DNA of 64,000 bases from Candidatus Methanomethylophilaceae archaeon (GCA_050944155.1 JBMNQN010000005.1:7390-71389), one strand, 5' to 3'; positions 1 to 64,000 are shown, numbered from the stretch's first letter. Numbers and translations: made by a program. The notes: a model not told the origin generated them from the letters alone.

Positions 1-858
1 TTTCTTTTGGTGCGCACGGACTGGGATAAATTCCCCGGCGCCCATTATACGGTGGGCATTGACACGGTCATGCCAGGCGGACGCACGCTGCAGATAGGTT
101 CCATACATCATTACCGCACCAATTTCTCCGTACCCTATGACATAACCTTCGAAGATCTGGACGGAGAGCACAAACACGTGCATCAGACGACTTTCGGAAT
201 GAGCGAACGTCTCCTCGGTGCGGTAATCGGCATACACGGCGACGACAAGGGACTGATTCTCCCTCCGCCCATAGCGCCGTATCAGGTCGTAGTCATTCCG
301 ATCATTTCGAAAAAGAGCGGAGAGGAAGTTCTCGACGTGTGCAGAATGGTCACCGATGTCCTCAACAGAAGCGGAATAAGAACCAAACTGGACAACAGCG
401 ACGCAAGGCCCGGAGCAAAATATTACGAATGGGAAATGCGCGGAGTCCCTCTCCGTATCGAGATAGGTGCCAGAGACCTGGAAAACAAGTCCGTCACCTT
501 CGCCAGAAGGGACACGGGCGAGAAGGGAACCATATCCCTGGATTCTCTCGTTTCCGGGATCCAACTGCTTTTCGATGATATTTCTTCCGTTCTTTACGCC
601 AGAGCCAAAGAAGTTCAGGAATCCATGGTCACCGACATATCTTCGTACGAAGATGCACCAAAAGCTTCGGACGAGATCCAGAACGTTCCGGTTCTCAGAT
701 TCTTCTGGTGCGGAAGCGAGGAATGCGGCCATAAATTCGAGGATTCCACCGGATTCAAAATATTGGGAACCCCCTACGGAAAAGAAAAAACCGAAGGCAA
801 ATGCGCCGTCTGCGGCAAAAACGCAGGGAAACGTGCGTACGCGGCCCGCCCCATGTGA
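1..858 (+). CDS. proS: prolyl-tRNA synthetase, C-terminal part (5' end lies outside the window)
   Basis: Frame-1 ORF is open from the window edge to TGA 856-858. Class II ProRS blocks are present (GSIHHYRTNFS, HQTTFGMSERLLGAVIGIHGDDKGLILPP), with an archaeal-type Cys-rich C-terminal tail (WCGSEECGHK...CAVCGK). Confidence 0.85.
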   Translation, partial: FLLVRTDWDKFPGAHYTVGIDTVMPGGRTLQIGSIHHYRTNFSVPYDITFEDLDGEHKHVHQTTFGMSERLLGAVIGIHGDDKGLILPPPIAPYQVVVIPIISKKSGEEVLDVCRMVTDVLNRSGIRTKLDNSDARPGAKYYEWEMRGVPLRIEIGARDLENKSVTFARRDTGEKGTISLDSLVSGIQLLFDDISSVLYARAKEVQESMVTDISSYEDAPKASDEIQNVPVLRFFWCGSEECGHKFEDSTGFKILGTPYGKEKTEGKCAVCGKNAGKRAYAARPM

Positions 859-865
859 TGATAAT

Positions 866-1630
866 ATGGCGTTCAGGGAGAACGAACTCGTATATGCCGA
901 AGATTCTTCGGGAAAAAGACACTGGTTCAGAATGTCCGGAGGCATGATCAAGATACCTTCGCTGGGCACGCTCGACGGCGGAAGACTCATGGATTCCGAA
1001 GACGGCTCCGCGTTTTCTCTCGCAGGCGAAGAATTTTTCCTGTTCCGTCCCGGTGTCACAGAACTTATGGATTCCCTGGACAGGGGAGCACAGATTATCA
1101 CTCCGAAAGACGCGGCTTCGATTCTTCTGAACTGCGACGTAAAGTGCGGAGACACCGTTCTGGAAGTGGGAGCGGGTTCGGGAGGTCTCACCACCGCCCT
1201 TCTGCACGCAACCGCGTGCAGCGGAAAAGTGGTCACCGTCGAACTGAAAGAAGAAAACGCCAAAATAACAAGAAGAAACGTTTCCCGCAGCGGGTGGAAA
1301 GAACGCTGGGAATGCGTAATGGGCGACGCCAAATCCGTATCGTTGGATTTGACTGCGGACGTTCTTACCATGGACATGCCCGACCCGTGGCTCGCGTTGG
1401 ACAATCTTCTTCCCCATCTGCGTTCGGGAGGCAGAATCTGCATCTACGTTCCCAACATGAATCAGATGGAATCTTCGGTACTGGCACTCCGCGAACGCGG
1501 GTTCGCCGGCGTGAGAGCCGTCGAGAACATACAGCGGGGAATGGACGTGCATCCGGGAGGGGTAAGACCTGCCTACGAGATGCTCAGTCACACGGGCTAT
1601 CTGATATTCGGACGCAAACGGACTTTCTGA
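866..1630 (+). CDS. trmI: tRNA (adenine-N1)-methyltransferase, TrmI/GCD14 family
   Basis: Starts at internal ATG 866 of track ORF 467..1630; the upstream part of that ORF overlaps proS in another frame. SAM-binding motif VLEVGAGSGGLT and a TrmI-like C-terminal half; 254 aa. Confidence 0.75.
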   Translation: MAFRENELVYAEDSSGKRHWFRMSGGMIKIPSLGTLDGGRLMDSEDGSAFSLAGEEFFLFRPGVTELMDSLDRGAQIITPKDAASILLNCDVKCGDTVLEVGAGSGGLTTALLHATACSGKVVTVELKEENAKITRRNVSRSGWKERWECVMGDAKSVSLDLTADVLTMDMPDPWLALDNLLPHLRSGGRICIYVPNMNQMESSVLALRERGFAGVRAVENIQRGMDVHPGGVRPAYEMLSHTGYLIFGRKRTF

Positions 1631-1686
1631 TGACTTTTTCCCGGTTCGGCGCATAACATATTAAGCCGTGTGCGATACGAGTTGTC

Positions 1687-1926
1687 ATGACAGTATTGGA
1701 AATCCGCATCGAACTCAAAAAGGGCGTAGCCGACCCCGAGGGAAGGAACACCAAAAAAGCCTTGGAGGCTCTCGGTTTCGAAGGAATTGGGGAAGTGAAG
1801 ACGGTCAAGGTCTACGACGTGGAACTTGACTGCGGTCCCGAAGAAGCAGTCAGGGAAGGCGAGGAGATGTGCAGAAAACTCCTCGCGAATCCGGTGATTC
1901 AGAATTTCAAAGTAACCGTGAGATGA
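1687..1926 (+). CDS. purS: phosphoribosylformylglycinamidine synthase subunit PurS
   Basis: 79 aa, typical PurS size and sequence (ADPEGRNTKKALEALGF). Lies immediately upstream of purL and purQ. Confidence 0.9.
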   Translation: MTVLEIRIELKKGVADPEGRNTKKALEALGFEGIGEVKTVKVYDVELDCGPEEAVREGEEMCRKLLANPVIQNFKVTVR

Positions 1927-1930
1927 TCCG

Positions 1931-4264
1931 ATGGTCGAAAGCCTGATGATCAGACGCGACAGGCCCTACGAACTGAGAGACGTAAAAATCGGGGAAGCAT
2001 CCGACAAAGATCTCGTGAAAATATCGGAAGCCATGTCGCTTAACCTCTCTCTGGAGGAGATGCAGACCATTAAGGAGTATTTTGCCGGCGAAGGAAGGGA
2101 TCCCACCGACATAGAACTGGAATCCCTTGGACAGGCATGGAGCGAACATTGCTGTTACAAAAGTTCCAAAGCCGTGCTGAAAGAGTTCGTTTTCGGCATC
2201 GACCGGGACGACGTTCTTTCCAGAGGCGACGCCGGCGTGATGGCGTTCGACGACGAATACGGATACGCTCTGAGAATCGAGAGCCACAACCATCCGTCCG
2301 CGGTGGAACCTTACGGGGGAGCCGCCACGGGAATCGGCGGAATCCTAAGGGACGTCGTGTGCATGGGCGCACAGCCCATCGCTCTGGCGGACCCGCTGTG
2401 TTTCGGGTACCCTAACAGAAGGGGAGAACTTCCTCCCGGAACGAAACATCCGAAGTACCTGCTCAGCGGAGTGATTTCCGGAATAAGGGATTACGGAAAC
2501 AGAGTGGGAATCCCCACAATATCCGGAGCTCTGTATTTCGACGAACGCTACACGTCCAACTGTCTCGTAAACGTGGCGTGTCTGGGTCTTGTGAAAAGGG
2601 ACGAGCTGCAAGTGAACCGCGCGGGGGGACCCGGAGAGGTTATGATACTCATAGGAGGCCGTACCGGCAGGGACGGAATACACGGAGTCAACTTCGCTTC
2701 GAAGGATCTTACGGAAACTTCCGACGAAGATTCCCGCGGTGCCGTTCAGCTGGGAGACCCGATCATAAAAGAGCCGGTGATGCACGCCTGCCTGGAAGTG
2801 AGTTCCAAGAAGCTGATTACGGGAATGAAAGATCTGGGAGGCGGAGGTCTGAGCTGCGTCGTGGGCGAAATGGCCCTGGACGCGGGATGCGGAGCCGACG
2901 TGAATCTGGAAAAAGTTCCCCTTAAGGAAACGGGACTCGCTCCGTGGGAAATCTGGGTATCCGAATCCCAGGAACGTATGATGTGTACGTGCAAACCCGA
3001 AAACGTGGACGAAATACTGGCAATATTCGAAGCATGGGACGTCGAAGCTACGCCGGTTGCCGTAACCACGGACACGAAACGCACCCGCATATTCTGGAAC
3101 GGAGACGAAATATTCGACATGGACCAGAAGTTCCTGACCACCGGTCCGCTTTACCACAGACCCTATACGGAACCGAAAGTTTCCACCCGTGAAGACGAAA
3201 GAGACCCGAAACTTCCGGACGACCGTACCGTCATTCTCAAACTTTTGGCCGACCCCAACGTCGCTTCCAAAGAGTGGGCGATAAGGCAGTACGATTTCGA
3301 AGTGAGAGCTTCCACCGTGGTTTTCCCGCTGGTGGGCGAAGTCAACGCGGAGGGTCCGGGAGACGCATCGGTTCTCAGACCCGTGCATTCCAGCATGAAA
3401 GGACTTGCGGCGGCCATAGGCTGCAACCCCTGGTTTACATCCCTCGACCCGTACAACGGAGGAATGTCCTCCATGGACGAGGCGTGGAGAAACGTCGTTG
3501 CCGTGGGTGCGATGCCGCACGCGATGACGGACTGTCTCAACTTCGGAAACCCGGAGAAACCGGACAGGATGGGCGAATTCAGGGAAGCGGTCAGAGGAAT
3601 CGGCGATTTCGCAAGGTCGCTCAACATACCCATACCGTCCGGAAACGTGAGTCTGTACAACGAAGCGCCGGACGCGGCGGTTCTTCCCACGCCCATGATA
3701 ATGTGTACCGGAATAATGGAGGACGTGTCCAAAGCGGTTACCGCGGATTTCAAGAAATCCGGCAGCAGAATTTATGTCATAGGCGAAACCAAGGACGAAA
3801 TGGGCGGGTCTCTGCTTTACAGACTGTTCGGAGGAAAACAGGGCGTCGTTCCCTCGGTGGACACTGAAAACGTAAGAGACCTGACCGAAAAGATACTCAA
3901 AGCGATGGACAGAAGACTCATACTGAGCTGTCACGACTGTTCCGACGGAGGACTGGGCGTGGCGGTGGCGGAAATGTGCATATCCGGTCAGACGGGAGCG
4001 GTTCTCGATCTGAGGGGCATACCCGGAGACCTGTCTCCCCGCAGGAAACTCTATTCGGAAAGCAACACCCGCTGGATTGCGGAAGTCTCCGAGGAAAACG
4101 CCGCGGAATTCGAGAAAATAATGAACGGATCCGCCTACCACATCGGAAAAACCGGAGGAAATTCCCTCAGCATTAGGGATTCCGGAGCGATAATCGACAC
4201 GGAAGAACTCCGCAAAGCGTGGAGTAATCCCCTCTGGGACATCATGGGAGGGAAACAGGCATGA
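1931..4264 (+). CDS. purL: phosphoribosylformylglycinamidine synthase II (FGAM synthase large subunit)
   Basis: 777 aa with PurL/AIR-synthase-related repeats (SEHCCYKSSK, ESHNHPSAVEPYGGAATGIGG). Starts 4 nt after the purS stop. Confidence 0.95.
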   Translation: MVESLMIRRDRPYELRDVKIGEASDKDLVKISEAMSLNLSLEEMQTIKEYFAGEGRDPTDIELESLGQAWSEHCCYKSSKAVLKEFVFGIDRDDVLSRGDAGVMAFDDEYGYALRIESHNHPSAVEPYGGAATGIGGILRDVVCMGAQPIALADPLCFGYPNRRGELPPGTKHPKYLLSGVISGIRDYGNRVGIPTISGALYFDERYTSNCLVNVACLGLVKRDELQVNRAGGPGEVMILIGGRTGRDGIHGVNFASKDLTETSDEDSRGAVQLGDPIIKEPVMHACLEVSSKKLITGMKDLGGGGLSCVVGEMALDAGCGADVNLEKVPLKETGLAPWEIWVSESQERMMCTCKPENVDEILAIFEAWDVEATPVAVTTDTKRTRIFWNGDEIFDMDQKFLTTGPLYHRPYTEPKVSTREDERDPKLPDDRTVILKLLADPNVASKEWAIRQYDFEVRASTVVFPLVGEVNAEGPGDASVLRPVHSSMKGLAAAIGCNPWFTSLDPYNGGMSSMDEAWRNVVAVGAMPHAMTDCLNFGNPEKPDRMGEFREAVRGIGDFARSLNIPIPSGNVSLYNEAPDAAVLPTPMIMCTGIMEDVSKAVTADFKKSGSRIYVIGETKDEMGGSLLYRLFGGKQGVVPSVDTENVRDLTEKILKAMDRRLILSCHDCSDGGLGVAVAEMCISGQTGAVLDLRGIPGDLSPRRKLYSESNTRWIAEVSEENAAEFEKIMNGSAYHIGKTGGNSLSIRDSGAIIDTEELRKAWSNPLWDIMGGKQA

Positions 4265-5073
4265 AACCCGAAGACGTCAGAGTATGCGTGATGAGAATCG
4301 AAGGCACCAACTGCGAAGAGGAGATGGCCGAAGCCTTCAGAACGGTGGGCGCATCCGCCGAAATGGTACATCTTAAACAGATGGAGAAAAACCCTCCCGC
4401 GGGACGCGGAAGGAGTCTGGAAGACTACGACATATTGGCGTTCCCCGGAGGCTTCTCCGCAGGCGATTACGTCAGAGCGGGAGCCATATTCGCCGCAAGG
4501 ATGAAAAGTTCCGTCGGAAAACAGATAAAGGACTTCGTGGAAGCCGGAAAGCCCGTACTGGGAGTGTGCAACGGATTCCAGATTCTTGTGGAGCTGGGTC
4601 TTCTTCCCGCGATGGACGAAACCATGTCCGAAGTGCCTACGGCTTCCCTGTACACCAACGATTCGGGAAGATTCGAATGCAGGTCCACGGTTCTCAGGAA
4701 CGAAAGCCGCGGAAAATGCATTTTCGTTTCGGAAGTTCCCAAAAAAGGACTGCTCAGGCTTCCTGTCGCCCATGCCGAAGGAAAACTCATGAGCAGCGAC
4801 CCCGATTTCATACAGAAACTGGAGGATAACGATCAGATTGTATTCCGCTACGTGAATCCGGACGGAAGTCCCGCGGTGTATCCGTGGAACCCCAACGGCT
4901 CTCCCACAGGCATAGCGGGAATATGCAACCCCGCCGGAAACGTACTGGGTATGATGCCCCATCCGGAAAGGGTGATGACCCGCTACACCCGTCCCGACTG
5001 GACCCGCAACCCCGGTCCGGAAGAGGGAGACGGAATACAGATTTTCAGGTCCGTAATGAAAAATCTGAGATAA
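4261..5073 (+). CDS. purQ: phosphoribosylformylglycinamidine synthase I (glutaminase subunit)
   Basis: 270 aa class I amidotransferase with nucleophile elbow GVCNGFQ and MPHPER. ATGA overlap with the purL stop. Confidence 0.95.
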   Translation: MKPEDVRVCVMRIEGTNCEEEMAEAFRTVGASAEMVHLKQMEKNPPAGRGRSLEDYDILAFPGGFSAGDYVRAGAIFAARMKSSVGKQIKDFVEAGKPVLGVCNGFQILVELGLLPAMDETMSEVPTASLYTNDSGRFECRSTVLRNESRGKCIFVSEVPKKGLLRLPVAHAEGKLMSSDPDFIQKLEDNDQIVFRYVNPDGSPAVYPWNPNGSPTGIAGICNPAGNVLGMMPHPERVMTRYTRPDWTRNPGPEEGDGIQIFRSVMKNLR

Positions 5074-5074
5074 A

Positions 5075-5728
5075 TCAGATGTTTATGCGGATCTCGATGG
5101 GATCTCCGTCGTTAAGACCCAGCGTACGCCTCAGGTGATACTCGCATATCACTTCGATAGTGTCCGAATAGTGGGACCTTTCGGGAGCCACCACGGCGCA
5201 GTTCTTGTTGCGTATCTTCGCTTTGTATGCCAGAACGTTTCCGAAAGTTCTTCCGTCCCTCTCGAAACCGTTTATGAGCTGTCCGGAGTTTCTGAGTATT
5301 TCCAGCTTGCTCACGTCTTCTTTGTCCACGAGAATGTTGAGTGTTCCCTCGAAAGGATAGAATCCCAGTTTGCTGCGGAACTGTTCCATGTACTCAGGCT
5401 GGCATATGTAGTATCCGCCCTCTCCCATTCCCGGAGTGACCTTACCTTTGAGAAGTATGTGGTCCGTCAGTTCGAATAACCTGCGGTAATCAGTATATTC
5501 TTTTTTCAGTTCGTCGATCCCCCTCTGAGTGAGTTTGATACGCTGCCTTCTCGCGCCGAGGTCGCGCAGAATGAGTTTGTTGTCCAGCAGCTCCAAAATG
5601 CGCTTGGACGCAGACTGCTGGCTCATGCCCAGCGCATCGCCCAGCTCTCTGGAGGAAATCACGATGTAGTCGTCCATTCCTCCGAGAAGGGCAATCCGCT
5701 TCAGTGCGAATATGTACTTTTCGTCCAC
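5075..5728 (-). CDS. rbkR: bifunctional HTH regulator / CTP-dependent archaeal riboflavin kinase (RbkR-type)
   Basis: 217 aa with a GTG start. N-terminal winged-HTH-like segment (ISSRELGDALGMSQQSASKRILELLDNKLI) is fused to an archaeal RibK domain (GMGEGGYY...FEGTLNI...GFERDGRTFG). Confidence 0.8.
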   Translation of the reverse strand: MDEKYIFALKRIALLGGMDDYIVISSRELGDALGMSQQSASKRILELLDNKLILRDLGARRQRIKLTQRGIDELKKEYTDYRRLFELTDHILLKGKVTPGMGEGGYYICQPEYMEQFRSKLGFYPFEGTLNILVDKEDVSKLEILRNSGQLINGFERDGRTFGNVLAYKAKIRNKNCAVVAPERSHYSDTIEVICEYHLRRTLGLNDGDPIEIRINI

Positions 5729-5750
5729 GTCCGTTTATGTTCTGCCAGGG

Positions 5751-5758
5751 TTATAAAC
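5751..5758 (-). promoter_or_regulatory. TATA box candidate for rbkR (leaderless)
   Basis: The minus strand reads GTTTATAA, 22 nt upstream of the GTG start at 5728. The same spacing is seen at several first-in-operon genes here. Confidence 0.45.
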
Positions 5759-5781
5759 ATACTGGCTTTTTTGTAGATACC

Positions 5782-5799
5782 GCATATTAAGTAATATGC
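5782..5799. promoter_or_regulatory. perfect inverted repeat GCATATTA-AG-TAATATGC upstream of the rbkR promoter
   Basis: 8-bp arms with a 2-nt spacer, read directly from the sequence. Lies about 25 nt upstream of the rbkR TATA candidate. Confidence 0.35.
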
Positions 5800-5832
5800 T
5801 CGGCCGGAAAACGGAACGGAATTTCCGTCTTT

Positions 5833-6201
5833 TCAGGCGAGTCTGTCGGTACTGATCCAGCGTCCGGTTCTTGCGTTGGCGGCGATGAATATGACGGCTA
5901 CTCCGATAACCGTCAGTATCGCTCCGATCCAGACATTGAGCGATCCGTAGATGACCGCGCCTATGGCGGAGGCGGTGGCAAGAGCGGCAAGGAAAACCGC
6001 GGATCCCCAGTTGCCCGGGCCGTGGTTCCAGAACATACCGCCGGCGGCGAAGAACAGAACGGAAACAAGCATGTTTACGCACGTACCGACTATTGCCGCG
6101 GTTTCGAAATCGAACGCGTCAATTATGCCTATGAAGGCTATGATTCCGCCGATAATGCCTAGCGCAAAACCTTTTTTCACGATTTTGGGTCTGTCTGTCA
6201 T
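5833..6201 (-). CDS. small integral membrane protein (about 4 TM, HdeD/DUF308-like composition)
   Basis: 122 aa, Gly/Ala/Ile-rich hydrophobic segments (GFALGIIGGIIAFIGII, AVFLAALATASAIGAVIYG). Family call is weak. Confidence 0.55.
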   Translation of the reverse strand: MTDRPKIVKKGFALGIIGGIIAFIGIIDAFDFETAAIVGTCVNMLVSVLFFAAGGMFWNHGPGNWGSAVFLAALATASAIGAVIYGSLNVWIGAILTVIGVAVIFIAANARTGRWISTDRLA

Positions 6202-6242
6202 ATCTGTACCCCCGTAATCCGTCTTAATCTATATATGTTGGT

Positions 6243-6803
6243 TTACTCGGTAAAGCCCTTTACGCATCTGAGTGCGGTCCAGATCAGCACTCCGAGTATC
6301 TCGGCCATCTGAACTTTTGCGTCTGCGTGCGTGATGTAGGACGCAGCCATCATCGCGATGATAATCAAAGTGACGGAACCCCATACCATGTGGCGGTTCT
6401 TTCCGAAATCGTCAATCAGCGATGCAATCATGGCTGCGGCGAAAGAGAAGCATGCCAGAATGGCCGCATACGTGTGGATGTTTTCTCCGTGGTCGAAGAA
6501 TCCGATCCATACCATCGTTATTCCCGCTACGAGCAGCAACACTCCTTCGGCAGTTCTGGCGTAACGGCCTTCTCCGCCGGTTATCTTGCCTATCGAAGAA
6601 ATCGCAAGGAGTATTCCGGAAGCGGCAAGTCCGAATACCAGATAGTTTCCGGAATCGGATGTTCTGAGCACATGAATCATGTCCTCTCCGAAAATCCACG
6701 AGGCGTTGTCGGCAATGGCAAAAAGCCATGCGATAAGGAATGTGAATACGGCTATTATTCCGAGCATCGGATAAAACGCGCTGCTCTTTTTCTCTGAATT
6801 CAT
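6243..6803 (-). CDS. integral membrane protein (about 6 TM), function unknown
   Basis: Track ORF 6243..6821 starts at TTG; ATG 6803 (MNSEKKSSAFYPMLGIIAVF...) is preferred. Multiple hydrophobic helices. Confidence 0.55.
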   Translation of the reverse strand: MNSEKKSSAFYPMLGIIAVFTFLIAWLFAIADNASWIFGEDMIHVLRTSDSGNYLVFGLAASGILLAISSIGKITGGEGRYARTAEGVLLLVAGITMVWIGFFDHGENIHTYAAILACFSFAAAMIASLIDDFGKNRHMVWGSVTLIIIAMMAASYITHADAKVQMAEILGVLIWTALRCVKGFTE

Positions 6804-6932
6804 AACACACGAATTAGTCAACGGGTTAATAACGGTAATCCCCGTTCAGCCCGCGGAACCCCTTTCCGCGGGACCGTCCGGCACGTTTCGGAGAAGAGCA
6901 TCCTTAAATCGGGCGACGGTGTGTACGCAGGT

Positions 6933-7697
6933 ATGAAGAACATCTTTTTCGTCGGAACCGCGGGATGCGGAAAAAGCACCCTTGTCGCTTCCTACAAGAA
7001 CTGGCTCGACGAGAGGGGCATCGATTCGCTGGTACTGAATCTGGATCCCGGAAGCGATGCGCTGCCTTACGTTCCGGACGTGGACATACGGGAATGGGTG
7101 AACACGGCAGAAGTGATGGAAGAGTACGGTCTGGGGCCCAACGGAGCGCAGGTGGTCGCGGCGGACCTTATGGCCATGAACATTTCGAAGATGACCGATA
7201 TCGTGAATTCCATGAGTTCCGATTATCTCCTGATAGACACTCCCGGACAGCTGGAACTGTTTTCCTTCAGAGAGTCTTCGAAAATAATCGTCGAAGCTTT
7301 CGGCACGGCGAATTCCATGCTGTTTTATCTCTCGGACCCGAGTCTGTGCAAAGAAGCCAACGGTTTCGTCACGTCCATGATGCTGTCCGCGCTGGTTCAG
7401 TTCAGACTGAATCTTCCCACGTTCGGCATTCTTTCCAAAGCCGACACCCTCTCCGACGAAGAACTCGAGAGAATCGAGACCTGGTTTTCGGATTCCGATT
7501 CCCTGTACTATGCGCTGTGCGAAAGCGGGCACGACTCCCGTACGGTGGTTGGGGCGGAACTTTTCAAGGCAGTCGAAAACATAGGTCTGTTCGGTGAAAT
7601 CAGAGCGGTTTCCGCGCAGGAAGCCTCCGGTCTCGAAGAGCTCTACGGAGCGATACAGCTGTGCTTTTTCGCCGGCGAGGACGCGGAAGACCTCTGA
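6933..7697 (+). CDS. GPN-loop GTPase
   Basis: P-loop GTAGCGKST is close to the N-terminus and a literal GPN motif is present (EEYGLGPNGA), followed by DTPGQLE. ATG 6933 is preferred over GTG 6921. Confidence 0.8.
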   Translation: MKNIFFVGTAGCGKSTLVASYKNWLDERGIDSLVLNLDPGSDALPYVPDVDIREWVNTAEVMEEYGLGPNGAQVVAADLMAMNISKMTDIVNSMSSDYLLIDTPGQLELFSFRESSKIIVEAFGTANSMLFYLSDPSLCKEANGFVTSMMLSALVQFRLNLPTFGILSKADTLSDEELERIETWFSDSDSLYYALCESGHDSRTVVGAELFKAVENIGLFGEIRAVSAQEASGLEELYGAIQLCFFAGEDAEDL

Positions 7698-8915
7698 TCA
7701 TCCGAACATATATGCCGGGGCGGCTCTGACTTTGTTGCGCCCGACATCCATGACCTTGTCCTTTCCTCTCATGAAGTCGCTCATGGTGACGGTGTCGCGG
7801 CCGTCTCTGATGGCGAGCATGCCCGCTTCGGTGCATATGCTTTTGATTTCGGCACCGGACGCGGTATCGGTGGTTTCCGCGAGCAGTTTTATATCCACGT
7901 CGTCGGCGATATTCATGCCGGAAGTGTGTATCCTGAAAATCTGAATCCTTCCGTCGACGTCCGGAAGACCCACGTCGATTATGCGGTCGAACCTTCCGGG
8001 TCTGAGCAGAGCGTCGTCGAGAATGTCGGGACGGTTTGTCGCCCCTATGATTTTCACGTCTCCGGTGGGTTTGAATCCGTCGAGCTCCGCAAGCAGCTGC
8101 ATAAGGGTTCTCTGAACCTCTCTGTCTCCGGACGTTGCCGCATCGAGTCTCTTGGCACCCACGGAGTCGAGTTCGTCGATGAAGATTATGCTGGGAGCCT
8201 TTTCCCTGGCGAGTTCGAAGAGTTCGCGGACGAGTCTGGCACCTTCTCCGATGTACTTCTGCACGAGCTCGGAACCCACGAGTCTGATGAATGCCGCGTC
8301 GGTGGCGTTGGCGACGGCTTTGGCCATGAGCGTTTTTCCCGTTCCGGGGGGACCCACGAGAAGAACTCCCTTGGGCGGTTCTATGCCGACCTTTTCGTAA
8401 AGTTCGGGCCTCAGGAGAGGGTCTTCGACGGCTTCGCGCAGTTCGATCATCTGCTGGCTCAGTCCGCCTATGTCTTCGTAGGTAATGTCGGGCTTTTCGA
8501 TTATTTCGGCACCCGTAACTATCGGATCGAGGGATGCGGGAAGAACGTTCATCAGCACGAGAGTCTGCTTGTTTAGTGCAACTCTGGCACCCACTATCAG
8601 GTCTTCTTTGGGAACGTATTCGGAAACCCCGACCACGAAGTCGGGGCCGGTGGAACTTTTTACGGCGACCCTGCCGTCGGGCAGTATGTCCTTCAGAGTT
8701 CCGATTATGAGCGGAGGGCTTCTGAGCCTTTCCAGTTCGGTTCGGACACGGGCAAGGTCTTTCTGGAGTCTGAAGAGCTCGCTGTCCGAGAACCGTTTTT
8801 CGTTTTCGGCGTTCTGAAGATCCTCCATCAAGCGGACGTTTCTCTCTTCCAGCGACACTATCTTCGCCTTGAGTTCCGCAGTCTGTTCTTCGCCCTGGTT
8901 AGCCATCTCTATCAT
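7698..8915 (-). CDS. pan: proteasome-activating nucleotidase (AAA+ ATPase)
   Basis: 405 aa with an N-terminal coiled coil, Walker A GPPGTGKT, Walker B IIFIDELD and a C-terminal ...YMFG tail (HbYX-like). Confidence 0.95.
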   Translation of the reverse strand: MIEMANQGEEQTAELKAKIVSLEERNVRLMEDLQNAENEKRFSDSELFRLQKDLARVRTELERLRSPPLIIGTLKDILPDGRVAVKSSTGPDFVVGVSEYVPKEDLIVGARVALNKQTLVLMNVLPASLDPIVTGAEIIEKPDITYEDIGGLSQQMIELREAVEDPLLRPELYEKVGIEPPKGVLLVGPPGTGKTLMAKAVANATDAAFIRLVGSELVQKYIGEGARLVRELFELAREKAPSIIFIDELDSVGAKRLDAATSGDREVQRTLMQLLAELDGFKPTGDVKIIGATNRPDILDDALLRPGRFDRIIDVGLPDVDGRIQIFRIHTSGMNIADDVDIKLLAETTDTASGAEIKSICTEAGMLAIRDGRDTVTMSDFMRGKDKVMDVGRNKVRAAPAYMFG

Positions 8916-9012
8916 CGGGGTTTATGCGCTCCGTCTTTATTACGTTTCGTCTTTGACGAATTTTTCGTCAGGACGGCGGATATTAATATACGCCTTACTT
9001 TTAGAACAACCG

Positions 9013-9519
9013 ATGCTTTGCGAAATGTGCGGAAAGAAAGTGCCGTTTACGAAAACGGTAATCGTAGCCGGAGCCAAGATGGACGTTTGTACGGACTGTG
9101 CCAAGTTCGGCGACGACTACAAAGCCTCCTCCCAGGGCGCTTCCGCAGGCCCGTCCACCGGAGGCAGCAGAACCGTCATAGCCCAGAGGCTGGAAAAAAG
9201 AGAAAGGCGCATGGGAACCCGCGACGTTTACGCGGAAGCCAAAACCGTGGAAGTAAGAGGCGATTACGCTAAAATAATCCGCGAGGCCAGGGAAGCCAAG
9301 GGCATGGATCTCGAACAGTTTTCGGACTCCATAAGCGAGAAAAAGGGAACCATAGCAAAAATCGAAGCGGGAAAACTGATTCCGGACGACAAATTGGCCA
9401 AAAAAATCGAAAAAGCGCTGGATGTCGTTCTTCTGGAAGCGGTTTCTTCGGGAGTCGTTTCGGGAACTGGAAGGTCTTCCGGAAAAATGACTCTGGGAGA
9501 TTTCATCAAAAAGGAATGA
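9013..9519 (+). CDS. mbf1: archaeal multiprotein-bridging factor 1 (Zn-ribbon + HTH)
   Basis: Starts at internal ATG 9013 of track ORF 8869..9519. N-terminal CEMCGK...CTDC zinc ribbon plus a Cro/C1-type HTH (KIIREAREAKGMDLEQFSDSISEKKGTIAKIE). TATA TTAATATA lies 22 nt upstream. Confidence 0.8.
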   Translation: MLCEMCGKKVPFTKTVIVAGAKMDVCTDCAKFGDDYKASSQGASAGPSTGGSRTVIAQRLEKRERRMGTRDVYAEAKTVEVRGDYAKIIREAREAKGMDLEQFSDSISEKKGTIAKIEAGKLIPDDKLAKKIEKALDVVLLEAVSSGVVSGTGRSSGKMTLGDFIKKE

Positions 9520-9521
9520 AA

Positions 9522-9995
9522 TCACTTGGAAATCACGGTTTCTTTTACCGTTTCGTAAAGACCGGAAACGTCCGCGCCCGCATCCCTCAGGACCAGCAGT
9601 CCCGCGACTTCGATGTCAATCTCCAGGTCTTTCTGCAGCATGTTGCAGGCGGCGATGAAACTCTTCTTTTTCATTCCCGCTTTTTCCGCGGCGACGATCA
9701 TCTCCGGGAAAACGTTCTTTTTTTCCGAGGGAGGTTTTCCGAGGGACGCCACGAGATCTTTGGAGGGACGGTACGCTACGGGCAGTTCGGAAGTAAATTC
9801 CCGTGCCGGGCGGAGATAACCGTCCTTTCTTTCCAGAATACCGGAGGAAACCATCGCCGCGATGAGTTTTTTGGCGTCTTCGCCGGACATCCATCTGTAA
9901 TCCAAAGAAACGGTCATGACGAATTCGGTTTCCGTAACCACGTCTTTTCCCTTGTTTCGGAAGAAGGTGGCCGCACAGATCTCCAGCTCGGACAT
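9522..9995 (-). CDS. conserved archaeal protein (DUF2240-like)
   Basis: 157 aa soluble protein. The family assignment is by recollection only; codon usage resembles neighbouring genes. Confidence 0.5.
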   Translation of the reverse strand: MSELEICAATFFRNKGKDVVTETEFVMTVSLDYRWMSGEDAKKLIAAMVSSGILERKDGYLRPAREFTSELPVAYRPSKDLVASLGKPPSEKKNVFPEMIVAAEKAGMKKKSFIAACNMLQKDLEIDIEVAGLLVLRDAGADVSGLYETVKETVISK

Positions 9996-10143
9996 ACGGC
10001 CGTTATGTATGCGTCCGAAATAATAAACTTGCTCCCTCGCGCGCGTTGTTTGATTTCCACTAACTAAAAAAATAAGGAAACGTGCATTTTCGCGAAAGCT
10101 TTATATCGGCGGTCCCGATAGAGGGACATTCCCCGTGGTGACC

Positions 10144-10314
10144 ATGAAATACACCAGATTTGAAAAAGCAAGAATTATCGGTTCGAGAGCTCTGCAGATA
10201 GCGTTCGGTGCACCCGTGCTCATAGATTATCCTGCGGACATGATCGACCCCATCGACGTAGCTCTGATGGAATTCGAAAAAGACCTGGTCCCCATAACGG
10301 TGGTCAGGAACTGA
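10144..10314 (+). CDS. rpoK: DNA-directed RNA polymerase subunit K (Rpo6)
   Basis: 56-aa ORF that is not in the track because it is under 60 aa: [56 protein letters not shown]. This matches the RpoK/RPB6 core and sits in the usual position upstream of uS2. Confidence 0.85.
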
Positions 10315-10326
10315 GAGGCAATTCAC

Positions 10327-10947
10327 ATGAGCGAAGACAGTGTCGAAATCCAAACAGAACTCCTGGTGCCCGAGGACATATACCTCACATCCGGAGTCCA
10401 CATAGGAACGCAGCAGAAAAGCGCCGACATGAAAGATTTTATTTTCAAAGTCAGATCCGACGGCCTGTACGTTCTCAACGTCCAGAAAACCGACGACAGG
10501 GTCAGGGTTGCGGCGGCCATGCTTGCCCGTTTCGATCCCAAGAAAATACTCGTCGTGTCCGCGAGACAGTACGGACAGAGGCCTGCCAGGGAATTTTCCA
10601 AAGCGATAGGCGCTCCCGCGTTCGCCGGACGTTTCGTTCCCGGTACTCTTACCAACCCGGTAAGTCCCGCGTACATCGAGCCCGACGTCATTCTTGTGAC
10701 CGACCCCGCGGCGGACAAACAGGCGCTCAACGAAGCGATTAACCTGGGCATACCCGTCATCGCAATGTGCGACGCGAACAACGAGACCCGCAACGTCGAT
10801 CTGATCATACCCACCAACAACAAGGGAAGGCGCGCTCTCGCCTGCATATACTGGGTCCTTGCCAGGCAGGTACTCGTCGAGCGCGGAGATCTCAAAGACC
10901 CCGCGGACTTCAAGCTGGAAATCGAAGACTTCGAAGCCAAGCTCTGA
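10327..10947 (+). CDS. rps2: 30S ribosomal protein uS2
   Basis: 206 aa with archaeal S2 blocks ([38 protein letters not shown]). Confidence 0.95.
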
Positions 10948-10986
10948 AGCGAAACTCTTTCCCTTTCAACCCCCTTACCTTTTTTC

Positions 10987-11802
10987 ATGAGGTATCCGGC
11001 AGTAGCGGGCAGATTCTATCCTTCGGGCAGAGAGGAACTTATCGAAAGCATAGAGGAATGTTTCCGCCACAGGCTGGGTCCCGGCATGCCCGGTCCGGAA
11101 GGAAACACAAGAAAAATCGTTGCAGCGGTGTCCCCCCACGCCGGATACATGGCGTCGGGAATGAACGCTGCGCACCTTTACAAAAAAATCAAAGAGGACG
11201 GTCTGCCTGAGTTTTACGTCATAATCGGTCCGGACCATCACGGGGTTCCGTACGATGCCGTGATGTGTTCGGACGAATACCTGACTCCGCTGGGTCCGTG
11301 CAAAATAGAAAAAGACGTGGCGTCGGAACTTGCGGAATACATTCCCGACAGTCCCCGCGCCCACATGCTGGAACATTCAGTGGAGGTGCAGGTGCCGTTC
11401 ATACAGTACATCGATCCCGACCCGCACATCATCCCTGTCATACTTTCCCGTCAGGATTCCCGTACCGCCGGCGTTCTTGCCGATATACTGTCCCGGGTAT
11501 GCGCGGGAAGGGACTGCATAATCATCGCTTCCAGCGACCTTTCCCATTACATACCCAAGGGAAGAGCAGCATCCGAAGGTTCTTTGGTTCTGGAAAAAAT
11601 CAAAGCCCTGGATGCCGAGGGGGTTATCGAAACGGTAAGGAAAAACGGAATATCCGCCTGCGGCTACGGCCCCATATCCGCTGCAATCAGAGCTTCCGCT
11701 CCGTCCGAAGCGGAATTGCTGAAATATTCCGATTCCCACGATGCTCTCGGCGGAAGTTCCAACGAGGTTGTGGGATACGCGTCGGTCGCGATGTACCGCT
11801 GA
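10987..11802 (+). CDS. MEMO1 / AmmeMemoRadiSam system protein B family
   Basis: 271 aa with the N-terminal signature MRYPAVAGRFYP and SPHAGYMASG...IGPDHHG. Confidence 0.8.
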   Translation: MRYPAVAGRFYPSGREELIESIEECFRHRLGPGMPGPEGNTRKIVAAVSPHAGYMASGMNAAHLYKKIKEDGLPEFYVIIGPDHHGVPYDAVMCSDEYLTPLGPCKIEKDVASELAEYIPDSPRAHMLEHSVEVQVPFIQYIDPDPHIIPVILSRQDSRTAGVLADILSRVCAGRDCIIIASSDLSHYIPKGRAASEGSLVLEKIKALDAEGVIETVRKNGISACGYGPISAAIRASAPSEAELLKYSDSHDALGGSSNEVVGYASVAMYR

Positions 11803-12705
11803 TCAGTCTATGCGTTTCAGTCTCTTGAGATCCGGCTCGTAAATCGCTCCGTTGTCCATCAGCGCATCCGATATCTCTTCCAGTTCGGCGGCGGTGATGC
11901 CTTCGGCCTCAGCGTGTTTTTCGACTTCTTCCCTCAGAGCCCCTTTGCCGTCCATGTCCAATTCGCTGATCAGACGCAGAATCGTATCTTCCATATCCCT
12001 GCGCTCTGCCGCGGACTGCACAGGATCCAAATCGATTTCGTCCGGGGAGTCGTCAATGTCTTCGGGGAATCCGAAGTCGATTTCGCTGTCGGGCAGAAGC
12101 ATTCTCAGGGCGTTCTGAATCGTTTTCATATAGGGCCCCGAATCGGGCATTCCGTAGTTGTTGAGGGCGGAATCGATTCCTTCGGCTTCTTCGGGAGAAA
12201 ATCCCGCGGCAATCAGTTCTTTCGAAGAAGTGCTGTTCACCGCAACGGCTTTTTTCATTTTGACGAGTCTTTCCCAAAGGGATTTCGCGGAACTGAGAAT
12301 CCAGCGGTTTCTCGTTTCCTCGTCCACCTGAACAATCGTTTCCGGTCTGATCGAAACAAAGACGCGGCCGTCGTCCGACGTATACGTGCGAACTTTTCCC
12401 ACCACGGCGACGAAAGCCGGAACGTCTATATCGGCGATGGATGCCGCCGCTTCGGGTTGGAATTTCCCGACGTTTATGAAGAAATTACCGGAAACGTCCT
12501 GGATGCGGCCTCTCCACAGGGGCTCGTCTTCGCTTCCTATGTTTTCCTTTTCGGTGAGGACTCCCGCCACAAGAACGCGGTTCACCATCGCGCCCAGTCT
12601 CGTAATCAGATACGAAGGCGATTTTTCCTCGTCTCCCCTGACGGTGACGGAAGAACTGTTCAGCTCTCCCGCAAACATTCTCCATGCGGTTTCGCGGGCT
12701 ATCAT
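11803..12705 (-). CDS. RPA-associated OB-fold protein (COG3390-like)
   Basis: 300 aa with an OB-fold-like N-terminal half (VNRVLVAGVLTEKE...FVAVVGKVRTY) and an acidic C-terminus. Its start overlaps the rpa stop by 4 nt, an operon arrangement known for rpa/rpap pairs. Confidence 0.6.
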   Translation of the reverse strand: MIARETAWRMFAGELNSSSVTVRGDEEKSPSYLITRLGAMVNRVLVAGVLTEKENIGSEDEPLWRGRIQDVSGNFFINVGKFQPEAAASIADIDVPAFVAVVGKVRTYTSDDGRVFVSIRPETIVQVDEETRNRWILSSAKSLWERLVKMKKAVAVNSTSSKELIAAGFSPEEAEGIDSALNNYGMPDSGPYMKTIQNALRMLLPDSEIDFGFPEDIDDSPDEIDLDPVQSAAERRDMEDTILRLISELDMDGKGALREEVEKHAEAEGITAAELEEISDALMDNGAIYEPDLKRLKRID

Positions 12706-14027
12706 AGGGCTGCCTCCACTTTCTTCAGAAGCTCTTCCGCTTCCGATACTATGTCCTCTTTAACGATCTCTCCGTCGCGCACGATCATCATGGGTCCGTA
12801 CTCGTCGCACATGACGTTTCCCGTCAGAGACATCTTTTTGATTATTACGGTCTTCGCAAGTTCGCGGCCGACGGAATCCATGTTCCCTTTGGCCTTTGCC
12901 AGACCCTCCGCCATTCCCAGCGTGATTCCGGTGAGTTTTTCAGTCAGATCCCGGTTGATTATCGCATTGAGAGCTCCGGTGCCGTCGTCGACGGTCAGTT
13001 TCAGTCTGAGGTCCAGTACGGAATCCACGCTTCCGTGCATCTGGCACTCTCCGTTCATAATCGAACGTTTGCACTCGGGACAGCGTTCGATGAGTCCGCT
13101 CCCGCGCCTGACGTCCATAACCGTTCCGACTATGTTTATGTCCAGTCCGCCGCCGTTTTTGACTATGTCCCCTATTTCCCTGGTTGCTGCGGTCTTTCCG
13201 ACGGAGGCTCCGAACGTGTCGTCCACCCTGCTGACTTCGCAGCGGTCTCCCATGTTAAGCTGGGGAATGCCTTTCCAGCTGCGGATGTATGCGTTCTTAA
13301 TGCACACGGTCTCGCCTTCTTTCAGCTGAAAATCGTTCCATGCGGAATACTGTATTTTTCCTGTGTCGTCGGCTATTATTCCGGAATACACCGTTTTCGG
13401 TTCGTTTTTCACGATGATGTTTCTTTCTTCCGCGGAAAGGATTTTTCCGGTGACCGTAACGTTGCCCATTCCTCCGGTTATGTTTCCGATTTTAATTTCG
13501 GAAGCTTCCATGGAGATGACCCTGTCGGGAACGTCTACGCGCATTCCTTCGGCGGGTTCGACGCGTCCGCGGGAACCCATGTTGATCTGTATTTTATCGT
13601 TCCAGAGTTTTATGTAGGCGCTTCTGAACCAGTAGACGTCGCCTTTGTTTATCTCTGTGCTCTCGCCCTCCCATACGGTGAAGGACGCGGTGCCGGTTTC
13701 GTCGCCCACGATTCCGGAGATGATCGTCTTGGGATTTCCTCTGACGGTGATTTCTTTCTTTTCGGCGTAAACGGCTTTGAGAAGCAGGTCCACGCTCTGC
13801 TCCGTTCCGTTGAGTTCGCTTATCTTCTTGGTGACTGCGGTGCTTTGAAAAGGATTCTGTTCCAGGGCTCCGAATTTACGGAGGATTCCTCTTTTCGCGG
13901 CATCCGGAGACACGTGGAATTCATTGACGTACTTTTTGAGTTCGCTCATTATCTGTTCGTCGTCGACTTTGTCTTTAAGCACCCTTTTCAGTTCTTCAAA
14001 ATGGGGTGTCAGCTCTTCTTCGTTCAT
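12702..14027 (-). CDS. rpa: replication protein A (ssDNA-binding, multiple OB folds + Zn finger)
   Basis: 441 aa with three repeated OB-fold-like units (...GIVGDETGTASFTVWEG..., ...GIIADDTGKIQYSAWND..., ...) and CPECKRSIMNGECQMHG. SD GGAGGT lies 8 nt before the ATG. Confidence 0.85.
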   Translation of the reverse strand: MNEEELTPHFEELKRVLKDKVDDEQIMSELKKYVNEFHVSPDAAKRGILRKFGALEQNPFQSTAVTKKISELNGTEQSVDLLLKAVYAEKKEITVRGNPKTIISGIVGDETGTASFTVWEGESTEINKGDVYWFRSAYIKLWNDKIQINMGSRGRVEPAEGMRVDVPDRVISMEASEIKIGNITGGMGNVTVTGKILSAEERNIIVKNEPKTVYSGIIADDTGKIQYSAWNDFQLKEGETVCIKNAYIRSWKGIPQLNMGDRCEVSRVDDTFGASVGKTAATREIGDIVKNGGGLDINIVGTVMDVRRGSGLIERCPECKRSIMNGECQMHGSVDSVLDLRLKLTVDDGTGALNAIINRDLTEKLTGITLGMAEGLAKAKGNMDSVGRELAKTVIIKKMSLTGNVMCDEYGPMMIVRDGEIVKEDIVSEAEELLKKVEAAL

Positions 14028-14090
14028 TTTATCGACCTCCGCCCAAGCGGTACGACTCCAAGGTTCTTAATGGTATAAAACCTAAACCTA

Positions 14091-14218
14091 GGGGTCGCCG
14101 AACGGGCCGAAAGTGGTACGGTTCCGCAATTTCCCGCATTCTTTTCCGATATGCGGAACATCGGCCGAATCCGTTCCCCGGGGAGACGTACCGCCGACCG
14201 CAGGGTTCCGGCAGTCCC
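14091..14218. ncRNA. candidate structured RNA element or structured 5' leader (unclassified)
   Basis: Lies in the 223-nt gap between the divergent rpa and purP genes. Nested complementarity: GTTCCGCA 14121-28 / TGCGGAAC 14152-59; GGCCGA 14105-10 / TCGGCC 14161-66; GAACGG 14100-05 / CCGTTC 14171-76; GGGG 14091-94 / TCCC 14215-18 (with one G-U pair). No family recognised. Confidence 0.25.
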
Positions 14219-14250
14219 AACGTTTAAATCCACGATATCTATAATCGAAT

Positions 14251-15324
14251 ATGGTTCCTAAGAAGAAGATCGATGAAATTCTCGACGGTTACGATCCTTC
14301 TGACATCACTATAGCGACTCTGTGTTCCCACTCGTCGCTGCAGGTTTTTCACGGAGCCCGCAAGATGGGTTTTAAGACTCTGGGTCTTACGGTTTCCCAC
14401 GATACCAGATATTACGACGCGTTTCCGCTGGCAAAACCCGACAAGATAATCAAATACTCCGATTTCGACGAAATGGAAGAACGCATCGGCGAACTTCACG
14501 ACCTGAACACCGTAATCATACCCCACGGTTCCTTCGTCGAATACATGGGAACGCGCAGATTCGAAGACTTCGCCGTGCCCTCGTACGGAAACAGGGCGGT
14601 TCTCTTCTGGGAATCCGACAGATCCAAGCAGAGGGAATGGATTACTTCGGCGGGAGTTCCCATGCCCCGTCTCATATCCGACGCAAGGGAAATCCGCGAA
14701 CCGGTCATGGTGAAATACCACGGAGCCAAAGGCGGACGCGGATTCTTCATCGCGAAAGATTACCCGGACTTCAAGATGTCCATAGACAATACCCAGCCCT
14801 ATACGGTGCAGGAATACTGTCTGGGTACCCGTTATTACATTCACTACTTCTACGACCGTTTCAAACACGACGGATATCTGTGCGACAACGGCGGATCCCT
14901 GGAACTGCTGTCCATGGACCGCAGGGACGAGAGCAACATAGATGAGATGTATAAACTCGGTTCCCTCGAAGATTCGAAGAGGCACGGACTGTATCCGTCC
15001 TTCGTCGTTACGGGAAACACCCCCGTGGTTCTCCGCGAGTCCCTTCTTCCCAAAGCATTCGAAATGGGACAGAAGGTCGTCGACCGTGCGTTCGAAATGT
15101 TCGGCGGAATATGGGGGCCGTTCTGTCTCGAGACGGTCGTAAGCGATAAACTTCAGTTCAAGGTGTTCGAAATCTCCGCGCGCATAGTGGCGGGAACGAA
15201 CCCGTTTATTTCCGGTTCTCCGTACGCGGACCTGGTATATCCGGGTCTGAGCACCGGCGGGCGCATGGCTCTGGATATCAAAAACGCAGCCGAAAACGGA
15301 AGGCTGAAGGAAATTCTGACCTGA
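14251..15324 (+). CDS. purP: 5-formaminoimidazole-4-carboxamide ribonucleotide (FAICAR) synthetase, ATP-grasp
   Basis: 357 aa with a PurP-typical N-terminus (ITIATLCSHSSLQVFHGARKMGF). TATA-like TTTAAAT 14223-14229 lies about 20 nt before the ATG, so the transcript is likely leaderless. Confidence 0.85.
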   Translation: MVPKKKIDEILDGYDPSDITIATLCSHSSLQVFHGARKMGFKTLGLTVSHDTRYYDAFPLAKPDKIIKYSDFDEMEERIGELHDLNTVIIPHGSFVEYMGTRRFEDFAVPSYGNRAVLFWESDRSKQREWITSAGVPMPRLISDAREIREPVMVKYHGAKGGRGFFIAKDYPDFKMSIDNTQPYTVQEYCLGTRYYIHYFYDRFKHDGYLCDNGGSLELLSMDRRDESNIDEMYKLGSLEDSKRHGLYPSFVVTGNTPVVLRESLLPKAFEMGQKVVDRAFEMFGGIWGPFCLETVVSDKLQFKVFEISARIVAGTNPFISGSPYADLVYPGLSTGGRMALDIKNAAENGRLKEILT

Positions 15325-15355
15325 GTCAGCCATTATATAGATATAGTTCTCTGAC

Positions 15356-16531
15356 ATGGCGACTCGGGGCGCAAAAATGGTATCAAGAAGGGTTCAGGAT
15401 ATACTCGCATCGCAAACCGTTGCCATTTCAAATAAAGTAAGCAGACTCAAGGCCGAAGGACAGGACATAATTTCGTTCTCCATGGGCGAACCGGATTTCA
15501 ACACTCCTCAGAATATCGTCCAATCCTGTATCGATTCCCTTAACAGCGGATTCACCCATTACACGCCGTCTCCGGGCATTCCCGAACTGAGAACCGCGGT
15601 GGCCGAAATCGCCTGCAGGGAAAACGGAATCGGATGCAAACCCGGCAACGTTCTCGTCACTCCGACCAAACACGCGATTTTCATGGCATGTCTGGCATAT
15701 CTCGATCCCGGGGACGAAGTCATACTTCCCGACCCCGCCTGGGCATCCTACGAAGCGTGCATCCGTCTCGCGTGCGCCAAACCCGTATTCGTTCCCACCG
15801 AGTTCGAAAACGATTTCGTCATAGACCCGGCACTTATAGAGGCGGCAATCACCCCGAAAACCAAAATGATGATAATCAACACCCCGTCGAACCCCACCGG
15901 GTGCGTCATTCCCGAAAAAGTTCTCAGGGAGATTGCCAAGATAGCCATAGAACACGACATCATGATTCTCTCCGACGAGATTTACGAGAAAGTCATCTAC
16001 GAAGGAAAGCACGTTTCCATGGCGTCGTTCCCCGGAATGTTCGGGAGAACCATAACCGTATCCGGATTTTCCAAAACCTATGCGATGACCGGATGGAGAG
16101 TCGGATGGGCCATAGCCGACGAGGAACACATAATCAACATCAACAAACTCCAGTCCCATTCGATATCCTGCTGCGTGTCGTTCGCCCAGCAGGCAGCGGT
16201 GGAAGCCCTCGTAGGGCCCCAGGACGAACGCAAAAGATTCCTGAAAATTTTCAAACAGCGCAGGGATCTGGCTATCGATCTGATCGACGATATGAAGGGT
16301 TTGGACGTCAACGTTCCCCAGGGAGCGTTCTACCTGTTCCCCAAATACAGCGCGGACATCAAATCTTCGGTGCTGGCACATAAGCTTCTCGACAGCGCTC
16401 ACGTGGCGGTGACTCCAGGCTCGGCTTTCGGCCCCGCGGGAGAAGGGTTCTTCAGGATTTCGTATGCCACCAGCGAAGACCAAATACGCGAAGGTTTTGC
16501 CAGAATCAAGAAGTTCCTCGACGAGTACTGA
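15356..16531 (+). CDS. class I/II (aspartate-type) aminotransferase
   Basis: 391 aa, PLP fold type I, with SFSMGEPDF, NTPSNPTG and the SGFSKTYAMTGWRVG lysine motif. An alternative start is ATG 15377. Confidence 0.85.
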   Translation: MATRGAKMVSRRVQDILASQTVAISNKVSRLKAEGQDIISFSMGEPDFNTPQNIVQSCIDSLNSGFTHYTPSPGIPELRTAVAEIACRENGIGCKPGNVLVTPTKHAIFMACLAYLDPGDEVILPDPAWASYEACIRLACAKPVFVPTEFENDFVIDPALIEAAITPKTKMMIINTPSNPTGCVIPEKVLREIAKIAIEHDIMILSDEIYEKVIYEGKHVSMASFPGMFGRTITVSGFSKTYAMTGWRVGWAIADEEHIININKLQSHSISCCVSFAQQAAVEALVGPQDERKRFLKIFKQRRDLAIDLIDDMKGLDVNVPQGAFYLFPKYSADIKSSVLAHKLLDSAHVAVTPGSAFGPAGEGFFRISYATSEDQIREGFARIKKFLDEY

Positions 16532-16608
16532 GCGTCCGCCAAAATAAATATAGGTTAGTTTATAGGCGTTCACGCTCCGCGCGCACGTGCGGTATAGAGG
16601 GATTCCGT

Positions 16609-17676
16609 TTGATCAGAAAGTTGTTCACAGTAGGGCCTGTTAACGTGGAACCGGAAGTTCTGCAGGCCATGACCGCACCTATGATCACCCATAGGTCCAA
16701 AGAATACAAAAAATTGCACCAATCCGTTGTCGAAAAAATCAGGAAGGCGCTGGGAACTGATCAGGATGTTTTCCTTGCCGGCGGTTCCGCCACAGTCTTC
16801 ATCGAAGGTGCGATGAGAAACGGAATTTCGTCAAAATCTCTCGGAATAACCGGAGGTTCGTTTGGCGACAGGTCCATCGAGGCCGCCGAACTCAACGGAA
16901 AAACCGTCGAGAAAGTAATCGTTCCGCCGGGAAAGAACATCAGGCCCGAATGCATCGAAGGGAAAGTCGGAAAGGACATCGAAGCCGTTCACTGGGTCAG
17001 CAACGAATCTTCAACCGGAGTTTTCTGCGATTCCTGTGCGATAGCGGACGAAGTAAGGAAACAGAATCCCGACGCCCTCGTATTCATAGACGCCGTGACT
17101 TCCGCTTTCGCCATGGACCTTAATGTCGGAAAGCTGGAACCGGACGCGCTGGTTTTCGGAACCCAGAAGGCTCTGGCACTCCCTCCCGGACTGGCACTTA
17201 TGGTATGTTCGGAAAAGATGCTGAAAAAAGCGTCCGAGGTCAAAAACCGCGGATTTTACACCGATTTGTTGAAGATAAAGAAACAGAGCGACGTGGATTA
17301 CGCTCTCACGACCCCTCCCGTTTCGCTGATTTACGCGCTGGACTTCCAGCTCGACAGAATCCTTGCGGAGGGAATGCAGTCCAGGTACAGAAGGCACAAA
17401 GAGATGGCCGACCTGGTAAGGAAATGGTCGTCCAAACTCGACGGAGTGTTTCCGGAAGAGGGCGCCCGTTCCAACACTATAGGCGTTCTGAACCGGGGAG
17501 AACTGGATTTCGATAAATTCCACACGGCGCTGAAAGCCCGCGGATACGAAATATCCGGAGGCTACGGAGCAATCAAAGAAAAAACTTTCAGAATAGGACA
17601 CATGGGCGATCTGACTCCGGCGAGGGTCAAAGAACTCCTGTCCGTCATGGATGAAGTATTGGAGGAGATGGATTGA
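16609..17676 (+). CDS. class V aminotransferase (phosphoserine / serine-glyoxylate aminotransferase type)
   Basis: 355 aa with a TTG start. GPVNV...ITHRS, class V pattern. TGA/TTG overlap with the downstream serA suggests a role in serine synthesis. Confidence 0.7.
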   Translation: MIRKLFTVGPVNVEPEVLQAMTAPMITHRSKEYKKLHQSVVEKIRKALGTDQDVFLAGGSATVFIEGAMRNGISSKSLGITGGSFGDRSIEAAELNGKTVEKVIVPPGKNIRPECIEGKVGKDIEAVHWVSNESSTGVFCDSCAIADEVRKQNPDALVFIDAVTSAFAMDLNVGKLEPDALVFGTQKALALPPGLALMVCSEKMLKKASEVKNRGFYTDLLKIKKQSDVDYALTTPPVSLIYALDFQLDRILAEGMQSRYRRHKEMADLVRKWSSKLDGVFPEEGARSNTIGVLNRGELDFDKFHTALKARGYEISGGYGAIKEKTFRIGHMGDLTPARVKELLSVMDEVLEEMD

Positions 17677-19262
17677 AAGCTAAAATTCTGGTCTCGGACC
17701 CCCTTGCCGAAGAAGGTCTGCAGATTCTCAAAGACTCGGGATTCCCGGTGGATGTTAAAACCAAACTTACCGAAGACGAACTGTGCGGAATTATCGGAGA
17801 ATACGACTGTCTAATCGTAAGGTCCGGAACCAAAGTTACGAAAAAGGTAATCGAAGCCGGCAAAAATCTCAAAGTGGTCGGACGTGCCGGCGTGGGCGTA
17901 GACAACATAGACGTACCCGCGGCGACCGAGAAAGGAATTCTCGTTATGAACACTCCGTCCGCAAACATTCTTTCGGCTGCCGAACACACGGTTGCCATGC
18001 TGCTCTCTCTTGCCAGAAACATTCCTTTCGCCCACGCTTCCATGCACAAAGGCGAGTGGCAGAGAGGCAAATACACCGGAGTCGAAATGAACGGAAAAAC
18101 TCTGGGCGTCATAGGAGTCGGACGCGTGGGAGGCGAGGTCATCAAACGATTCAAGGGTTTCAACATGAAGATGATCGGATACGACCCGTTCCTGCCCAAA
18201 GAAGTCGCAGACAATCTGGGAGTCCGTCTGACTACCCTCGAAGAAGTTCTCAGGACCTCCGATTTCATGACCATTCACACTCCTCTGCTTCCCGACACGA
18301 AGAATATGATTTCGACGGAACAGTTCGAAATGATGAAACCCAACGCGAGGCTTGCCAACGTGGCCAGAGGAGGAATCGTGGACGAAGAGGCACTGTACCA
18401 GGCTCTGAAAAACAAAAGGATTGCCGGAGCCGCTTTCGACGTATGGTGCGAAGAGCCTCTCTGCGAATACGAAAAGAAACTTCTGGAACTGGATAACCTG
18501 GTGACCACTCCCCATCTGGGAGCCAGCACCGTGGAGGCGCAGGAAAGGGTTGCCACCGAGATTGCTGAATGCGTCGTCGCCTATCTCAAAGACGGGACCG
18601 TGGCAAACGCGATAAACGCTCCCCGCGGAAAACTGGATCCGGAAACCGAAGCTTACGCTCCCCTTGCGGAACGCATGGGAGTGCTGGCACAGAACCTTAA
18701 CGGCAGTGCGCCCATAGACGAATTGGAAATCACCTACTGCGGCGGACTTGCCGGAAAGCAGACCAAACTCCTCACCATTTATACGGTAATAGGAGCGCTC
18801 AAAAACATAATCGGTTCCGGACAGGCAAACCTCATCAACGCTCTGTCCATAGCCAAAGGAAAAGGAATCGCGATAAAAGAGTCCTCTACGGACGAAGCCA
18901 AGGAATACACGAACATAATCGAAGTCAAAACGGTTTCCGGCGGGAAATCCCGCGTAATTCGCGGTACCGTATTCGGAGGACAGCCGAGACTGGTCGGCAT
19001 CGACGAATACAGTTTCGAAGTTCCCATGTCCGGCGATATGATTTACGTACGCTACAAGGACACCCCCGGCGTAATCGGAAGCATAGGAACCGCGCTGGGC
19101 AACGCCGGAATCAACATCGCGCAGATGGCCGTGGGAAGACACGGAGACAGTGCTATGATGGTTCTGATTGTGGACCAGGACGTTTCCTCGGTAACCCTCG
19201 GAGACGTGGTCAGGGCTGCCGGCGCGGAAGATGCCAAATTCATAGATCTGGTTGAAAACTGA
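17673..19262 (+). CDS. serA: D-3-phosphoglycerate dehydrogenase (with C-terminal ASB/ACT domains)
   Basis: 529 aa with the NAD site GVIGVGRVGGEV, catalytic ...ARGGIVDE...TPHLGAST, and an ACT-like C-terminus. Confidence 0.9.
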   Translation: MKAKILVSDPLAEEGLQILKDSGFPVDVKTKLTEDELCGIIGEYDCLIVRSGTKVTKKVIEAGKNLKVVGRAGVGVDNIDVPAATEKGILVMNTPSANILSAAEHTVAMLLSLARNIPFAHASMHKGEWQRGKYTGVEMNGKTLGVIGVGRVGGEVIKRFKGFNMKMIGYDPFLPKEVADNLGVRLTTLEEVLRTSDFMTIHTPLLPDTKNMISTEQFEMMKPNARLANVARGGIVDEEALYQALKNKRIAGAAFDVWCEEPLCEYEKKLLELDNLVTTPHLGASTVEAQERVATEIAECVVAYLKDGTVANAINAPRGKLDPETEAYAPLAERMGVLAQNLNGSAPIDELEITYCGGLAGKQTKLLTIYTVIGALKNIIGSGQANLINALSIAKGKGIAIKESSTDEAKEYTNIIEVKTVSGGKSRVIRGTVFGGQPRLVGIDEYSFEVPMSGDMIYVRYKDTPGVIGSIGTALGNAGINIAQMAVGRHGDSAMMVLIVDQDVSSVTLGDVVRAAGAEDAKFIDLVEN

Positions 19263-19271
19263 GGAGAAAAA

Positions 19272-19661
19272 ATGAAGACGATAATCACCGTCGAAGAGCT
19301 TACCCAGGCGATAAGAAACGGAATTCAAGAGGCAAACTCCGAGATGGAAGAAGAGCAGGCCTACCAGCTGGTTCTTCACGTTCTCAATTTCTTCGGATAT
19401 TCGGACAGAATAATAGACAACATCCTCGAACCGGAAGACCGGGACGCGTTCTATATGCTCGAAGACGCGGGAATACTCACGACCGAGAGGGAAGAGACCA
19501 CCCTCTACGACGGAAGGGAGTGGAGAATACACTACTGGCTCTTCAGGAAAAACAGAATAGAGGAGCTCATATCCGAGACGGTGCCGAAAGAACCCGAAAA
19601 AGAAGAGGAGCAGTCTCTCTACGACGAGCTGCCCGATGACATATGGAAGAGAAGCGGCTGA
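19272..19661 (+). CDS. hypothetical acidic protein
   Basis: 129 aa with no recognised motif. Overlaps the xpd start by 19 nt. Codon usage is gene-like. Confidence 0.45.
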   Translation: MKTIITVEELTQAIRNGIQEANSEMEEEQAYQLVLHVLNFFGYSDRIIDNILEPEDRDAFYMLEDAGILTTEREETTLYDGREWRIHYWLFRKNRIEELISETVPKEPEKEEEQSLYDELPDDIWKRSG

Positions 19662-21598
19662 CGCCGGAAGACATATTCCCATATCCTTTCAGAACCGGTC
19701 AGAGAGAAATGGTCCGGTTTCTGTACGAAACCGCCGTAGTCGGAGGAGCTGCCGTAATAGAATCCGGAACCGGTACCGGGAAAACGATCTCTTCTCTCGC
19801 GTCTTCGGTCGTTGCCGCGGAAGCTGTCGGCTGCAAAGTAATCTATCTGACAAGGACAAAGTCCCAGCAGAAACAGATTGTTACCGAATGTTCCCGTATT
19901 TCAGAGAAGAAACCTCTGGTATGTGCACCGATACAGGGACGCAGCGTTTCCATGTGTCCCATGATGTCCGGCAATCCGGAGCTTGCTTCGGGTTCGCCGG
20001 AAGAACTTTCCAAACTCTGTTCAGAATACAAGAAAAAGGAAGACGGAATCTGCGCCTGCAGATATTTTTCCAACGCCGAAAACGCGGACATCCTGGATTT
20101 GGTTTCTTACGTTAAGGAAAAGCATCCGACGCAGGAGGAATTTTCGGAATACTGCGCGGAAAAGGAAATGTGCGCCTACGAGACCATGAAAAGGATTCTG
20201 CCCGAAGCCGATGTCATCGCCGCTCCGTATCCGTTCTTTTTCATGCCTCAGATACTTTACCGTTTCACGGAATGGACCGGTGTCTCTTTGGAATCGATAA
20301 TTGTCGTCATAGACGAGGCCCACAACCTTCCCGATTACCTGAGGGAGGTCATGACCTCAGAGTACAGCCTGGAAGCACTGGCACTTGCGGAAAAGGAGGC
20401 GAGGGAACAGGGCGACCCGGAAGTGGCGGAGGGTCTGAAAATAACCGACGTTACGTCCGTAATCGGAGAAATAATGAGAGCCGCAACGGAATACATAATC
20501 GAAGACGACGGTCTTATTCCTCCGTATTTTCTCCAGGACGAACTGATGGAACGTCTGGGCACAACGTCAAGAACCATTTCCCGCATAATTGATTCCTTCG
20601 AAGTTCTGGGCGAAATCATTATCGAGTCCAAAAAACAGAAGAAAAAACTTCCCCGTTCTTACATAGGGTCCCTGGGCAGGTTTCTCAGAAACTGGTATTC
20701 AACGGAGGACGGATATTACGTCAGACTCGTTACGGGCGGAGAAAATGTGAGATTCAAACTCTACTGCATGGATCCCAGAGAGGCGTCCCGGCCCCTCTCG
20801 ATGTGCCACTCGTCGATACACATGTCGGGTACTCTGGCACCTTTGGATCTGTACGTAAACGAATTGGGTCTGGAAGATGCGGAAACCCGTTTCTTCGCCT
20901 CCCCGTTCGACCCTTCCAACATCACGGTAAGGCATGTCGAAGACATTTCCACGAAATACGACGAGATGATCAATCCCGAAAATCTGGCTGCGCTGGAACG
21001 GAAGACAGTCGAAATCGTAAAATCAGTAAACCGTAACACCGCCGTGTTTTTTCCTTCGTACAGGCTTATGGACACCTTCATAAGGGACGGAGTTCCGGAC
21101 GGTATCGGAAGAGATATTTTCTTTGAACGGAGAGGAATGACCCAGACAGATCTGATGGAGACAGTGGAAGGATTCAGAAACACCCCCCAGAGCGTAATAT
21201 TCGCGGTCACCGGCGGAAGAATCAGCGAGGGCCTGGATTTTCCCGACAAAGATTTGGAGGTCGCGGTTCTGGTGGGAATTCCGTACCCGAAACCCACGGC
21301 CAAGCATGCGGCGTTTACGAGGTACTGTGACATAAGATTCGGAGACGGTTTCGAATACGCGTCGAGGATTCCCGCGGAAAGGAAGATGAGACAGGCGATC
21401 GGAAGGCTGATACGGTCGGAAAACGACGTGGGAGCCGCGATTATATTGGACAGGCGGGCGGCCGTCATGCCGGGCCTGAATTCTTTTCCCACGAAAACTC
21501 CGTGCAGGGACATTGCGGACCATTTCGAGAAGAAAGAAAAACACGCATCCGCACCCATCTGCGATTACGGAACGGGCGATATCGCTCGAAGGGGTTAA
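19643..21598 (+). CDS. xpd: XPD/Rad3-family 5'-3' DNA helicase (FeS-cluster type)
   Basis: 651 aa with Walker A ESGTGTGKT, DEAH box VIDEAHNL and four Cys of the FeS domain (VCAP...MCPM...CACRYF...CAYE). Confidence 0.85.
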   Translation: MEEKRLTPEDIFPYPFRTGQREMVRFLYETAVVGGAAVIESGTGTGKTISSLASSVVAAEAVGCKVIYLTRTKSQQKQIVTECSRISEKKPLVCAPIQGRSVSMCPMMSGNPELASGSPEELSKLCSEYKKKEDGICACRYFSNAENADILDLVSYVKEKHPTQEEFSEYCAEKEMCAYETMKRILPEADVIAAPYPFFFMPQILYRFTEWTGVSLESIIVVIDEAHNLPDYLREVMTSEYSLEALALAEKEAREQGDPEVAEGLKITDVTSVIGEIMRAATEYIIEDDGLIPPYFLQDELMERLGTTSRTISRIIDSFEVLGEIIIESKKQKKKLPRSYIGSLGRFLRNWYSTEDGYYVRLVTGGENVRFKLYCMDPREASRPLSMCHSSIHMSGTLAPLDLYVNELGLEDAETRFFASPFDPSNITVRHVEDISTKYDEMINPENLAALERKTVEIVKSVNRNTAVFFPSYRLMDTFIRDGVPDGIGRDIFFERRGMTQTDLMETVEGFRNTPQSVIFAVTGGRISEGLDFPDKDLEVAVLVGIPYPKPTAKHAAFTRYCDIRFGDGFEYASRIPAERKMRQAIGRLIRSENDVGAAIILDRRAAVMPGLNSFPTKTPCRDIADHFEKKEKHASAPICDYGTGDIARRG

Positions 21599-21623
21599 TA
21601 ACAGGAAGGCATTATCGCCGTTT

Positions 21624-21884
21624 ATGGCTATAACCGTCGACGAAGATGTTAAAAGATTCATCGAGGAGAGAGGCGTCGATTACAGACTGTGTACCGCCTG
21701 CACCGGCCCGGCTCTGGTTCCCGTAACCGTCAAAGGCCCCAAGACAAGCGATATCAAAATACCGATCGGCAAAAACACTCTCTATGTTTCCGCCGTCCAG
21801 GCCAGATACGTTTCCAGAATCACGCTCAGTATGCTCTATGATTCGGACGACGTAGACCACTGTGTCGCATTCCATTACTACTGA
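21624..21884 (+). CDS. hypothetical small protein
   Basis: 86 aa from internal ATG 21624 of track ORF 21513..21884; the upstream part overlaps xpd. Contains CTAC. No family recognised. Confidence 0.4.
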   Translation: MAITVDEDVKRFIEERGVDYRLCTACTGPALVPVTVKGPKTSDIKIPIGKNTLYVSAVQARYVSRITLSMLYDSDDVDHCVAFHYY

Positions 21885-21885
21885 G

Positions 21886-22512
21886 TCAGGAAATCCGGAC
21901 TGCGGAACCGCAGGAAGCGGAAGCAAGACCGTCGGTATCCGCGGTTTTATCGAATTTTCTTACCGATGACATTCCTGCGTTGATTACGGGTCCTTTCGGA
22001 ACGATAGTGCAGCCTTCGGCGGGACGGACGGATATTTCGTAAGTGCCGATTTTTTTGGCAATCTCTTCGATTTCCAGTTTATCCAGGCCGATAAGCGGTC
22101 TTACAATCGGAAAATCCAGATCCGCGCATTCCGCGCGTATGTTGGCGAGAGTCTGCGATGCCACCTGTCCCAGCGAATCTCCCATGACTATGGCCGAACA
22201 TCCGTGTTCTTCGGCGAAAAGTTTCGCGGTTTTCTGCATTGTGCGCTTGCACATAACGCACTGATATCTTGGGTCGCACGTTTTCTTTATCGAAGTCTGG
22301 GACGGACCGTGGGCGGCGGAATAAAGGGGCATTTCCTGTCCCGTTTCTTCCCGCAGACGCTCCGCCAGGTCTTTTACGTTGCGAAGTGACGACGAATCGC
22401 AGTAAGGCGAATTGTCCATGTGCAGCAGTATGACTTCCCCTCCGGCTTCTGCCGTAAGGTACGCCGCGACAGGAGAGTCTATTCCGCCCGAAATCAGGGC
22501 GACCAGTTTCAG
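21886..22512 (-). CDS. stand-alone ThiI-type PP-loop ATPase (no THUMP/NFLD domains); proposed CTG start
   Basis: The first ATG (22419) lies downstream of the PP-loop. The in-frame upstream codons read LKLVALISGGIDSPVAAYL (ThiI SGGxDS signature) with no ATG, GTG or TTG. GGGGAGG sits 8 nt upstream of CTG 22510-22512. CxxC (CVMC) and a further Cys (AEGCTIVPK) are present. Confidence 0.6.
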   Translation of the reverse strand: MKLVALISGGIDSPVAAYLTAEAGGEVILLHMDNSPYCDSSSLRNVKDLAERLREETGQEMPLYSAAHGPSQTSIKKTCDPRYQCVMCKRTMQKTAKLFAEEHGCSAIVMGDSLGQVASQTLANIRAECADLDFPIVRPLIGLDKLEIEEIAKKIGTYEISVRPAEGCTIVPKGPVINAGMSSVRKFDKTADTDGLASASCGSAVRIS

Positions 22513-22667
22513 GTTACGAACCTCCCCGGAGGGTAGGAAGTATCGTATTCCGATTCTTCTTCCTCGGCGAGCATGAGGTAGATGCTTCCCACCATCTCTC
22601 TGAGGTCGTTTATTTCGGTTCTCAGCTGCAGGATTTCGGCTTTGAGTATGTCTATTTCGTTACTCAT
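22509..22667 (-). CDS. 52-aa coiled-coil small protein, translationally coupled to csl4
   Basis: MSNEIDILKAEILQLRTEINDLREMVGSIYLMLAEEEESEYDTSYPPGRFVT. Its ATG overlaps the csl4 TGA (ATGA), and its TGA overlaps the CTG of the PP-loop gene (CTGA). It forms the tail of spurious track ORF 22509..23087. Confidence 0.45.
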   Translation of the reverse strand: MSNEIDILKAEILQLRTEINDLREMVGSIYLMLAEEEESEYDTSYPPGRFVT

Positions 22668-23224
22668 AGGATTACGTTTCCGTAGTCGTCGGCCAGCTTT
22701 CTGGACAGGGAATATCTGCATTCGGGACAGTACAGTCCTTTTCCTTTCGGGACCATTTCGGTTTTGCAGGTTCCGCACAGCGATCTGATCACTCCGAGGT
22801 GGGGGTCCTTGGTGGTAAGCTGGAGCGAAGGTGAAATTTCGGTTACTCTGGCTCTTATGAAATCTCCCTTTCTGAGTTCTTTTCCCACGTCGTCCGTGTA
22901 GCCCGGGGAAATCTTGGAAACGTGAATCGTTGCGTATGTGTCTCCGCCCACCTGTCTCTCCGTGCCTTCTTTGGCTACTACGTCGGCGGTTGCCATTGTG
23001 TTCCTTATGTCGGCAACCACCGCGTATACGATATCCCCTTCCTTCAGGATGTTGGGCGGATTGGGGGTTACCACCCTTGCGACGCATTCCTCGTTATCCA
23101 GAATCAGTTCTCCGATCTGGGATGCATATATTTTCCCGTTTTCCGCGAAGGTGCCGTCGGAAGCAAGATATTCTTCTTCGACCGCAACTTCGTCTCCCGG
23201 AAACACTTCGATTTTTCCTGTCAT
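22664..23224 (-). CDS. csl4: exosome complex RNA-binding subunit Csl4
   Basis: 186 aa with an N-terminal domain, an S1 domain and a C-terminal Zn ribbon (CGTCKTEM...CPECR). Confidence 0.9.
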   Translation of the reverse strand: MTGKIEVFPGDEVAVEEEYLASDGTFAENGKIYASQIGELILDNEECVARVVTPNPPNILKEGDIVYAVVADIRNTMATADVVAKEGTERQVGGDTYATIHVSKISPGYTDDVGKELRKGDFIRARVTEISPSLQLTTKDPHLGVIRSLCGTCKTEMVPKGKGLYCPECRYSLSRKLADDYGNVIL

Positions 23225-23231
23225 AATAAAA

Positions 23232-23906
23232 TCACCTTATGTTGACCGCAGCCATCTCTATGCTGCGTTTCGCTTCTCTGTGAAATACGAAAGTATGAGG
23301 AATATCATACTTATAAACTTTACAAAGCGACGCCTTTCTGCCCTTCTTTCCGCAGTACTCTTCCACGAAGGGAAAAGTTTCGGCCTTGTGTAGAGAATAC
23401 ACGCATTCGGCGCATTCCATTGCCTTGTCCAGAAAAGGTCTGTCCGCCCTTCTCGTCTGGCAGCCGAACGGCGGATTCATGAAAACCGTGTCCGCACCTT
23501 CGGAGACATCGGATACGTCCGAAACAACGAATTCTATGTCCGCGCCGGCGGAGACTGCATTCTTTTTTGCCGTCTCTATCGCCTTTTCCGAAACGTCGAA
23601 ACCGATAACCAGTCCGGCGCCCAGGAGGGCGGCTCCGACGGCGAAGATTCCTGTTCCGCATCCCAGGTCGATCACTTTCATGCCTTCCACGTCTCCGTCG
23701 GAATACGCGCGGAAGAGAATGTCCGCGGCCACCGAAGCAGGAGTGGGATACTGTTCCAGACGGGGATCGGGGTCGGAAAAAGCCTCCAGTTTTCCGAGAG
23801 CGATTTCCAGATCTTTCTTTTTCACGGAACCCGAATGTACGCGGAGATAATCATAGTTCTCCCCGGGCGTATCATTTTCACGGTTGGTTATTTGATTCAC
23901 ATTCAA
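23232..23906 (-). CDS. METTL5-like RNA N6-adenine methyltransferase (COG2263)
   Basis: 224 aa with LEQYPTPA, SAM motif VIDLGCGTGIFAVGA and catalytic NPPFG. Adjacency to csl4 is the classical neighbourhood. Confidence 0.8.
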   Translation of the reverse strand: MNVNQITNRENDTPGENYDYLRVHSGSVKKKDLEIALGKLEAFSDPDPRLEQYPTPASVAADILFRAYSDGDVEGMKVIDLGCGTGIFAVGAALLGAGLVIGFDVSEKAIETAKKNAVSAGADIEFVVSDVSDVSEGADTVFMNPPFGCQTRRADRPFLDKAMECAECVYSLHKAETFPFVEEYCGKKGRKASLCKVYKYDIPHTFVFHREAKRSIEMAAVNIR

Positions 23907-24034
23907 TCATTAAAACGGGAAATCGTTAGACATTTGTCTATTCCATCCTTAAAAATAAGCCGTTCATGGGCATATTTAAATCGTGAAAATATATCACACA
24001 TCAAGACAGCGGGAAGGCTGCCGGAGGAAATCCA

Positions 24035-25639
24035 ATGTATACAATCGAAAATTCCAAATCGACAACGGAAACCACCACGAGGGCCAAAGATGTGTGTCCC
24101 ACCAACGGAATGTGCCCCGTGTGCATCGAAGACTGTCCCGTTATGTGCGAAGTAAGCAAAGGCGCGATCAGAGGAAGAGAGGTTCTCTACCCCAGCCCGG
24201 AGCATTTCGGAAAAAGCACGGCCGCGTCCAACAAGGATTACTTCCTGGACTGGTCCCATTTCCAGATAATGTCCGAACTTCTCGGAGCCAAAGGCATAGA
24301 GCCGGATTCCAATCTGGCATTCTTCGAAAACGCAAAAATCGATACGGTCGTGGGTTCCAGAGGAAAGAACCCCATCAAGATGGCCGTACCGGTTCACATC
24401 GCCGGACTGGGATCCACCGCGGTAGCCAAAAAGAATTGGAAGGAGCTCGCTTCCGGCGCGGCGATGGCGGGAGTGTGCCAGGTAATAGGAGAAAACGTCT
24501 GCGGAATGGACAGTGCAGCGGTATATTCCGGCGGTAAAGTTCAGAGTTCCGAAGACCTCGCATTCCGCGTATCTTCATACACCGACTTCTGGGACGGCGA
24601 ACACGGATGCATAGTCGTTCAGACCAACGTGGAAGACCGCAAGGGAGGCGTGGACGAGTATGCACTTTCCAAACTCAACGTGGACGTAATCGAAAGGAAA
24701 TGGGGACAGGGTGCTAAAGCCATCGGAGGGGAAGTAAGACTTTCCACTCTCGAGAGAGCCCTGGAACTCAAGGCCCGCGGCTACATCGTCATGCCGGACC
24801 CCGAAGACCCGTCCGTTCAGGAGGCCTTCAAAGCCGGAGTTTTCAAAACCTTCGAGAGACACAGCCGCGTAGGCTTCCCGGAGCACGATTCCTTCGTCGA
24901 AGACGTGGAAAATCTCAGATCCATGGGCGCCAAGAACGTTTTCCTCAAAACAGGAGCCTACAAACCCGAAGCCGTGGCATTCACGATGAAAGTCGCTTCG
25001 GAAGCTAAGCTGGATCTCGTTACGTTCGATGCTGCCGGAGGCGGAACGGGCATGTCCCCCGTTATGCACATGAATGAACTGAGCACTCCCACCATATGGC
25101 TGTACTCTCAGGTAATGCAATGTGCCAGAGTTCTGAAGGAGAGCGGAAGGTTTGTTCCCGACATATCCTTCGCGGGAGGATTCATCAACGAGTCCCAGAT
25201 GTACAAAGCATTTGCCCTTTCCGATATGGGAGACGGGCCCGTGTGCAAATCCATAGGAATGGCCCGCGCTCCGCTTACGGCAGCGATGAAAGGAAAGCAT
25301 TATGCCAAACTGTCCGCGGAATCCAAACTTCCCGCCAACTTCGTAAAGCAGTACGGCAGCGACCCGTTCACGTACATGATCGAAGCGAAATCCCTGGCCG
25401 AAAAATACCCGGACCTGGAACTGGGCAAGGACATCCCGTGGGGAGGCGTGGCCCTTTACACATATCTGCACGACAGAATCGGAGAGGGTCTCAAACAGCT
25501 GATGGCGGGCACCCGCAGATTCACTCTGGAATCCATCGAGTACGAAGACATCGTAGCTCTCACGGAAATAGCCAGCAGGGTTACCGGCGTGGAGACCCTG
25601 GAAGGCAGAGCCGCCCGCGTGATGAAAGAATTCCTTTGA
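24035..25639 (+). CDS. archaeal glutamate-synthase-related FMN/FeS protein (GltB domain-2 type with N-terminal Cys cluster)
   Basis: 534 aa with N-terminal CPTNGMCPVCIEDCPVMCE and a TIM-barrel GltS FMN-domain pattern (ERKWGQGAKAIGGE, FDAAGGGTGMSP). SD GGAGG lies 7 nt before the ATG. Confidence 0.7.
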   Translation: MYTIENSKSTTETTTRAKDVCPTNGMCPVCIEDCPVMCEVSKGAIRGREVLYPSPEHFGKSTAASNKDYFLDWSHFQIMSELLGAKGIEPDSNLAFFENAKIDTVVGSRGKNPIKMAVPVHIAGLGSTAVAKKNWKELASGAAMAGVCQVIGENVCGMDSAAVYSGGKVQSSEDLAFRVSSYTDFWDGEHGCIVVQTNVEDRKGGVDEYALSKLNVDVIERKWGQGAKAIGGEVRLSTLERALELKARGYIVMPDPEDPSVQEAFKAGVFKTFERHSRVGFPEHDSFVEDVENLRSMGAKNVFLKTGAYKPEAVAFTMKVASEAKLDLVTFDAAGGGTGMSPVMHMNELSTPTIWLYSQVMQCARVLKESGRFVPDISFAGGFINESQMYKAFALSDMGDGPVCKSIGMARAPLTAAMKGKHYAKLSAESKLPANFVKQYGSDPFTYMIEAKSLAEKYPDLELGKDIPWGGVALYTYLHDRIGEGLKQLMAGTRRFTLESIEYEDIVALTEIASRVTGVETLEGRAARVMKEFL

Positions 25640-25761
25640 AACGGTATCGCGGGACGTCCTCCGGGACGCCCGCGTACCGGCGATGGCTAGATATTTGTAC
25701 GGATAGCGTATAGGGGTCATGCAACCCATCGGACTTGCGTATCTGAAGGGGAGGAATTCAG

Positions 25762-27309
25762 CTGGTAAAGATTAAGAGAGCGGTTATCAGTGTTTCCGAC
25801 AAAACCGGCATTGTCGATTTTGCCGGAGAACTGTCGTCGTCCGGCGCGGAGATAATTTCCACCGGCGGTACCTACAAACTTTTGAAAGAGAACGGAATAA
25901 ATGCGTCGGAAGTTTCGGACGTTACGGGATTCCCGGAAATGCTGGACGGGCGCGTCAAGACGCTGCACCCGAAGATTCATGCAGGCATTCTTGCGAGAAG
26001 GGATATTCCCGAGCACATGAAAGCCATCAAAGACATGGCCATCGAAGCCATCGACATGGTCGTCATCAACCTCTATCCATTCAAGGAGACCGTGAAGAGC
26101 GGAGCATCCTTCGAAGACGTAGTCGAAAACATCGACATAGGCGGTCCCAGCATGATAAGGGCGGCCGCCAAGAATTACAAATCCGTAGCCGTGGTAACTA
26201 ACCCGAAACAGTATCCCGGCATACTCGAAGAAATCAAAGAAAAAGGAGAGATTTCCGAACCGACGCTGGGAAAGCTCATGGCCGAAGCCTTCTCCGTCAC
26301 CGCCGAATACGATGCAATGATCGCTTCGAGAATGTACGGAAAATTCTGCGAAGGATTCCCCGATTTCTTCCCTCTGCCCAACGAAAAGGTCGGCGACCTG
26401 AGATACGGCGAGAACCCTAACCAGAAAGCCGCTTTTTACATGGATCCGTTCACCGAAGGAAACACCGTTGCGAAGATGAAGCAGCTCCACGGAAAGGAAC
26501 TCTCTTACAATAACATCCTGGATATGGACAAGGCGCTGGATATCGTAACGGACTTCGAAAAACCCACCGCGGTGATAATGAAACACACCAACCCCTGCGG
26601 TCTCGCTTCGGCCGCCACGATAAAGGAAGCTTTCGTAACAGCCTACGCCGTCGACCCCCTTTCCGCTTTCGGATGCGTCATCGCTCTGAACAGGGAATGC
26701 GATACGGAAACGGCCCAGGAGATGTCCAAACATTTCATCGAAGTCGTCGTGGCTCCGGATTTCTCTCCCGAAGCCTACGAGATTCTGTGCAAAAAGAAGA
26801 ACATAAGACTCATGAAGGCGGGAGCCCCGATAGGACCTGCTTACAGAAAACGGGAATTCAAGATGAAAAAGGTCCAGGGCGGACTGCTGGTTCAGACCGA
26901 CGAAGACGTTCCCGTGGACAGAAGCAATCTCAGGGTCATATCCGAGCGCGCCCCCACCGAGGAAGAGATCGACGCGATGCTGTTCGCCTGGAAACTGGTG
27001 AAGCACGTGACTTCCAACAGCGTGGTTTACGTCAAAGGCGAAAGAGCCGTAGGAATCGGAGCGGGTCAGATGAGCCGCGTCGATTCGGCCAAAATCGCGA
27101 CGATGAAAGCGAACGAACCCACCGAGGGGTGCGTCATGGCATCCGATGCGTTCTTCCCCTTCAGGGACGGAGTCGACGAAGCCGCACAGGCCGGCGTTAC
27201 CGCAATAATACAGCCCGGCGGTTCCATAAGGGACCAGGAAGTAATCGACGCGGTGAACGAACACGGAATGGCGATGGTTTTCACCGGATGCCGCGTGTTC
27301 AGACACTGA
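25762..27309 (+). CDS. purH: bifunctional IMP cyclohydrolase / AICAR formyltransferase; proposed CTG start
   Basis: Track ORF starts at TTG 25882, but the in-frame upstream codons encode the conserved PurH N-terminus (VKIKRAVISVSDKTGIVDFAGELSSSGAEIISTGGTYKLL). An in-frame TGA at 25744 is followed by no ATG, GTG or TTG. GGGGAGG 25748-25754 sits 7 nt before CTG 25762. Confidence 0.85.
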   Translation: MVKIKRAVISVSDKTGIVDFAGELSSSGAEIISTGGTYKLLKENGINASEVSDVTGFPEMLDGRVKTLHPKIHAGILARRDIPEHMKAIKDMAIEAIDMVVINLYPFKETVKSGASFEDVVENIDIGGPSMIRAAAKNYKSVAVVTNPKQYPGILEEIKEKGEISEPTLGKLMAEAFSVTAEYDAMIASRMYGKFCEGFPDFFPLPNEKVGDLRYGENPNQKAAFYMDPFTEGNTVAKMKQLHGKELSYNNILDMDKALDIVTDFEKPTAVIMKHTNPCGLASAATIKEAFVTAYAVDPLSAFGCVIALNRECDTETAQEMSKHFIEVVVAPDFSPEAYEILCKKKNIRLMKAGAPIGPAYRKREFKMKKVQGGLLVQTDEDVPVDRSNLRVISERAPTEEEIDAMLFAWKLVKHVTSNSVVYVKGERAVGIGAGQMSRVDSAKIATMKANEPTEGCVMASDAFFPFRDGVDEAAQAGVTAIIQPGGSIRDQEVIDAVNEHGMAMVFTGCRVFRH

Positions 27310-27504
27310 TCAGAGATCGTCCGGATCGTCCGGTATAATGGGCTGTCCAGCGGCCTTGCGCTTCATGTGGCCGCCGGGGCCTCCTCTTGCTTCGAAGGCT
27401 TTGTTCAGACATTCCTCTTCTTCGCAGACGAATGCCGCGAAGGCAAAACCCTTGGCGGGTTTGCCGCAGAACTGACACTTGTACTCGCTGAAGTCCATGG
27501 TCAT
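27310..27504 (-). CDS. small Cys-rich (zinc-ribbon-like) protein
   Basis: 64 aa with CQFCGK...CEEEEC. It exactly fills the gap between purH and the hdrC-like gene. Not recognised as a known family. Confidence 0.45.
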   Translation of the reverse strand: MTMDFSEYKCQFCGKPAKGFAFAAFVCEEEECLNKAFEARGGPGGHMKRKAAGQPIIPDDPDDL

Positions 27505-27568
27505 GAGAGGGTGGATTCGATTTCGGGGTAAATAAGTGTTCTTTATAGTTCCGAGGAGATTCGTTTCT

Positions 27569-27997
27569 ATGGACCTGCGGGAGATAGCCGGAATTTACGG
27601 ATTGGAGAGATGCATAGGGTGCCGTTCGTGTACCAAGAACTGCCCCAGCGCAAGGCACGGAGGCATAGTTCCGGACGAAACAATCAAGTCGGTAAGGGAA
27701 GGAACCTACGACGGGGATCCGTGGAAATGTCTGCAGTGCCACAGGTGCAGTGCCGCGTGTCCGAAGAAGATCGACGTGGCATCCGTAATCATACGCCTTC
27801 GCAGAATACAGACCGAAGCGGGAAACGTTCCCGAAAGGTTCCGGAGAGTCGGAAAAGTTTATTCGGAAACCGGCGGAACCATGAATGTTTCCCCGTCGGC
27901 CGACAGGAACCGCGGGATCCTGGGACTGGAGCCTCTGTGCGGAAGAACCGACATTCCGAAAAAGGCCGCGAAAATGGGCGGGAGGGAATCTCCGTGA
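27569..27997 (+). CDS. HdrC-like 2x[4Fe-4S] protein
   Basis: Starts at ATG 27569 (MDLREIAG...), with a GAGGAG SD upstream. Two motifs: CIGCRSCTKNCP and CLQCHRCSAACP. Confidence 0.7.
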   Translation: MDLREIAGIYGLERCIGCRSCTKNCPSARHGGIVPDETIKSVREGTYDGDPWKCLQCHRCSAACPKKIDVASVIIRLRRIQTEAGNVPERFRRVGKVYSETGGTMNVSPSADRNRGILGLEPLCGRTDIPKKAAKMGGRESP

Positions 27998-28764
27998 GAC
28001 TGTTTCCCGGATGTACGGTAAATTCCAGACTTCCCTTTGTGGAGTCCGCGGTACGGTATACGGCAAACGTTCTGGGCGAAGAAATCCCCCCGTCCGGATG
28101 CAACATATGCTGTTTCGAACCTTCGGGACTGAAATCCATGAACCCCGAAATGTGGCTGGACGTAGGCAGTCTGATACATTCAGAATACGCCGGCGAAAAA
28201 CTCGTTACATTATGCGAAGGGTGCAACCTTTCCCTCACTTCTTCCGGAGAGATACTTTCGACAGAGGAAGGGCGGGACGCTGCGTCAGCGAGACTGAAAA
28301 TCGTGAATGCGGAATACGGGGTGGCGGAAGTAAACGGTCTGCTGGAATTTCTTTATGAAAACAAAGACAAAATCAGAAGTCTGGCACATCCATATTCATA
28401 CGGCACTGCGGCGGTATTTCCCGGATGCCACGGCGAATATGCCTACGGCAGAAGGGGACGCAAGGCCGGGGAAATGATGTCCGAAATTCTCGAGTCGATA
28501 GGGTGCGACAGCGTCGAACCGAAGAAACCCATGTGCTGCGGAGGAGGGCTGCAGGGTGTGGACGATAAAATCGCCTCGGAAATACTGGAAGAAACCGTCG
28601 GAGAGTTCCGCAGGACCGCGGACTTCGCGGTTGTTTCGTGCGTATTCTGCTTTCGCAGACTGGATATTTCCGCGAAATATCCCGTGATGCACATCTCGGA
28701 AATCGTCGCCCGTTCCCTGGGTTGGGACGAAGACATGTCCCCCTACCGCAGAACCCCGCTTTAA
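27994..28764 (+). CDS. HdrB-like protein with two complete CCG domains
   Basis: GTG 27994 overlaps the hdrC-like TGA (GTGA), with SD GGAGGG 7 nt upstream. Domain 1 reads C-x31-CC-x33-CxxC and domain 2 reads C-x35-CCG-x33-CxxC, counted from the translation. Confidence 0.75.
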   Translation: MRLFPGCTVNSRLPFVESAVRYTANVLGEEIPPSGCNICCFEPSGLKSMNPEMWLDVGSLIHSEYAGEKLVTLCEGCNLSLTSSGEILSTEEGRDAASARLKIVNAEYGVAEVNGLLEFLYENKDKIRSLAHPYSYGTAAVFPGCHGEYAYGRRGRKAGEMMSEILESIGCDSVEPKKPMCCGGGLQGVDDKIASEILEETVGEFRRTADFAVVSCVFCFRRLDISAKYPVMHISEIVARSLGWDEDMSPYRRTPL

Positions 28765-29570
28765 TCCAAATCCATGGAAAACTGCACGGCTCTGACGGAA
28801 TGTGTAAGGGAACCCATCGAAATCAGATCGGCGCATCCGTATTCGGCAACGTTGTCCAAGGTTATGTTTCCGGAAGCTTCTACGAGAATGCGGGGATTGA
28901 TTTTTCTGACCGCGTCCCTGAGTGCGGGTATGTCTTCCGGCGGCATGTTGTCCGCCATGATTATGTCCGCGCCCATCTCCGCCGCGGTGACGGCGTCTTC
29001 CGCGGAGCCGACTTCAACCTCGATCTTGAACTGAAACGGAGCCTTCGAAACCTTTTCCATTGCCCCGCGGACGGAACCGCAGGTTTTGATGTGATTGTCT
29101 TTTATGAGAATCATGTCGTCCAAACAGAACCTGTGGCACTCTCCGCCTCCGAGGGCTACGGCCTTCTTTTCGTATTTGCGGAAGCCGGGCGTGGTTTTCC
29201 TGGTTCCGCAGACCTTCGCTTCGGATCCTGCGGATTTCAGAATCTCGTTCGCTTCGGATACCGCCGTTGCGATGCCGCTCATTCTCATAAGGAAGTTCAG
29301 CGCCGTGCGTTCCGAAGTTATCAGCCCGCGGGCGGGTCCGCTTACGGACATTATTCTCGTTCCGGCTTTCACGTGGTCGCCGTCCTTCGCGAAAGAAGAG
29401 ACGTCGGCTCCGGCGATGGAAAATATTTCGGCGGCTTCTTCGACACCCGCAAGCACGGCGTCCTCTTCGCATACTATCGACGCCCTTCCGTTCACGTCGG
29501 GAACGGTGAGCTCGGCGGTTATGTCTCCCCTTCCGATGTCTTCTTTAAGAAAACGAATCAAATCGTTCAT
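28761..29570 (-). CDS. nadC: nicotinate-nucleotide diphosphorylase (quinolinate phosphoribosyltransferase)
   Basis: 269 aa with EDIGRGDIT, TRKTTPG and MLDN-type (IMADNM) blocks. Confidence 0.9.
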   Translation of the reverse strand: MNDLIRFLKEDIGRGDITAELTVPDVNGRASIVCEEDAVLAGVEEAAEIFSIAGADVSSFAKDGDHVKAGTRIMSVSGPARGLITSERTALNFLMRMSGIATAVSEANEILKSAGSEAKVCGTRKTTPGFRKYEKKAVALGGGECHRFCLDDMILIKDNHIKTCGSVRGAMEKVSKAPFQFKIEVEVGSAEDAVTAAEMGADIIMADNMPPEDIPALRDAVRKINPRILVEASGNITLDNVAEYGCADLISMGSLTHSVRAVQFSMDLD

Positions 29571-29571
29571 G

Positions 29572-30807
29572 TTAGACCTCTAATTCGAACACTTCGTCGG
29601 GGGACGGGAGTATAACGTTGTAATCCTGCAGGTCGGGCAGGAAAAGATCCCTGGTTTCCGAGTGCATAATCACTACGTTTTCCGGGTCGCACCGTTTTAC
29701 GAAGTCCACTATCTCGCTGTGATCAGCGTGGGCGGAGAAATCGTATCTCTGGATTTCGCATTCTATTTTGTACGCTTCTCCGTCAATTACCATGCTGCGC
29801 TGTTCCAGCAGCATCCTTCCGTTTGTGTCTTCGGCCTGGAATCCCACGAGAAGTATGGCGCTGTTGGGATCGTTTTTCACTCTGTCGATGTATCCCAGAA
29901 CTGGCCCTCCGTCCAGCATTCCGCCGGTCGTGACGATTATCTGACCCTTTGCCGCCTGGGCTCTCATGCGGGTGTTTTTGACGGTGTTGAAGTTTCTTTT
30001 CGCGGATTTGAGTCTCTTGACGTCGCGCAGGTATTCGGGATAGTCCAGGAACATGCGCGTCACCGTTCTGCCCATTCCGTCAACCCACATCTCGTAACCC
30101 AGATCTTTGAGGAGAAGCATTATTTCCTGCGTTCTTCCCACTGCGAAACACGGAATGATGCACGTGCCTCCCCTTTCCACGACCTGCCTCACCTTGTCGA
30201 GGAACTGAAGTTCGGTCGTTTTGCGGTCGGGGTGGTTTCTTCCTCCGTAAGTGCCTTCGATGAACAGATTTTCGCATTTTATGGGTTCGGCGCCGGAAAC
30301 CAGGCGCTGGTCCGCCGTGTGCAGATCCCCGGTATAGAGGGTGGTCGTATCTCCTTCGAAAAGGAACATAGTAGCGCCTGGAATGTGTCCCGCACTGTAG
30401 AGCGTAATGTCCGCGCCTCCGATTTCGATTGTGTCTCCGAAAGTCAGCGGTACGACGCTTCTCATGGTACGGTCGATATCCGCCGACGTGTAAGGCAGGG
30501 GGTAATTTTCGGCTCTGGCTATCTTAAGCGAATCGTTCATCATCAGCTCGGAAACTTCCGCCGTGAGAGGGGTGGCAAAAAGTTCGGCATGCTGTCTTCC
30601 GCATACGGAAGGTACCATTCCGCAGTGATCCAGGTGACTGTGGGTAAGGAACACGTGATCGACCCGCGGGGCGGGAAGGGGGTACTCGGGAGGTTTGGTC
30701 GGTCCCATTCCGTATTCGACGAGAACGGTTTTGCGCGGTCCCTCCATTACCATACCCATGCGGCCCACTGTGTCGGCACCGCCTAAAAATCGGTATTTTG
30801 TTTTCAT
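29572..30807 (-). CDS. metallo-beta-lactamase / beta-CASP ribonuclease (aCPSF2-like)
   Basis: 411 aa with the HxHxDH motif (THSHLDHCG) and beta-CASP-like middle and C-terminal segments (...FSAHAD...). Confidence 0.8.
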   Translation of the reverse strand: MKTKYRFLGGADTVGRMGMVMEGPRKTVLVEYGMGPTKPPEYPLPAPRVDHVFLTHSHLDHCGMVPSVCGRQHAELFATPLTAEVSELMMNDSLKIARAENYPLPYTSADIDRTMRSVVPLTFGDTIEIGGADITLYSAGHIPGATMFLFEGDTTTLYTGDLHTADQRLVSGAEPIKCENLFIEGTYGGRNHPDRKTTELQFLDKVRQVVERGGTCIIPCFAVGRTQEIMLLLKDLGYEMWVDGMGRTVTRMFLDYPEYLRDVKRLKSAKRNFNTVKNTRMRAQAAKGQIIVTTGGMLDGGPVLGYIDRVKNDPNSAILLVGFQAEDTNGRMLLEQRSMVIDGEAYKIECEIQRYDFSAHADHSEIVDFVKRCDPENVVIMHSETRDLFLPDLQDYNVILPSPDEVFELEV

Positions 30808-31005
30808 GTTATCTTTTCCTTGTGTTGCCGTAGGCTGTAAAAAGAGGGACCCAACGGTCTCCCTTTGACTGTGAACAGAGACCGCAGGGGCCTCGATTGG
30901 CTATCCCGTCACGGTATATTTATCTTATCAGCGGCGCCGTCCGTCCGAGGGACCGTTTTTTCAATGTGCCACAAATTTAATTACTATCACCGCGTAACAA
31001 GTTTT

Positions 31006-32091
31006 ATGGGATACACTCGCACGAAGGCGGGATACTTCGGAGTCTTCGGAATACTCGCCGCAATAGTTTACGTTGCCGTGTTTTACACGGCTTCGGGATC
31101 GGTAAGCAACTGGACATTCGGATCGAGTGATACGTCCGTTTTCATGGAGATTGAAAGTTACAGGTACGGTCTGATGGCCGCGGGAACGCTCGGGGCTCTT
31201 TTCGGCCTGGGATTCATAGCCCGCAGAGACAACGCGGCGCAGATAATCGGCGGAATAACCGCAGTTTTCGCGGGACTGACGCTCGTTATCGTAGGGTATC
31301 AGGCACCGTCCGTAAAAGATAATTTCATTCTGATATTTTCGGCGCTTCTGATTCTCACCGCGCTTCTCGACGCAGTCTCGGAAGCGCTGAACGGACAGTA
31401 CATTTCGCTTGTAATTTCTCTGGTACTGGCAATTATTATGGCCGCGATGTATTACTTCAATACGATGTACGGCGCGGCATTCATAATCACCGCGCTGATT
31501 TGGCTACTGTTTTCGTCGCTGATTATGATCGTATACAATTCCGACCCGGATTCGGTTCCGTCGGGACGCAGAAAGAAAGATAATGCCATGACTCCGGAAG
31601 AGGCCCGTAAAGCCGAACTCAAAGCCAGAAGGGAAAAAAGGGCAGAGGCGAGGGCCGTTCAGCAGAAGTCCGCCGAGAAAAATTCGGAAAAAGAGTCCGG
31701 GAAAACAGAGGCCGTTCCGCGGGAACGGAGTTTCGAAGAAAACACCGAAAACGAATCCGAGGAAACTTACGATGTCGGCGAAGATATCTACACCGACACG
31801 TCCCCGGAAGCTCTCGTGAGAAGAGCGACGTGGAACAAGGGACTCAGATGCAGAAGGGACCACGGAAAATACGGCATTCCCGTAGCGTTCGTGGGAGCCA
31901 AGGTCGCCGTCTACGTCGTGCCCCGGGATACGGAGATCCCGGCAGAAGAAAAACTGAAATCCGAAGGATGGACGGTTTTCGTGTTCGACGAAGAAGAAGT
32001 GACGGACGGCGAGGCACAGGCGGAAATTGTCTTCGAAAAGGTCAAAGAAAAGGAGAAATCCAAAAAATCCAAGAAAAAATCCAAGAAATGA
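31006..32091 (+). CDS. membrane protein (about 6 TM) with charged linker and small C-terminal globular domain
   Basis: ATG 31006 is preferred; the track start TTG 30865 would run through a TATA-like, AT-rich promoter region. Lys/Glu-rich linker, then ...GIPVAFVGAKVAVYVVP...EGWTVFVFDEEEV... (weak resemblance to Vsr/DUF559-type endonuclease folds, catalytic residues not evident), then a KSKK tail. Confidence 0.5.
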   Translation: MGYTRTKAGYFGVFGILAAIVYVAVFYTASGSVSNWTFGSSDTSVFMEIESYRYGLMAAGTLGALFGLGFIARRDNAAQIIGGITAVFAGLTLVIVGYQAPSVKDNFILIFSALLILTALLDAVSEALNGQYISLVISLVLAIIMAAMYYFNTMYGAAFIITALIWLLFSSLIMIVYNSDPDSVPSGRRKKDNAMTPEEARKAELKARREKRAEARAVQQKSAEKNSEKESGKTEAVPRERSFEENTENESEETYDVGEDIYTDTSPEALVRRATWNKGLRCRRDHGKYGIPVAFVGAKVAVYVVPRDTEIPAEEKLKSEGWTVFVFDEEEVTDGEAQAEIVFEKVKEKEKSKKSKKKSKK

Positions 32092-32165
32092 GCCAGCACC
32101 AGCCCCCGTTCTGACAGAAACGGCAGAAAGTTATTAAGTCAACATGCGTCTATGACGGAAAGGGG

Positions 32166-32954
32166 ATGCACATGACCGGCAGGTTTGCAGTATTTGCGGA
32201 AAAATTGGACGGTACCGGCTCGGCCGGCAGACCGTACGATTCATGCAGGGCAGTATTTGCCGGCTTCATCCTCGCCTCCGTTCTCTGGTGGATTCCCGTA
32301 CTGGGTCCGGCCGTGGCGGGATACTATTCCGGGCGCAAATCCGGTTCCTTTTTCAAAGGCGCGCTGTCTTCCGCGTTCGCCGGCGGTGTTCTTATCGGCC
32401 TGGTAATGCTGATTTCGCATTTTCTGCTGATTCCGGCGGGATTTCCTTCGGTATCCGCGGATGCGGCCGCCGGAACTCTTACTGGATTCGGCGCTTACGC
32501 GGGCACGTATCTTACGTATTTCTACGCCGAAGGTTCGTCCGAAATATATCTTACGGCTTACGGCGTGATGGTGGCTTTCGGCTGTATCGGCGGTATGCTT
32601 TCGATGCAGGTCCGCCGCGAAACCGCAGCGCTTCTGGCAACCGGAGCAGTGGAAGGAGCCATCAGACCCCTTTCTAGGTCCGCCGCTCTGTACGAAAAGG
32701 GCAAGACTCTCGGTTTCGAATCCTACAACGACTGTATCACGTCTTCGGAAGTATCGGTCAACGCGATGGAAGAAGAGGTTTCCGCCCCCGAACCGTTCCT
32801 TAAAAAGAGACCGGCGGCTTCGGCGGTTCAGACCGTAACGACCACCGTGGGGGAAAATCCGTCGGTAACCGTCTCCTCCTCTTCCGAGAAGAGCCAGAGC
32901 CCCTTCGCCGATATTCTGAGACGTACGGAAGTCCGCGACGACGACAAAGAATAA
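32166..32954 (+). CDS. membrane protein (DUF5518-like N-terminus) with Ser/Thr-rich tail
   Basis: 262 aa with WWIPVLGPAVAGYYSGRKSG and further TM segments. An alternative start is ATG 32172. Confidence 0.5.
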   Translation: MHMTGRFAVFAEKLDGTGSAGRPYDSCRAVFAGFILASVLWWIPVLGPAVAGYYSGRKSGSFFKGALSSAFAGGVLIGLVMLISHFLLIPAGFPSVSADAAAGTLTGFGAYAGTYLTYFYAEGSSEIYLTAYGVMVAFGCIGGMLSMQVRRETAALLATGAVEGAIRPLSRSAALYEKGKTLGFESYNDCITSSEVSVNAMEEEVSAPEPFLKKRPAASAVQTVTTTVGENPSVTVSSSSEKSQSPFADILRRTEVRDDDKE

Positions 32955-33040
32955 GGATTACCCGTCTGTTTTATTCCAGTTCGGGCGCGCATCGGAACAA
33001 ATTTTTATACAGATACCCATTGAGGGACAGTGGTGAAAGA

Positions 33041-33340
33041 TTGTTCTGTTCTGTATGCGGTTCATTGATGTTCCCGAAGGAAGGGAAGCATGTCTGCTGT
33101 TCATGCGGCAACGAGGTCGAAATCGAGGGGTCGCACATTATCGTTACCGGCTCCGTCGACAAGGAAATAACGGTTATCGGGGACGAAGATAAAGCAACAC
33201 TCCCCAAAACCCGTATCGAGTGTCCCGAGTGCGGACACACCGAGGCATATTTCGTGATAAGGCAAACCCGTGCGGCGGATGAACCCGAAACCAGAATATA
33301 TCGTTGCTGCAAGTGCAATCACTCTTGGAGAGAGTATTGA
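33041..33340 (+). CDS. tfs: transcription elongation/cleavage factor TFS (RpoM family)
   Basis: Two Zn ribbons: CSVCGSLM...CCSCG and CPECGHTEAYF...RCCKCNHSW, with the acidic loop RAADE. A TTG start at 33041 gives MFCSVCG; TTG 33020 is the alternative. Confidence 0.9.
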   Translation: MFCSVCGSLMFPKEGKHVCCSCGNEVEIEGSHIIVTGSVDKEITVIGDEDKATLPKTRIECPECGHTEAYFVIRQTRAADEPETRIYRCCKCNHSWREY

Positions 33341-33354
33341 AAATTGGTGATGCA

Positions 33355-34092
33355 ATGTTCAAAGCAGAGATAAAGTCGGACGTACTGAAAGGGTTGGTAA
33401 ACATCATATCCACACTCGTGGACGAAGTGAAATTCAGCGTAGATCCCGAGGGCCTGAGCCTTAAGGCCGTAGACTCTGCGCACGTGGCTATGATGGAGCT
33501 CCGCGTAGGTTCCGGCGCCTTCGAATCCTATTCCGCGGACGAAACCGAAATCGGACTCGACCTGGACAAGGTGAAAAGCGTGCTCAAACTCGCGTCTTCC
33601 GGCGATATCATAACCATGGAACAGGACAACGATCACGGAAGACTGATTTTCAAAGTCGGCAATATCACCCGTCGCATGCACCTGGTGGACACTTCCGGAA
33701 TGAGCGACCCGAAAGTTCCGCAGCTGTCTCTCTCCGCAAAAATCAGAATCAAAGTGGACGAACTCCAACAGGGAATCCGTGCATCCGAGTCGATATCCGA
33801 CCACATAACGCTTACGGCAGGTCCGGAGGGATTCGAACTGTCCTGCGAAGGCGACACGGACTCGGCGAGTCTTTTCGTCCAGAAAGACAAATTGGAGAGT
33901 CTGGAAACCGACGGAGTCTACCGCAGCATGTTCCCTCTGGATTATTTCGCGAATCTGGTCAAAGCCATACCCGCGGGAACCGACGTGGATATCGAGTTGG
34001 ACAAAGACTATCCGATAAACATGAAATTCGACATGGCCGACGGCAACGGTCACGTAGACTACCTGCTCGCCCCCAGGATAGAGAGCGACTGA
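33355..34092 (+). CDS. pcn: DNA polymerase sliding clamp PCNA
   Basis: Starts at internal ATG 33355 (MFKAEIKSDVLKGLVNIISTLVDEVKF...). 245 aa, typical archaeal PCNA. Confidence 0.9.
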   Translation: MFKAEIKSDVLKGLVNIISTLVDEVKFSVDPEGLSLKAVDSAHVAMMELRVGSGAFESYSADETEIGLDLDKVKSVLKLASSGDIITMEQDNDHGRLIFKVGNITRRMHLVDTSGMSDPKVPQLSLSAKIRIKVDELQQGIRASESISDHITLTAGPEGFELSCEGDTDSASLFVQKDKLESLETDGVYRSMFPLDYFANLVKAIPAGTDVDIELDKDYPINMKFDMADGNGHVDYLLAPRIESD

Positions 34093-34105
34093 TGCAGGTG
34101 TTCGG

Positions 34106-34942
34106 GTGACCCGCAGCGAGAACGAACTGAAAAAAATCGCCGACAAACTCAGACTCGACGTAATCGAGATGACGTCCGCAGCCGGTTCGGGGCATCCCGG
34201 AGGCTCTCTTTCTTCCGCGGAACTCATGGCCGTCCTCTACTTCAGGGTCATGAAGCACCGCCCCTCCGATCCTGAATGGGACGGAAGGGACAGATTCGTA
34301 CTTTCGAAAGGTCACGTGGCCCCGATTCTTTACGCCGCTCTCGCCGAATCCGGATATTTCCCGAGAGAGGAGCTTCTTACGCTCAGAAAACTCGGAAGCA
34401 GACTGCAGGGCCATCCGGTCCGCGGCAAACTTCCCGGAATCGAAATGTCCACGGGATCGCTGGGTCAGGGACTCAGTATGAGCTGCGGGCTTGCTCTGGC
34501 GGCAAAAATGGACGGCAAAAAACACAAAGTGTACTGCCTTCTGGGCGACGGAGAACTGCAGAGCGGAATGAACTGGGAGGCAGCGATGTTCGCTTCCCAA
34601 TACAAACTCGGAAATCTTATCGCGTTCGTGGACCGCAACCGTCTGCAGATAACCGGTACCACGGACGAAGTGATGAGCATAGAACCTCTTGCACGCAAAT
34701 TCGAATCCTTCGGATGGAAAACCATTATGATAGACGGCCACAGCATTCCGGCAATCATCAAAGCGTGCGGAATAGCCAGAAGATCGCGCACGGTTCCCAC
34801 GGTAATCATAATGAACACCGTGAAAGGGAAAGGCGTTTCGTTCATGGAGAACAACGCGGGATTCCACGGAAGGAGCTGCAATCCCGAAGAGTTCTGCTGT
34901 GCGGAAAACGAAATCAAAGAACGGATGGAGATGAAATGCTGA
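34106..34942 (+). CDS. transketolase, N-terminal (TPP-binding) subunit
   Basis: 278 aa with a GTG start. SGHPGGSLS, LGDGELQSGMNWEA. Confidence 0.9.
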   Translation: MTRSENELKKIADKLRLDVIEMTSAAGSGHPGGSLSSAELMAVLYFRVMKHRPSDPEWDGRDRFVLSKGHVAPILYAALAESGYFPREELLTLRKLGSRLQGHPVRGKLPGIEMSTGSLGQGLSMSCGLALAAKMDGKKHKVYCLLGDGELQSGMNWEAAMFASQYKLGNLIAFVDRNRLQITGTTDEVMSIEPLARKFESFGWKTIMIDGHSIPAIIKACGIARRSRTVPTVIIMNTVKGKGVSFMENNAGFHGRSCNPEEFCCAENEIKERMEMKC

Positions 34943-35877
34943 ACCGGAAAATCGCACAGAGGGATTATTACGGTAAAGCCCTCAGACAGCTGGCGTCCCG
35001 CGACGACATCGTGGTATTGGACGCGGACCTCGCCGGTTCCACGAAAACTTCGGAATTCAGAAAAGTAAGGCCGGAGCATTTCATAGAGGTGGGAATCGCC
35101 GAGCAGAACATGATAGGCGTTGCTTCGGGTCTCGCGGCCGCGGGGAAAACGGTTTTCGCATCCACGTTCGGTGTTTTCGCCACGGGGAGATGCTGGGAGC
35201 AGGTACGTCTGGGAGTGGCGTACCCCGCGCTTGACGTAAAGATCGTTGCAACCCATTGCGGCATAAGTGTCGGAGAAGACGGAGCTTCCCACCAGGCTCT
35301 CGAAGACATGGCCATCATGCGCGCACTTCCGAATATGACGGTAATTTCTCCCGCAGACGCCTTCGAAACCTATGCGGCAACTATGGCCGCTGCGGACCAC
35401 CGCGGGCCGGTCTACATGAGACTCGGACGTTCGGCCGTACCCGTAGTAACGGAAGAAGGCGCAGAATTCGAGATAGGAAAATCAGCCGTTATGAGGGACG
35501 GTTCTGATGTGACTCTGTTTGCGACCGGTCAGATGACCGCGGGAAGCCTAGATGCGGCCGAAATGCTCGCGGAAGAAGGAATATCCGCCGAAGTCGTAAA
35601 CGTACCGACAATCAAACCTTTGGATTCCTACACGGTTCTTAAATCCGTAAGAAAAACCGGATGCGCCGTAACTTCCGAAGAACACAGCATAATCGGAGGG
35701 CTCGGTTCCGCGGTCTCCGAGACTCTTTCGGAAGAGTATCCCTGCCCCGTCGCAAGGGTCGGAACCAGAGATACCTTCGGGGAATCGGGAAGCCCCGACG
35801 AACTGTTCGAAAAGTACGGTCTCACCGCGAAAAACATAGCGGATGCCGCACGCGCCGTATTGAAGAGAAAGAGATGA
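34936..35877 (+). CDS. transketolase, C-terminal (pyrimidine-binding) subunit
   Basis: Starts at internal ATG 34936, overlapping the stop of the N-terminal subunit. [15 protein letters not shown]. Confidence 0.9.
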
Positions 35878-35881
35878 TAAA

Positions 35882-36529
35882 ATGAAGATATTCATAGACA
35901 CAGCAAACCTCGACATGATCAGGGAAATCAACAGCTGGGGAATACTGGACGGTGTAACTACCAATCCCAGTCTGATAGCGAAAGAAGGCACCGACGTAAG
36001 AACCAGAGTAAAAGAAATCGCGAAGATAGTGGACGGTCCGATTTCCGCCGAGGCAATGTCTCCCAAGTGGGAGGATATGGTAAAGGAAGGCCGCGAACTT
36101 TCGAAAATCCACGAAAACATCAACGTCAAACTTCCCATGTGTGTGGATTCCCTGAAGGCGACCAAGGTTCTTTCTTCCGAAGGAATCGACGTAAACATGA
36201 CTCTGATATTTTCTCCGCAGCAGGCCCTTCTCGCCGCGAAAGCCGGTGCGAGATATGTTTCTCCGTTCGTCGGACGCCTGGACGACATAGGAATGTACGG
36301 AACAGATCTGCTAGGTCAGATATGCGGCGTTTTCGGCAATTACGATTACGACACGGAAGTAATAGCGGCAAGCATCAGAAGCCCCACCCATGTGTTGGAT
36401 GCGGCTTTGGCGGGATGCGACATCGCCACGATTCCCTACGACATTCTTCTGAAGATGGTCGCACATCCCAAGACGGACGAGGGCATCGCAAAATTCGTTT
36501 CGGATTACGAGAAATCCAAGAAGAAATGA
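35882..36529 (+). CDS. transaldolase / fructose-6-phosphate aldolase (short TalC/Fsa type)
   Basis: 215 aa with MKIFIDTAN...GVTTNPSL, a Schiff-base Lys context (NINVKLP) and SPFVGRLDD. Confidence 0.9.
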
Positions 36530-37671
36530 ACATGCGCGATACGGTCGTAATAGGGGGCGGCCCCGCCGGCAGCATGGCGGCCCGACTGCTCGCCCCGGAC
36601 CGCGACGTGCTGGTAATCGAAGAACATTCCTGTTCGGGAGAACCGGTTCAGTGTGCCGGGCTTCTCACCGACGAGGTTCTTTCCCTTTCCGGGGTACGTA
36701 CCGAGGTTCTCAACAGGATTTACGGTGCCAACGTATTTTTTCCCGGAGGGGGAGCAATAACCGTAAGATCGAAGAAACCCAAAGTCAACGTCATAGACAG
36801 GGCGGAGCTCGACAGACTCATGGCGGAAAAGGCTATGGATGCGGGCGCCGAATACCGTTACGGCGAGCGATATCTAAGCCACACGGTATCGAACAGAATA
36901 TCCGTGAAAACGGATTCCGGAACGGAAGACTGTTCTCTCCTGATCGGCGCGGACGGTCATTCTTCCAGAACCGCAATGACTCTCGGCGACAACAGACCCA
37001 GAGAGTATATACGCGGGTATCAGATGGACGTCAGGAAGACTTCCGGCGAGGAAGACATGATAAACATAAGGCTGGGTTCGGAAACGGCCCCCGGGTTCTT
37101 CTCCTGGGAAGTCCCCTTTGAAGACTGCATCAGAGTGGGACTTTGCACTTCATGGTCCGCGGGCCCTCCCTGGAACTATATGAAAAAGCTGCTGGCGGAA
37201 ACAGGATTGGACAAAGCGCCGGCTGTGAAAAAATACTGCGGAAAAATTCCGTTGGGCGGAAGACCCAGATCATACGGCGATCGCCTTATGCTTATAGGAG
37301 ACGCGGCAGGACAGGTCAAACCCGTTTCGGCGGGAGGACTCCATCCCGCATTCAAATCGGCTCCGTTTCTCAAGAAAACCGCGGACGAAGCCTTCGCTTC
37401 CGATGATTTTTCGGCAAAAGTTCTTTCGCGGTACGAAAAAGGCTGGAAAAAGGAAACGGGAAAAGAACTCCGCAGAGGATATGCGCTTAGGAAAGCCTTC
37501 AAAAAAATGAGCGATTCTGATTTGGACAAAGCTTACGGATTGGCGACCAGTGATTCGGTGCTCAATGCTCTGAACGACATAGATTTCGACAGACCCAGCA
37601 GCGTAATCGAGAATGTTCCGAAGAGAGATCTGATAAGGTTCCTTCCCTTTGCGCTGAAGGTGATTTTCTGA
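36526..37671 (+). CDS. geranylgeranyl reductase family flavoprotein
   Basis: Starts at internal ATG 36526 (ATGA overlap with the tal stop). FAD motif [13 protein letters not shown], conserved CAG, and [11 protein letters not shown]. Confidence 0.8.
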
Positions 37672-37676
37672 AAACC

Positions 37677-38687
37677 GTGCCCGCTTTGGAAATACCGGAA
37701 GAGGACGCGTCATCCGTGATACCCATGCTGATTTCTTCCGGAATCGCCGACCGCACCGCAAAAATCTCTTCGAGAGGAAATTACAGAATAGTGCCGATTG
37801 TCAGAGAAAGAATGCCGGACGCGGAAGCGCTGGGATACGGTATGACCGAAACCGAAGCGCATTCTCTGGAAAGAAGAACTCCCATGGAGCGGATTTACGA
37901 CATGCTGGCACATCTTCCTTCCGAGGTCAGGGACAGCCTTCCCAGAAAGTGGGAATACGTGGGAGAAATCGTCATTCTCAAACTCGGTAGTCCGTGCGTT
38001 CCGTACAGAGAAGAAATCGGAAAAGCGTACGCTTCCGTACTCGGAGCGTCGACGGTGTGTGCGGACATCAAAGGAATTTCAGGGGAATTCAGAAGACCCA
38101 GTACCGAAATAATATACGGCAGCACTACGGAATCGGTAAGGCTGGAAAACGGAATACTGTACGATTTCGACGTAACGGAAGTGATGTTTGCTTCCGGAAA
38201 CACGGACGAAAGAATGCGCATGAGAAACACCGACTGCAAGGGGGAAACGGTTGTGGACATGTTCGCGGGAATAGGCTATTTCACGCTCCCCATAGCCAAG
38301 TATTCCGGCGCGAGAAGGGTATTCGCGTGCGAGAAAAATCCCGATTCCTACGGATACCTTCTGAAAAACATAAAACTCAACGGAGTATCCGACACAGTGA
38401 TTCCGATTCTGGGTGACAACCGGTACATTCCCGGGAAGAAATTTGCCGATAGGATACTCATGGGATACGTTCAGAAAACTTCGGAATTCGTTCCCAAAGC
38501 ATTGGAAATGATACGTCCGGGGGGAATAATCCATTACCACGATACTTTCGCGGTCGGAACCCAGGAACGGAGAATAGACGAAATATTTTCCGGACTGTGC
38601 GGATACGAAGTACTGGGTATAAGGGAAGTGAAATCCTTCGCCCCCTCCGTTTCCCATTATGTGGCGGACATCAGAATTTCAGACTGA
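37677..38687 (+). CDS. Trm5/Taw2 (TYW2)-family tRNA methyl/aminocarboxypropyl transferase
   Basis: 336 aa with a Met-10+ like core (VVDMFAGIGYFTLPIA, ACEKNP). Confidence 0.7.
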   Translation: MPALEIPEEDASSVIPMLISSGIADRTAKISSRGNYRIVPIVRERMPDAEALGYGMTETEAHSLERRTPMERIYDMLAHLPSEVRDSLPRKWEYVGEIVILKLGSPCVPYREEIGKAYASVLGASTVCADIKGISGEFRRPSTEIIYGSTTESVRLENGILYDFDVTEVMFASGNTDERMRMRNTDCKGETVVDMFAGIGYFTLPIAKYSGARRVFACEKNPDSYGYLLKNIKLNGVSDTVIPILGDNRYIPGKKFADRILMGYVQKTSEFVPKALEMIRPGGIIHYHDTFAVGTQERRIDEIFSGLCGYEVLGIREVKSFAPSVSHYVADIRISD

Positions 38688-40181
38688 TTCTCCGGAACTG
38701 CAGGCCGTCAGCATAGTGTTCATGTTGCTTCTGTAAGATGCGGGGTCCGATTCTATCAGCATTTTTGCGAAAGGAACCAGATATTCCATGAAACCGGTTT
38801 CTTCCTTCGACATGGTGAAGGGGTATTTCGCCGAAGGATCGCATGCCGCGAGAAACGCCGCGGAAATCGAACGGGAGCGGCTGTCCTTTGCGAAAGAGCG
38901 GTCCAAAGAACCCAGAACGAGTTCCGCGCCTCCGACCTTTGCGGCCTTTGCCAAAGAGTCGCACATAACCGTAATCGGACCGGGTCTGCTGAAGGTCGGC
39001 AGAGCACCGGAAACATCCGCCAGAACATATCTCTTTCTCGCATCCGCCAGAACGTCCGAGGGAACGCTTTTGGAAACGTCTCCCATTTCGGCCGCAATCT
39101 CCGCCGAAGTGCTGAGTTCGATTATTTTGGAGTAATTGTTTTCCCAAAGGGCCGTCAGAGCTTCGTTGGATCTTTCCGTTCTTATGACCACGGGAACGGG
39201 ATTCGCCGACAGGAATCTGCGGAGGGATTCGACATCCTCTGCGGGTCCTTTGAGTTCGGACAGGAATTTTTCCAGATTCGAACCGTAATTCTGTTTTCCT
39301 ATTATGTACGTGGCGTCGCCGCTGCTTTTCAGATCTCCCATTCCGGTTTTCATAACCGATTCTATGAGGCTTCTGTCGGTAGTTTTGCCGGCGGCATACT
39401 TTTTCAGGTCTTCCCCGGTAATCGGAACTCTTCCGTCCTCTCCTTCTTTACGGTACTTGTGTACGACCGCCACCTCGAAATCGTCCAGAGGATCGACGGC
39501 CGATATTCTGGAAATGAGGAACTGAAGGGTGGAAATGTCTTTGGCGCATTCGGAACAGATACGGACTGTTTCGCCGAGGGATTTTATTTTGATACGGACG
39601 GACGCAAGGGCTTCGTGTCCGCAGTCCAATCCGTCGTTTTTGAATTTATACGGTGTTTCGCCGAACGTATCGCAGAGATAATCTTCCGGCATGTTCCTGG
39701 TATCCGAACATACCAGGTCGTCTCCGAAAGAGTAGAGATAAAGGTGGTTTTTCTTGACGAACGTGTTGTAAAGCATCAGGCGCTTTTTCGGGTCGTTGTG
39801 ATACTGACAGCCAATCAGCTTGTCCGCACCCACCGTTCCCCTGACGGCATAAGAAATTTTTTCATCGCCCAGTTTGGCGGTTGCGAGCAGAGGAATGTTT
39901 CCGGCGGCGGCGAGAGAAATCGTTCCCGCATACGCTCTCGCTATGTCGTCTCCGCCTTTCGACGCACTCTTTATCAGCGTATCGGCGTCGCCCGCATGAG
40001 TCGAAATAATATCTATTTCTTTGAAAACTTTGTCGAAATGGCATTTCCTGCAGTTTCCCGCGCACATGGGTCTCAAAATCCCGGGATTCGCCGCCAGCTC
40101 CGAAGAACAATCCAAGAGTTCGTCTTCCAATCTTTTGGAAGTGTGGCGTACACCTCTCATCCTGACGCGTTTCCTTGCCAT
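38679..40181 (-). CDS. uncharacterised 500-aa protein with Cys motifs
   Basis: Long ORF with gene-like codon usage. Basic N-terminus, CAGNCRKCH and CSEC motifs. I recognise no family. It is divergent from the RNase III gene. Confidence 0.6.
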   Translation of the reverse strand: MARKRVRMRGVRHTSKRLEDELLDCSSELAANPGILRPMCAGNCRKCHFDKVFKEIDIISTHAGDADTLIKSASKGGDDIARAYAGTISLAAAGNIPLLATAKLGDEKISYAVRGTVGADKLIGCQYHNDPKKRLMLYNTFVKKNHLYLYSFGDDLVCSDTRNMPEDYLCDTFGETPYKFKNDGLDCGHEALASVRIKIKSLGETVRICSECAKDISTLQFLISRISAVDPLDDFEVAVVHKYRKEGEDGRVPITGEDLKKYAAGKTTDRSLIESVMKTGMGDLKSSGDATYIIGKQNYGSNLEKFLSELKGPAEDVESLRRFLSANPVPVVIRTERSNEALTALWENNYSKIIELSTSAEIAAEMGDVSKSVPSDVLADARKRYVLADVSGALPTFSRPGPITVMCDSLAKAAKVGGAELVLGSLDRSFAKDSRSRSISAAFLAACDPSAKYPFTMSKEETGFMEYLVPFAKMLIESDPASYRSNMNTMLTACSSGESV

Positions 40182-40256
40182 ACAACCTCCAACGGCGAAG
40201 TAGGTAATAATCTGCTTGGTCAGCGGGCTGAAATAATCGGTCGGGGATTACCGTAC

Positions 40257-40754
40257 ATGGATTGTGAGGAACTGCACGAAAGAAACGTAAGGGAGTTCCT
40301 GGCAAAACCCCCGTTCGGATACCGGAACATTCCCTCCGGACAAATCGGACTGTTCGCTTCCGCTTTCGTGCACGACAGCTATTCCAACGAATCGGGAGCA
40401 ATCAGCAACGAACGCCTCGAATTTCTCGGTGACGCGGTTCTGGAACTGGCGGCCTGCCGTTACGTGTACTCCCTGACGGATTACGGCGAAGGAAAAATGA
40501 CCGATTTCAAGCAGAGCATAGTATGCAACCGCAGAATTTCGGAATCTTTGATTTCCTACGGTTTGGATATCGACGGCATAATGATGGTGGGCAACGGTCA
40601 CAGAGATTAGGTTACCGGAATTCCGATTGTGAACGAAAACATGAGGGCGGACGCTTTTGAGGCACTGCTTGCCGCAATATATCTGACGTACGGTTTCGAA
40701 GAAGTTTTCAGAATAGTCCGGGATATTCTGATCGATCCGAAAAGGAACGGTTAA
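40257..40754 (+). CDS. rnc: mini RNase III (no dsRBD) interrupted by an in-frame TAG at 40608-40610
   Basis: ATG 40257 ... NERLEFLGDAVLEL (signature motif) ... GNGHRD-TAG-VTGIP...RADAFEALLAAIYL ... TAA 40752-40754, all in one frame. The alternative reading is a pseudogene. Confidence 0.6.
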
Positions 40755-40794
40755 CTAAGACACGTATATAAAAAGAGAAGGAGATTTCGGGGAC

Positions 40795-41718
40795 GTGACG
40801 GCAGCAGAGAAAACGGCAGAAGACATAAAAAGCATGAAAATCCGCGGTGCGGGGAGAATTGCCCGCGCATCCGCCGCGGCGATGGGAGACTTTGCGGAAA
40901 ATTACACGGGCGGCAGTCTGGAAGATTTCCGTAAAGAAGCCGGGAAGAACGCAGAGATACTCATAGCCTCCCGTCCCACTGCGGTATCCCTCTGGAACGG
41001 CGTCAAAGCGTCGATGAAGGGACTCGAGGACGCTTCCGATCTGAACGAGGCGAAGGAACTCGTACGCAGAAACTCGGAAGCATTCGTCAAAGCCTCGTCC
41101 GAAGCCGTGGACAGGATAGCGAAAATAGGCGCCAAGAGAATCGAATCCGGCGACGTCGTGATGACCCACTGCAACAGCAGTGCGGCTCTGGGCGTAATCA
41201 AGGAAGCGCACAGGCAGGGAAAGGAATTCGAAGTCTACGCGACCGAGTCCCGTCCATGGAGGCAGGGAATACTGACGGTCAGAGAACTTGCCGCCGAAGG
41301 AATCCCCGTCACGATAATCATAGACAGCGCCGTGAGAACCGTTATGAAAAAGACCGACAAAGTTTTCGTGGGAGCCGATACGATAACTTCGCACGGCGCA
41401 CTGGTAAACAAAATCGGGACGTCACAGCTGGCACTTGCTGCCCACGAAGCCCGCGTTCAGTTTTACGTATGCAGCGAAACGTACAAATTTTCGCCTGCGA
41501 CGATTTTCGGAGATCTGGTCACCATAGAAGAAAGAGATACCGGGGAAGTGGTGCGCGACGGAGAGATCCCCGATTCCGTGAAGATATTCAATCCTGTGTT
41601 CGACAGTACTCCGGCGGCATACATCGACGCAATCATAACCGAAGTGGGGGTAATCCACCCCGGCTCCGTTTACGAGATAATGGTCGGACAACTGGGAAGA
41701 AATATATTCGGAGAGTGA
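40795..41718 (+). CDS. ribose-1,5-bisphosphate isomerase (eIF-2B alpha/beta/delta-like, e2b2)
   Basis: 307 aa with a GTG start. IKSMKIRGAGRIARA, SRPTAVSL and GADTITSHGALVNKIGT. It is followed directly by form III RuBisCO and AMP phosphorylase. Confidence 0.8.
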   Translation: MTAAEKTAEDIKSMKIRGAGRIARASAAAMGDFAENYTGGSLEDFRKEAGKNAEILIASRPTAVSLWNGVKASMKGLEDASDLNEAKELVRRNSEAFVKASSEAVDRIAKIGAKRIESGDVVMTHCNSSAALGVIKEAHRQGKEFEVYATESRPWRQGILTVRELAAEGIPVTIIIDSAVRTVMKKTDKVFVGADTITSHGALVNKIGTSQLALAAHEARVQFYVCSETYKFSPATIFGDLVTIEERDTGEVVRDGEIPDSVKIFNPVFDSTPAAYIDAIITEVGVIHPGSVYEIMVGQLGRNIFGE

Positions 41719-41722
41719 AAAT

Positions 41723-42964
41723 ATGACGGAATATTCTTATCTGCATTTGGGAGACGAAGCGGACCCGCATACCGACGTGGTCTGCAGATATAAAGTAACA
41801 ACCGACCTGCCAATCGAAAAGGCGGCGGAAGCCATAGCGGCGGAACAGTCCACCGGAACGTGGACGGGAATATCGACCCTCACGGGCTCCATTCTGGAAA
41901 AGTACGGCGCAAGAGTTCTTGCCATAGAGGGAAACGAAGTAACCGTGGCGTTCCCGGACGCGGATTTCAGCATCGATGTGGGAGGAGTTCCGCAGATACT
42001 CAGCGTCATTGCGGGAAACCTCTTCGGCCTGGAAGCGCTGAAAGGCGTAAGGCTCGAAGACGTCGAATTTCCGACGAGCATAAAGTCCCAGTACAAAGGT
42101 CCCAGGTTCGGAGACGAAGGACTCCGTAAAATACTGAACAGACCCGAGAAGCCGCTTATCGGAACCATAGTCAAACCGAAGATAGGGCTTTCTCCGAAGG
42201 AAACCGCCAAGTACGTTTACGAAGCGGGCGCGGGAGGGCTCACCAACGGCAAGGACGACGAGACGCTCGTGAATCAGAAATTCTGTCCCATGCAGGACCG
42301 TACCGTCGCAATCGCCGAATCCCTGGACAGACTGGCGTCAGAGGGCCACAGAATGATTCACGCAATCAACGTGAGCACAAACGGCGACAAAATTCTGGAA
42401 GTCGCGGAAAAAGCTCAGGAATGGGGAGCCTCGCAACTCATGGTGGACGTTATCACCTGCGGATTCGGAGCGGTTCAGGCTCTGGCCGAAGACCCGTCGA
42501 TAAAGGTCCCGATTCACGTTCACAGAACCATGCACGGAGCCATGACCAAAAATCTGGACCACGGAATCGCCATGCTTCCTATGGTGAAACTGGTAAGAAT
42601 GTGCGGAGGAGACGCTCTCCACATAGGAACCCTCGGAGCCGGAAAGATGACCGGCGACGTGAAAGGCGACCACGACAACCTGGACGCATGCCTCGATCCG
42701 TCCCAGCCCTACAGAAAAGTCATGCCCGTATGTTCCGGCGGAGTTTATCCCGGAATGCTGGAGAAGATGGTGAAATCTTCCGGATTCAACGTTCAGATAC
42801 AGGCGGGAGGAGGCGTTGCCGGCCATCCCGGAGGAGTGAGAAAGGGCGCAATGGCAATGAGCCAGGCGATAGATTCCATATTCGACGGAATCCCCCTGAA
42901 AGAATACGCAAAAACCCACAAAGAGCTGTCTCAGGCTCTCGACAAATGGGGACTGAAAGAATGA
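41723..42964 (+). CDS. rbcL: ribulose-bisphosphate carboxylase, form III large subunit
   Basis: 413 aa with GTIVKPKIGLSP, GGLTNGKDDETL (KDDE), HVHRTMHGA and GGGVAGHPGG. Confidence 0.9.
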   Translation: MTEYSYLHLGDEADPHTDVVCRYKVTTDLPIEKAAEAIAAEQSTGTWTGISTLTGSILEKYGARVLAIEGNEVTVAFPDADFSIDVGGVPQILSVIAGNLFGLEALKGVRLEDVEFPTSIKSQYKGPRFGDEGLRKILNRPEKPLIGTIVKPKIGLSPKETAKYVYEAGAGGLTNGKDDETLVNQKFCPMQDRTVAIAESLDRLASEGHRMIHAINVSTNGDKILEVAEKAQEWGASQLMVDVITCGFGAVQALAEDPSIKVPIHVHRTMHGAMTKNLDHGIAMLPMVKLVRMCGGDALHIGTLGAGKMTGDVKGDHDNLDACLDPSQPYRKVMPVCSGGVYPGMLEKMVKSSGFNVQIQAGGGVAGHPGGVRKGAMAMSQAIDSIFDGIPLKEYAKTHKELSQALDKWGLKE

Positions 42965-44475
42965 AGCTTAAAGTGAAATATTACGACCTGGACTCGTCCG
43001 AACCCACGGTACTGCTCCATGACGACGACTGCATAGAAATCGGAGTCAAAGAGAACGACAGGGTGAAGATAGTCAACGGAAAAGGAATGGCCAGGGCTTT
43101 GGTCAGCAGATCCGACACCCTTGTTGAAAAGGGAACTATTATGATGCCCGGAAATCTGATGAAGATTACCGGTTCGGAGGAAGGCGACACCGTAGACGTC
43201 GATTACGCTTCGGCACCGGAATCCGTGAGAACCATCCGCAAGAAAATGGATGGTCTGGCACTTACCGACGACGAGATTCACGGCGTAGTTATGGACATAC
43301 TGGAAAACAAGCTCTCCAAAATCGAAGTATCCGCCTGGCTCACCGCCCTCTACATAAACGGAATGAACATCGACGAGATTGCCGACTTTGCGTCTTCCAT
43401 GGTGGACACGGGAGAACGCATAATCTTCGACAGAAAACCCGTATTCGACTTCCACAGCATGGGCGGAGTTCCCGGAAACAAGGTGACCCCGATAGTGGTT
43501 TCCATAGTCGCCGCCGCGGGACTCATGCTTCCGAAAACGTCCTCCCGTGCGATAAGCAGCGCATGCGGAACTTCCGATTTCGTGGAAACTTTCTGCGATG
43601 TGGCTCTTTCCGCCGAACGTCTCAAAGACATCGGAGAACGCGTCGGAGGAACTCTGGCCTGGGGCGGAGCGATCAATCTGGCACCGGTGGACGACATCGT
43701 CATTAAAATCGAACATCCGCTGGGAATAAACCCCAGACCCCAGATGCTTGCGTCGATACTCAGCAAAAAAATGGCAATCGGTGCGGAGTATCTTCTCATG
43801 GACATTCCCATGGGAGCGGGTACGAAAGTTCCCGACATAGAGACGGCACGTGCGTACGCCAGGGATTTCATGGATCTGGGCGAGAAGCTCGGTATGCACA
43901 TAGAGTGCGCAATCACTTACGCGGACCAGCCTGTAGGAAACGCCATAGGCCCCAATCTGGAAGCCCGGGAATGCATCCGCATACTGGAAGGAGACCCGCA
44001 CCCAGCCAGCGTTGCTGAGAAAGCCTGCGACCTGGCCGGAATAATTCTGGAAATGGGAGGAATACGCGAAGGAAAGACAAGAGCCAGAGAGCTGCTTGCA
44101 TCCGGCGCGGCCATGAAGAAATTCAGAGAAATCGTTAAGGCTCAGGGCGGAGACTACGATATCAAATCCGACGACCTGAAACCCGGAAAGTTCAAAACCG
44201 AAATCAAATCGACCAAGAGCGGGTACGTGCACGCGATAAGAAACAAGGATATCGTGGCCATCGCAAAGGCAGCGGGTTCCCCCAACGACAAAGGCGCTGG
44301 ATTGATTCTGTTCCGTAAAAAGGGACAGAGAGTGGAGGCGGGAGACGTCCTCATGGAAATATACGCCGACAACAAGGCGAAACTGGAACGCGCGAAAGAC
44401 CTTGCCGAAAGATACCAGCCGATGGATATCGAAGGAATGCTTCTGAAGCACATCACCGTGCCCAAAGCCAGGTAA
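42961..44475 (+). CDS. deoA: AMP phosphorylase (thymidine-phosphorylase family with N-terminal extension)
   Basis: Starts at internal ATG 42961 (ATGA overlap with the rbcL stop). 504 aa with HSMGGVPGNKVT and SSRAISSACGTSD. Confidence 0.85.
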   Translation: MKLKVKYYDLDSSEPTVLLHDDDCIEIGVKENDRVKIVNGKGMARALVSRSDTLVEKGTIMMPGNLMKITGSEEGDTVDVDYASAPESVRTIRKKMDGLALTDDEIHGVVMDILENKLSKIEVSAWLTALYINGMNIDEIADFASSMVDTGERIIFDRKPVFDFHSMGGVPGNKVTPIVVSIVAAAGLMLPKTSSRAISSACGTSDFVETFCDVALSAERLKDIGERVGGTLAWGGAINLAPVDDIVIKIEHPLGINPRPQMLASILSKKMAIGAEYLLMDIPMGAGTKVPDIETARAYARDFMDLGEKLGMHIECAITYADQPVGNAIGPNLEARECIRILEGDPHPASVAEKACDLAGIILEMGGIREGKTRARELLASGAAMKKFREIVKAQGGDYDIKSDDLKPGKFKTEIKSTKSGYVHAIRNKDIVAIAKAAGSPNDKGAGLILFRKKGQRVEAGDVLMEIYADNKAKLERAKDLAERYQPMDIEGMLLKHITVPKAR

Positions 44476-44484
44476 AGGGCGGAG

Positions 44485-45294
44485 ATGAGGTATTTCTGTT
44501 TCACCGTGGACGTGGACAGGGATGCCAACATCCCGGTTCCGGGAGAAATCTGCGCCGGGTCCGCGGACAGAGGAAAGGGGATATCGCCCAGATTCGAAGC
44601 TTCTGCGACAGGTCTCGAAATCCTGACGGAACTCCTGGATGAAATCGGCGTTCCCGCGACTTATTTCGCCGAAGGCAGAACCCTGCAGAACGTCGGCGGA
44701 CGCAATCTGATCGGACGCGAAGTGGGCATTCACGGATACGAACACGAGGATTTCACGGGACTGTTCCCTCCGGGAGGAAAAAGGGATGCCGTGACGAAGG
44801 TGATGGATGTCGCGGAAGACATCACGGGCAAAAGACCCAGATGTTCGAGAATGCCTTACATGAAAACATCTCCGGAAGTGCTTTCCATACTTTCGGAAGA
44901 AGGAATCCTTTACGATTCCTCCGTTTACGCTGGACTGGAAAAAAGGATGATTCCGCACCGGGAGGAAGGGGTGACGGAAATACCAGTACCCGTCGGAAAG
45001 GACAAATCGGGAAAGAAAATATACGGATACCTTTGGCCCATGCACGAAAAGAAGCGTCCGTGGGAGGATTACGTAGACGCGGCATCGTTTATGGAAGAAG
45101 GAATTTTCGTTCTCGCAACACACAGCTGGCACATGACGGAATTTTGCGGCGGAGGGAGCATGACGGAAAAATACGCCGCAGAAAATCTCGAAAACGTCAG
45201 GAAAGTTCTCGAAGGAATTCTGGATTCCGGATACGAAGCGAAAACGATTCCCGAAGCCGCAGAAATCTTCGGGGACGGCCGTTCGCGTCCATAA
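44485..45294 (+). CDS. polysaccharide deacetylase (NodB/CE4) family protein
   Basis: 269 aa with FTVDVDRD and HGYEHED-type metal-binding motifs. Starts 9 nt after deoA. Confidence 0.65.
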   Translation: MRYFCFTVDVDRDANIPVPGEICAGSADRGKGISPRFEASATGLEILTELLDEIGVPATYFAEGRTLQNVGGRNLIGREVGIHGYEHEDFTGLFPPGGKRDAVTKVMDVAEDITGKRPRCSRMPYMKTSPEVLSILSEEGILYDSSVYAGLEKRMIPHREEGVTEIPVPVGKDKSGKKIYGYLWPMHEKKRPWEDYVDAASFMEEGIFVLATHSWHMTEFCGGGSMTEKYAAENLENVRKVLEGILDSGYEAKTIPEAAEIFGDGRSRP

Positions 45295-45326
45295 TGAATA
45301 TAAGGGGCAGTTCGTTCTAAGTGCGC

Positions 45327-46223
45327 ATGGTTGCGGAACTTATCTCGGGTAAGGAGATATCTCAGGAAATTTACGGGGAGCTGAGGACAAGGATAGAGAA
45401 CCTCAAATCCAAAGGATTCACTCCCGGTCTTGCGGTTGTGCTCGTGGGCGACGACCCGGCATCCCACACTTATGTGAGAATGAAGGGGAAGAAATGCGAA
45501 GAACTCGGCATGGTTTCCAAAACGATCATTATGCCCGAATCGTCCACCGAAGCGGAAGTTCTCGACACCGTAAAAAAACTCAACGAAGACCCGGAAATCC
45601 ACGGTTTTCTGGTTCAGCTGCCGCTGCCCGGACATATAGACGAAAAGAAAGTCATAAATTCGGTAAATCCGGACAAGGACGTCGACTGTTTCCACCCCTT
45701 TAACGTGGGAAAGATGATGATCGGAGAACCCGACTTCCTTCCCGCGACTCCGGCCGGGGTGCAGCAGATGCTTATCAGGTCCGGAATAGAAACCAAAGGC
45801 AAACATGTCGTAGTAATCGGCCGCAGCAACATCGTGGGAAAACCCATGGCCGCAATCATGATGCAGAAAGGAAAGGGAGCCGATTCCACGGTCACCGTCG
45901 TTCACTCCAAAACGGAGAATATGAAATCGATAACCCTCCAGGCGGATATTCTGGTTGTTGCGATAGGCCGTCCGAAATTCGTAACCGCCGACATGGTCAA
46001 AGAAGGCGCGGTCGTTATAGACGTAGGAACCAACCACATACCGGATCCGACTTCCAAAAAGGGAACGCGTCTTGTCGGTGACGTGGATTTCGAAAACGTT
46101 AAAGAGAAGGTATCGGCGATAACCCCCGTTCCCGGCGGCGTCGGTCCGATGACAATATGCATGCTCATGTCCAACACCGTCGCTGCGGCGGAGAAGGCTT
46201 ACGAGAGGAAGTGTAACGAATGA
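45327..46223 (+). CDS. folD: bifunctional methylenetetrahydrofolate dehydrogenase / methenyl-THF cyclohydrolase
   Basis: LAVVLVGDDPASHTYVRMK, VQLPLP, IGRSNIVGKPMA and PVPGGVGPMT. ATG 45327 is preferred over GTG 45321. Confidence 0.9.
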   Translation: MVAELISGKEISQEIYGELRTRIENLKSKGFTPGLAVVLVGDDPASHTYVRMKGKKCEELGMVSKTIIMPESSTEAEVLDTVKKLNEDPEIHGFLVQLPLPGHIDEKKVINSVNPDKDVDCFHPFNVGKMMIGEPDFLPATPAGVQQMLIRSGIETKGKHVVVIGRSNIVGKPMAAIMMQKGKGADSTVTVVHSKTENMKSITLQADILVVAIGRPKFVTADMVKEGAVVIDVGTNHIPDPTSKKGTRLVGDVDFENVKEKVSAITPVPGGVGPMTICMLMSNTVAAAEKAYERKCNE

Positions 46224-46909
46224 TACGCGAGTGCGAAGAACACGGATATTTCCGTGGCGAAGAGTGCCCGCTCTGCGGAGAAGAAGGCAAATTCATAATG
46301 AGCGACTACGAAGTCGAGAGGCTCGGCAGAAGCATGGCCGCAATCCTCAGACACGCCAACGGCGAACCCAACATGGACATACAGGGCTTCGTCGACATCA
46401 GGGAACTGGTTTCCATGATAAGGGCCAAGGACGAACGCAGGTGGAAATGGCTCAGACCCAGGCACATAGAAGCCATGGTCATGACCGACCCGAAAGGGAG
46501 ATACCAGATTGCGGGAGCAGACGTGAGAGCCACCTACGGTCACACGATTCCCCTGGAACTGGGTCTTTCCACCGAAAACATTCCCGAAGAGCTGTATTAT
46601 CCCGTAACCGAAGAAGAGCTGGAGGACGTAATGGAATCCGGACTCGTACCGGGCGACAGGACTATGGTTCACCTTTCGCTGACGTACGACGATGCGATAG
46701 TGGCCGGTTCGGTTCATTCGGAAGTGCCGATAATAATCGCCGTGGATACGGCTGCCTGTTCCGAAGCGGGTTATCCCATCGGCAGGGCGTCCCGGACGGT
46801 ATTCCTTTGCGATGCAGTTCCGGCCGACTGCATATATGTCGCCGAGGAACCTGAAAACGATTACGGGGAAGAAGACGAAGATTACGAGAACGACGAAGGA
46901 GAAAATTGA
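46220..46909 (+). CDS. kptA: RNA 2'-phosphotransferase (Tpt1/KptA) with N-terminal Zn ribbon and acidic tail
   Basis: 229 aa with CEEHGYFRGEECPLCG, LRH, RATYGHT and VHLS blocks. ATGA overlap with the folD stop. Confidence 0.8.
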   Translation: MIRECEEHGYFRGEECPLCGEEGKFIMSDYEVERLGRSMAAILRHANGEPNMDIQGFVDIRELVSMIRAKDERRWKWLRPRHIEAMVMTDPKGRYQIAGADVRATYGHTIPLELGLSTENIPEELYYPVTEEELEDVMESGLVPGDRTMVHLSLTYDDAIVAGSVHSEVPIIIAVDTAACSEAGYPIGRASRTVFLCDAVPADCIYVAEEPENDYGEEDEDYENDEGEN

Positions 46910-47860
46910 ATGCCGGAAATACTCAGACCAGACCAGGTAAAGGTGAAATACGGCCCCATGTTCTGCCACGGTTTTTACACAATGGTGGACGAAGAAAACA
47001 ATATGGCGCAGATAATCGAAGTGTGTTCTTCCAGAGGTCCGGCGGAGTGGGACATTGTCAACCGCCGCCGTACCGGAGGGATTCTGAAAGATTTGGAACT
47101 GGACGGGCACATGATTATAATGAACACCGATATAGGCGAAAAAGAGCTTAATTTCGGGCCGGTGGCTGCGGGCATCGGAGGTCAGGGGCTGTCATTGCTC
47201 AGGGTCGAAGGCGACAGAGTAAGGACCAGGTGGAGGGGTCTTGCCGGCGCGTCCGTGGGAATAGGCGCATGCATACCCCAATGTCCCGACGTTATCGAAA
47301 CCGTATATCCCGACAATTTCAAGATAGGGGGCGCCAACTGCGCCGAAGTGGAGATAATCACCCCCAAGATGGTGCGTCTGGTAATCGGGATAGACGATAC
47401 GGACAACAAGGAAAAAGGAGCGACCTGGGTCTTGGGAATGAAGCTGGGAAAAGCCTGCCCGTACGGCAAATTTATTCAGCACAAAATCATTCAGCTCAAC
47501 CCGAAAGTTCCCAACAAAACCACCAACTGCTGCTCCACTGCCGTGTCCTTCGCGGTTACCGAAGAGGACATACCCAAACTGATAGAATTCGCCGTGGATT
47601 TTGTCAGAAAAGAATCTTATTCTGAGGGCGCAACCGTCACGGTGTTCAAGGGTCTGAAAATACCCAAAGCGCTGGCGGATTTCGGATGGGGCGCAAAATC
47701 CGTTCTGTATACTCAGGAAGATGCGGTCAGAGTCGCATCGGAAAACGGAGTTCAGATAATTTCCGTGACCGGAACAAAAGGAGCAATAGGCGCCGTTGCG
47801 GCTATAGGCTGTTTCGATATGGGACTGCATTCCGCCGGAGTGCCGGAGGATTTTGAGTAA
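46910..47860 (+). CDS. protein with TiaS-kinase-domain-like module (GIDDTD) and a novel N-terminal domain
   Basis: 316 aa. Residues from about 155 read MVRLVIGIDDTDNKEKGATWVLG, resembling the N-terminal kinase domain of tRNA(Ile2) agmatidine synthetase. The OB and Zn-ribbon parts of TiaS are absent. It could belong to a methanogenesis-marker family, but I cannot verify that. Confidence 0.4.
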   Translation: MPEILRPDQVKVKYGPMFCHGFYTMVDEENNMAQIIEVCSSRGPAEWDIVNRRRTGGILKDLELDGHMIIMNTDIGEKELNFGPVAAGIGGQGLSLLRVEGDRVRTRWRGLAGASVGIGACIPQCPDVIETVYPDNFKIGGANCAEVEIITPKMVRLVIGIDDTDNKEKGATWVLGMKLGKACPYGKFIQHKIIQLNPKVPNKTTNCCSTAVSFAVTEEDIPKLIEFAVDFVRKESYSEGATVTVFKGLKIPKALADFGWGAKSVLYTQEDAVRVASENGVQIISVTGTKGAIGAVAAIGCFDMGLHSAGVPEDFE

Positions 47861-47864
47861 TTCC

Positions 47865-48641
47865 ATGTCCCTGTCCAGAATTTTGAGCAACAAGGCCTAT
47901 TCGACTTACGAATCCAGGCTCAAAAAGGAAGTCATCGACGGCCCAATTCCCAACCATATAGCCATAATCATGGACGGCAACAGAAGATATGCCGAAGAGA
48001 GGGGAGAAACAGCCAAAGAAGGACACAATCTGGGCAAAGACAAACTGGAAGAGGTTCTGGATTGGTGCGTAGACACGGGCGTAAAGATACTGACCGTCTA
48101 CGCGTTTTCGACGGAGAATTTCAAAAGAAGCCAGGACGAAGTGGACCACATAATGGGTCTTCTGAAAATGTCTCTGGTGGAGATGGCGGACAGTCAGAAA
48201 GTCAGAGACAATCGGGTGCGCATAAAAGTGATGGGAGATATGGATATGCTCCCCGACGACGTGGTGGAAGCGATAAGATACTCCGAAGAAAAAACGAAAG
48301 ACTATTCGGACTACTTTTTCAACATGGCCATAGCCTACGGCGGAAGGCAGGAAATCGTTTCCGCGGTGAAAAAAGTGGCACAGAAGGTTCTGGACGGCGA
48401 ACTTGAGGTCGAAGACATCAACGAAGACACCTTTTCGTTCCATATGTACAACTCCGACATGCCGGATCCGGATCTGGTTCTCAGAACTTCCGGCGAAATC
48501 AGGATATCCAACTTCCTGCTGTGGCAGATGGCATATTCGGAACTGTACTTTACGGACGTATACTGGCCGGGATTCAGGTACATAGATTTTCTCAGGGCAA
48601 TCAGAACATACCAGCAGCGTGCAAGACGTTACGGTGAGTGA
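47865..48641 (+). CDS. uppS: cis-prenyltransferase (undecaprenyl-diphosphate synthase family)
   Basis: HIAIIMDGNRRYA, YAFSTENFKR and RTSGEIRISNFLLWQ. ATG 47865 is preferred over TTG 47853. Confidence 0.9.
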   Translation: MSLSRILSNKAYSTYESRLKKEVIDGPIPNHIAIIMDGNRRYAEERGETAKEGHNLGKDKLEEVLDWCVDTGVKILTVYAFSTENFKRSQDEVDHIMGLLKMSLVEMADSQKVRDNRVRIKVMGDMDMLPDDVVEAIRYSEEKTKDYSDYFFNMAIAYGGRQEIVSAVKKVAQKVLDGELEVEDINEDTFSFHMYNSDMPDPDLVLRTSGEIRISNFLLWQMAYSELYFTDVYWPGFRYIDFLRAIRTYQQRARRYGE

Positions 48642-48643
48642 AC

Positions 48644-50377
48644 ATGTCCCGTTACGACGCGGTGTTTCTGCATGCTCCGAGCGTGTACGATTTCAGAAAA
48701 AAGCCTATTTTTTACGGACCTGTGAGCGACGTCATTCCCTCGTCGCCGGTGTTCGAAATGTATCCGATCGGGTTCATGACGCTGAGCGCCCATCTGGAAA
48801 GGGCGGGATTCAGGACCAGAATTCTGAATCTTGCGGTAAGAATGCTCATGTCTGAAAAATACGACGCGGAAAAGGCGATATCCAAGCTTGATTCCGACGT
48901 GTTTTTCATAGACCTCCATTGGATGCCCCATGCCCACGGTGCTTTGGAAATCGCAAAAACTGTAAAAAAATACCACCCGGACGCAAAAATCGAACTGGGC
49001 GGTTTCACTTCTTCGTATTTCTGGGAAGAAATAATCCGGAGGCCGGAAATCGATTTCGTGATGAGAGGGGACTCCACGGAAATTCCCACGGTGGAACTGA
49101 TGCGCACCCTGGAATCCGGGGGCGACCTTTCCGAAGTTCCCAACCTTGTGTGGAAAGATTCCGACGGAAGGATACACGCAAACGAAGTTTCCCATGTCCC
49201 GGACTCCCTCGACGACGTGATTTTCGATTACGGAACCATGATAAAGGGAACGATACGGAACATGGACATCAAAGGGGCGTTGCCATGGTCGGGATGGGAT
49301 TCCGATCCGCTGACAATGGCGCTTTCGGTACGCGGATGTTCCCTGAACTGCGCCGAATGCGGAGGTTCCCGTTACGCAAACGGAAAAGTCGTGTGCAGGA
49401 AAAAACCCGCATTCAGAAGTCCCGAAAAACTTGCGGAAGATCTCGACCTGATTCAGAGTTACATGAGGGCTCCGATATTCATAGTGGGAGATCTGAGACA
49501 GAACGGGAAAGATTACGCGGAAAGATTCCTGAAATCGGTGAAGGAACGCAGAATAAAAAATCACGTGGTTGTCGAACTTTTCGACAGTGCCAGCGAGGAT
49601 TATTTCAAGTCCTTGGACAGTACGTTCGAGGGCGGTTACACAATAGAATTTTCTCCCGATTCCCACGACGAGTCGGTAAGGTCCGCTCTCGGAAAAGGAT
49701 ACACCAACGAAAGCATCGAAAAGACCGTGGTCAACGCGTTCCGCAGCGGATGCGAGCGTTTCGATCTGTTCTACATGACAGGCCTCCCCTTCCAGTCCAG
49801 AGACTCCGCGCTCGAAAGTGCCAGAGCATCAAAAAAACTGTGGTCTCTCGTGGACATGGACGACCCGCTTCTCATATACAATTCCCCGTTTTCGCCCTTC
49901 GTGGATCCCGGGAGCAGGGCCTTCGAAAATCCTGAAAAATGGGGATACAAATTTTATGCCAGAACGCTGGAGGAACACCGCGCTCTGCTGGACAGTCCCT
50001 CGTGGAAGCTGACTCTTTCTTACGAAACCGACCTGATGACCAGAGACGATATAGCCGAAACTTCGTACGACGCGGCCAAAATACTTGCCGGATGCGAATA
50101 CGAAGCGGGCAGAATTTCCGAGACGCAGTACGAAAGAAGAAACGAGCGTACGGAAACGGCCCGCGCTCTGATGCACGAAGTGGACGCCATCATGGCCGTC
50201 GAAAACCGGGAAGAAAGAGAGGCGGAACTGTGGAACATCCGGGAAAAAGGAAGACGCATCATGGATTCCACGGTATGCGAGAAATCGGACCTGAGCTGGA
50301 ATGCGAAACCCGTTTGGACGGATACGTTCAGAATTGCGAAGAGACTTATTTTCCCCCTCGGAAGGAAAACCCCCTAA
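48644..50377 (+). CDS. B12-binding-domain radical SAM protein
   Basis: N-terminal Rossmann-like B12-type domain (DVFFIDLHWMPHAHGALEIAKTVKKYHPDAKIELGG) and radical SAM CxxxCxxC (CSLNCAEC). ATG 48644, or GTG 48638 overlapping the uppS stop. Confidence 0.75.
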   Translation: MSRYDAVFLHAPSVYDFRKKPIFYGPVSDVIPSSPVFEMYPIGFMTLSAHLERAGFRTRILNLAVRMLMSEKYDAEKAISKLDSDVFFIDLHWMPHAHGALEIAKTVKKYHPDAKIELGGFTSSYFWEEIIRRPEIDFVMRGDSTEIPTVELMRTLESGGDLSEVPNLVWKDSDGRIHANEVSHVPDSLDDVIFDYGTMIKGTIRNMDIKGALPWSGWDSDPLTMALSVRGCSLNCAECGGSRYANGKVVCRKKPAFRSPEKLAEDLDLIQSYMRAPIFIVGDLRQNGKDYAERFLKSVKERRIKNHVVVELFDSASEDYFKSLDSTFEGGYTIEFSPDSHDESVRSALGKGYTNESIEKTVVNAFRSGCERFDLFYMTGLPFQSRDSALESARASKKLWSLVDMDDPLLIYNSPFSPFVDPGSRAFENPEKWGYKFYARTLEEHRALLDSPSWKLTLSYETDLMTRDDIAETSYDAAKILAGCEYEAGRISETQYERRNERTETARALMHEVDAIMAVENREEREAELWNIREKGRRIMDSTVCEKSDLSWNAKPVWTDTFRIAKRLIFPLGRKTP

Positions 50378-50388
50378 GGTATCATATT

Positions 50389-50410
50389 AGGTAAAAGAAA
50401 CTCGCGCGAG
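50389..50410 (-). terminator. candidate proC terminator (palindrome + T-run on minus strand)
   Basis: The minus strand after the proC TAA reads CCCTCGCGCGAG (10-nt palindrome CTCGCGCGAG) followed by TTTCTTTT. Confidence 0.35.
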
Positions 50411-50412
50411 GG

Positions 50413-51219
50413 TTACTCTCCGCTCATTTTCCTGGATTTTATGATGCTTGCCTCGGTAGCTTCCGTCAGTTTTTCCATAGCATCCGAGTTCTGAAGTACT
50501 TTTACTCCTTCGATTGTGGTTCCTCCGGGGGAACATACTCCGTCTTTCAGTTCTTCGGGAGATTTTCCGGTTTCCAGAATCATTTTCGCGGCTCCCAGCA
50601 TAGACTGTGCCGCCAGTTTCAGAGATATGTCTTCGGGAATCCCGTTCTTTACACCGGCTTCGGCCACCGCGTCCGCGACCATGTACATGAACGCGGGAGA
50701 GCTGCCGGATATTCCCGTAACGGCATCCAGATCGCTTTCTTTCACTTCTACGGCCAGACCCGTTGCGGAAAGAACCGCATGTACCTTCCTTACGTCCGCG
50801 TCACCGGCTTTTGAGCCTCTGGAATAGCCTGCGGCACCCTCTCCGACAAGGCAGCAATGATTGGGCATAACTCGCACAATTTTTACATCTGGCACATACG
50901 CCTCCAAAGTGCTTATTTTCAGCCCTGCAACGATGCTCATGAGCAGGTGGGAAGGTCCGAATTTAAGTCCTTTCTCGGCAAAAAGTCCGGGAATCTGAGA
51001 GGGTTTTACGGCGATGACGACGAAATCCGTAACATTGGCAACTTCCGCGGCGGTTTCGTAAGTCTTTATTCCGAATTCCTCGGAAATTCTTTTTCTTGTT
51101 TCGGAACTCGGAGCGGCGGCGGCGATTTCGTCGTTTTTGCAAAGTCCTTTGGAAATTATCCCTCCGATCAAAGCCGAAGCCATTCTGCCGGCACCTATGA
51201 ACCCGATTTTTACACTCAT
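50413..51219 (-). CDS. proC: pyrroline-5-carboxylate reductase
   Basis: 268 aa with IGFIGAGRMA, VMPNHCCLVGEGA and SPGGTTIEG. Confidence 0.9.
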   Translation of the reverse strand: MSVKIGFIGAGRMASALIGGIISKGLCKNDEIAAAAPSSETRKRISEEFGIKTYETAAEVANVTDFVVIAVKPSQIPGLFAEKGLKFGPSHLLMSIVAGLKISTLEAYVPDVKIVRVMPNHCCLVGEGAAGYSRGSKAGDADVRKVHAVLSATGLAVEVKESDLDAVTGISGSSPAFMYMVADAVAEAGVKNGIPEDISLKLAAQSMLGAAKMILETGKSPEELKDGVCSPGGTTIEGVKVLQNSDAMEKLTEATEASIIKSRKMSGE

Positions 51220-51263
51220 TTTAACCGTAATCCGTATTGCGGACCTCGTTTATAACCTGTTCC

Positions 51264-51280
51264 CGCGCGCGTCGCGCGCG
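51264..51280. repeat. alternating CG tract CGCGCGCG-T-CGCGCGCG between divergent proC and nuoA promoters
   Basis: Read directly from the sequence. Self-complementary, tandem 8-mers flanked by TCCC on both sides. Confidence 0.6.
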
Positions 51281-51301
51281 TCCCGTTCTCCGGCTTAACC
51301 G

Positions 51302-51309
51302 TTATATAC
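51302..51309 (+). promoter_or_regulatory. TATA box candidate of the nuo/fpo operon
   Basis: TTATATAC lies 23 nt upstream of ATG 51333, with no SD between them, suggesting a leaderless first gene. Confidence 0.5.
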
Positions 51310-51332
51310 TTTTAAGGCATCGACTGCCCTCA

Positions 51333-51695
51333 ATGTCACTCGTTACGTACTACATTCCGCTGGTAGTGCTTGCCGCAGTATGTCTAGGGTTTGCACCGTT
51401 GGCGTGGCTGGTGTCGAGGTATATCAGACCTACGAAAACAACATCCTGGATGGAGTCAACTTATGAGTGCGGGACGGAACCGATTGGAGATGCACATGTT
51501 CAGTTCAGGTTCCAACACTACGCCTTTGCAATCATTTTCATCATTTTCGACCTTGTTGTGACGTTCTTGATGGTATGGGTGCTGGCGTTTTCCGGTTTCT
51601 CGACCGCAGCCCGCCTCTGGATGCTCATCTTCATGGGTGTAATGTTGCTGGGAGTCGCCTACGCGCTCAAGAAGGAGGAAAAAATATGGATATGA
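51333..51695 (+). CDS. nuoA: Nuo/Fpo-like complex subunit A
   Basis: Starts at internal ATG 51333. 120 aa, 3 TM, with YECGTEP and FIIFDLVV motifs. Confidence 0.9.
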   Translation: MSLVTYYIPLVVLAAVCLGFAPLAWLVSRYIRPTKTTSWMESTYECGTEPIGDAHVQFRFQHYAFAIIFIIFDLVVTFLMVWVLAFSGFSTAARLWMLIFMGVMLLGVAYALKKEEKIWI

Positions 51696-52249
51696 GTCTC
51701 TACCCCCACGCGGTAGCCATGAGCGCCGAGGAGTTTATGGATTGGTCTACGGCCATCATAAACGATCTTCTCAGCGCAGGAACCAAACGAACCGTAGACA
51801 AACTCACCGGACCTATCTGGACCTGGGCTATGAAGAACTCCATGCACCCCCTTCACTGGGGCCTTGCGTGCTGTGCTCTGGAAATGGCATCGGCCTCCGC
51901 GTCGAGACACGACGCCGAACGTCTGGGTATTATTTACCGTTCTTCTCCGAGACAGACCGATATCCTTCTTATCAACGGCTGGATTTCAAAGAAAGTCCGC
52001 CCCTCCATAAGGCGTCTCTACGAACAGATGCCCAACCCCAAGTGGGTCGTGGCCATGGGAGAATGCGCCATATCCGGTGGACCTTGGTTCGATTCTTATA
52101 ACTGCGTACAGGGAACCGATCAGATTGTTCCGGTGGACCTTTTCATCCCCGGATGCCCCGTGAAGCCCGACGCGATGATTGACGGATTCATGCTTCTTCA
52201 GAAGAAAATCGGAGACTACTTCCAGAGAGGAGTATTCATGGAGGACTGA
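51686..52249 (+). CDS. nuoB: Nuo/Fpo-like complex subunit B
   Basis: Starts at internal ATG 51686, with SD GGAGG 8 nt upstream. GLACCALEM, MGECAISGGP and PGCPVKP (N2 cluster cysteines). Confidence 0.9.
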   Translation: MDMSLYPHAVAMSAEEFMDWSTAIINDLLSAGTKRTVDKLTGPIWTWAMKNSMHPLHWGLACCALEMASASASRHDAERLGIIYRSSPRQTDILLINGWISKKVRPSIRRLYEQMPNPKWVVAMGECAISGGPWFDSYNCVQGTDQIVPVDLFIPGCPVKPDAMIDGFMLLQKKIGDYFQRGVFMED

Positions 52250-52251
52250 AA

Positions 52252-52725
52252 ATGGATACGGAAGCCATTTATCAGCAACCTACCGTGGGAGAAATCCAGA
52301 CCCTCCTGGAATCCAAATTCCCCGGTGTCAAAGTTTACAAAACAGAAACCAGACGCATATACGCGGAACTGGCGGATAAAAAAGACGTTTTCGACGTGTG
52401 CAACTACATACACGACAACCTGACCTTCGAACACTGCTCGGTGGTCATGGGTGCGGACATGGGCGACCATCTCGAAGTCATCTACCTTCTCACCAATTAT
52501 TACAGCGGAACGGTGATAGAGCTGGATGTAAAACTTCCTATGGACGACCTTCACGTAAGCACCGTGTCGTACATATGGGAAGGAGCCAACTGGCACGAGA
52601 GGGAAACATACGAACTGTTCGGAATCATTTTCGACGGACACCCCAAGCTCGAAAGGCTGCTCACGCCGGATACTTATAACTTCTTCCCTTTCAGAAAATC
52701 TTACAAGCTAAGGGGGCAGGAATGA
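52252..52725 (+). CDS. nuoC: Nuo/Fpo-like complex subunit C
   Basis: 157 aa with WHERETYELFGIIFDGHP. Confidence 0.9.
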   Translation: MDTEAIYQQPTVGEIQTLLESKFPGVKVYKTETRRIYAELADKKDVFDVCNYIHDNLTFEHCSVVMGADMGDHLEVIYLLTNYYSGTVIELDVKLPMDDLHVSTVSYIWEGANWHERETYELFGIIFDGHPKLERLLTPDTYNFFPFRKSYKLRGQE

Positions 52726-52726
52726 A

Positions 52727-53893
52727 ATGGTCGTACCCAACACGATTGACACTTTCGACGTACCTCCCGAACTGAAACCCGGCGAAAAGAGAATGGAAAC
52801 GGACTCCATGTGGATTTACATGGGTCCCCAGCACCCCTTCTCCCACGGACTGTGGACTCTTAAAGTCAAAGTCGACGGAGAAGTGGTCACGGATGCGGAG
52901 GCGATTATAGGATATCTCCACCGCGGATGGGAGAAAGAAACCGAGAACAGAACATACCCCAGGATTATCCCTATGGCAGACCGTCTCTGCTATTCGGCTT
53001 CCATGACTTATACCCACCTTTACTGCATGACGGTGGAGAAAGCTCTGGGTATAGACATTCCGGAGAAGGCCAAGTACATCAGAATCGTCGCCGACGAGAT
53101 CTGCCGCATTCAGTCCCACCTTATGTGGCTGGCGGCGGTGGGAACCGACCTCGGAAACCTTACCATCTTCCTTTGGGGAATGAGGGAAAGGGAATTCTGG
53201 CTGGATCTCAACGTAAGACTCTGCGGTCAGAGGATGACCACCAACTATACCCGTATAGGCGGTGTGAGAAACGATACCACGGAACTTTTCGACAGGGACG
53301 TCATGAGATGTACCGAGCGCTTCGAAAAGAGACTCTGGGACTTCGTGGGAATGATTGATGACAGCGCCGCTTTCGTGGGCAGGATGAAAGGCATAAGCTA
53401 CATGACCCGCGAGCAGTGCGCCAACCTGGGAATAACCGGGCCGGCCATGAGAGGCTGCGGACTCGATTTCGATGCCCGTCGCGACGATCCTTACGACAAC
53501 TACGACAAAATCGATTTCGAAGTTCCCGTGCTTACAACCGGGGACACCTATGCCAGGTACATGATAAGAATCGAAGAGATGTTCCAGTCCTGCGAAATAA
53601 TAAGACAGGCCGTCCGCAAAATCAGGGCTCTCGGCAAGAACGCCCCCTACAGGGTCAAGGTACCTTCCAAAGTACCTGCCGGCAGAGCGTTCACGAGACT
53701 CGAGGACCCCCGCGGAGAGTCCATAATGTATCTGATTTCCGACGGAACCGACAAACCCTACAGACTGAAGGTCCGTGCGCCTCTGTTCACGAACATAAGC
53801 GCATCCAGGCCCATGGTTCAGGGTATCAAAGTTGCGGACGTCCCCGCCGTCATGGCGATGATTGACGTCTGCATGGGAGAAACGGACAGGTGA
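52727..53893 (+). CDS. nuoD: Nuo/Fpo-like complex subunit D
   Basis: 388 aa with MGPQHPFSHG, GYLHRGWEK and a C-terminal DVCMGETDR. Confidence 0.95.
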   Translation: MVVPNTIDTFDVPPELKPGEKRMETDSMWIYMGPQHPFSHGLWTLKVKVDGEVVTDAEAIIGYLHRGWEKETENRTYPRIIPMADRLCYSASMTYTHLYCMTVEKALGIDIPEKAKYIRIVADEICRIQSHLMWLAAVGTDLGNLTIFLWGMREREFWLDLNVRLCGQRMTTNYTRIGGVRNDTTELFDRDVMRCTERFEKRLWDFVGMIDDSAAFVGRMKGISYMTREQCANLGITGPAMRGCGLDFDARRDDPYDNYDKIDFEVPVLTTGDTYARYMIRIEEMFQSCEIIRQAVRKIRALGKNAPYRVKVPSKVPAGRAFTRLEDPRGESIMYLISDGTDKPYRLKVRAPLFTNISASRPMVQGIKVADVPAVMAMIDVCMGETDR

Positions 53894-53897
53894 TATC

Positions 53898-55067
53898 ATG
53901 GGATTGAAAGACTGGATTACATTTACGGACCCCCTGTCAAACCCGTACTATCCTTACGGGGACACATACAACATAGGTTACGACCTCTGTTACAAAATTT
54001 GGGAAATACTCGGAGGATTCGTAGCCTGGCTCTTCAATTTGCTGTTCCCGGGCAACGGATTTTCCACGTTCCTCGTGTCAGACGAAGTGGTCAACGCGTT
54101 TGCGATAATTCTGTTCGCACTCGTTGTGTTCCTCGTCATATTTACCGGTGTTCTGATTTCTTTGTGGCAGGAACGTAAGTTCCTGGGAAGGTTTATGGAC
54201 AGAAGGGGAACCATGATAGGTATGAAGGGTTTCCTTCAGTGCGTCGCCGACGGTTTCAAAACCTTCATGAAAGAAAACACCCTGCCCCGCAAGATTGACA
54301 AGATGACCTACATGTGGACGGTCACCCTGATTGTAGGAACGTCCGTTCTGGTGGCAACCATGCTGCCTCTGTCCGATCGTTTCTTCATAGTCAACTACGA
54401 CTCGGGTCTGCTTATCGTGATGGCGATTTACGCGCTGGCACCTTTCTTCATACTTGTTTCGGGCTGGGCTCAGAACAACAAATATTCGCTTATAGGCGGA
54501 ATGAGAGCCGCGCAGTCGATGATTGCTTACGAAATACCCATGCTGATAACCGTGTGTTCCGTGGCTCTCCTCGCCGGCAGTTTCAACATAGGAGAAATAG
54601 TGGCGGCTCAGAACGAGACCACCTGGTACATTATCCCGCTGGCACTCGGATTCATAGTGTTCTTTACATGTTCTCTTGCTGAATCCGAACGTTCTCCTTT
54701 CGACCTCGCGGAAGCAGAATCCGAATTGGTCGAAGGATGGCAGACGGAATACGCGGGAATGAAATGGGGACTCATAATGCTGGGAGACTATCTCAGAGGA
54801 TTCGCGTCCTGTGCGATGCTGTCCATACTGTTCCTGGGAGGATGGAACATAGCTCCGTTCCTTTCCGACGAAGTCAACGCATTCTTCCCCGAAATAATAC
54901 AGCTGCTTAAGGGATGGATTATGTTCGGACTCATGATCTGGGTCAGAGCCGCTCTCCCCCGTGTCAGAATCGATCAGATTCTCAACCTGGGATGGAAGGT
55001 CCTCATGCCGCTGTCCGTGGTTAACCTGGTGATAGCCGTTCTGCTCGTGAATGGAGGCGTGTTCTGA
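53898..55067 (+). CDS. nuoH: Nuo/Fpo-like complex subunit H
   Basis: Starts at internal ATG 53898. 389 aa polytopic protein with ERKFLGRFMDRRG and AESERSPFDLAEAESELVEGW. Confidence 0.95.
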   Translation: MGLKDWITFTDPLSNPYYPYGDTYNIGYDLCYKIWEILGGFVAWLFNLLFPGNGFSTFLVSDEVVNAFAIILFALVVFLVIFTGVLISLWQERKFLGRFMDRRGTMIGMKGFLQCVADGFKTFMKENTLPRKIDKMTYMWTVTLIVGTSVLVATMLPLSDRFFIVNYDSGLLIVMAIYALAPFFILVSGWAQNNKYSLIGGMRAAQSMIAYEIPMLITVCSVALLAGSFNIGEIVAAQNETTWYIIPLALGFIVFFTCSLAESERSPFDLAEAESELVEGWQTEYAGMKWGLIMLGDYLRGFASCAMLSILFLGGWNIAPFLSDEVNAFFPEIIQLLKGWIMFGLMIWVRAALPRVRIDQILNLGWKVLMPLSVVNLVIAVLLVNGGVF

Positions 55068-55807
55068 TGGCACTGAAATATCTCGACAAATATCCTAAAA
55101 ATCCCGCCAGGAAACTGTGGGTTCTCAAGCCTATGTGGGTATCGATAAAACTGTTCTTCAAGACGGTGTTCCACAGGCCTGTGACCATTCTGTATCCTTA
55201 CGAGAAGGAATGGATTCCCGACAACTACCGCGGACGTCCCGGACTCAGGTTCGACATGTGCGTCGGCTGCGGAGTGTGCGTCAGAATGTGCCCCACGGAC
55301 TGCATAAAGCTCGTGGAAGTTGACGACGACAACGGAAAGAAAGTGATGAGGCCCCAGATATTCGTCGGAAGATGCGCGTTCTGCGGCTACTGTTCCGAAT
55401 ACTGTCCCACCAACGCCATGACGGTCACTCCGGAATACGAGCTTGCGGAGCTGTTCAAGAAGGACATGATATACGATCCCCGCAGGCTGCACTTCGAAGA
55501 CACCACTCCCGGAATGGAAGTACACCTGGAGATGACCCTCCAGTCCGACATCGATGCGGGCAACCCCGACAAGAGGGTAAAGCCCTACGAAGTCGACTAC
55601 CCGGTCGTCGACGAAGATCTGTGCATCGGATGCAAAAAGTGCCAGAGAGTATGTCCGGTGGACGCCGTAGAGATGGTGGAAAAAGGTGTGAACGCCAAAG
55701 GGAGACCCAAGCTGGTGCCCGTGTTCGACATCGAGAAGTGTATAGTCTGCAACAACTGCGTAATAGACTGTCCCAAATCCGTGATTCACATAGAGGAGGT
55801 GCTCTGA
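55067..55807 (+). CDS. nuoI: Nuo/Fpo-like complex subunit I with an additional C-terminal 2x[4Fe-4S] ferredoxin domain
   Basis: 246 aa. The canonical part has CVGCGVCVRMCP and CAFCGYCSEYCP. An extra roughly 100 aa carries CIGCKKCQRVCP and CIVCNNCVIDCP. Confidence 0.9.
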   Translation: MALKYLDKYPKNPARKLWVLKPMWVSIKLFFKTVFHRPVTILYPYEKEWIPDNYRGRPGLRFDMCVGCGVCVRMCPTDCIKLVEVDDDNGKKVMRPQIFVGRCAFCGYCSEYCPTNAMTVTPEYELAELFKKDMIYDPRRLHFEDTTPGMEVHLEMTLQSDIDAGNPDKRVKPYEVDYPVVDEDLCIGCKKCQRVCPVDAVEMVEKGVNAKGRPKLVPVFDIEKCIVCNNCVIDCPKSVIHIEEVL

Positions 55808-56140
55808 GTGTCGGTTATAGGAAATGCATGGAACGAGTTCGTAAACTATCTGCAGTACCTCTGCGACAACGTGGATCTGATTATCTTCCTGGCCATAGCG
55901 GCCATAGGGATAACCGCCGCGCTGTTCGTCGTAATAGACAAGGAAGCGATGCACAGCGCGTTCTACCTTGCGCTGACGTTCGTCATGGTTGCCGTGGTCT
56001 TCATAATTCTGGAGGCGGAATTCATGGCAATCGTGCAGATGTTCGTTTACGTCGGTGCGATAACGATACTCTTCGCGTTCAGCATCATGCTGACCAGAAG
56101 ATACATCATGAAATCGGGAGGCGATAACGATGATGAGTAA
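55808..56140 (+). CDS. nuoJ: Nuo/Fpo-like complex subunit J, N-terminal half (split gene)
   Basis: 110 aa with a GTG start. AEFMAIVQMFVYVGAITILFAFSIML is the NuoJ signature. Confidence 0.85.
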   Translation: MSVIGNAWNEFVNYLQYLCDNVDLIIFLAIAAIGITAALFVVIDKEAMHSAFYLALTFVMVAVVFIILEAEFMAIVQMFVYVGAITILFAFSIMLTRRYIMKSGGDNDDE

Positions 56141-56423
56141 GAGAAAGATCATAGGAATCGCGACGGCCGTTCTGGTCCTCGCGATTCTCACCCTCGCGAT
56201 ATTCGTGACGGGATGGGGAGACATAGTCGCATACAGCGGCCCGGTGTCCCTTCCCACGTTCAAACCCATGGTCGGAGGCGCCCTCTTGGAGGGGTCTCTG
56301 TCGTACGTGGTCTTCGAGGTTTACGGCCCTATTGTGGCTCTGCTCTCGACGATTATGTTCGGGGCCATGATAGGTGCCATATGTGTGGCAAAAGAGGAGG
56401 TCGATGACGATGATTCCGATTGA
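56130..56423 (+). CDS. nuoJ: Nuo/Fpo-like complex subunit J, C-terminal half (split gene)
   Basis: 97 aa with SD GGGAGG 8 nt upstream. ...VVFEVYGPIVALLSTIMFGAMIGAI matches the NuoJ C-terminal helix. Overlaps the first half by 11 nt. Confidence 0.75.
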   Translation: MMSKRKIIGIATAVLVLAILTLAIFVTGWGDIVAYSGPVSLPTFKPMVGGALLEGSLSYVVFEVYGPIVALLSTIMFGAMIGAICVAKEEVDDDDSD

Positions 56424-56712
56424 GTACATACTCATGTTCTCGGCTATCCTGTTCGTGATAGGCATATACGGCATAATGACGAAAAACAACGCAATCATTG
56501 TGCTCATGTGCATAGAACTTGTGCTGAACGCGGCAAACATCAACTTTGTTGCGTTTGCGGCATACAATGCGGCAATCATGGGTCAGGTTTTCGTACTGTT
56601 TACCGTGGCGGTGGCTGCCTCCGAAGTTGCGGTGGGAATAGCCATTCTGCTTAACGTTTACAAACTGAAGAAAACGACCGTGATAGACGATCTGACGGAA
56701 TTGAGGTGGTAA
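56404..56712 (+). CDS. nuoK: Nuo/Fpo-like complex subunit K
   Basis: Starts at internal ATG 56404. 102 aa, 3 TM, with CIELVLNAANINFVAF and AASEVAVGIAIL. Confidence 0.9.
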   Translation: MTMIPIEYILMFSAILFVIGIYGIMTKNNAIIVLMCIELVLNAANINFVAFAAYNAAIMGQVFVLFTVAVAASEVAVGIAILLNVYKLKKTTVIDDLTELRW

Positions 56713-56713
56713 A

Positions 56714-58765
56714 ATGTTCATAGAGTATACATGGCTCATACCGGTGGTTCCGCTAATCTTCTTCGTAATCATCGGTCTTGTGGGCAAGAAAACCCCCTAC
56801 CAGGGAGGGCTCATAGCCATATTGGGAGCTACGATATCGTTCCTGATTTCCCTGATGGTAGTATACGAATTCCTGACGGGACCGGATTATAACGGAGGTA
56901 TCGGTTACGTAACCCAGTCGATCGAATGGTTCGCCCTGCCCGGCGGATTCTCGCTTACTCTGGGTTACTACGTGGACGGACTCACATGTCTCATGCTGAT
57001 GTTCTCCTCGGCGATATCCCTCCTTATCTTCATTTACTCGATAGGGTACATGGGAGGAGAGGGCCCCAGGAGACGCAGGTACTTCGCGGAAGTCAGCCTC
57101 TTCCTTTCCGGAATGCTCGGACTCATCATAGCCAACAACTACCTGATGATGTTCGTCTTCTGGGAACTGATGGGTCTGTGTTCCTACCTGCTCATAGGAT
57201 TCTGGAGCTTCAGACACCCCGAAGGGGACGACGCTTCCGACAACGCGGCGTCGGCCGCCAAGAAAGCGTTCATAGTCACCCGTATGGGAGATGTGTCCTT
57301 TATGGCAGGACTCTTCGTGATGCTTTACGCGTTCAGGAGTCTCGACTTCGTCAACACTTTCGACCCGGCAAACATAGCTGCGGTGAACCCGGACCTGATC
57401 ATCATTTCCGCGCTCCTCCTCTTCGGCGGAGCAATAGGAAAGAGCGCTCAGTTCCCCCTGCACGACTGGCTGCCGGATGCGATGGCCGGTCCGACCACCG
57501 TTTCCGCTTTGATTCACGCGGCGACGATGGTTAAGGCCGGTGTGTACCTCGTTGCGAGAAGCTACCCTCTGTTTGTTCAGTCCGCGAACGTAATGCTGTT
57601 TGTGGGCGTCATCGGAGGAGTGACCGCCATACTGACGGCTTCCATGGCTCTCTCCAACTACAACATCAAGAAAGTCCTGGCGTTCTCCACGCTGTCCCAG
57701 CTTGGATACATGATTATGGCGCTGGGAGCCGGAGGATATCTGATGGCTCTCGGAATCGAACAGAACGACGTCGCCCTTATCGCGGCGGGTGCCGCGGGTT
57801 ACACCGCGGGAGTGTTCCACATGTTCAACCACGCCTTCTTCAAAGCGCTCCTCTTCCTCGGTTCCGGTTCGGTGATACACTCGGTGGGAACCGAAGACAT
57901 GCGCGCCATGGGAGGACTCGGCAAAAAGATGAAAATAACGTCTTTCACGATGCTGATAGGTTCGATGTCGATTGCGGGATTCCCCTTCTTCAGCGGATTC
58001 TGGTCCAAAGATCTGGTTCTCGAGTCCGTCATGAAGGCGTCCGAATACGGTCCCGAGGGATACATATTCGCGATAGTCTGGGTTCTCGGAATCATCACGG
58101 CTTTCATGACCGCCTTCTACATGTTCAGAATGTGGTACATGACCTTCTCCGGACCCAAAGGCCTCACTTACGAGAGCAGTCACGGAGAGTCTTCCAAATC
58201 CATGACCGTACCCCTCGTCATACTGGCGGTGATGGCGTTCGCTTCGGGATTCCTCATACTGATCGGACTTGACGGAATAATCACCATATCGCCCGACTCT
58301 TTCGGAGCGTTCGTGGTCGGAATGGTGGAAGGACAGGGTGCAATGCATTACATAGAAGAGATATTCCTCAACCCCTACACGTATCTGACAATCGCTCTGA
58401 CGATTATCGGAATACTGATAGCGTGGTCCATGTACAGCAGGTTCAGCATCAATCCCGGAAGATTCAACAAAGAAGGAGAATCGGGACTGTACCGGGCACT
58501 TCAGAACAGATGGATGTTCCCCCAGCTTTACAACTGGATTTCGTGGAAGTTCGGATACGGAATAGCCAAGGGAGTCGACTACGTCGACAGGAACATAATC
58601 GACGGAGCCGTGAACGGATTGTCCAGCGCGGTTGTCGGATCGGGAGAGACCGTGAAGTACGGTCAGACCGGAAACGTGGGCAATTACGCGTCCATCATTA
58701 TGATCGGCGTTTCGGCGGTGTTCGTTGCGATAATGGTTCTCCTGTACTTCTTCGGAGGTATGTGA
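56714..58765 (+). CDS. nuoL: Nuo/Fpo-like complex subunit L (antiporter-like)
   Basis: 683 aa with WELMGLCSYLLIGFW, GKSAQFPLHDWLPDAMAGPTTVSALIHAATMV and a long C-terminal extension. Confidence 0.95.
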   Translation: MFIEYTWLIPVVPLIFFVIIGLVGKKTPYQGGLIAILGATISFLISLMVVYEFLTGPDYNGGIGYVTQSIEWFALPGGFSLTLGYYVDGLTCLMLMFSSAISLLIFIYSIGYMGGEGPRRRRYFAEVSLFLSGMLGLIIANNYLMMFVFWELMGLCSYLLIGFWSFRHPEGDDASDNAASAAKKAFIVTRMGDVSFMAGLFVMLYAFRSLDFVNTFDPANIAAVNPDLIIISALLLFGGAIGKSAQFPLHDWLPDAMAGPTTVSALIHAATMVKAGVYLVARSYPLFVQSANVMLFVGVIGGVTAILTASMALSNYNIKKVLAFSTLSQLGYMIMALGAGGYLMALGIEQNDVALIAAGAAGYTAGVFHMFNHAFFKALLFLGSGSVIHSVGTEDMRAMGGLGKKMKITSFTMLIGSMSIAGFPFFSGFWSKDLVLESVMKASEYGPEGYIFAIVWVLGIITAFMTAFYMFRMWYMTFSGPKGLTYESSHGESSKSMTVPLVILAVMAFASGFLILIGLDGIITISPDSFGAFVVGMVEGQGAMHYIEEIFLNPYTYLTIALTIIGILIAWSMYSRFSINPGRFNKEGESGLYRALQNRWMFPQLYNWISWKFGYGIAKGVDYVDRNIIDGAVNGLSSAVVGSGETVKYGQTGNVGNYASIIMIGVSAVFVAIMVLLYFFGGM

Positions 58766-58766
58766 T

Positions 58767-60335
58767 ATGGAAGCAATACAGACACTGTTCGCGGACATAC
58801 CCGTACTGACACTGCTCCTTCTGATACCCCTGATAGGGTCTTTCGCGACCCTGTTCCTTGCGGGCGGATCGAGACAGAAATACGCCAAACACGTGGCAGG
58901 AATATTCTCGGGAATAACCCTGATCCTTGCGTTCCTGCTGATGTTCATGGACGACTTCTCCGTACTTTCGGAGAATTATCTGTGGATAGACGCGGCCAAC
59001 ATAAGAATCTCGTACATACTGGCCCTGGACGGCCTCAGTCTGCTGATGGTCTTCCTGACCGCGCTGCTGGTGTTCCTGGTTGTTGTGTACTCCGCCGGAG
59101 AAAACGACAGAGCCAACTATTTCCACACGCTGATTATGGCCATGGAAGTCGGATTGATGGGCGTATACCTGTCCGCCGATTACTTCCTGTTCTACATCAT
59201 GTGGGAAGTTACTCTGATTCCGATGTACTTCATGATCTCCTGGTACGGAGGTCCCAGAAGACACTACTCGGCGATTAAGTTCTTCATCTACACGCACGTG
59301 GCAAGTCTCGTTATGCTCATCGGTATATTCGCCCTGGTCTTCCAGGCCGCGACTGTATCCGGCTTTGCAATAGCGGACTTTTCGTTTGCTGCGGTGGAAG
59401 CCGCATCCGGACTGTTCGGCGAGGTGTTCCAGATCCTTGTGTTCACCATGCTGTTCTTCGGATTCGCGGTGAAAATGCCGGTTGTGCCGTTCCATACATG
59501 GCTGCCCGATGCCCACGTGGAAGCACCCACTGCGGGTTCCGTCCTTCTGGCCGGAGTCATGCTTAAGATGGGTTCCTACGGTATAATCAGAATCGCCCTG
59601 GCGGCTCTGCCCGAGGGAGCTCTCTGGTGGGCCGAGGGAATGCTGGTCGTCGCTCTTCTGGCTATAGTCTACGGAGCGTACGCATGCATAGCGCAGACCG
59701 ATCTCAAGAAGATGGTTGCATATTCGTCCATAAACCACATGGGAATGGTGTTGCTGGGTATCGCGGCCTCGCTTCTTTATGTGAAACACACGGCCGTACC
59801 CGTTCCGGAAATTGCAAGAATCGGAGTGGAGTTCGCAGTCTTCCAGATGTTCGCCCACGGTCTCGTGACCGCAGTTCTCTTCATGGTCTGCGGATTCGCC
59901 GGACACGCGCTCGGAACCAGGGAGATGCCGATGCTCGGAGGTCTCGCGGGAAAGATGCCGGCCTTCGCCACGTTCATGATGATCGGATTCATGGCGTCTC
60001 TGGGTCTTCCCGGTCTCGTCGGATTCTGGGGAGAGTTCGGAGTGATATACTCGTTCTATATCGCTGCGGACGCCATGGGCCACATATGGCTGATTGTGTT
60101 CTGTCTCCTGTCCATAGTTCTTAATGCAGGCTTCTATACATGGGCCATGCAGAAAGTGCTGTTCGGAAGGGAAACGGACAAGATCGACATGTCGAAAGTT
60201 CACGATGTGAGCAGGTCCGAAGGATTCGCTCTTGCGGTTCTGTGCGTCCTGATAGCTCTCTTCGGAATATGGCCCGACTTTGCGTTGAGCTTCATACACG
60301 ACTTTGCGGCTGTGTTCGCAATACCGGGGGTGTGA
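58767..60335 (+). CDS. nuoM: Nuo/Fpo-like complex subunit M (antiporter-like)
   Basis: 522 aa with FAVKMPVVPFHTWLPDAHVEAPTAGSVLLAGVMLK. Confidence 0.95.
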   Translation: MEAIQTLFADIPVLTLLLLIPLIGSFATLFLAGGSRQKYAKHVAGIFSGITLILAFLLMFMDDFSVLSENYLWIDAANIRISYILALDGLSLLMVFLTALLVFLVVVYSAGENDRANYFHTLIMAMEVGLMGVYLSADYFLFYIMWEVTLIPMYFMISWYGGPRRHYSAIKFFIYTHVASLVMLIGIFALVFQAATVSGFAIADFSFAAVEAASGLFGEVFQILVFTMLFFGFAVKMPVVPFHTWLPDAHVEAPTAGSVLLAGVMLKMGSYGIIRIALAALPEGALWWAEGMLVVALLAIVYGAYACIAQTDLKKMVAYSSINHMGMVLLGIAASLLYVKHTAVPVPEIARIGVEFAVFQMFAHGLVTAVLFMVCGFAGHALGTREMPMLGGLAGKMPAFATFMMIGFMASLGLPGLVGFWGEFGVIYSFYIAADAMGHIWLIVFCLLSIVLNAGFYTWAMQKVLFGRETDKIDMSKVHDVSRSEGFALAVLCVLIALFGIWPDFALSFIHDFAAVFAIPGV

Positions 60336-60338
60336 TTG

Positions 60339-61847
60339 ATGGTAGATATTGATATCAGTTGGATAACGAACACGTTCGAAGGTTACACCTCGGTGCTGCC
60401 GCTCGTCATACTTCTGCTCGGAGCGGTTATAGTGCCCGGGATACAGATGGCCTTCAAACGCAGATCGCTCACCTGCGCCGTATCGCTTATCACGGTTTCG
60501 GTATCGGGCATGTTCACAGTCCTGCTCCTTCTGGGAGACTATTCGGGAATGTATTACAGTCTGTTGGGATTCGATGCATTCTCCGGACTGATGCTCGTAC
60601 TGTTCCACATAGTCGCCTTCCTGGCAATTCTGATTTCCGGCGCCAGCCGCGAGGTAACCAGACTGCATCAGGGTGCGTACTATTCGCTGCTGATGATTGC
60701 AACGGCGGGAATGGGCGCGGTCGCTATGGCTACCGACCTGCTTGTGATATTCGTGGGAGTTGAGATGGTCAGCATACCGTCCTACGCCCTCACGGCTCTG
60801 AAGAGGAAAGACCCGAGATCCGCGGAAGCCGCGCTTAAGTACGTGGTCATCGGCGGATTGTCTTCCGGTCTTACCATATACGGTATCTCCATGCTGTTCG
60901 GCCTCACGGGGACTACGAACATCTTCGACGTAACCGCCGCCGTTTCCGCTCAGGGATACACCGCCGCTTTGGTCATTGCGGTGGCAACCATGGTTGCCGG
61001 TTACGGCTTCAAGATTGCCGCGGTTCCGTTCCACACCTGGGCTCCGGACGTCTATGAAGGCGCCGCAACCCCCGTGTCGATGTTCCTGGCGTCCGGTTCG
61101 AAGAAGATGGGTATCGTTGTGTACCTGAAGATCTTCCTCGTGATGTTCGTGGCGCTTCAGGCGTCCCAGCCGTTCATGGTCGAATCCATGCAGTACATGT
61201 TCGCCATAATGGCTGCGGTGACCATGACCGTCGGAAACGTGGTGGCCATAGTTCAGAACAACATCAAGAGAATGCTCGCATATTCGTCGATCGCCCAGGC
61301 AGGATACATGCTGATGGTGATGGCGATAATGAGCCAGTATGCTCTGACCGGGGCAATGTACTACATGTTTGCCCACGTGTTCATGAAGGGCGGAGCCTTT
61401 ATCGTCGTCGCAGCGCTGATTACGGCCGGAGTCGGAGAGAACATTTCCGATTACCGCGGACTCGCCAAGAGATCCAGGCTGATGGCTGCGGTCATGTTGC
61501 TCAGTCTGCTCTCCCTCGCAGGAATACCCCCTCTGGGAGGTTTCACCGCGAAGTTCTTCCTGTTCTCCGCGGCGGTCGTACCCGGAGGACCCGGAAGCGC
61601 TGTGGAAGCACAGTGGATCTGGTTGGCGTTCGTTGCGATACTGAACTCGGCGATTTCGCTGTACTATTATGCCAGAGTCATCAAGGCTATGTACATCGAA
61701 AAGGGCACCACCGAAGAGAAGCTCAAGGTTCCCGTTGCGTTCTCGATCGCGGCGGTTCTGTGCGTGATCGGAATGATTATCCTGGGTGTTTACCCCGGAC
61801 CTCTGTTCCACCTCTGCATGGAAGCGGCCCAGCTTTTGACGGTCTGA
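60339..61847 (+). CDS. nuoN: Nuo/Fpo-like complex subunit N (antiporter-like)
   Basis: GFKIAAVPFHTWAPDVYEGAATPVSMFLASGSK. ATG 60339 is preferred over TTG 60336. Confidence 0.95.
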   Translation: MVDIDISWITNTFEGYTSVLPLVILLLGAVIVPGIQMAFKRRSLTCAVSLITVSVSGMFTVLLLLGDYSGMYYSLLGFDAFSGLMLVLFHIVAFLAILISGASREVTRLHQGAYYSLLMIATAGMGAVAMATDLLVIFVGVEMVSIPSYALTALKRKDPRSAEAALKYVVIGGLSSGLTIYGISMLFGLTGTTNIFDVTAAVSAQGYTAALVIAVATMVAGYGFKIAAVPFHTWAPDVYEGAATPVSMFLASGSKKMGIVVYLKIFLVMFVALQASQPFMVESMQYMFAIMAAVTMTVGNVVAIVQNNIKRMLAYSSIAQAGYMLMVMAIMSQYALTGAMYYMFAHVFMKGGAFIVVAALITAGVGENISDYRGLAKRSRLMAAVMLLSLLSLAGIPPLGGFTAKFFLFSAAVVPGGPGSAVEAQWIWLAFVAILNSAISLYYYARVIKAMYIEKGTTEEKLKVPVAFSIAAVLCVIGMIILGVYPGPLFHLCMEAAQLLTV

Positions 61848-61861
61848 AACAAACTTTAAAC

Positions 61862-61893
61862 TCCGCCCTTCGGGGCGGAACCAATATTTTTTC
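61862..61893 (+). terminator. operon terminator: hairpin TCCGCCC-TTCG-GGGCGGA followed by a T-run
   Basis: Perfect 7-bp stem with a TTCG loop at 61862-61879, starting 15 nt after the nuoN stop. TTTTTTCTT begins at 61887. Confidence 0.65.
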
Positions 61894-61938
61894 TTACTGG
61901 CTATACACGCCTGCAATTTCTCCCGAAAAAGGTTAAGT

Positions 61939-62928
61939 ATGTTCTACACTTCCCATCAAGGGATGTCTGAACCGTGGTATGAGTGCATATCCGACGAGCT
62001 GGCGGAAGTGGACGCCACCATGGACCGGGTGCTGGTTTCCGATAACGAGGAACTTACCGAAATGTGCAGGTACGTTATATCCTCCGGAGGTAAAAGAATC
62101 CGCCCAGCTCTGTGCGTTCTTTCGCATTATGCCGTTGGGGGAAAGGACTTCAGACGTCCCGTGGAAGTGGGTTCCGCTTTCGAGATAATCCACAGTGCCA
62201 CGCTTGTTCACGACGACATCAACGACAAAGGCGAACTCAGGAGAGGACGCAAGTCGCTTTACAGAGTTTATACAATTGGGAAAGCGATAGTGACAGGGGA
62301 CCTTATGTTCGCCATGGGCTTCCGTCTTATCGGTGCCACGGCTCCCGAAATCGTGGATTACATAGTGGATGCGTCCGCGGCCATGGGAGCGGGCGAATTC
62401 GTACAGAAAGAATTCGAACACAAATCCGAAGTGACCCCCGACGACTATTTCGAGATAATCGAAGGAAAGACCGCTAAAATATTTTCGGCATCCGCCAAAT
62501 CCGGAGCGTTCTTGGCCGACACGGACATGGAAATGGTGGATGCCCTCGGAGATTACGCACTGGCACTGGGAAAAGCGTTTCAGATAGTGGACGATGTCCT
62601 GGACGTAACGGGAAATTCGGACAATACCGGAAAAACCGTGGGGCTGGATCTCATAGAAGGAAAACCCACCTTACCGGTGATATTTGCCATGGAAGACCCG
62701 GTTTACGGAGAGAAAATCAAAGAGATATTCGAAACCGACGAGCCGGACCAATCGTCTGTGGACAGGGCGATAGAACTCATACTCAAGACGGATTCCGTCG
62801 AAAGATGCATGAAGGTTGCATCGGACATGATGGAAGAAGCCTACGGATATCTTGAAATTCTGGAAGATTCCGTCTACAAAAGGGCGCTCCTGAATCTCGG
62901 GGAATTCGTAATCGACAGAGACAGGTGA
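61939..62928 (+). CDS. trans-polyprenyl diphosphate synthase (GGPP synthase family; chain length unknown)
   Basis: 329 aa with a first DDxxD in LVHDDINDKGELRRG and a second in QIVDDVLD. An alternative start is ATG 61963. Confidence 0.85.
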   Translation: MFYTSHQGMSEPWYECISDELAEVDATMDRVLVSDNEELTEMCRYVISSGGKRIRPALCVLSHYAVGGKDFRRPVEVGSAFEIIHSATLVHDDINDKGELRRGRKSLYRVYTIGKAIVTGDLMFAMGFRLIGATAPEIVDYIVDASAAMGAGEFVQKEFEHKSEVTPDDYFEIIEGKTAKIFSASAKSGAFLADTDMEMVDALGDYALALGKAFQIVDDVLDVTGNSDNTGKTVGLDLIEGKPTLPVIFAMEDPVYGEKIKEIFETDEPDQSSVDRAIELILKTDSVERCMKVASDMMEEAYGYLEILEDSVYKRALLNLGEFVIDRDR

Positions 62929-62933
62929 TTCTG

Positions 62934-64000
62934 TGGAAAAAGTGGATATTTTGGTTGTAGGCGCAGGCCCCGCAGGGAGCGTCACCGCCCGCTATGCCGC
63001 AGAAAAAGGGGTCTCGGTCAGAATAATCGAACGCAGAAAAGAGATCGGAACGCCTGTACGTTGCGGAGAGCTGATTCCCAGCGTGGGAGAAACCAGAGGT
63101 TCTTTTCCGGACGCGCCCGATTTGGAGGAAACCCTGTACGTTCCCGAAAATCTCGTGTCTCGCTACATCGAAGGGATGAGATTCACTTCGCCCGGCGGAA
63201 GAGTTACGGAATTCCCCTTCGAAGGGCGAACGGTGGACAGAGACAGATTCGATAAGTATCTTGCCGAAGAAGCCGTGAAAGCCGGGGCGGAACTCGTGAA
63301 AGACTGCGGTTTCCTCAGAATAGAGGACGGGGTTGCAGAAACCGAACAAGGCAGCATCGGATTCAAAGTCATAGTGGGTGCGGACGGTCCGACGTCCAGA
63401 GTCGCAAGAAATCTGGGTCTCCCCGCAAACAAAAATCTCTATCCCGCCGTGACTTCGATTGCCGAAGGGGATTTCGAACCCGTAATCGACATGTTTTTCG
63501 GAGGCGTTGCGCCCGGAGCGTACAGCTGGATAATTCCGAAAGCCGGGTCTGCCAACGTGGGAGTGGGATTCGCTCCCAGGTTCTCCGACGGAAAACCCAC
63601 CGAATATTTCGAGCAATTTGCCGAAAAACACAATTTCAAACTGACAAAAAAAGTCAACGGAAAATACGTTCCCAGCGAAGGGCCGATAGAAAAGACCGTT
63701 TCGGGAAACGGCATGGTGGTGGGCGACGCCGCAGGTCAGGTCGCTTCGGTGAACGGGGGAGGCATTCCACAGGCGATGATATCCGGCCGTATCTGCGGAA
63801 CCGTCGCGGCAGACCACGTCCTCAGCGGCCGTTCGTTGGAAGATTACGACAGAGGATTCAGGGCAGCTATAGGAAAGCCTCTGAAAACCGCCGCATTCAA
63901 CAAAAAACTGGCGGACTTTTTCGCTTTCGGTTCCGATTTCAGAACCGACGCGTGCATGCGCATCCTGGGGAAAAGACGCATGGCGAACCTGGTCAGATGC
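62934..64000 (+). CDS. geranylgeranyl reductase family flavoprotein (3' end outside the window)
   Basis: Not in the ORF track because there is no stop before the window end. GTG 62934 gives MEKVDILVVGAGPAGSV..., RCGE, VGADGPTSRVA and VGDAAGQV. Second paralog in the window. Confidence 0.8.

Follow-up and report, generated by a model that had tools for sequence, protein, structure and literature searches.

Does the amber codon in the middle of a small ribonuclease III (RNase III) gene end the protein, or is it read as an amino acid? The gene in question lies on the plus strand, at positions 40257–40754, of a 64-kb stretch of archaeal DNA (64,000 nt; hereafter, the window). It comprises 165 codons followed by TAA, encodes a dsRBD-less RNase III-domain protein, and carries TAG as codon 118. 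Broadly, there are two answers: (i) the codon is decoded, as pyrrolysine (Pyl) or otherwise, or (ii) UAG terminates, and the allele is a segregating null or young pseudogene, encoding an inactive 117-aa product without D132 and E135, that has drifted or hitch-hiked in a dispensable gene. The first-pass annotation of the window had posed much the same choice, between a decoded UAG and a fresh nonsense mutation. Each turns out to be partly true: the codon is a young C-to-T change, and yet decoding is the reading that we favour.

The reading frame opens at ATG 40257 and encodes the RNase III signature (catalytic motif 1, NERLEFLGDAVLEL; 40407–40448, residues 51–64) upstream of the in-frame TAG at 40608–40610. 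Beyond the TAG, the frame stays open for 47 sense codons (40611–40751), which retain the behaviour of coding sequence and include catalytic motif 2, RADAFEALLAAIYL (40644–40685), a motif that is made only with read-through. The true terminator of the full-length gene, TAA at 40752–40754, lies 40 nt ahead of the next gene (GTG 40795); termination at TAG 40608 would leave a 184-nt gap within an otherwise tightly packed run of genes. In the predicted read-through protein, residue 118 is preceded by GHRD and followed by VTGIPIVNENMR. Both parts of this layout, from the start codon to the TAG and from the TAG to the TAA, had been described at the outset, and coordinates and translation agree with that description.

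Several features of the neighbourhood are observations in their own right. Divergent from the RNase III gene is a gene for a 500-aa Cys-rich protein without a Pfam match (38679–40181, minus strand); its position is kept in all strains, and it holds seven of the 24 non-synonymous polymorphisms of the 20-kb region. Directly 3' of the RNase III gene is a run of three genes (40795–44475, plus strand) of the eIF-2B family, the RuBisCO large-subunit homologs and the glycosyl-transferase-family-3/PYNP_C type, the synteny of which is kept in the sister species (locus L011). We take these three to be ribose-1,5-bisphosphate isomerase, type III RuBisCO and AMP phosphorylase, that is, archaeal AMP salvage by the pentose bisphosphate pathway. 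A complex I-like run of about 11 genes, which we read as Fpo-like, occupies 51333–61847 (plus strand); its first gene is FpoA (51333–51695), and Pfam confirms 20K, 30K, 49K, NADHdh (ND1-type), 2x[4Fe-4S], chain-6 and two antiporter-type subunits. Candidatus Methanomethylophilaceae archaeon is the name attached to the closest homologs, and the window contains, besides the Fpo-like complex, other genes typical of the order. A frameshift that was suspected in the window's ThiI-like gene proved to be an effect of start-codon calling. In the sister species (L011 8390–11000; ENA ERZ2647912, coverage 2.3x), several genes intact in the window (THF dehydrogenase/cyclohydrolase, TiaS-like) are called as short fragments, and one 116-aa ORF, without a Pfam match, ends in TAG; assembly error at low coverage is the probable cause.

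What would be lost if the TAG terminates? A single PF14622 match crosses the codon (81.3 bits, cutoff 35), with residues 32–158 corresponding to profile positions 4–124 of 128, and the protein also matches PF00636 (63.8 bits, cutoff 27). Scored alone, the N-terminal and C-terminal halves give 55 and 24 bits, respectively, each fitting its own part of the profile. Orthologs of 156–175 aa align with the full-length protein from end to end and share its Met-Asp start; E52, E55, D59, D132 and E135 are invariant in all 24 archaeal orthologs aligned. The signature motif ERLEFLGD, with the first catalytic acid pair, is encoded before the TAG. The second acid pair (DxFEA) lies on the same chain outright in an allele with CAG at codon 118, described below, and in the TAG allele only with read-through. 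Since D132 and E135 are invariant and encoded 3' of the TAG, termination would cost the enzyme its second catalytic acid pair, as the first-pass annotation had claimed. Truncation thus removes half of the active site, leaving read-through as the only route to RNase III activity.

For the Gln allele, AF2 gives a confident model (pLDDT 93.2), whose Foldseek matches include the bacterial RNase III structures 1o0w, 3o2r, 2a11 and 1jfz (TM 0.65–0.72). Helix 127–145 of the model carries D132 and E135, and the ordered surface loop directly ahead of it (109–126) contains residue 118. By alignment, the loop may correspond to the RBM4 region, which in bacterial RNase III is short and non-conserved (PMC3867540).

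The gene had been called a mini RNase III, a label that suits its architecture better than its ancestry. No dsRBD (PF00035) match was obtained for the 165-aa protein, whereas bacterial homologs do carry PF00035; this domain layout is shared with Mini-III (MrnC), which likewise has no dsRBD. The single nuclease domain and the ERLEFLGD and DxFEA motifs are common to Mini-III and class 1 RNase III alike, and the domains of bacterial RNase III superpose on the model with the same fold (TM about 0.7). Among PDB sequence matches at E <= 1e-3, however, there are no Mini-III chains; Drosha, bacterial RNase III and Dicer are found instead. The sole NCBIfam match is TIGR02191 (canonical RNase III), at 98 bits and thus under its cutoff of 166. 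The sequence resembles canonical bacterial RNase III and the Drosha RIIID more than it does Mini-III. Uncertainty also attaches to the description of the gene as a housekeeping enzyme: among Archaea, RNase III occurs sporadically and has no established role, and archaeal pre-rRNA processing relies on the BHB endonuclease (PMC3867540). For these reasons a null allele is plausible, and would possibly be tolerated.

The TAG can be followed directly across assemblies. It is present in ten fetched contigs (L001–L010) that come from independent assemblies of different projects, carry an identical gene, and are 99.8–99.9% identical to the window over 10–20 kb. Its 117-aa product (P0002) is NCBI MGI5964803.1, from 'Candidatus Methanomethylophilaceae archaeon'. 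The index places it on 29 contigs, and the exact product is listed in 33 blocks of the collection searched. The sole other member of its 90% cluster, P0121, is a 165-aa protein that is identical but for Gln118. This second allele, with C in place of T at 40608 and hence CAG in place of TAG, is carried by ten further contigs (L013–L022; 99.6–99.9% identity to the window), and the SRR303096xx run series includes both alleles. A sequencing or assembly artefact is excluded, given that the TAG is identical in ten contigs across projects and assemblers (JGI, Logan) and that the exact 117-aa product is also recorded from NCBI and ENA. In a 6.9-kb stretch common to 16 sequences, each allele occurs on several haplotype backgrounds, and all four allele combinations with the adjacent SNPs 40186 and 40223 are observed, an argument that is the weaker for coming from metagenome consensus contigs, which are possibly chimeric.

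Over the ~20 kb and 20 contigs compared, we scored 70 variants, including 39 synonymous, 24 non-synonymous and five intergenic ones. The TAG at 40608 is the sole stop-type variant; of the 70, none is a nonsense change to TGA or TAA, and none shifts the reading frame. Two larger strain differences were seen elsewhere. One contig (L013, NCBI JBJSVW010012281.1) has a DDE_Tnp_1 transposase gene (an IS element; 1660–2715 of the contig) inserted between genes at a site equivalent to ~32.9 kb in the window; this insertion at ~33000 is absent from the window and the other contigs. The other is an indel at ~46868 of the window, in a gene of the PTS_2-RNA (RNA 2'-phosphotransferase) family, apparently of 3 nt and in frame, to judge by the genes beyond it, whose coordinates are shifted by 3 nt.

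Between species, the amber codon is not conserved. The nearest other species (the sister species; protein P0001, 82% aa identity, locus L011) has CCC (Pro) at the aligned position; in more distant orthologs the column is variable, with Pro, Lys, Val, Arg or a gap, and TAG is found in no ortholog compared. There is thus no sign of a functional requirement for Pyl. Because conspecific strains have CAG in an otherwise identical gene, the TAG is best described as a C-to-T mutation of the nonsense type rather than a conserved Pyl site, and the shortest mutational path, CCN to CAG to TAG, makes amber the derived state. From these comparisons, the amber codon is derived and recent, yet it is the commoner allele across independent assemblies. 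Position 118 itself is predicted to be tolerant, with a variable ortholog column and a loop location in a confident model.

How do these results bear on a null allele? The first-pass annotation had looked to the orthologs for signs of loss: the orthologs have sense codons or a gap at the site and conspecific strains have CAG, but the TAG copies show no further disabling lesions. The recency of the mutation, the existence of a CAG allele in an otherwise identical gene, and the lack of TAG in any ortholog compared would all suit a null allele. Against it are the standing of amber as the commoner allele on several backgrounds, and the absence from the 20 contigs of secondary lesions and of TGA or TAA nonsense polymorphisms. 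If the allele is null, decay would not yet be visible because the mutation is too recent.

We asked whether TAG serves as an ordinary terminator in this genome. A naive census of longest ORFs in the window yields two that end in TAG, both of which were rejected as antisense artefacts over real PurP and SerA genes. A codon-usage score was therefore trained on 19 publicly annotated genes around the locus and used to re-call the window. Of the resulting 68 genes, 53 end in TGA, 14 in TAA and one in TAG, the last being the internal TAG of the RNase III gene. FpoA, which the gene call missed, ends in TGA, and so 0/68 other genes in the 64-kb window are TAG-terminated. That no other coding sequence in the window ends in TAG, as had been noted on first reading, therefore stands once genes are called by codon usage. 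Of the ORFs so called, 40 are confirmed by Pfam to be housekeeping genes of the ordinary kind. When TAG is read as sense, an internal TAG turns up in just one well-scoring gene of the window, that for RNase III; apart from it there is a single, marginal ORF of 56 codons (51500–51670, minus strand), antisense to FpoA.

The window also contains spurious antisense ORFs of up to 1072 aa opposite real genes (58698–61916, 56753–58948, 17811–19682 and 14239–15357, all on the minus strand), and at least three of its long spurious antisense ORFs end in TAG. A stop-codon census by ORF length is therefore misleading for a genome with such ORFs.

Published TAG terminator shares are 4.1% in Pyl+ Methanomethylophilaceae (median), 13.5% in Methanosarcina strains that lost Pyl, and 22% in Pyl- archaea (median; PMC12626013). 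The probability of finding 0/68 is 0.058, 5e-5 and 5e-8 at these three shares, respectively. In the 64-kb window, TAG is thus depleted to a degree that fits the Pyl+ median (4.1%) but not the 13.5–22% of Pyl- genomes. This depletion also counts against a null allele, since it argues against TAG working as a normal terminator in this genome.

The codons downstream of the TAG behave like those upstream. The in-frame codon-usage score per codon is 0.27 after the TAG versus 0.29 before it, and the other five frames downstream have scores near zero or negative. Against the sister species, dN/dS is 0.11 for codons 1–117 and 0.18 for codons 119–165, with a dS of 0.88 and no indel. Judged by these ratios, the gene is under strong purifying selection between species. 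The 47 post-TAG codons show zero differences among the 20 conspecific contigs, at a within-species divergence (0.1–0.4%) that is too low to test selection on them since the mutation. An in-frame TAG is hence followed by homologous, constrained coding sequence, the combination by which Pyl genes are recognized. The between-species constraint, together with the retention of the gene in many Methanomassiliicoccales, speaks against a dispensable gene and so against a null allele.

No local signal for recoding was found. No PYLIS-like stem-loop is seen in 120 nt spanning the TAG and its 3' side, which fold no better than shuffled sequence (MFE -21.9 kcal/mol versus a shuffle mean of -26.6 kcal/mol; z = +1.26). 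A 10-nt palindrome, CGGAATTCCG, to which the first-pass annotation had drawn attention, is indeed present shortly after the TAG (40616–40625, strand not applicable; with an EcoRI site inside). Its significance did not survive: perfect palindromes of 10 nt number 74 across the window (one per 865 nt), four of them between 40000 and 41500, and this one could form a stem of 3 bp at most. We judge it to be a chance occurrence outside any mechanism. The folding z score and the chance-level palindrome count together rule out a PYLIS-like element or the palindrome as a recoding signal. Pyl insertion needs no PYLIS-like signal (PMC12626013).

The machinery for Pyl was sought in the window and in metagenomic collections. 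Within the 64-kb window there are no tRNA genes, no Rfam matches, and no pylT, pylS, pylBCD or methylamine methyltransferase genes. A PylS search, with an M. alvus PylRS sequence that matched a database entry at 100% as the query, returned thousands of relatives. Seven PylS clusters (P0216, P0158, P0248, P0241, P0255, P0276 and P0145) belong to other species, from samples without the window species. One cluster, P0153, comes from a sample (JGI 3300062814) that also holds a 204-kb contig of the window species, and it occurs in the SRR303096xx and SRR310661xx run series, which are common to the window species; this link is one of co-occurrence and not of physical linkage. The P0153 locus has the order mtmB - pylT - pylS - pylB, with a pylT nearly identical to that of relatives.

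Other routes added little. GC, GC3 and codon usage do not discriminate among the pylS candidates; no PylS was found among the NCBI accession neighbours (MGI59...); and the look-up of a 288-aa JGI gene call (P0003) gave no further samples. A profile search of GTDB genome contigs gave bacterial RNase III loci only, and no archaeal ones, among the matches listed. A search of metagenome contigs for an invariant 30-nt pylT block returned 31 loci, none from the window species' samples; since the P0153 locus from 3300062814 contains this block, the collection evidently does not include that sample. Methanomethylophilaceae comprise both Pyl+ and Pyl- genomes (PMC12626013). The existence of Pyl- genomes within the family, and the fact that candidate pyl genes were found by sample co-occurrence (P0153) and not in the window, are points in favour of a null allele.

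Two side observations concern the pyl loci of relatives. Among those scanned, ARAGORN found tRNA-Pyl only in L023, and missed a homologous pylT upstream of pylS in L033 (~5895–5965), in L190 (394–464) and through L190–L192; automated tRNA scans thus under-report pylT in Methanomethylophilaceae. An in-frame TAG suspected in the pylB of relatives was traced to start-codon calling and rejected.

The reading that we prefer, and to which we assign a probability of roughly two in three, is that a Gln118-to-amber change arose in a Pyl-decoding archaeon, is read at least partly as Pyl, and is nearly neutral. The host would be a gut-type methanogen of the Methanomethylophilaceae (Methanomassiliicoccales) in which UAG stands for pyrrolysine and TAG has been nearly purged from the terminators. 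In such a cell, a C-to-T transition in the gene for the small dsRBD-less RNase III would have replaced CAG (Gln) by TAG at codon 118. Pyl-tRNA(Pyl) and release factor would compete at every UAG, no cis element being necessary, and the amber allele would yield full-length enzyme with Pyl118, probably plus some of the inactive 117-aa product. Because full-length enzyme with Pyl118 in a tolerant loop would still be made, the substitution would be nearly neutral; it could then have drifted to become the commoner allele, with the Gln allele persisting.

We infer the insertion of Pyl and the activity of the read-through product from several lines of evidence. Decoding is favoured over loss because the amber allele is the commoner one and lies on several haplotypes, 0/68 other genes end in TAG, and the gene is under strong purifying selection. 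The intact downstream half, and the lack of any other disruptive polymorphism, add to the preference. So do the taxonomic placement, the precedents discussed below and the mtmB-pylT-pylS-pylB locus (P0153) that shares a sample with the species.

Among the alternatives, a null allele fares best. On the evidence weighed above, with the recency of the mutation and the sporadic nature of archaeal RNase III on one side and the avoidance of TAG terminators and the constraint on the gene on the other, we consider it possible but unlikely.

A variant of decoding holds that the amber allele is kept by selection, such that the yield of active RNase III tracks the supply of Pyl-tRNA and CAG/TAG is a balanced polymorphism. 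A 'read-through sensor' along similar lines has been proposed for Methanosarcina. If true, dsRNA processing would be coupled to methylamine metabolism, with one constitutive and one Pyl-tuned allele. We regard this as improbable.

Read-through may alternatively occur without pyrrolysine, by a near-cognate tRNA (e.g., tRNA-Gln, which would restore Gln) or another suppressor tRNA. The ancestral codon, CAG, is one base from UAG, and the TAG is followed by G, a base that follows the stop in 13/67 other called genes. Near-cognate read-through normally amounts to a few per cent at most. Further, the window contains no suppressor tRNA, nor any tRNA, and read-through of this kind fails to explain the complete avoidance of TAG terminators; we think it very improbable. 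Least credible is a split enzyme, in which the 117-aa N-terminal product reassembles with a separately initiated C-terminal peptide: a 37-aa ORF from ATG 40641 is present in some annotations (L002, L004, L010) and a 41-aa ORF from GTG 40629 in the ORF listing, but the CAG allele is a single chain in sibling strains, the break would fall in the loop directly ahead of the catalytic helix of the model, and we know of no RNase III domain that is split in this way.

Pyl decoding, as we prefer to read the locus, has relatives in the literature. The initial expectation that decoding here would lie far outside known Pyl contexts does not hold, since non-methyltransferase TAG genes have been catalogued (PMC4153887) and studied in Methanosarcina (PMC12626013). 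Borrel et al. (2014) list 16 TAG-interrupted genes other than methyltransferases in Ca. M. alvus (Table 7; PMC4153887); these candidates, recognized as here by homology that resumes beyond an interrupting TAG, include Cas1, MtxX and DGGGP synthase, and RNase III is absent from the list (PMC4153887). With 1.6% TAG terminators in Ca. M. alvus, amber mutations were argued to be stable in such a background (PMC4153887). The RNase III gene resembles the Ca. M. alvus candidates in organism family and in having an in-frame TAG in an ordinary conserved gene with TAG-free homologs. TAG terminators are near-absent in both (1.6% there, 0/68 here), and the logic is the same: amber mutations are stable where Pyl-tRNA is always present. 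There are two differences. Firstly, unlike in the Ca. M. alvus study, sense (CAG) and amber alleles segregate here within one species. Secondly, the pyl genes of Ca. M. alvus are in the genome itself, whereas for the window species the candidate pyl genes (P0153) are ones that co-occur with it in a sample.

In Methanosarcina acetivorans, Pyl is said to occur in the tRNA-His guanylyltransferase Thg1, in work by Heinemann dating from 2009. The Pyl of Thg1 has been cited as neutral drift, and in the M. acetivorans sensor kinase RdmS, no cis element is needed for UAG to give two products, one with Pyl and one terminated (PMC12626013). As in the RNase III gene, the UAG of Thg1 and RdmS falls on a residue that is not catalytic, in an enzyme other than those for methylamines, and needs no cis element. 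Read-through in these two proteins is experimental and belongs to another methanogen order, whereas that of RNase III is predicted from sequence; furthermore, truncation of RNase III takes half of the active site.

The comparison with the methylamine methyltransferases MtmB, MtbB and MttB is mainly one of contrasts. Their in-frame UAG is read by tRNA(Pyl), and in the relatives fetched their genes adjoin pylT-pylS. Their TAG is conserved across orders and their Pyl is catalytic, with a downstream PYLIS structure in mtmB. In the RNase III gene, by contrast, the TAG varies within one species, occupies a loop position that is itself variable, and has no structure downstream. Pyl-type TAGs in ordinary genes are thus known already, and Shalvarjian et al. 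(2025; PMC12626013) predicted internal-TAG ORFs for all archaea in GTDB that are Pyl+, in a list that may contain RNase III. Sense and amber alleles segregating in natural populations we have not seen described.

The RNase III amber allele leaves the current understanding of the genetic code unchanged. For annotation it is a warning: standard pipelines give the commoner allele as a truncated, 117-aa 'ribonuclease III domain-containing protein'. In the CAG and TAG alleles, nature supplies two matched versions of the gene with which to gauge how efficiently UAG is read through, what its ambiguity costs, and how well the RNA-binding loop of a nuclease tolerates Pyl. If the amber codon is indeed read as Pyl, an RNA-processing nuclease would join the ordinary proteins that gain pyrrolysine by drift in TAG-poor methanogens and, with Gln and amber alleles of an otherwise identical gene coexisting in wild populations, the process would have been caught under way.
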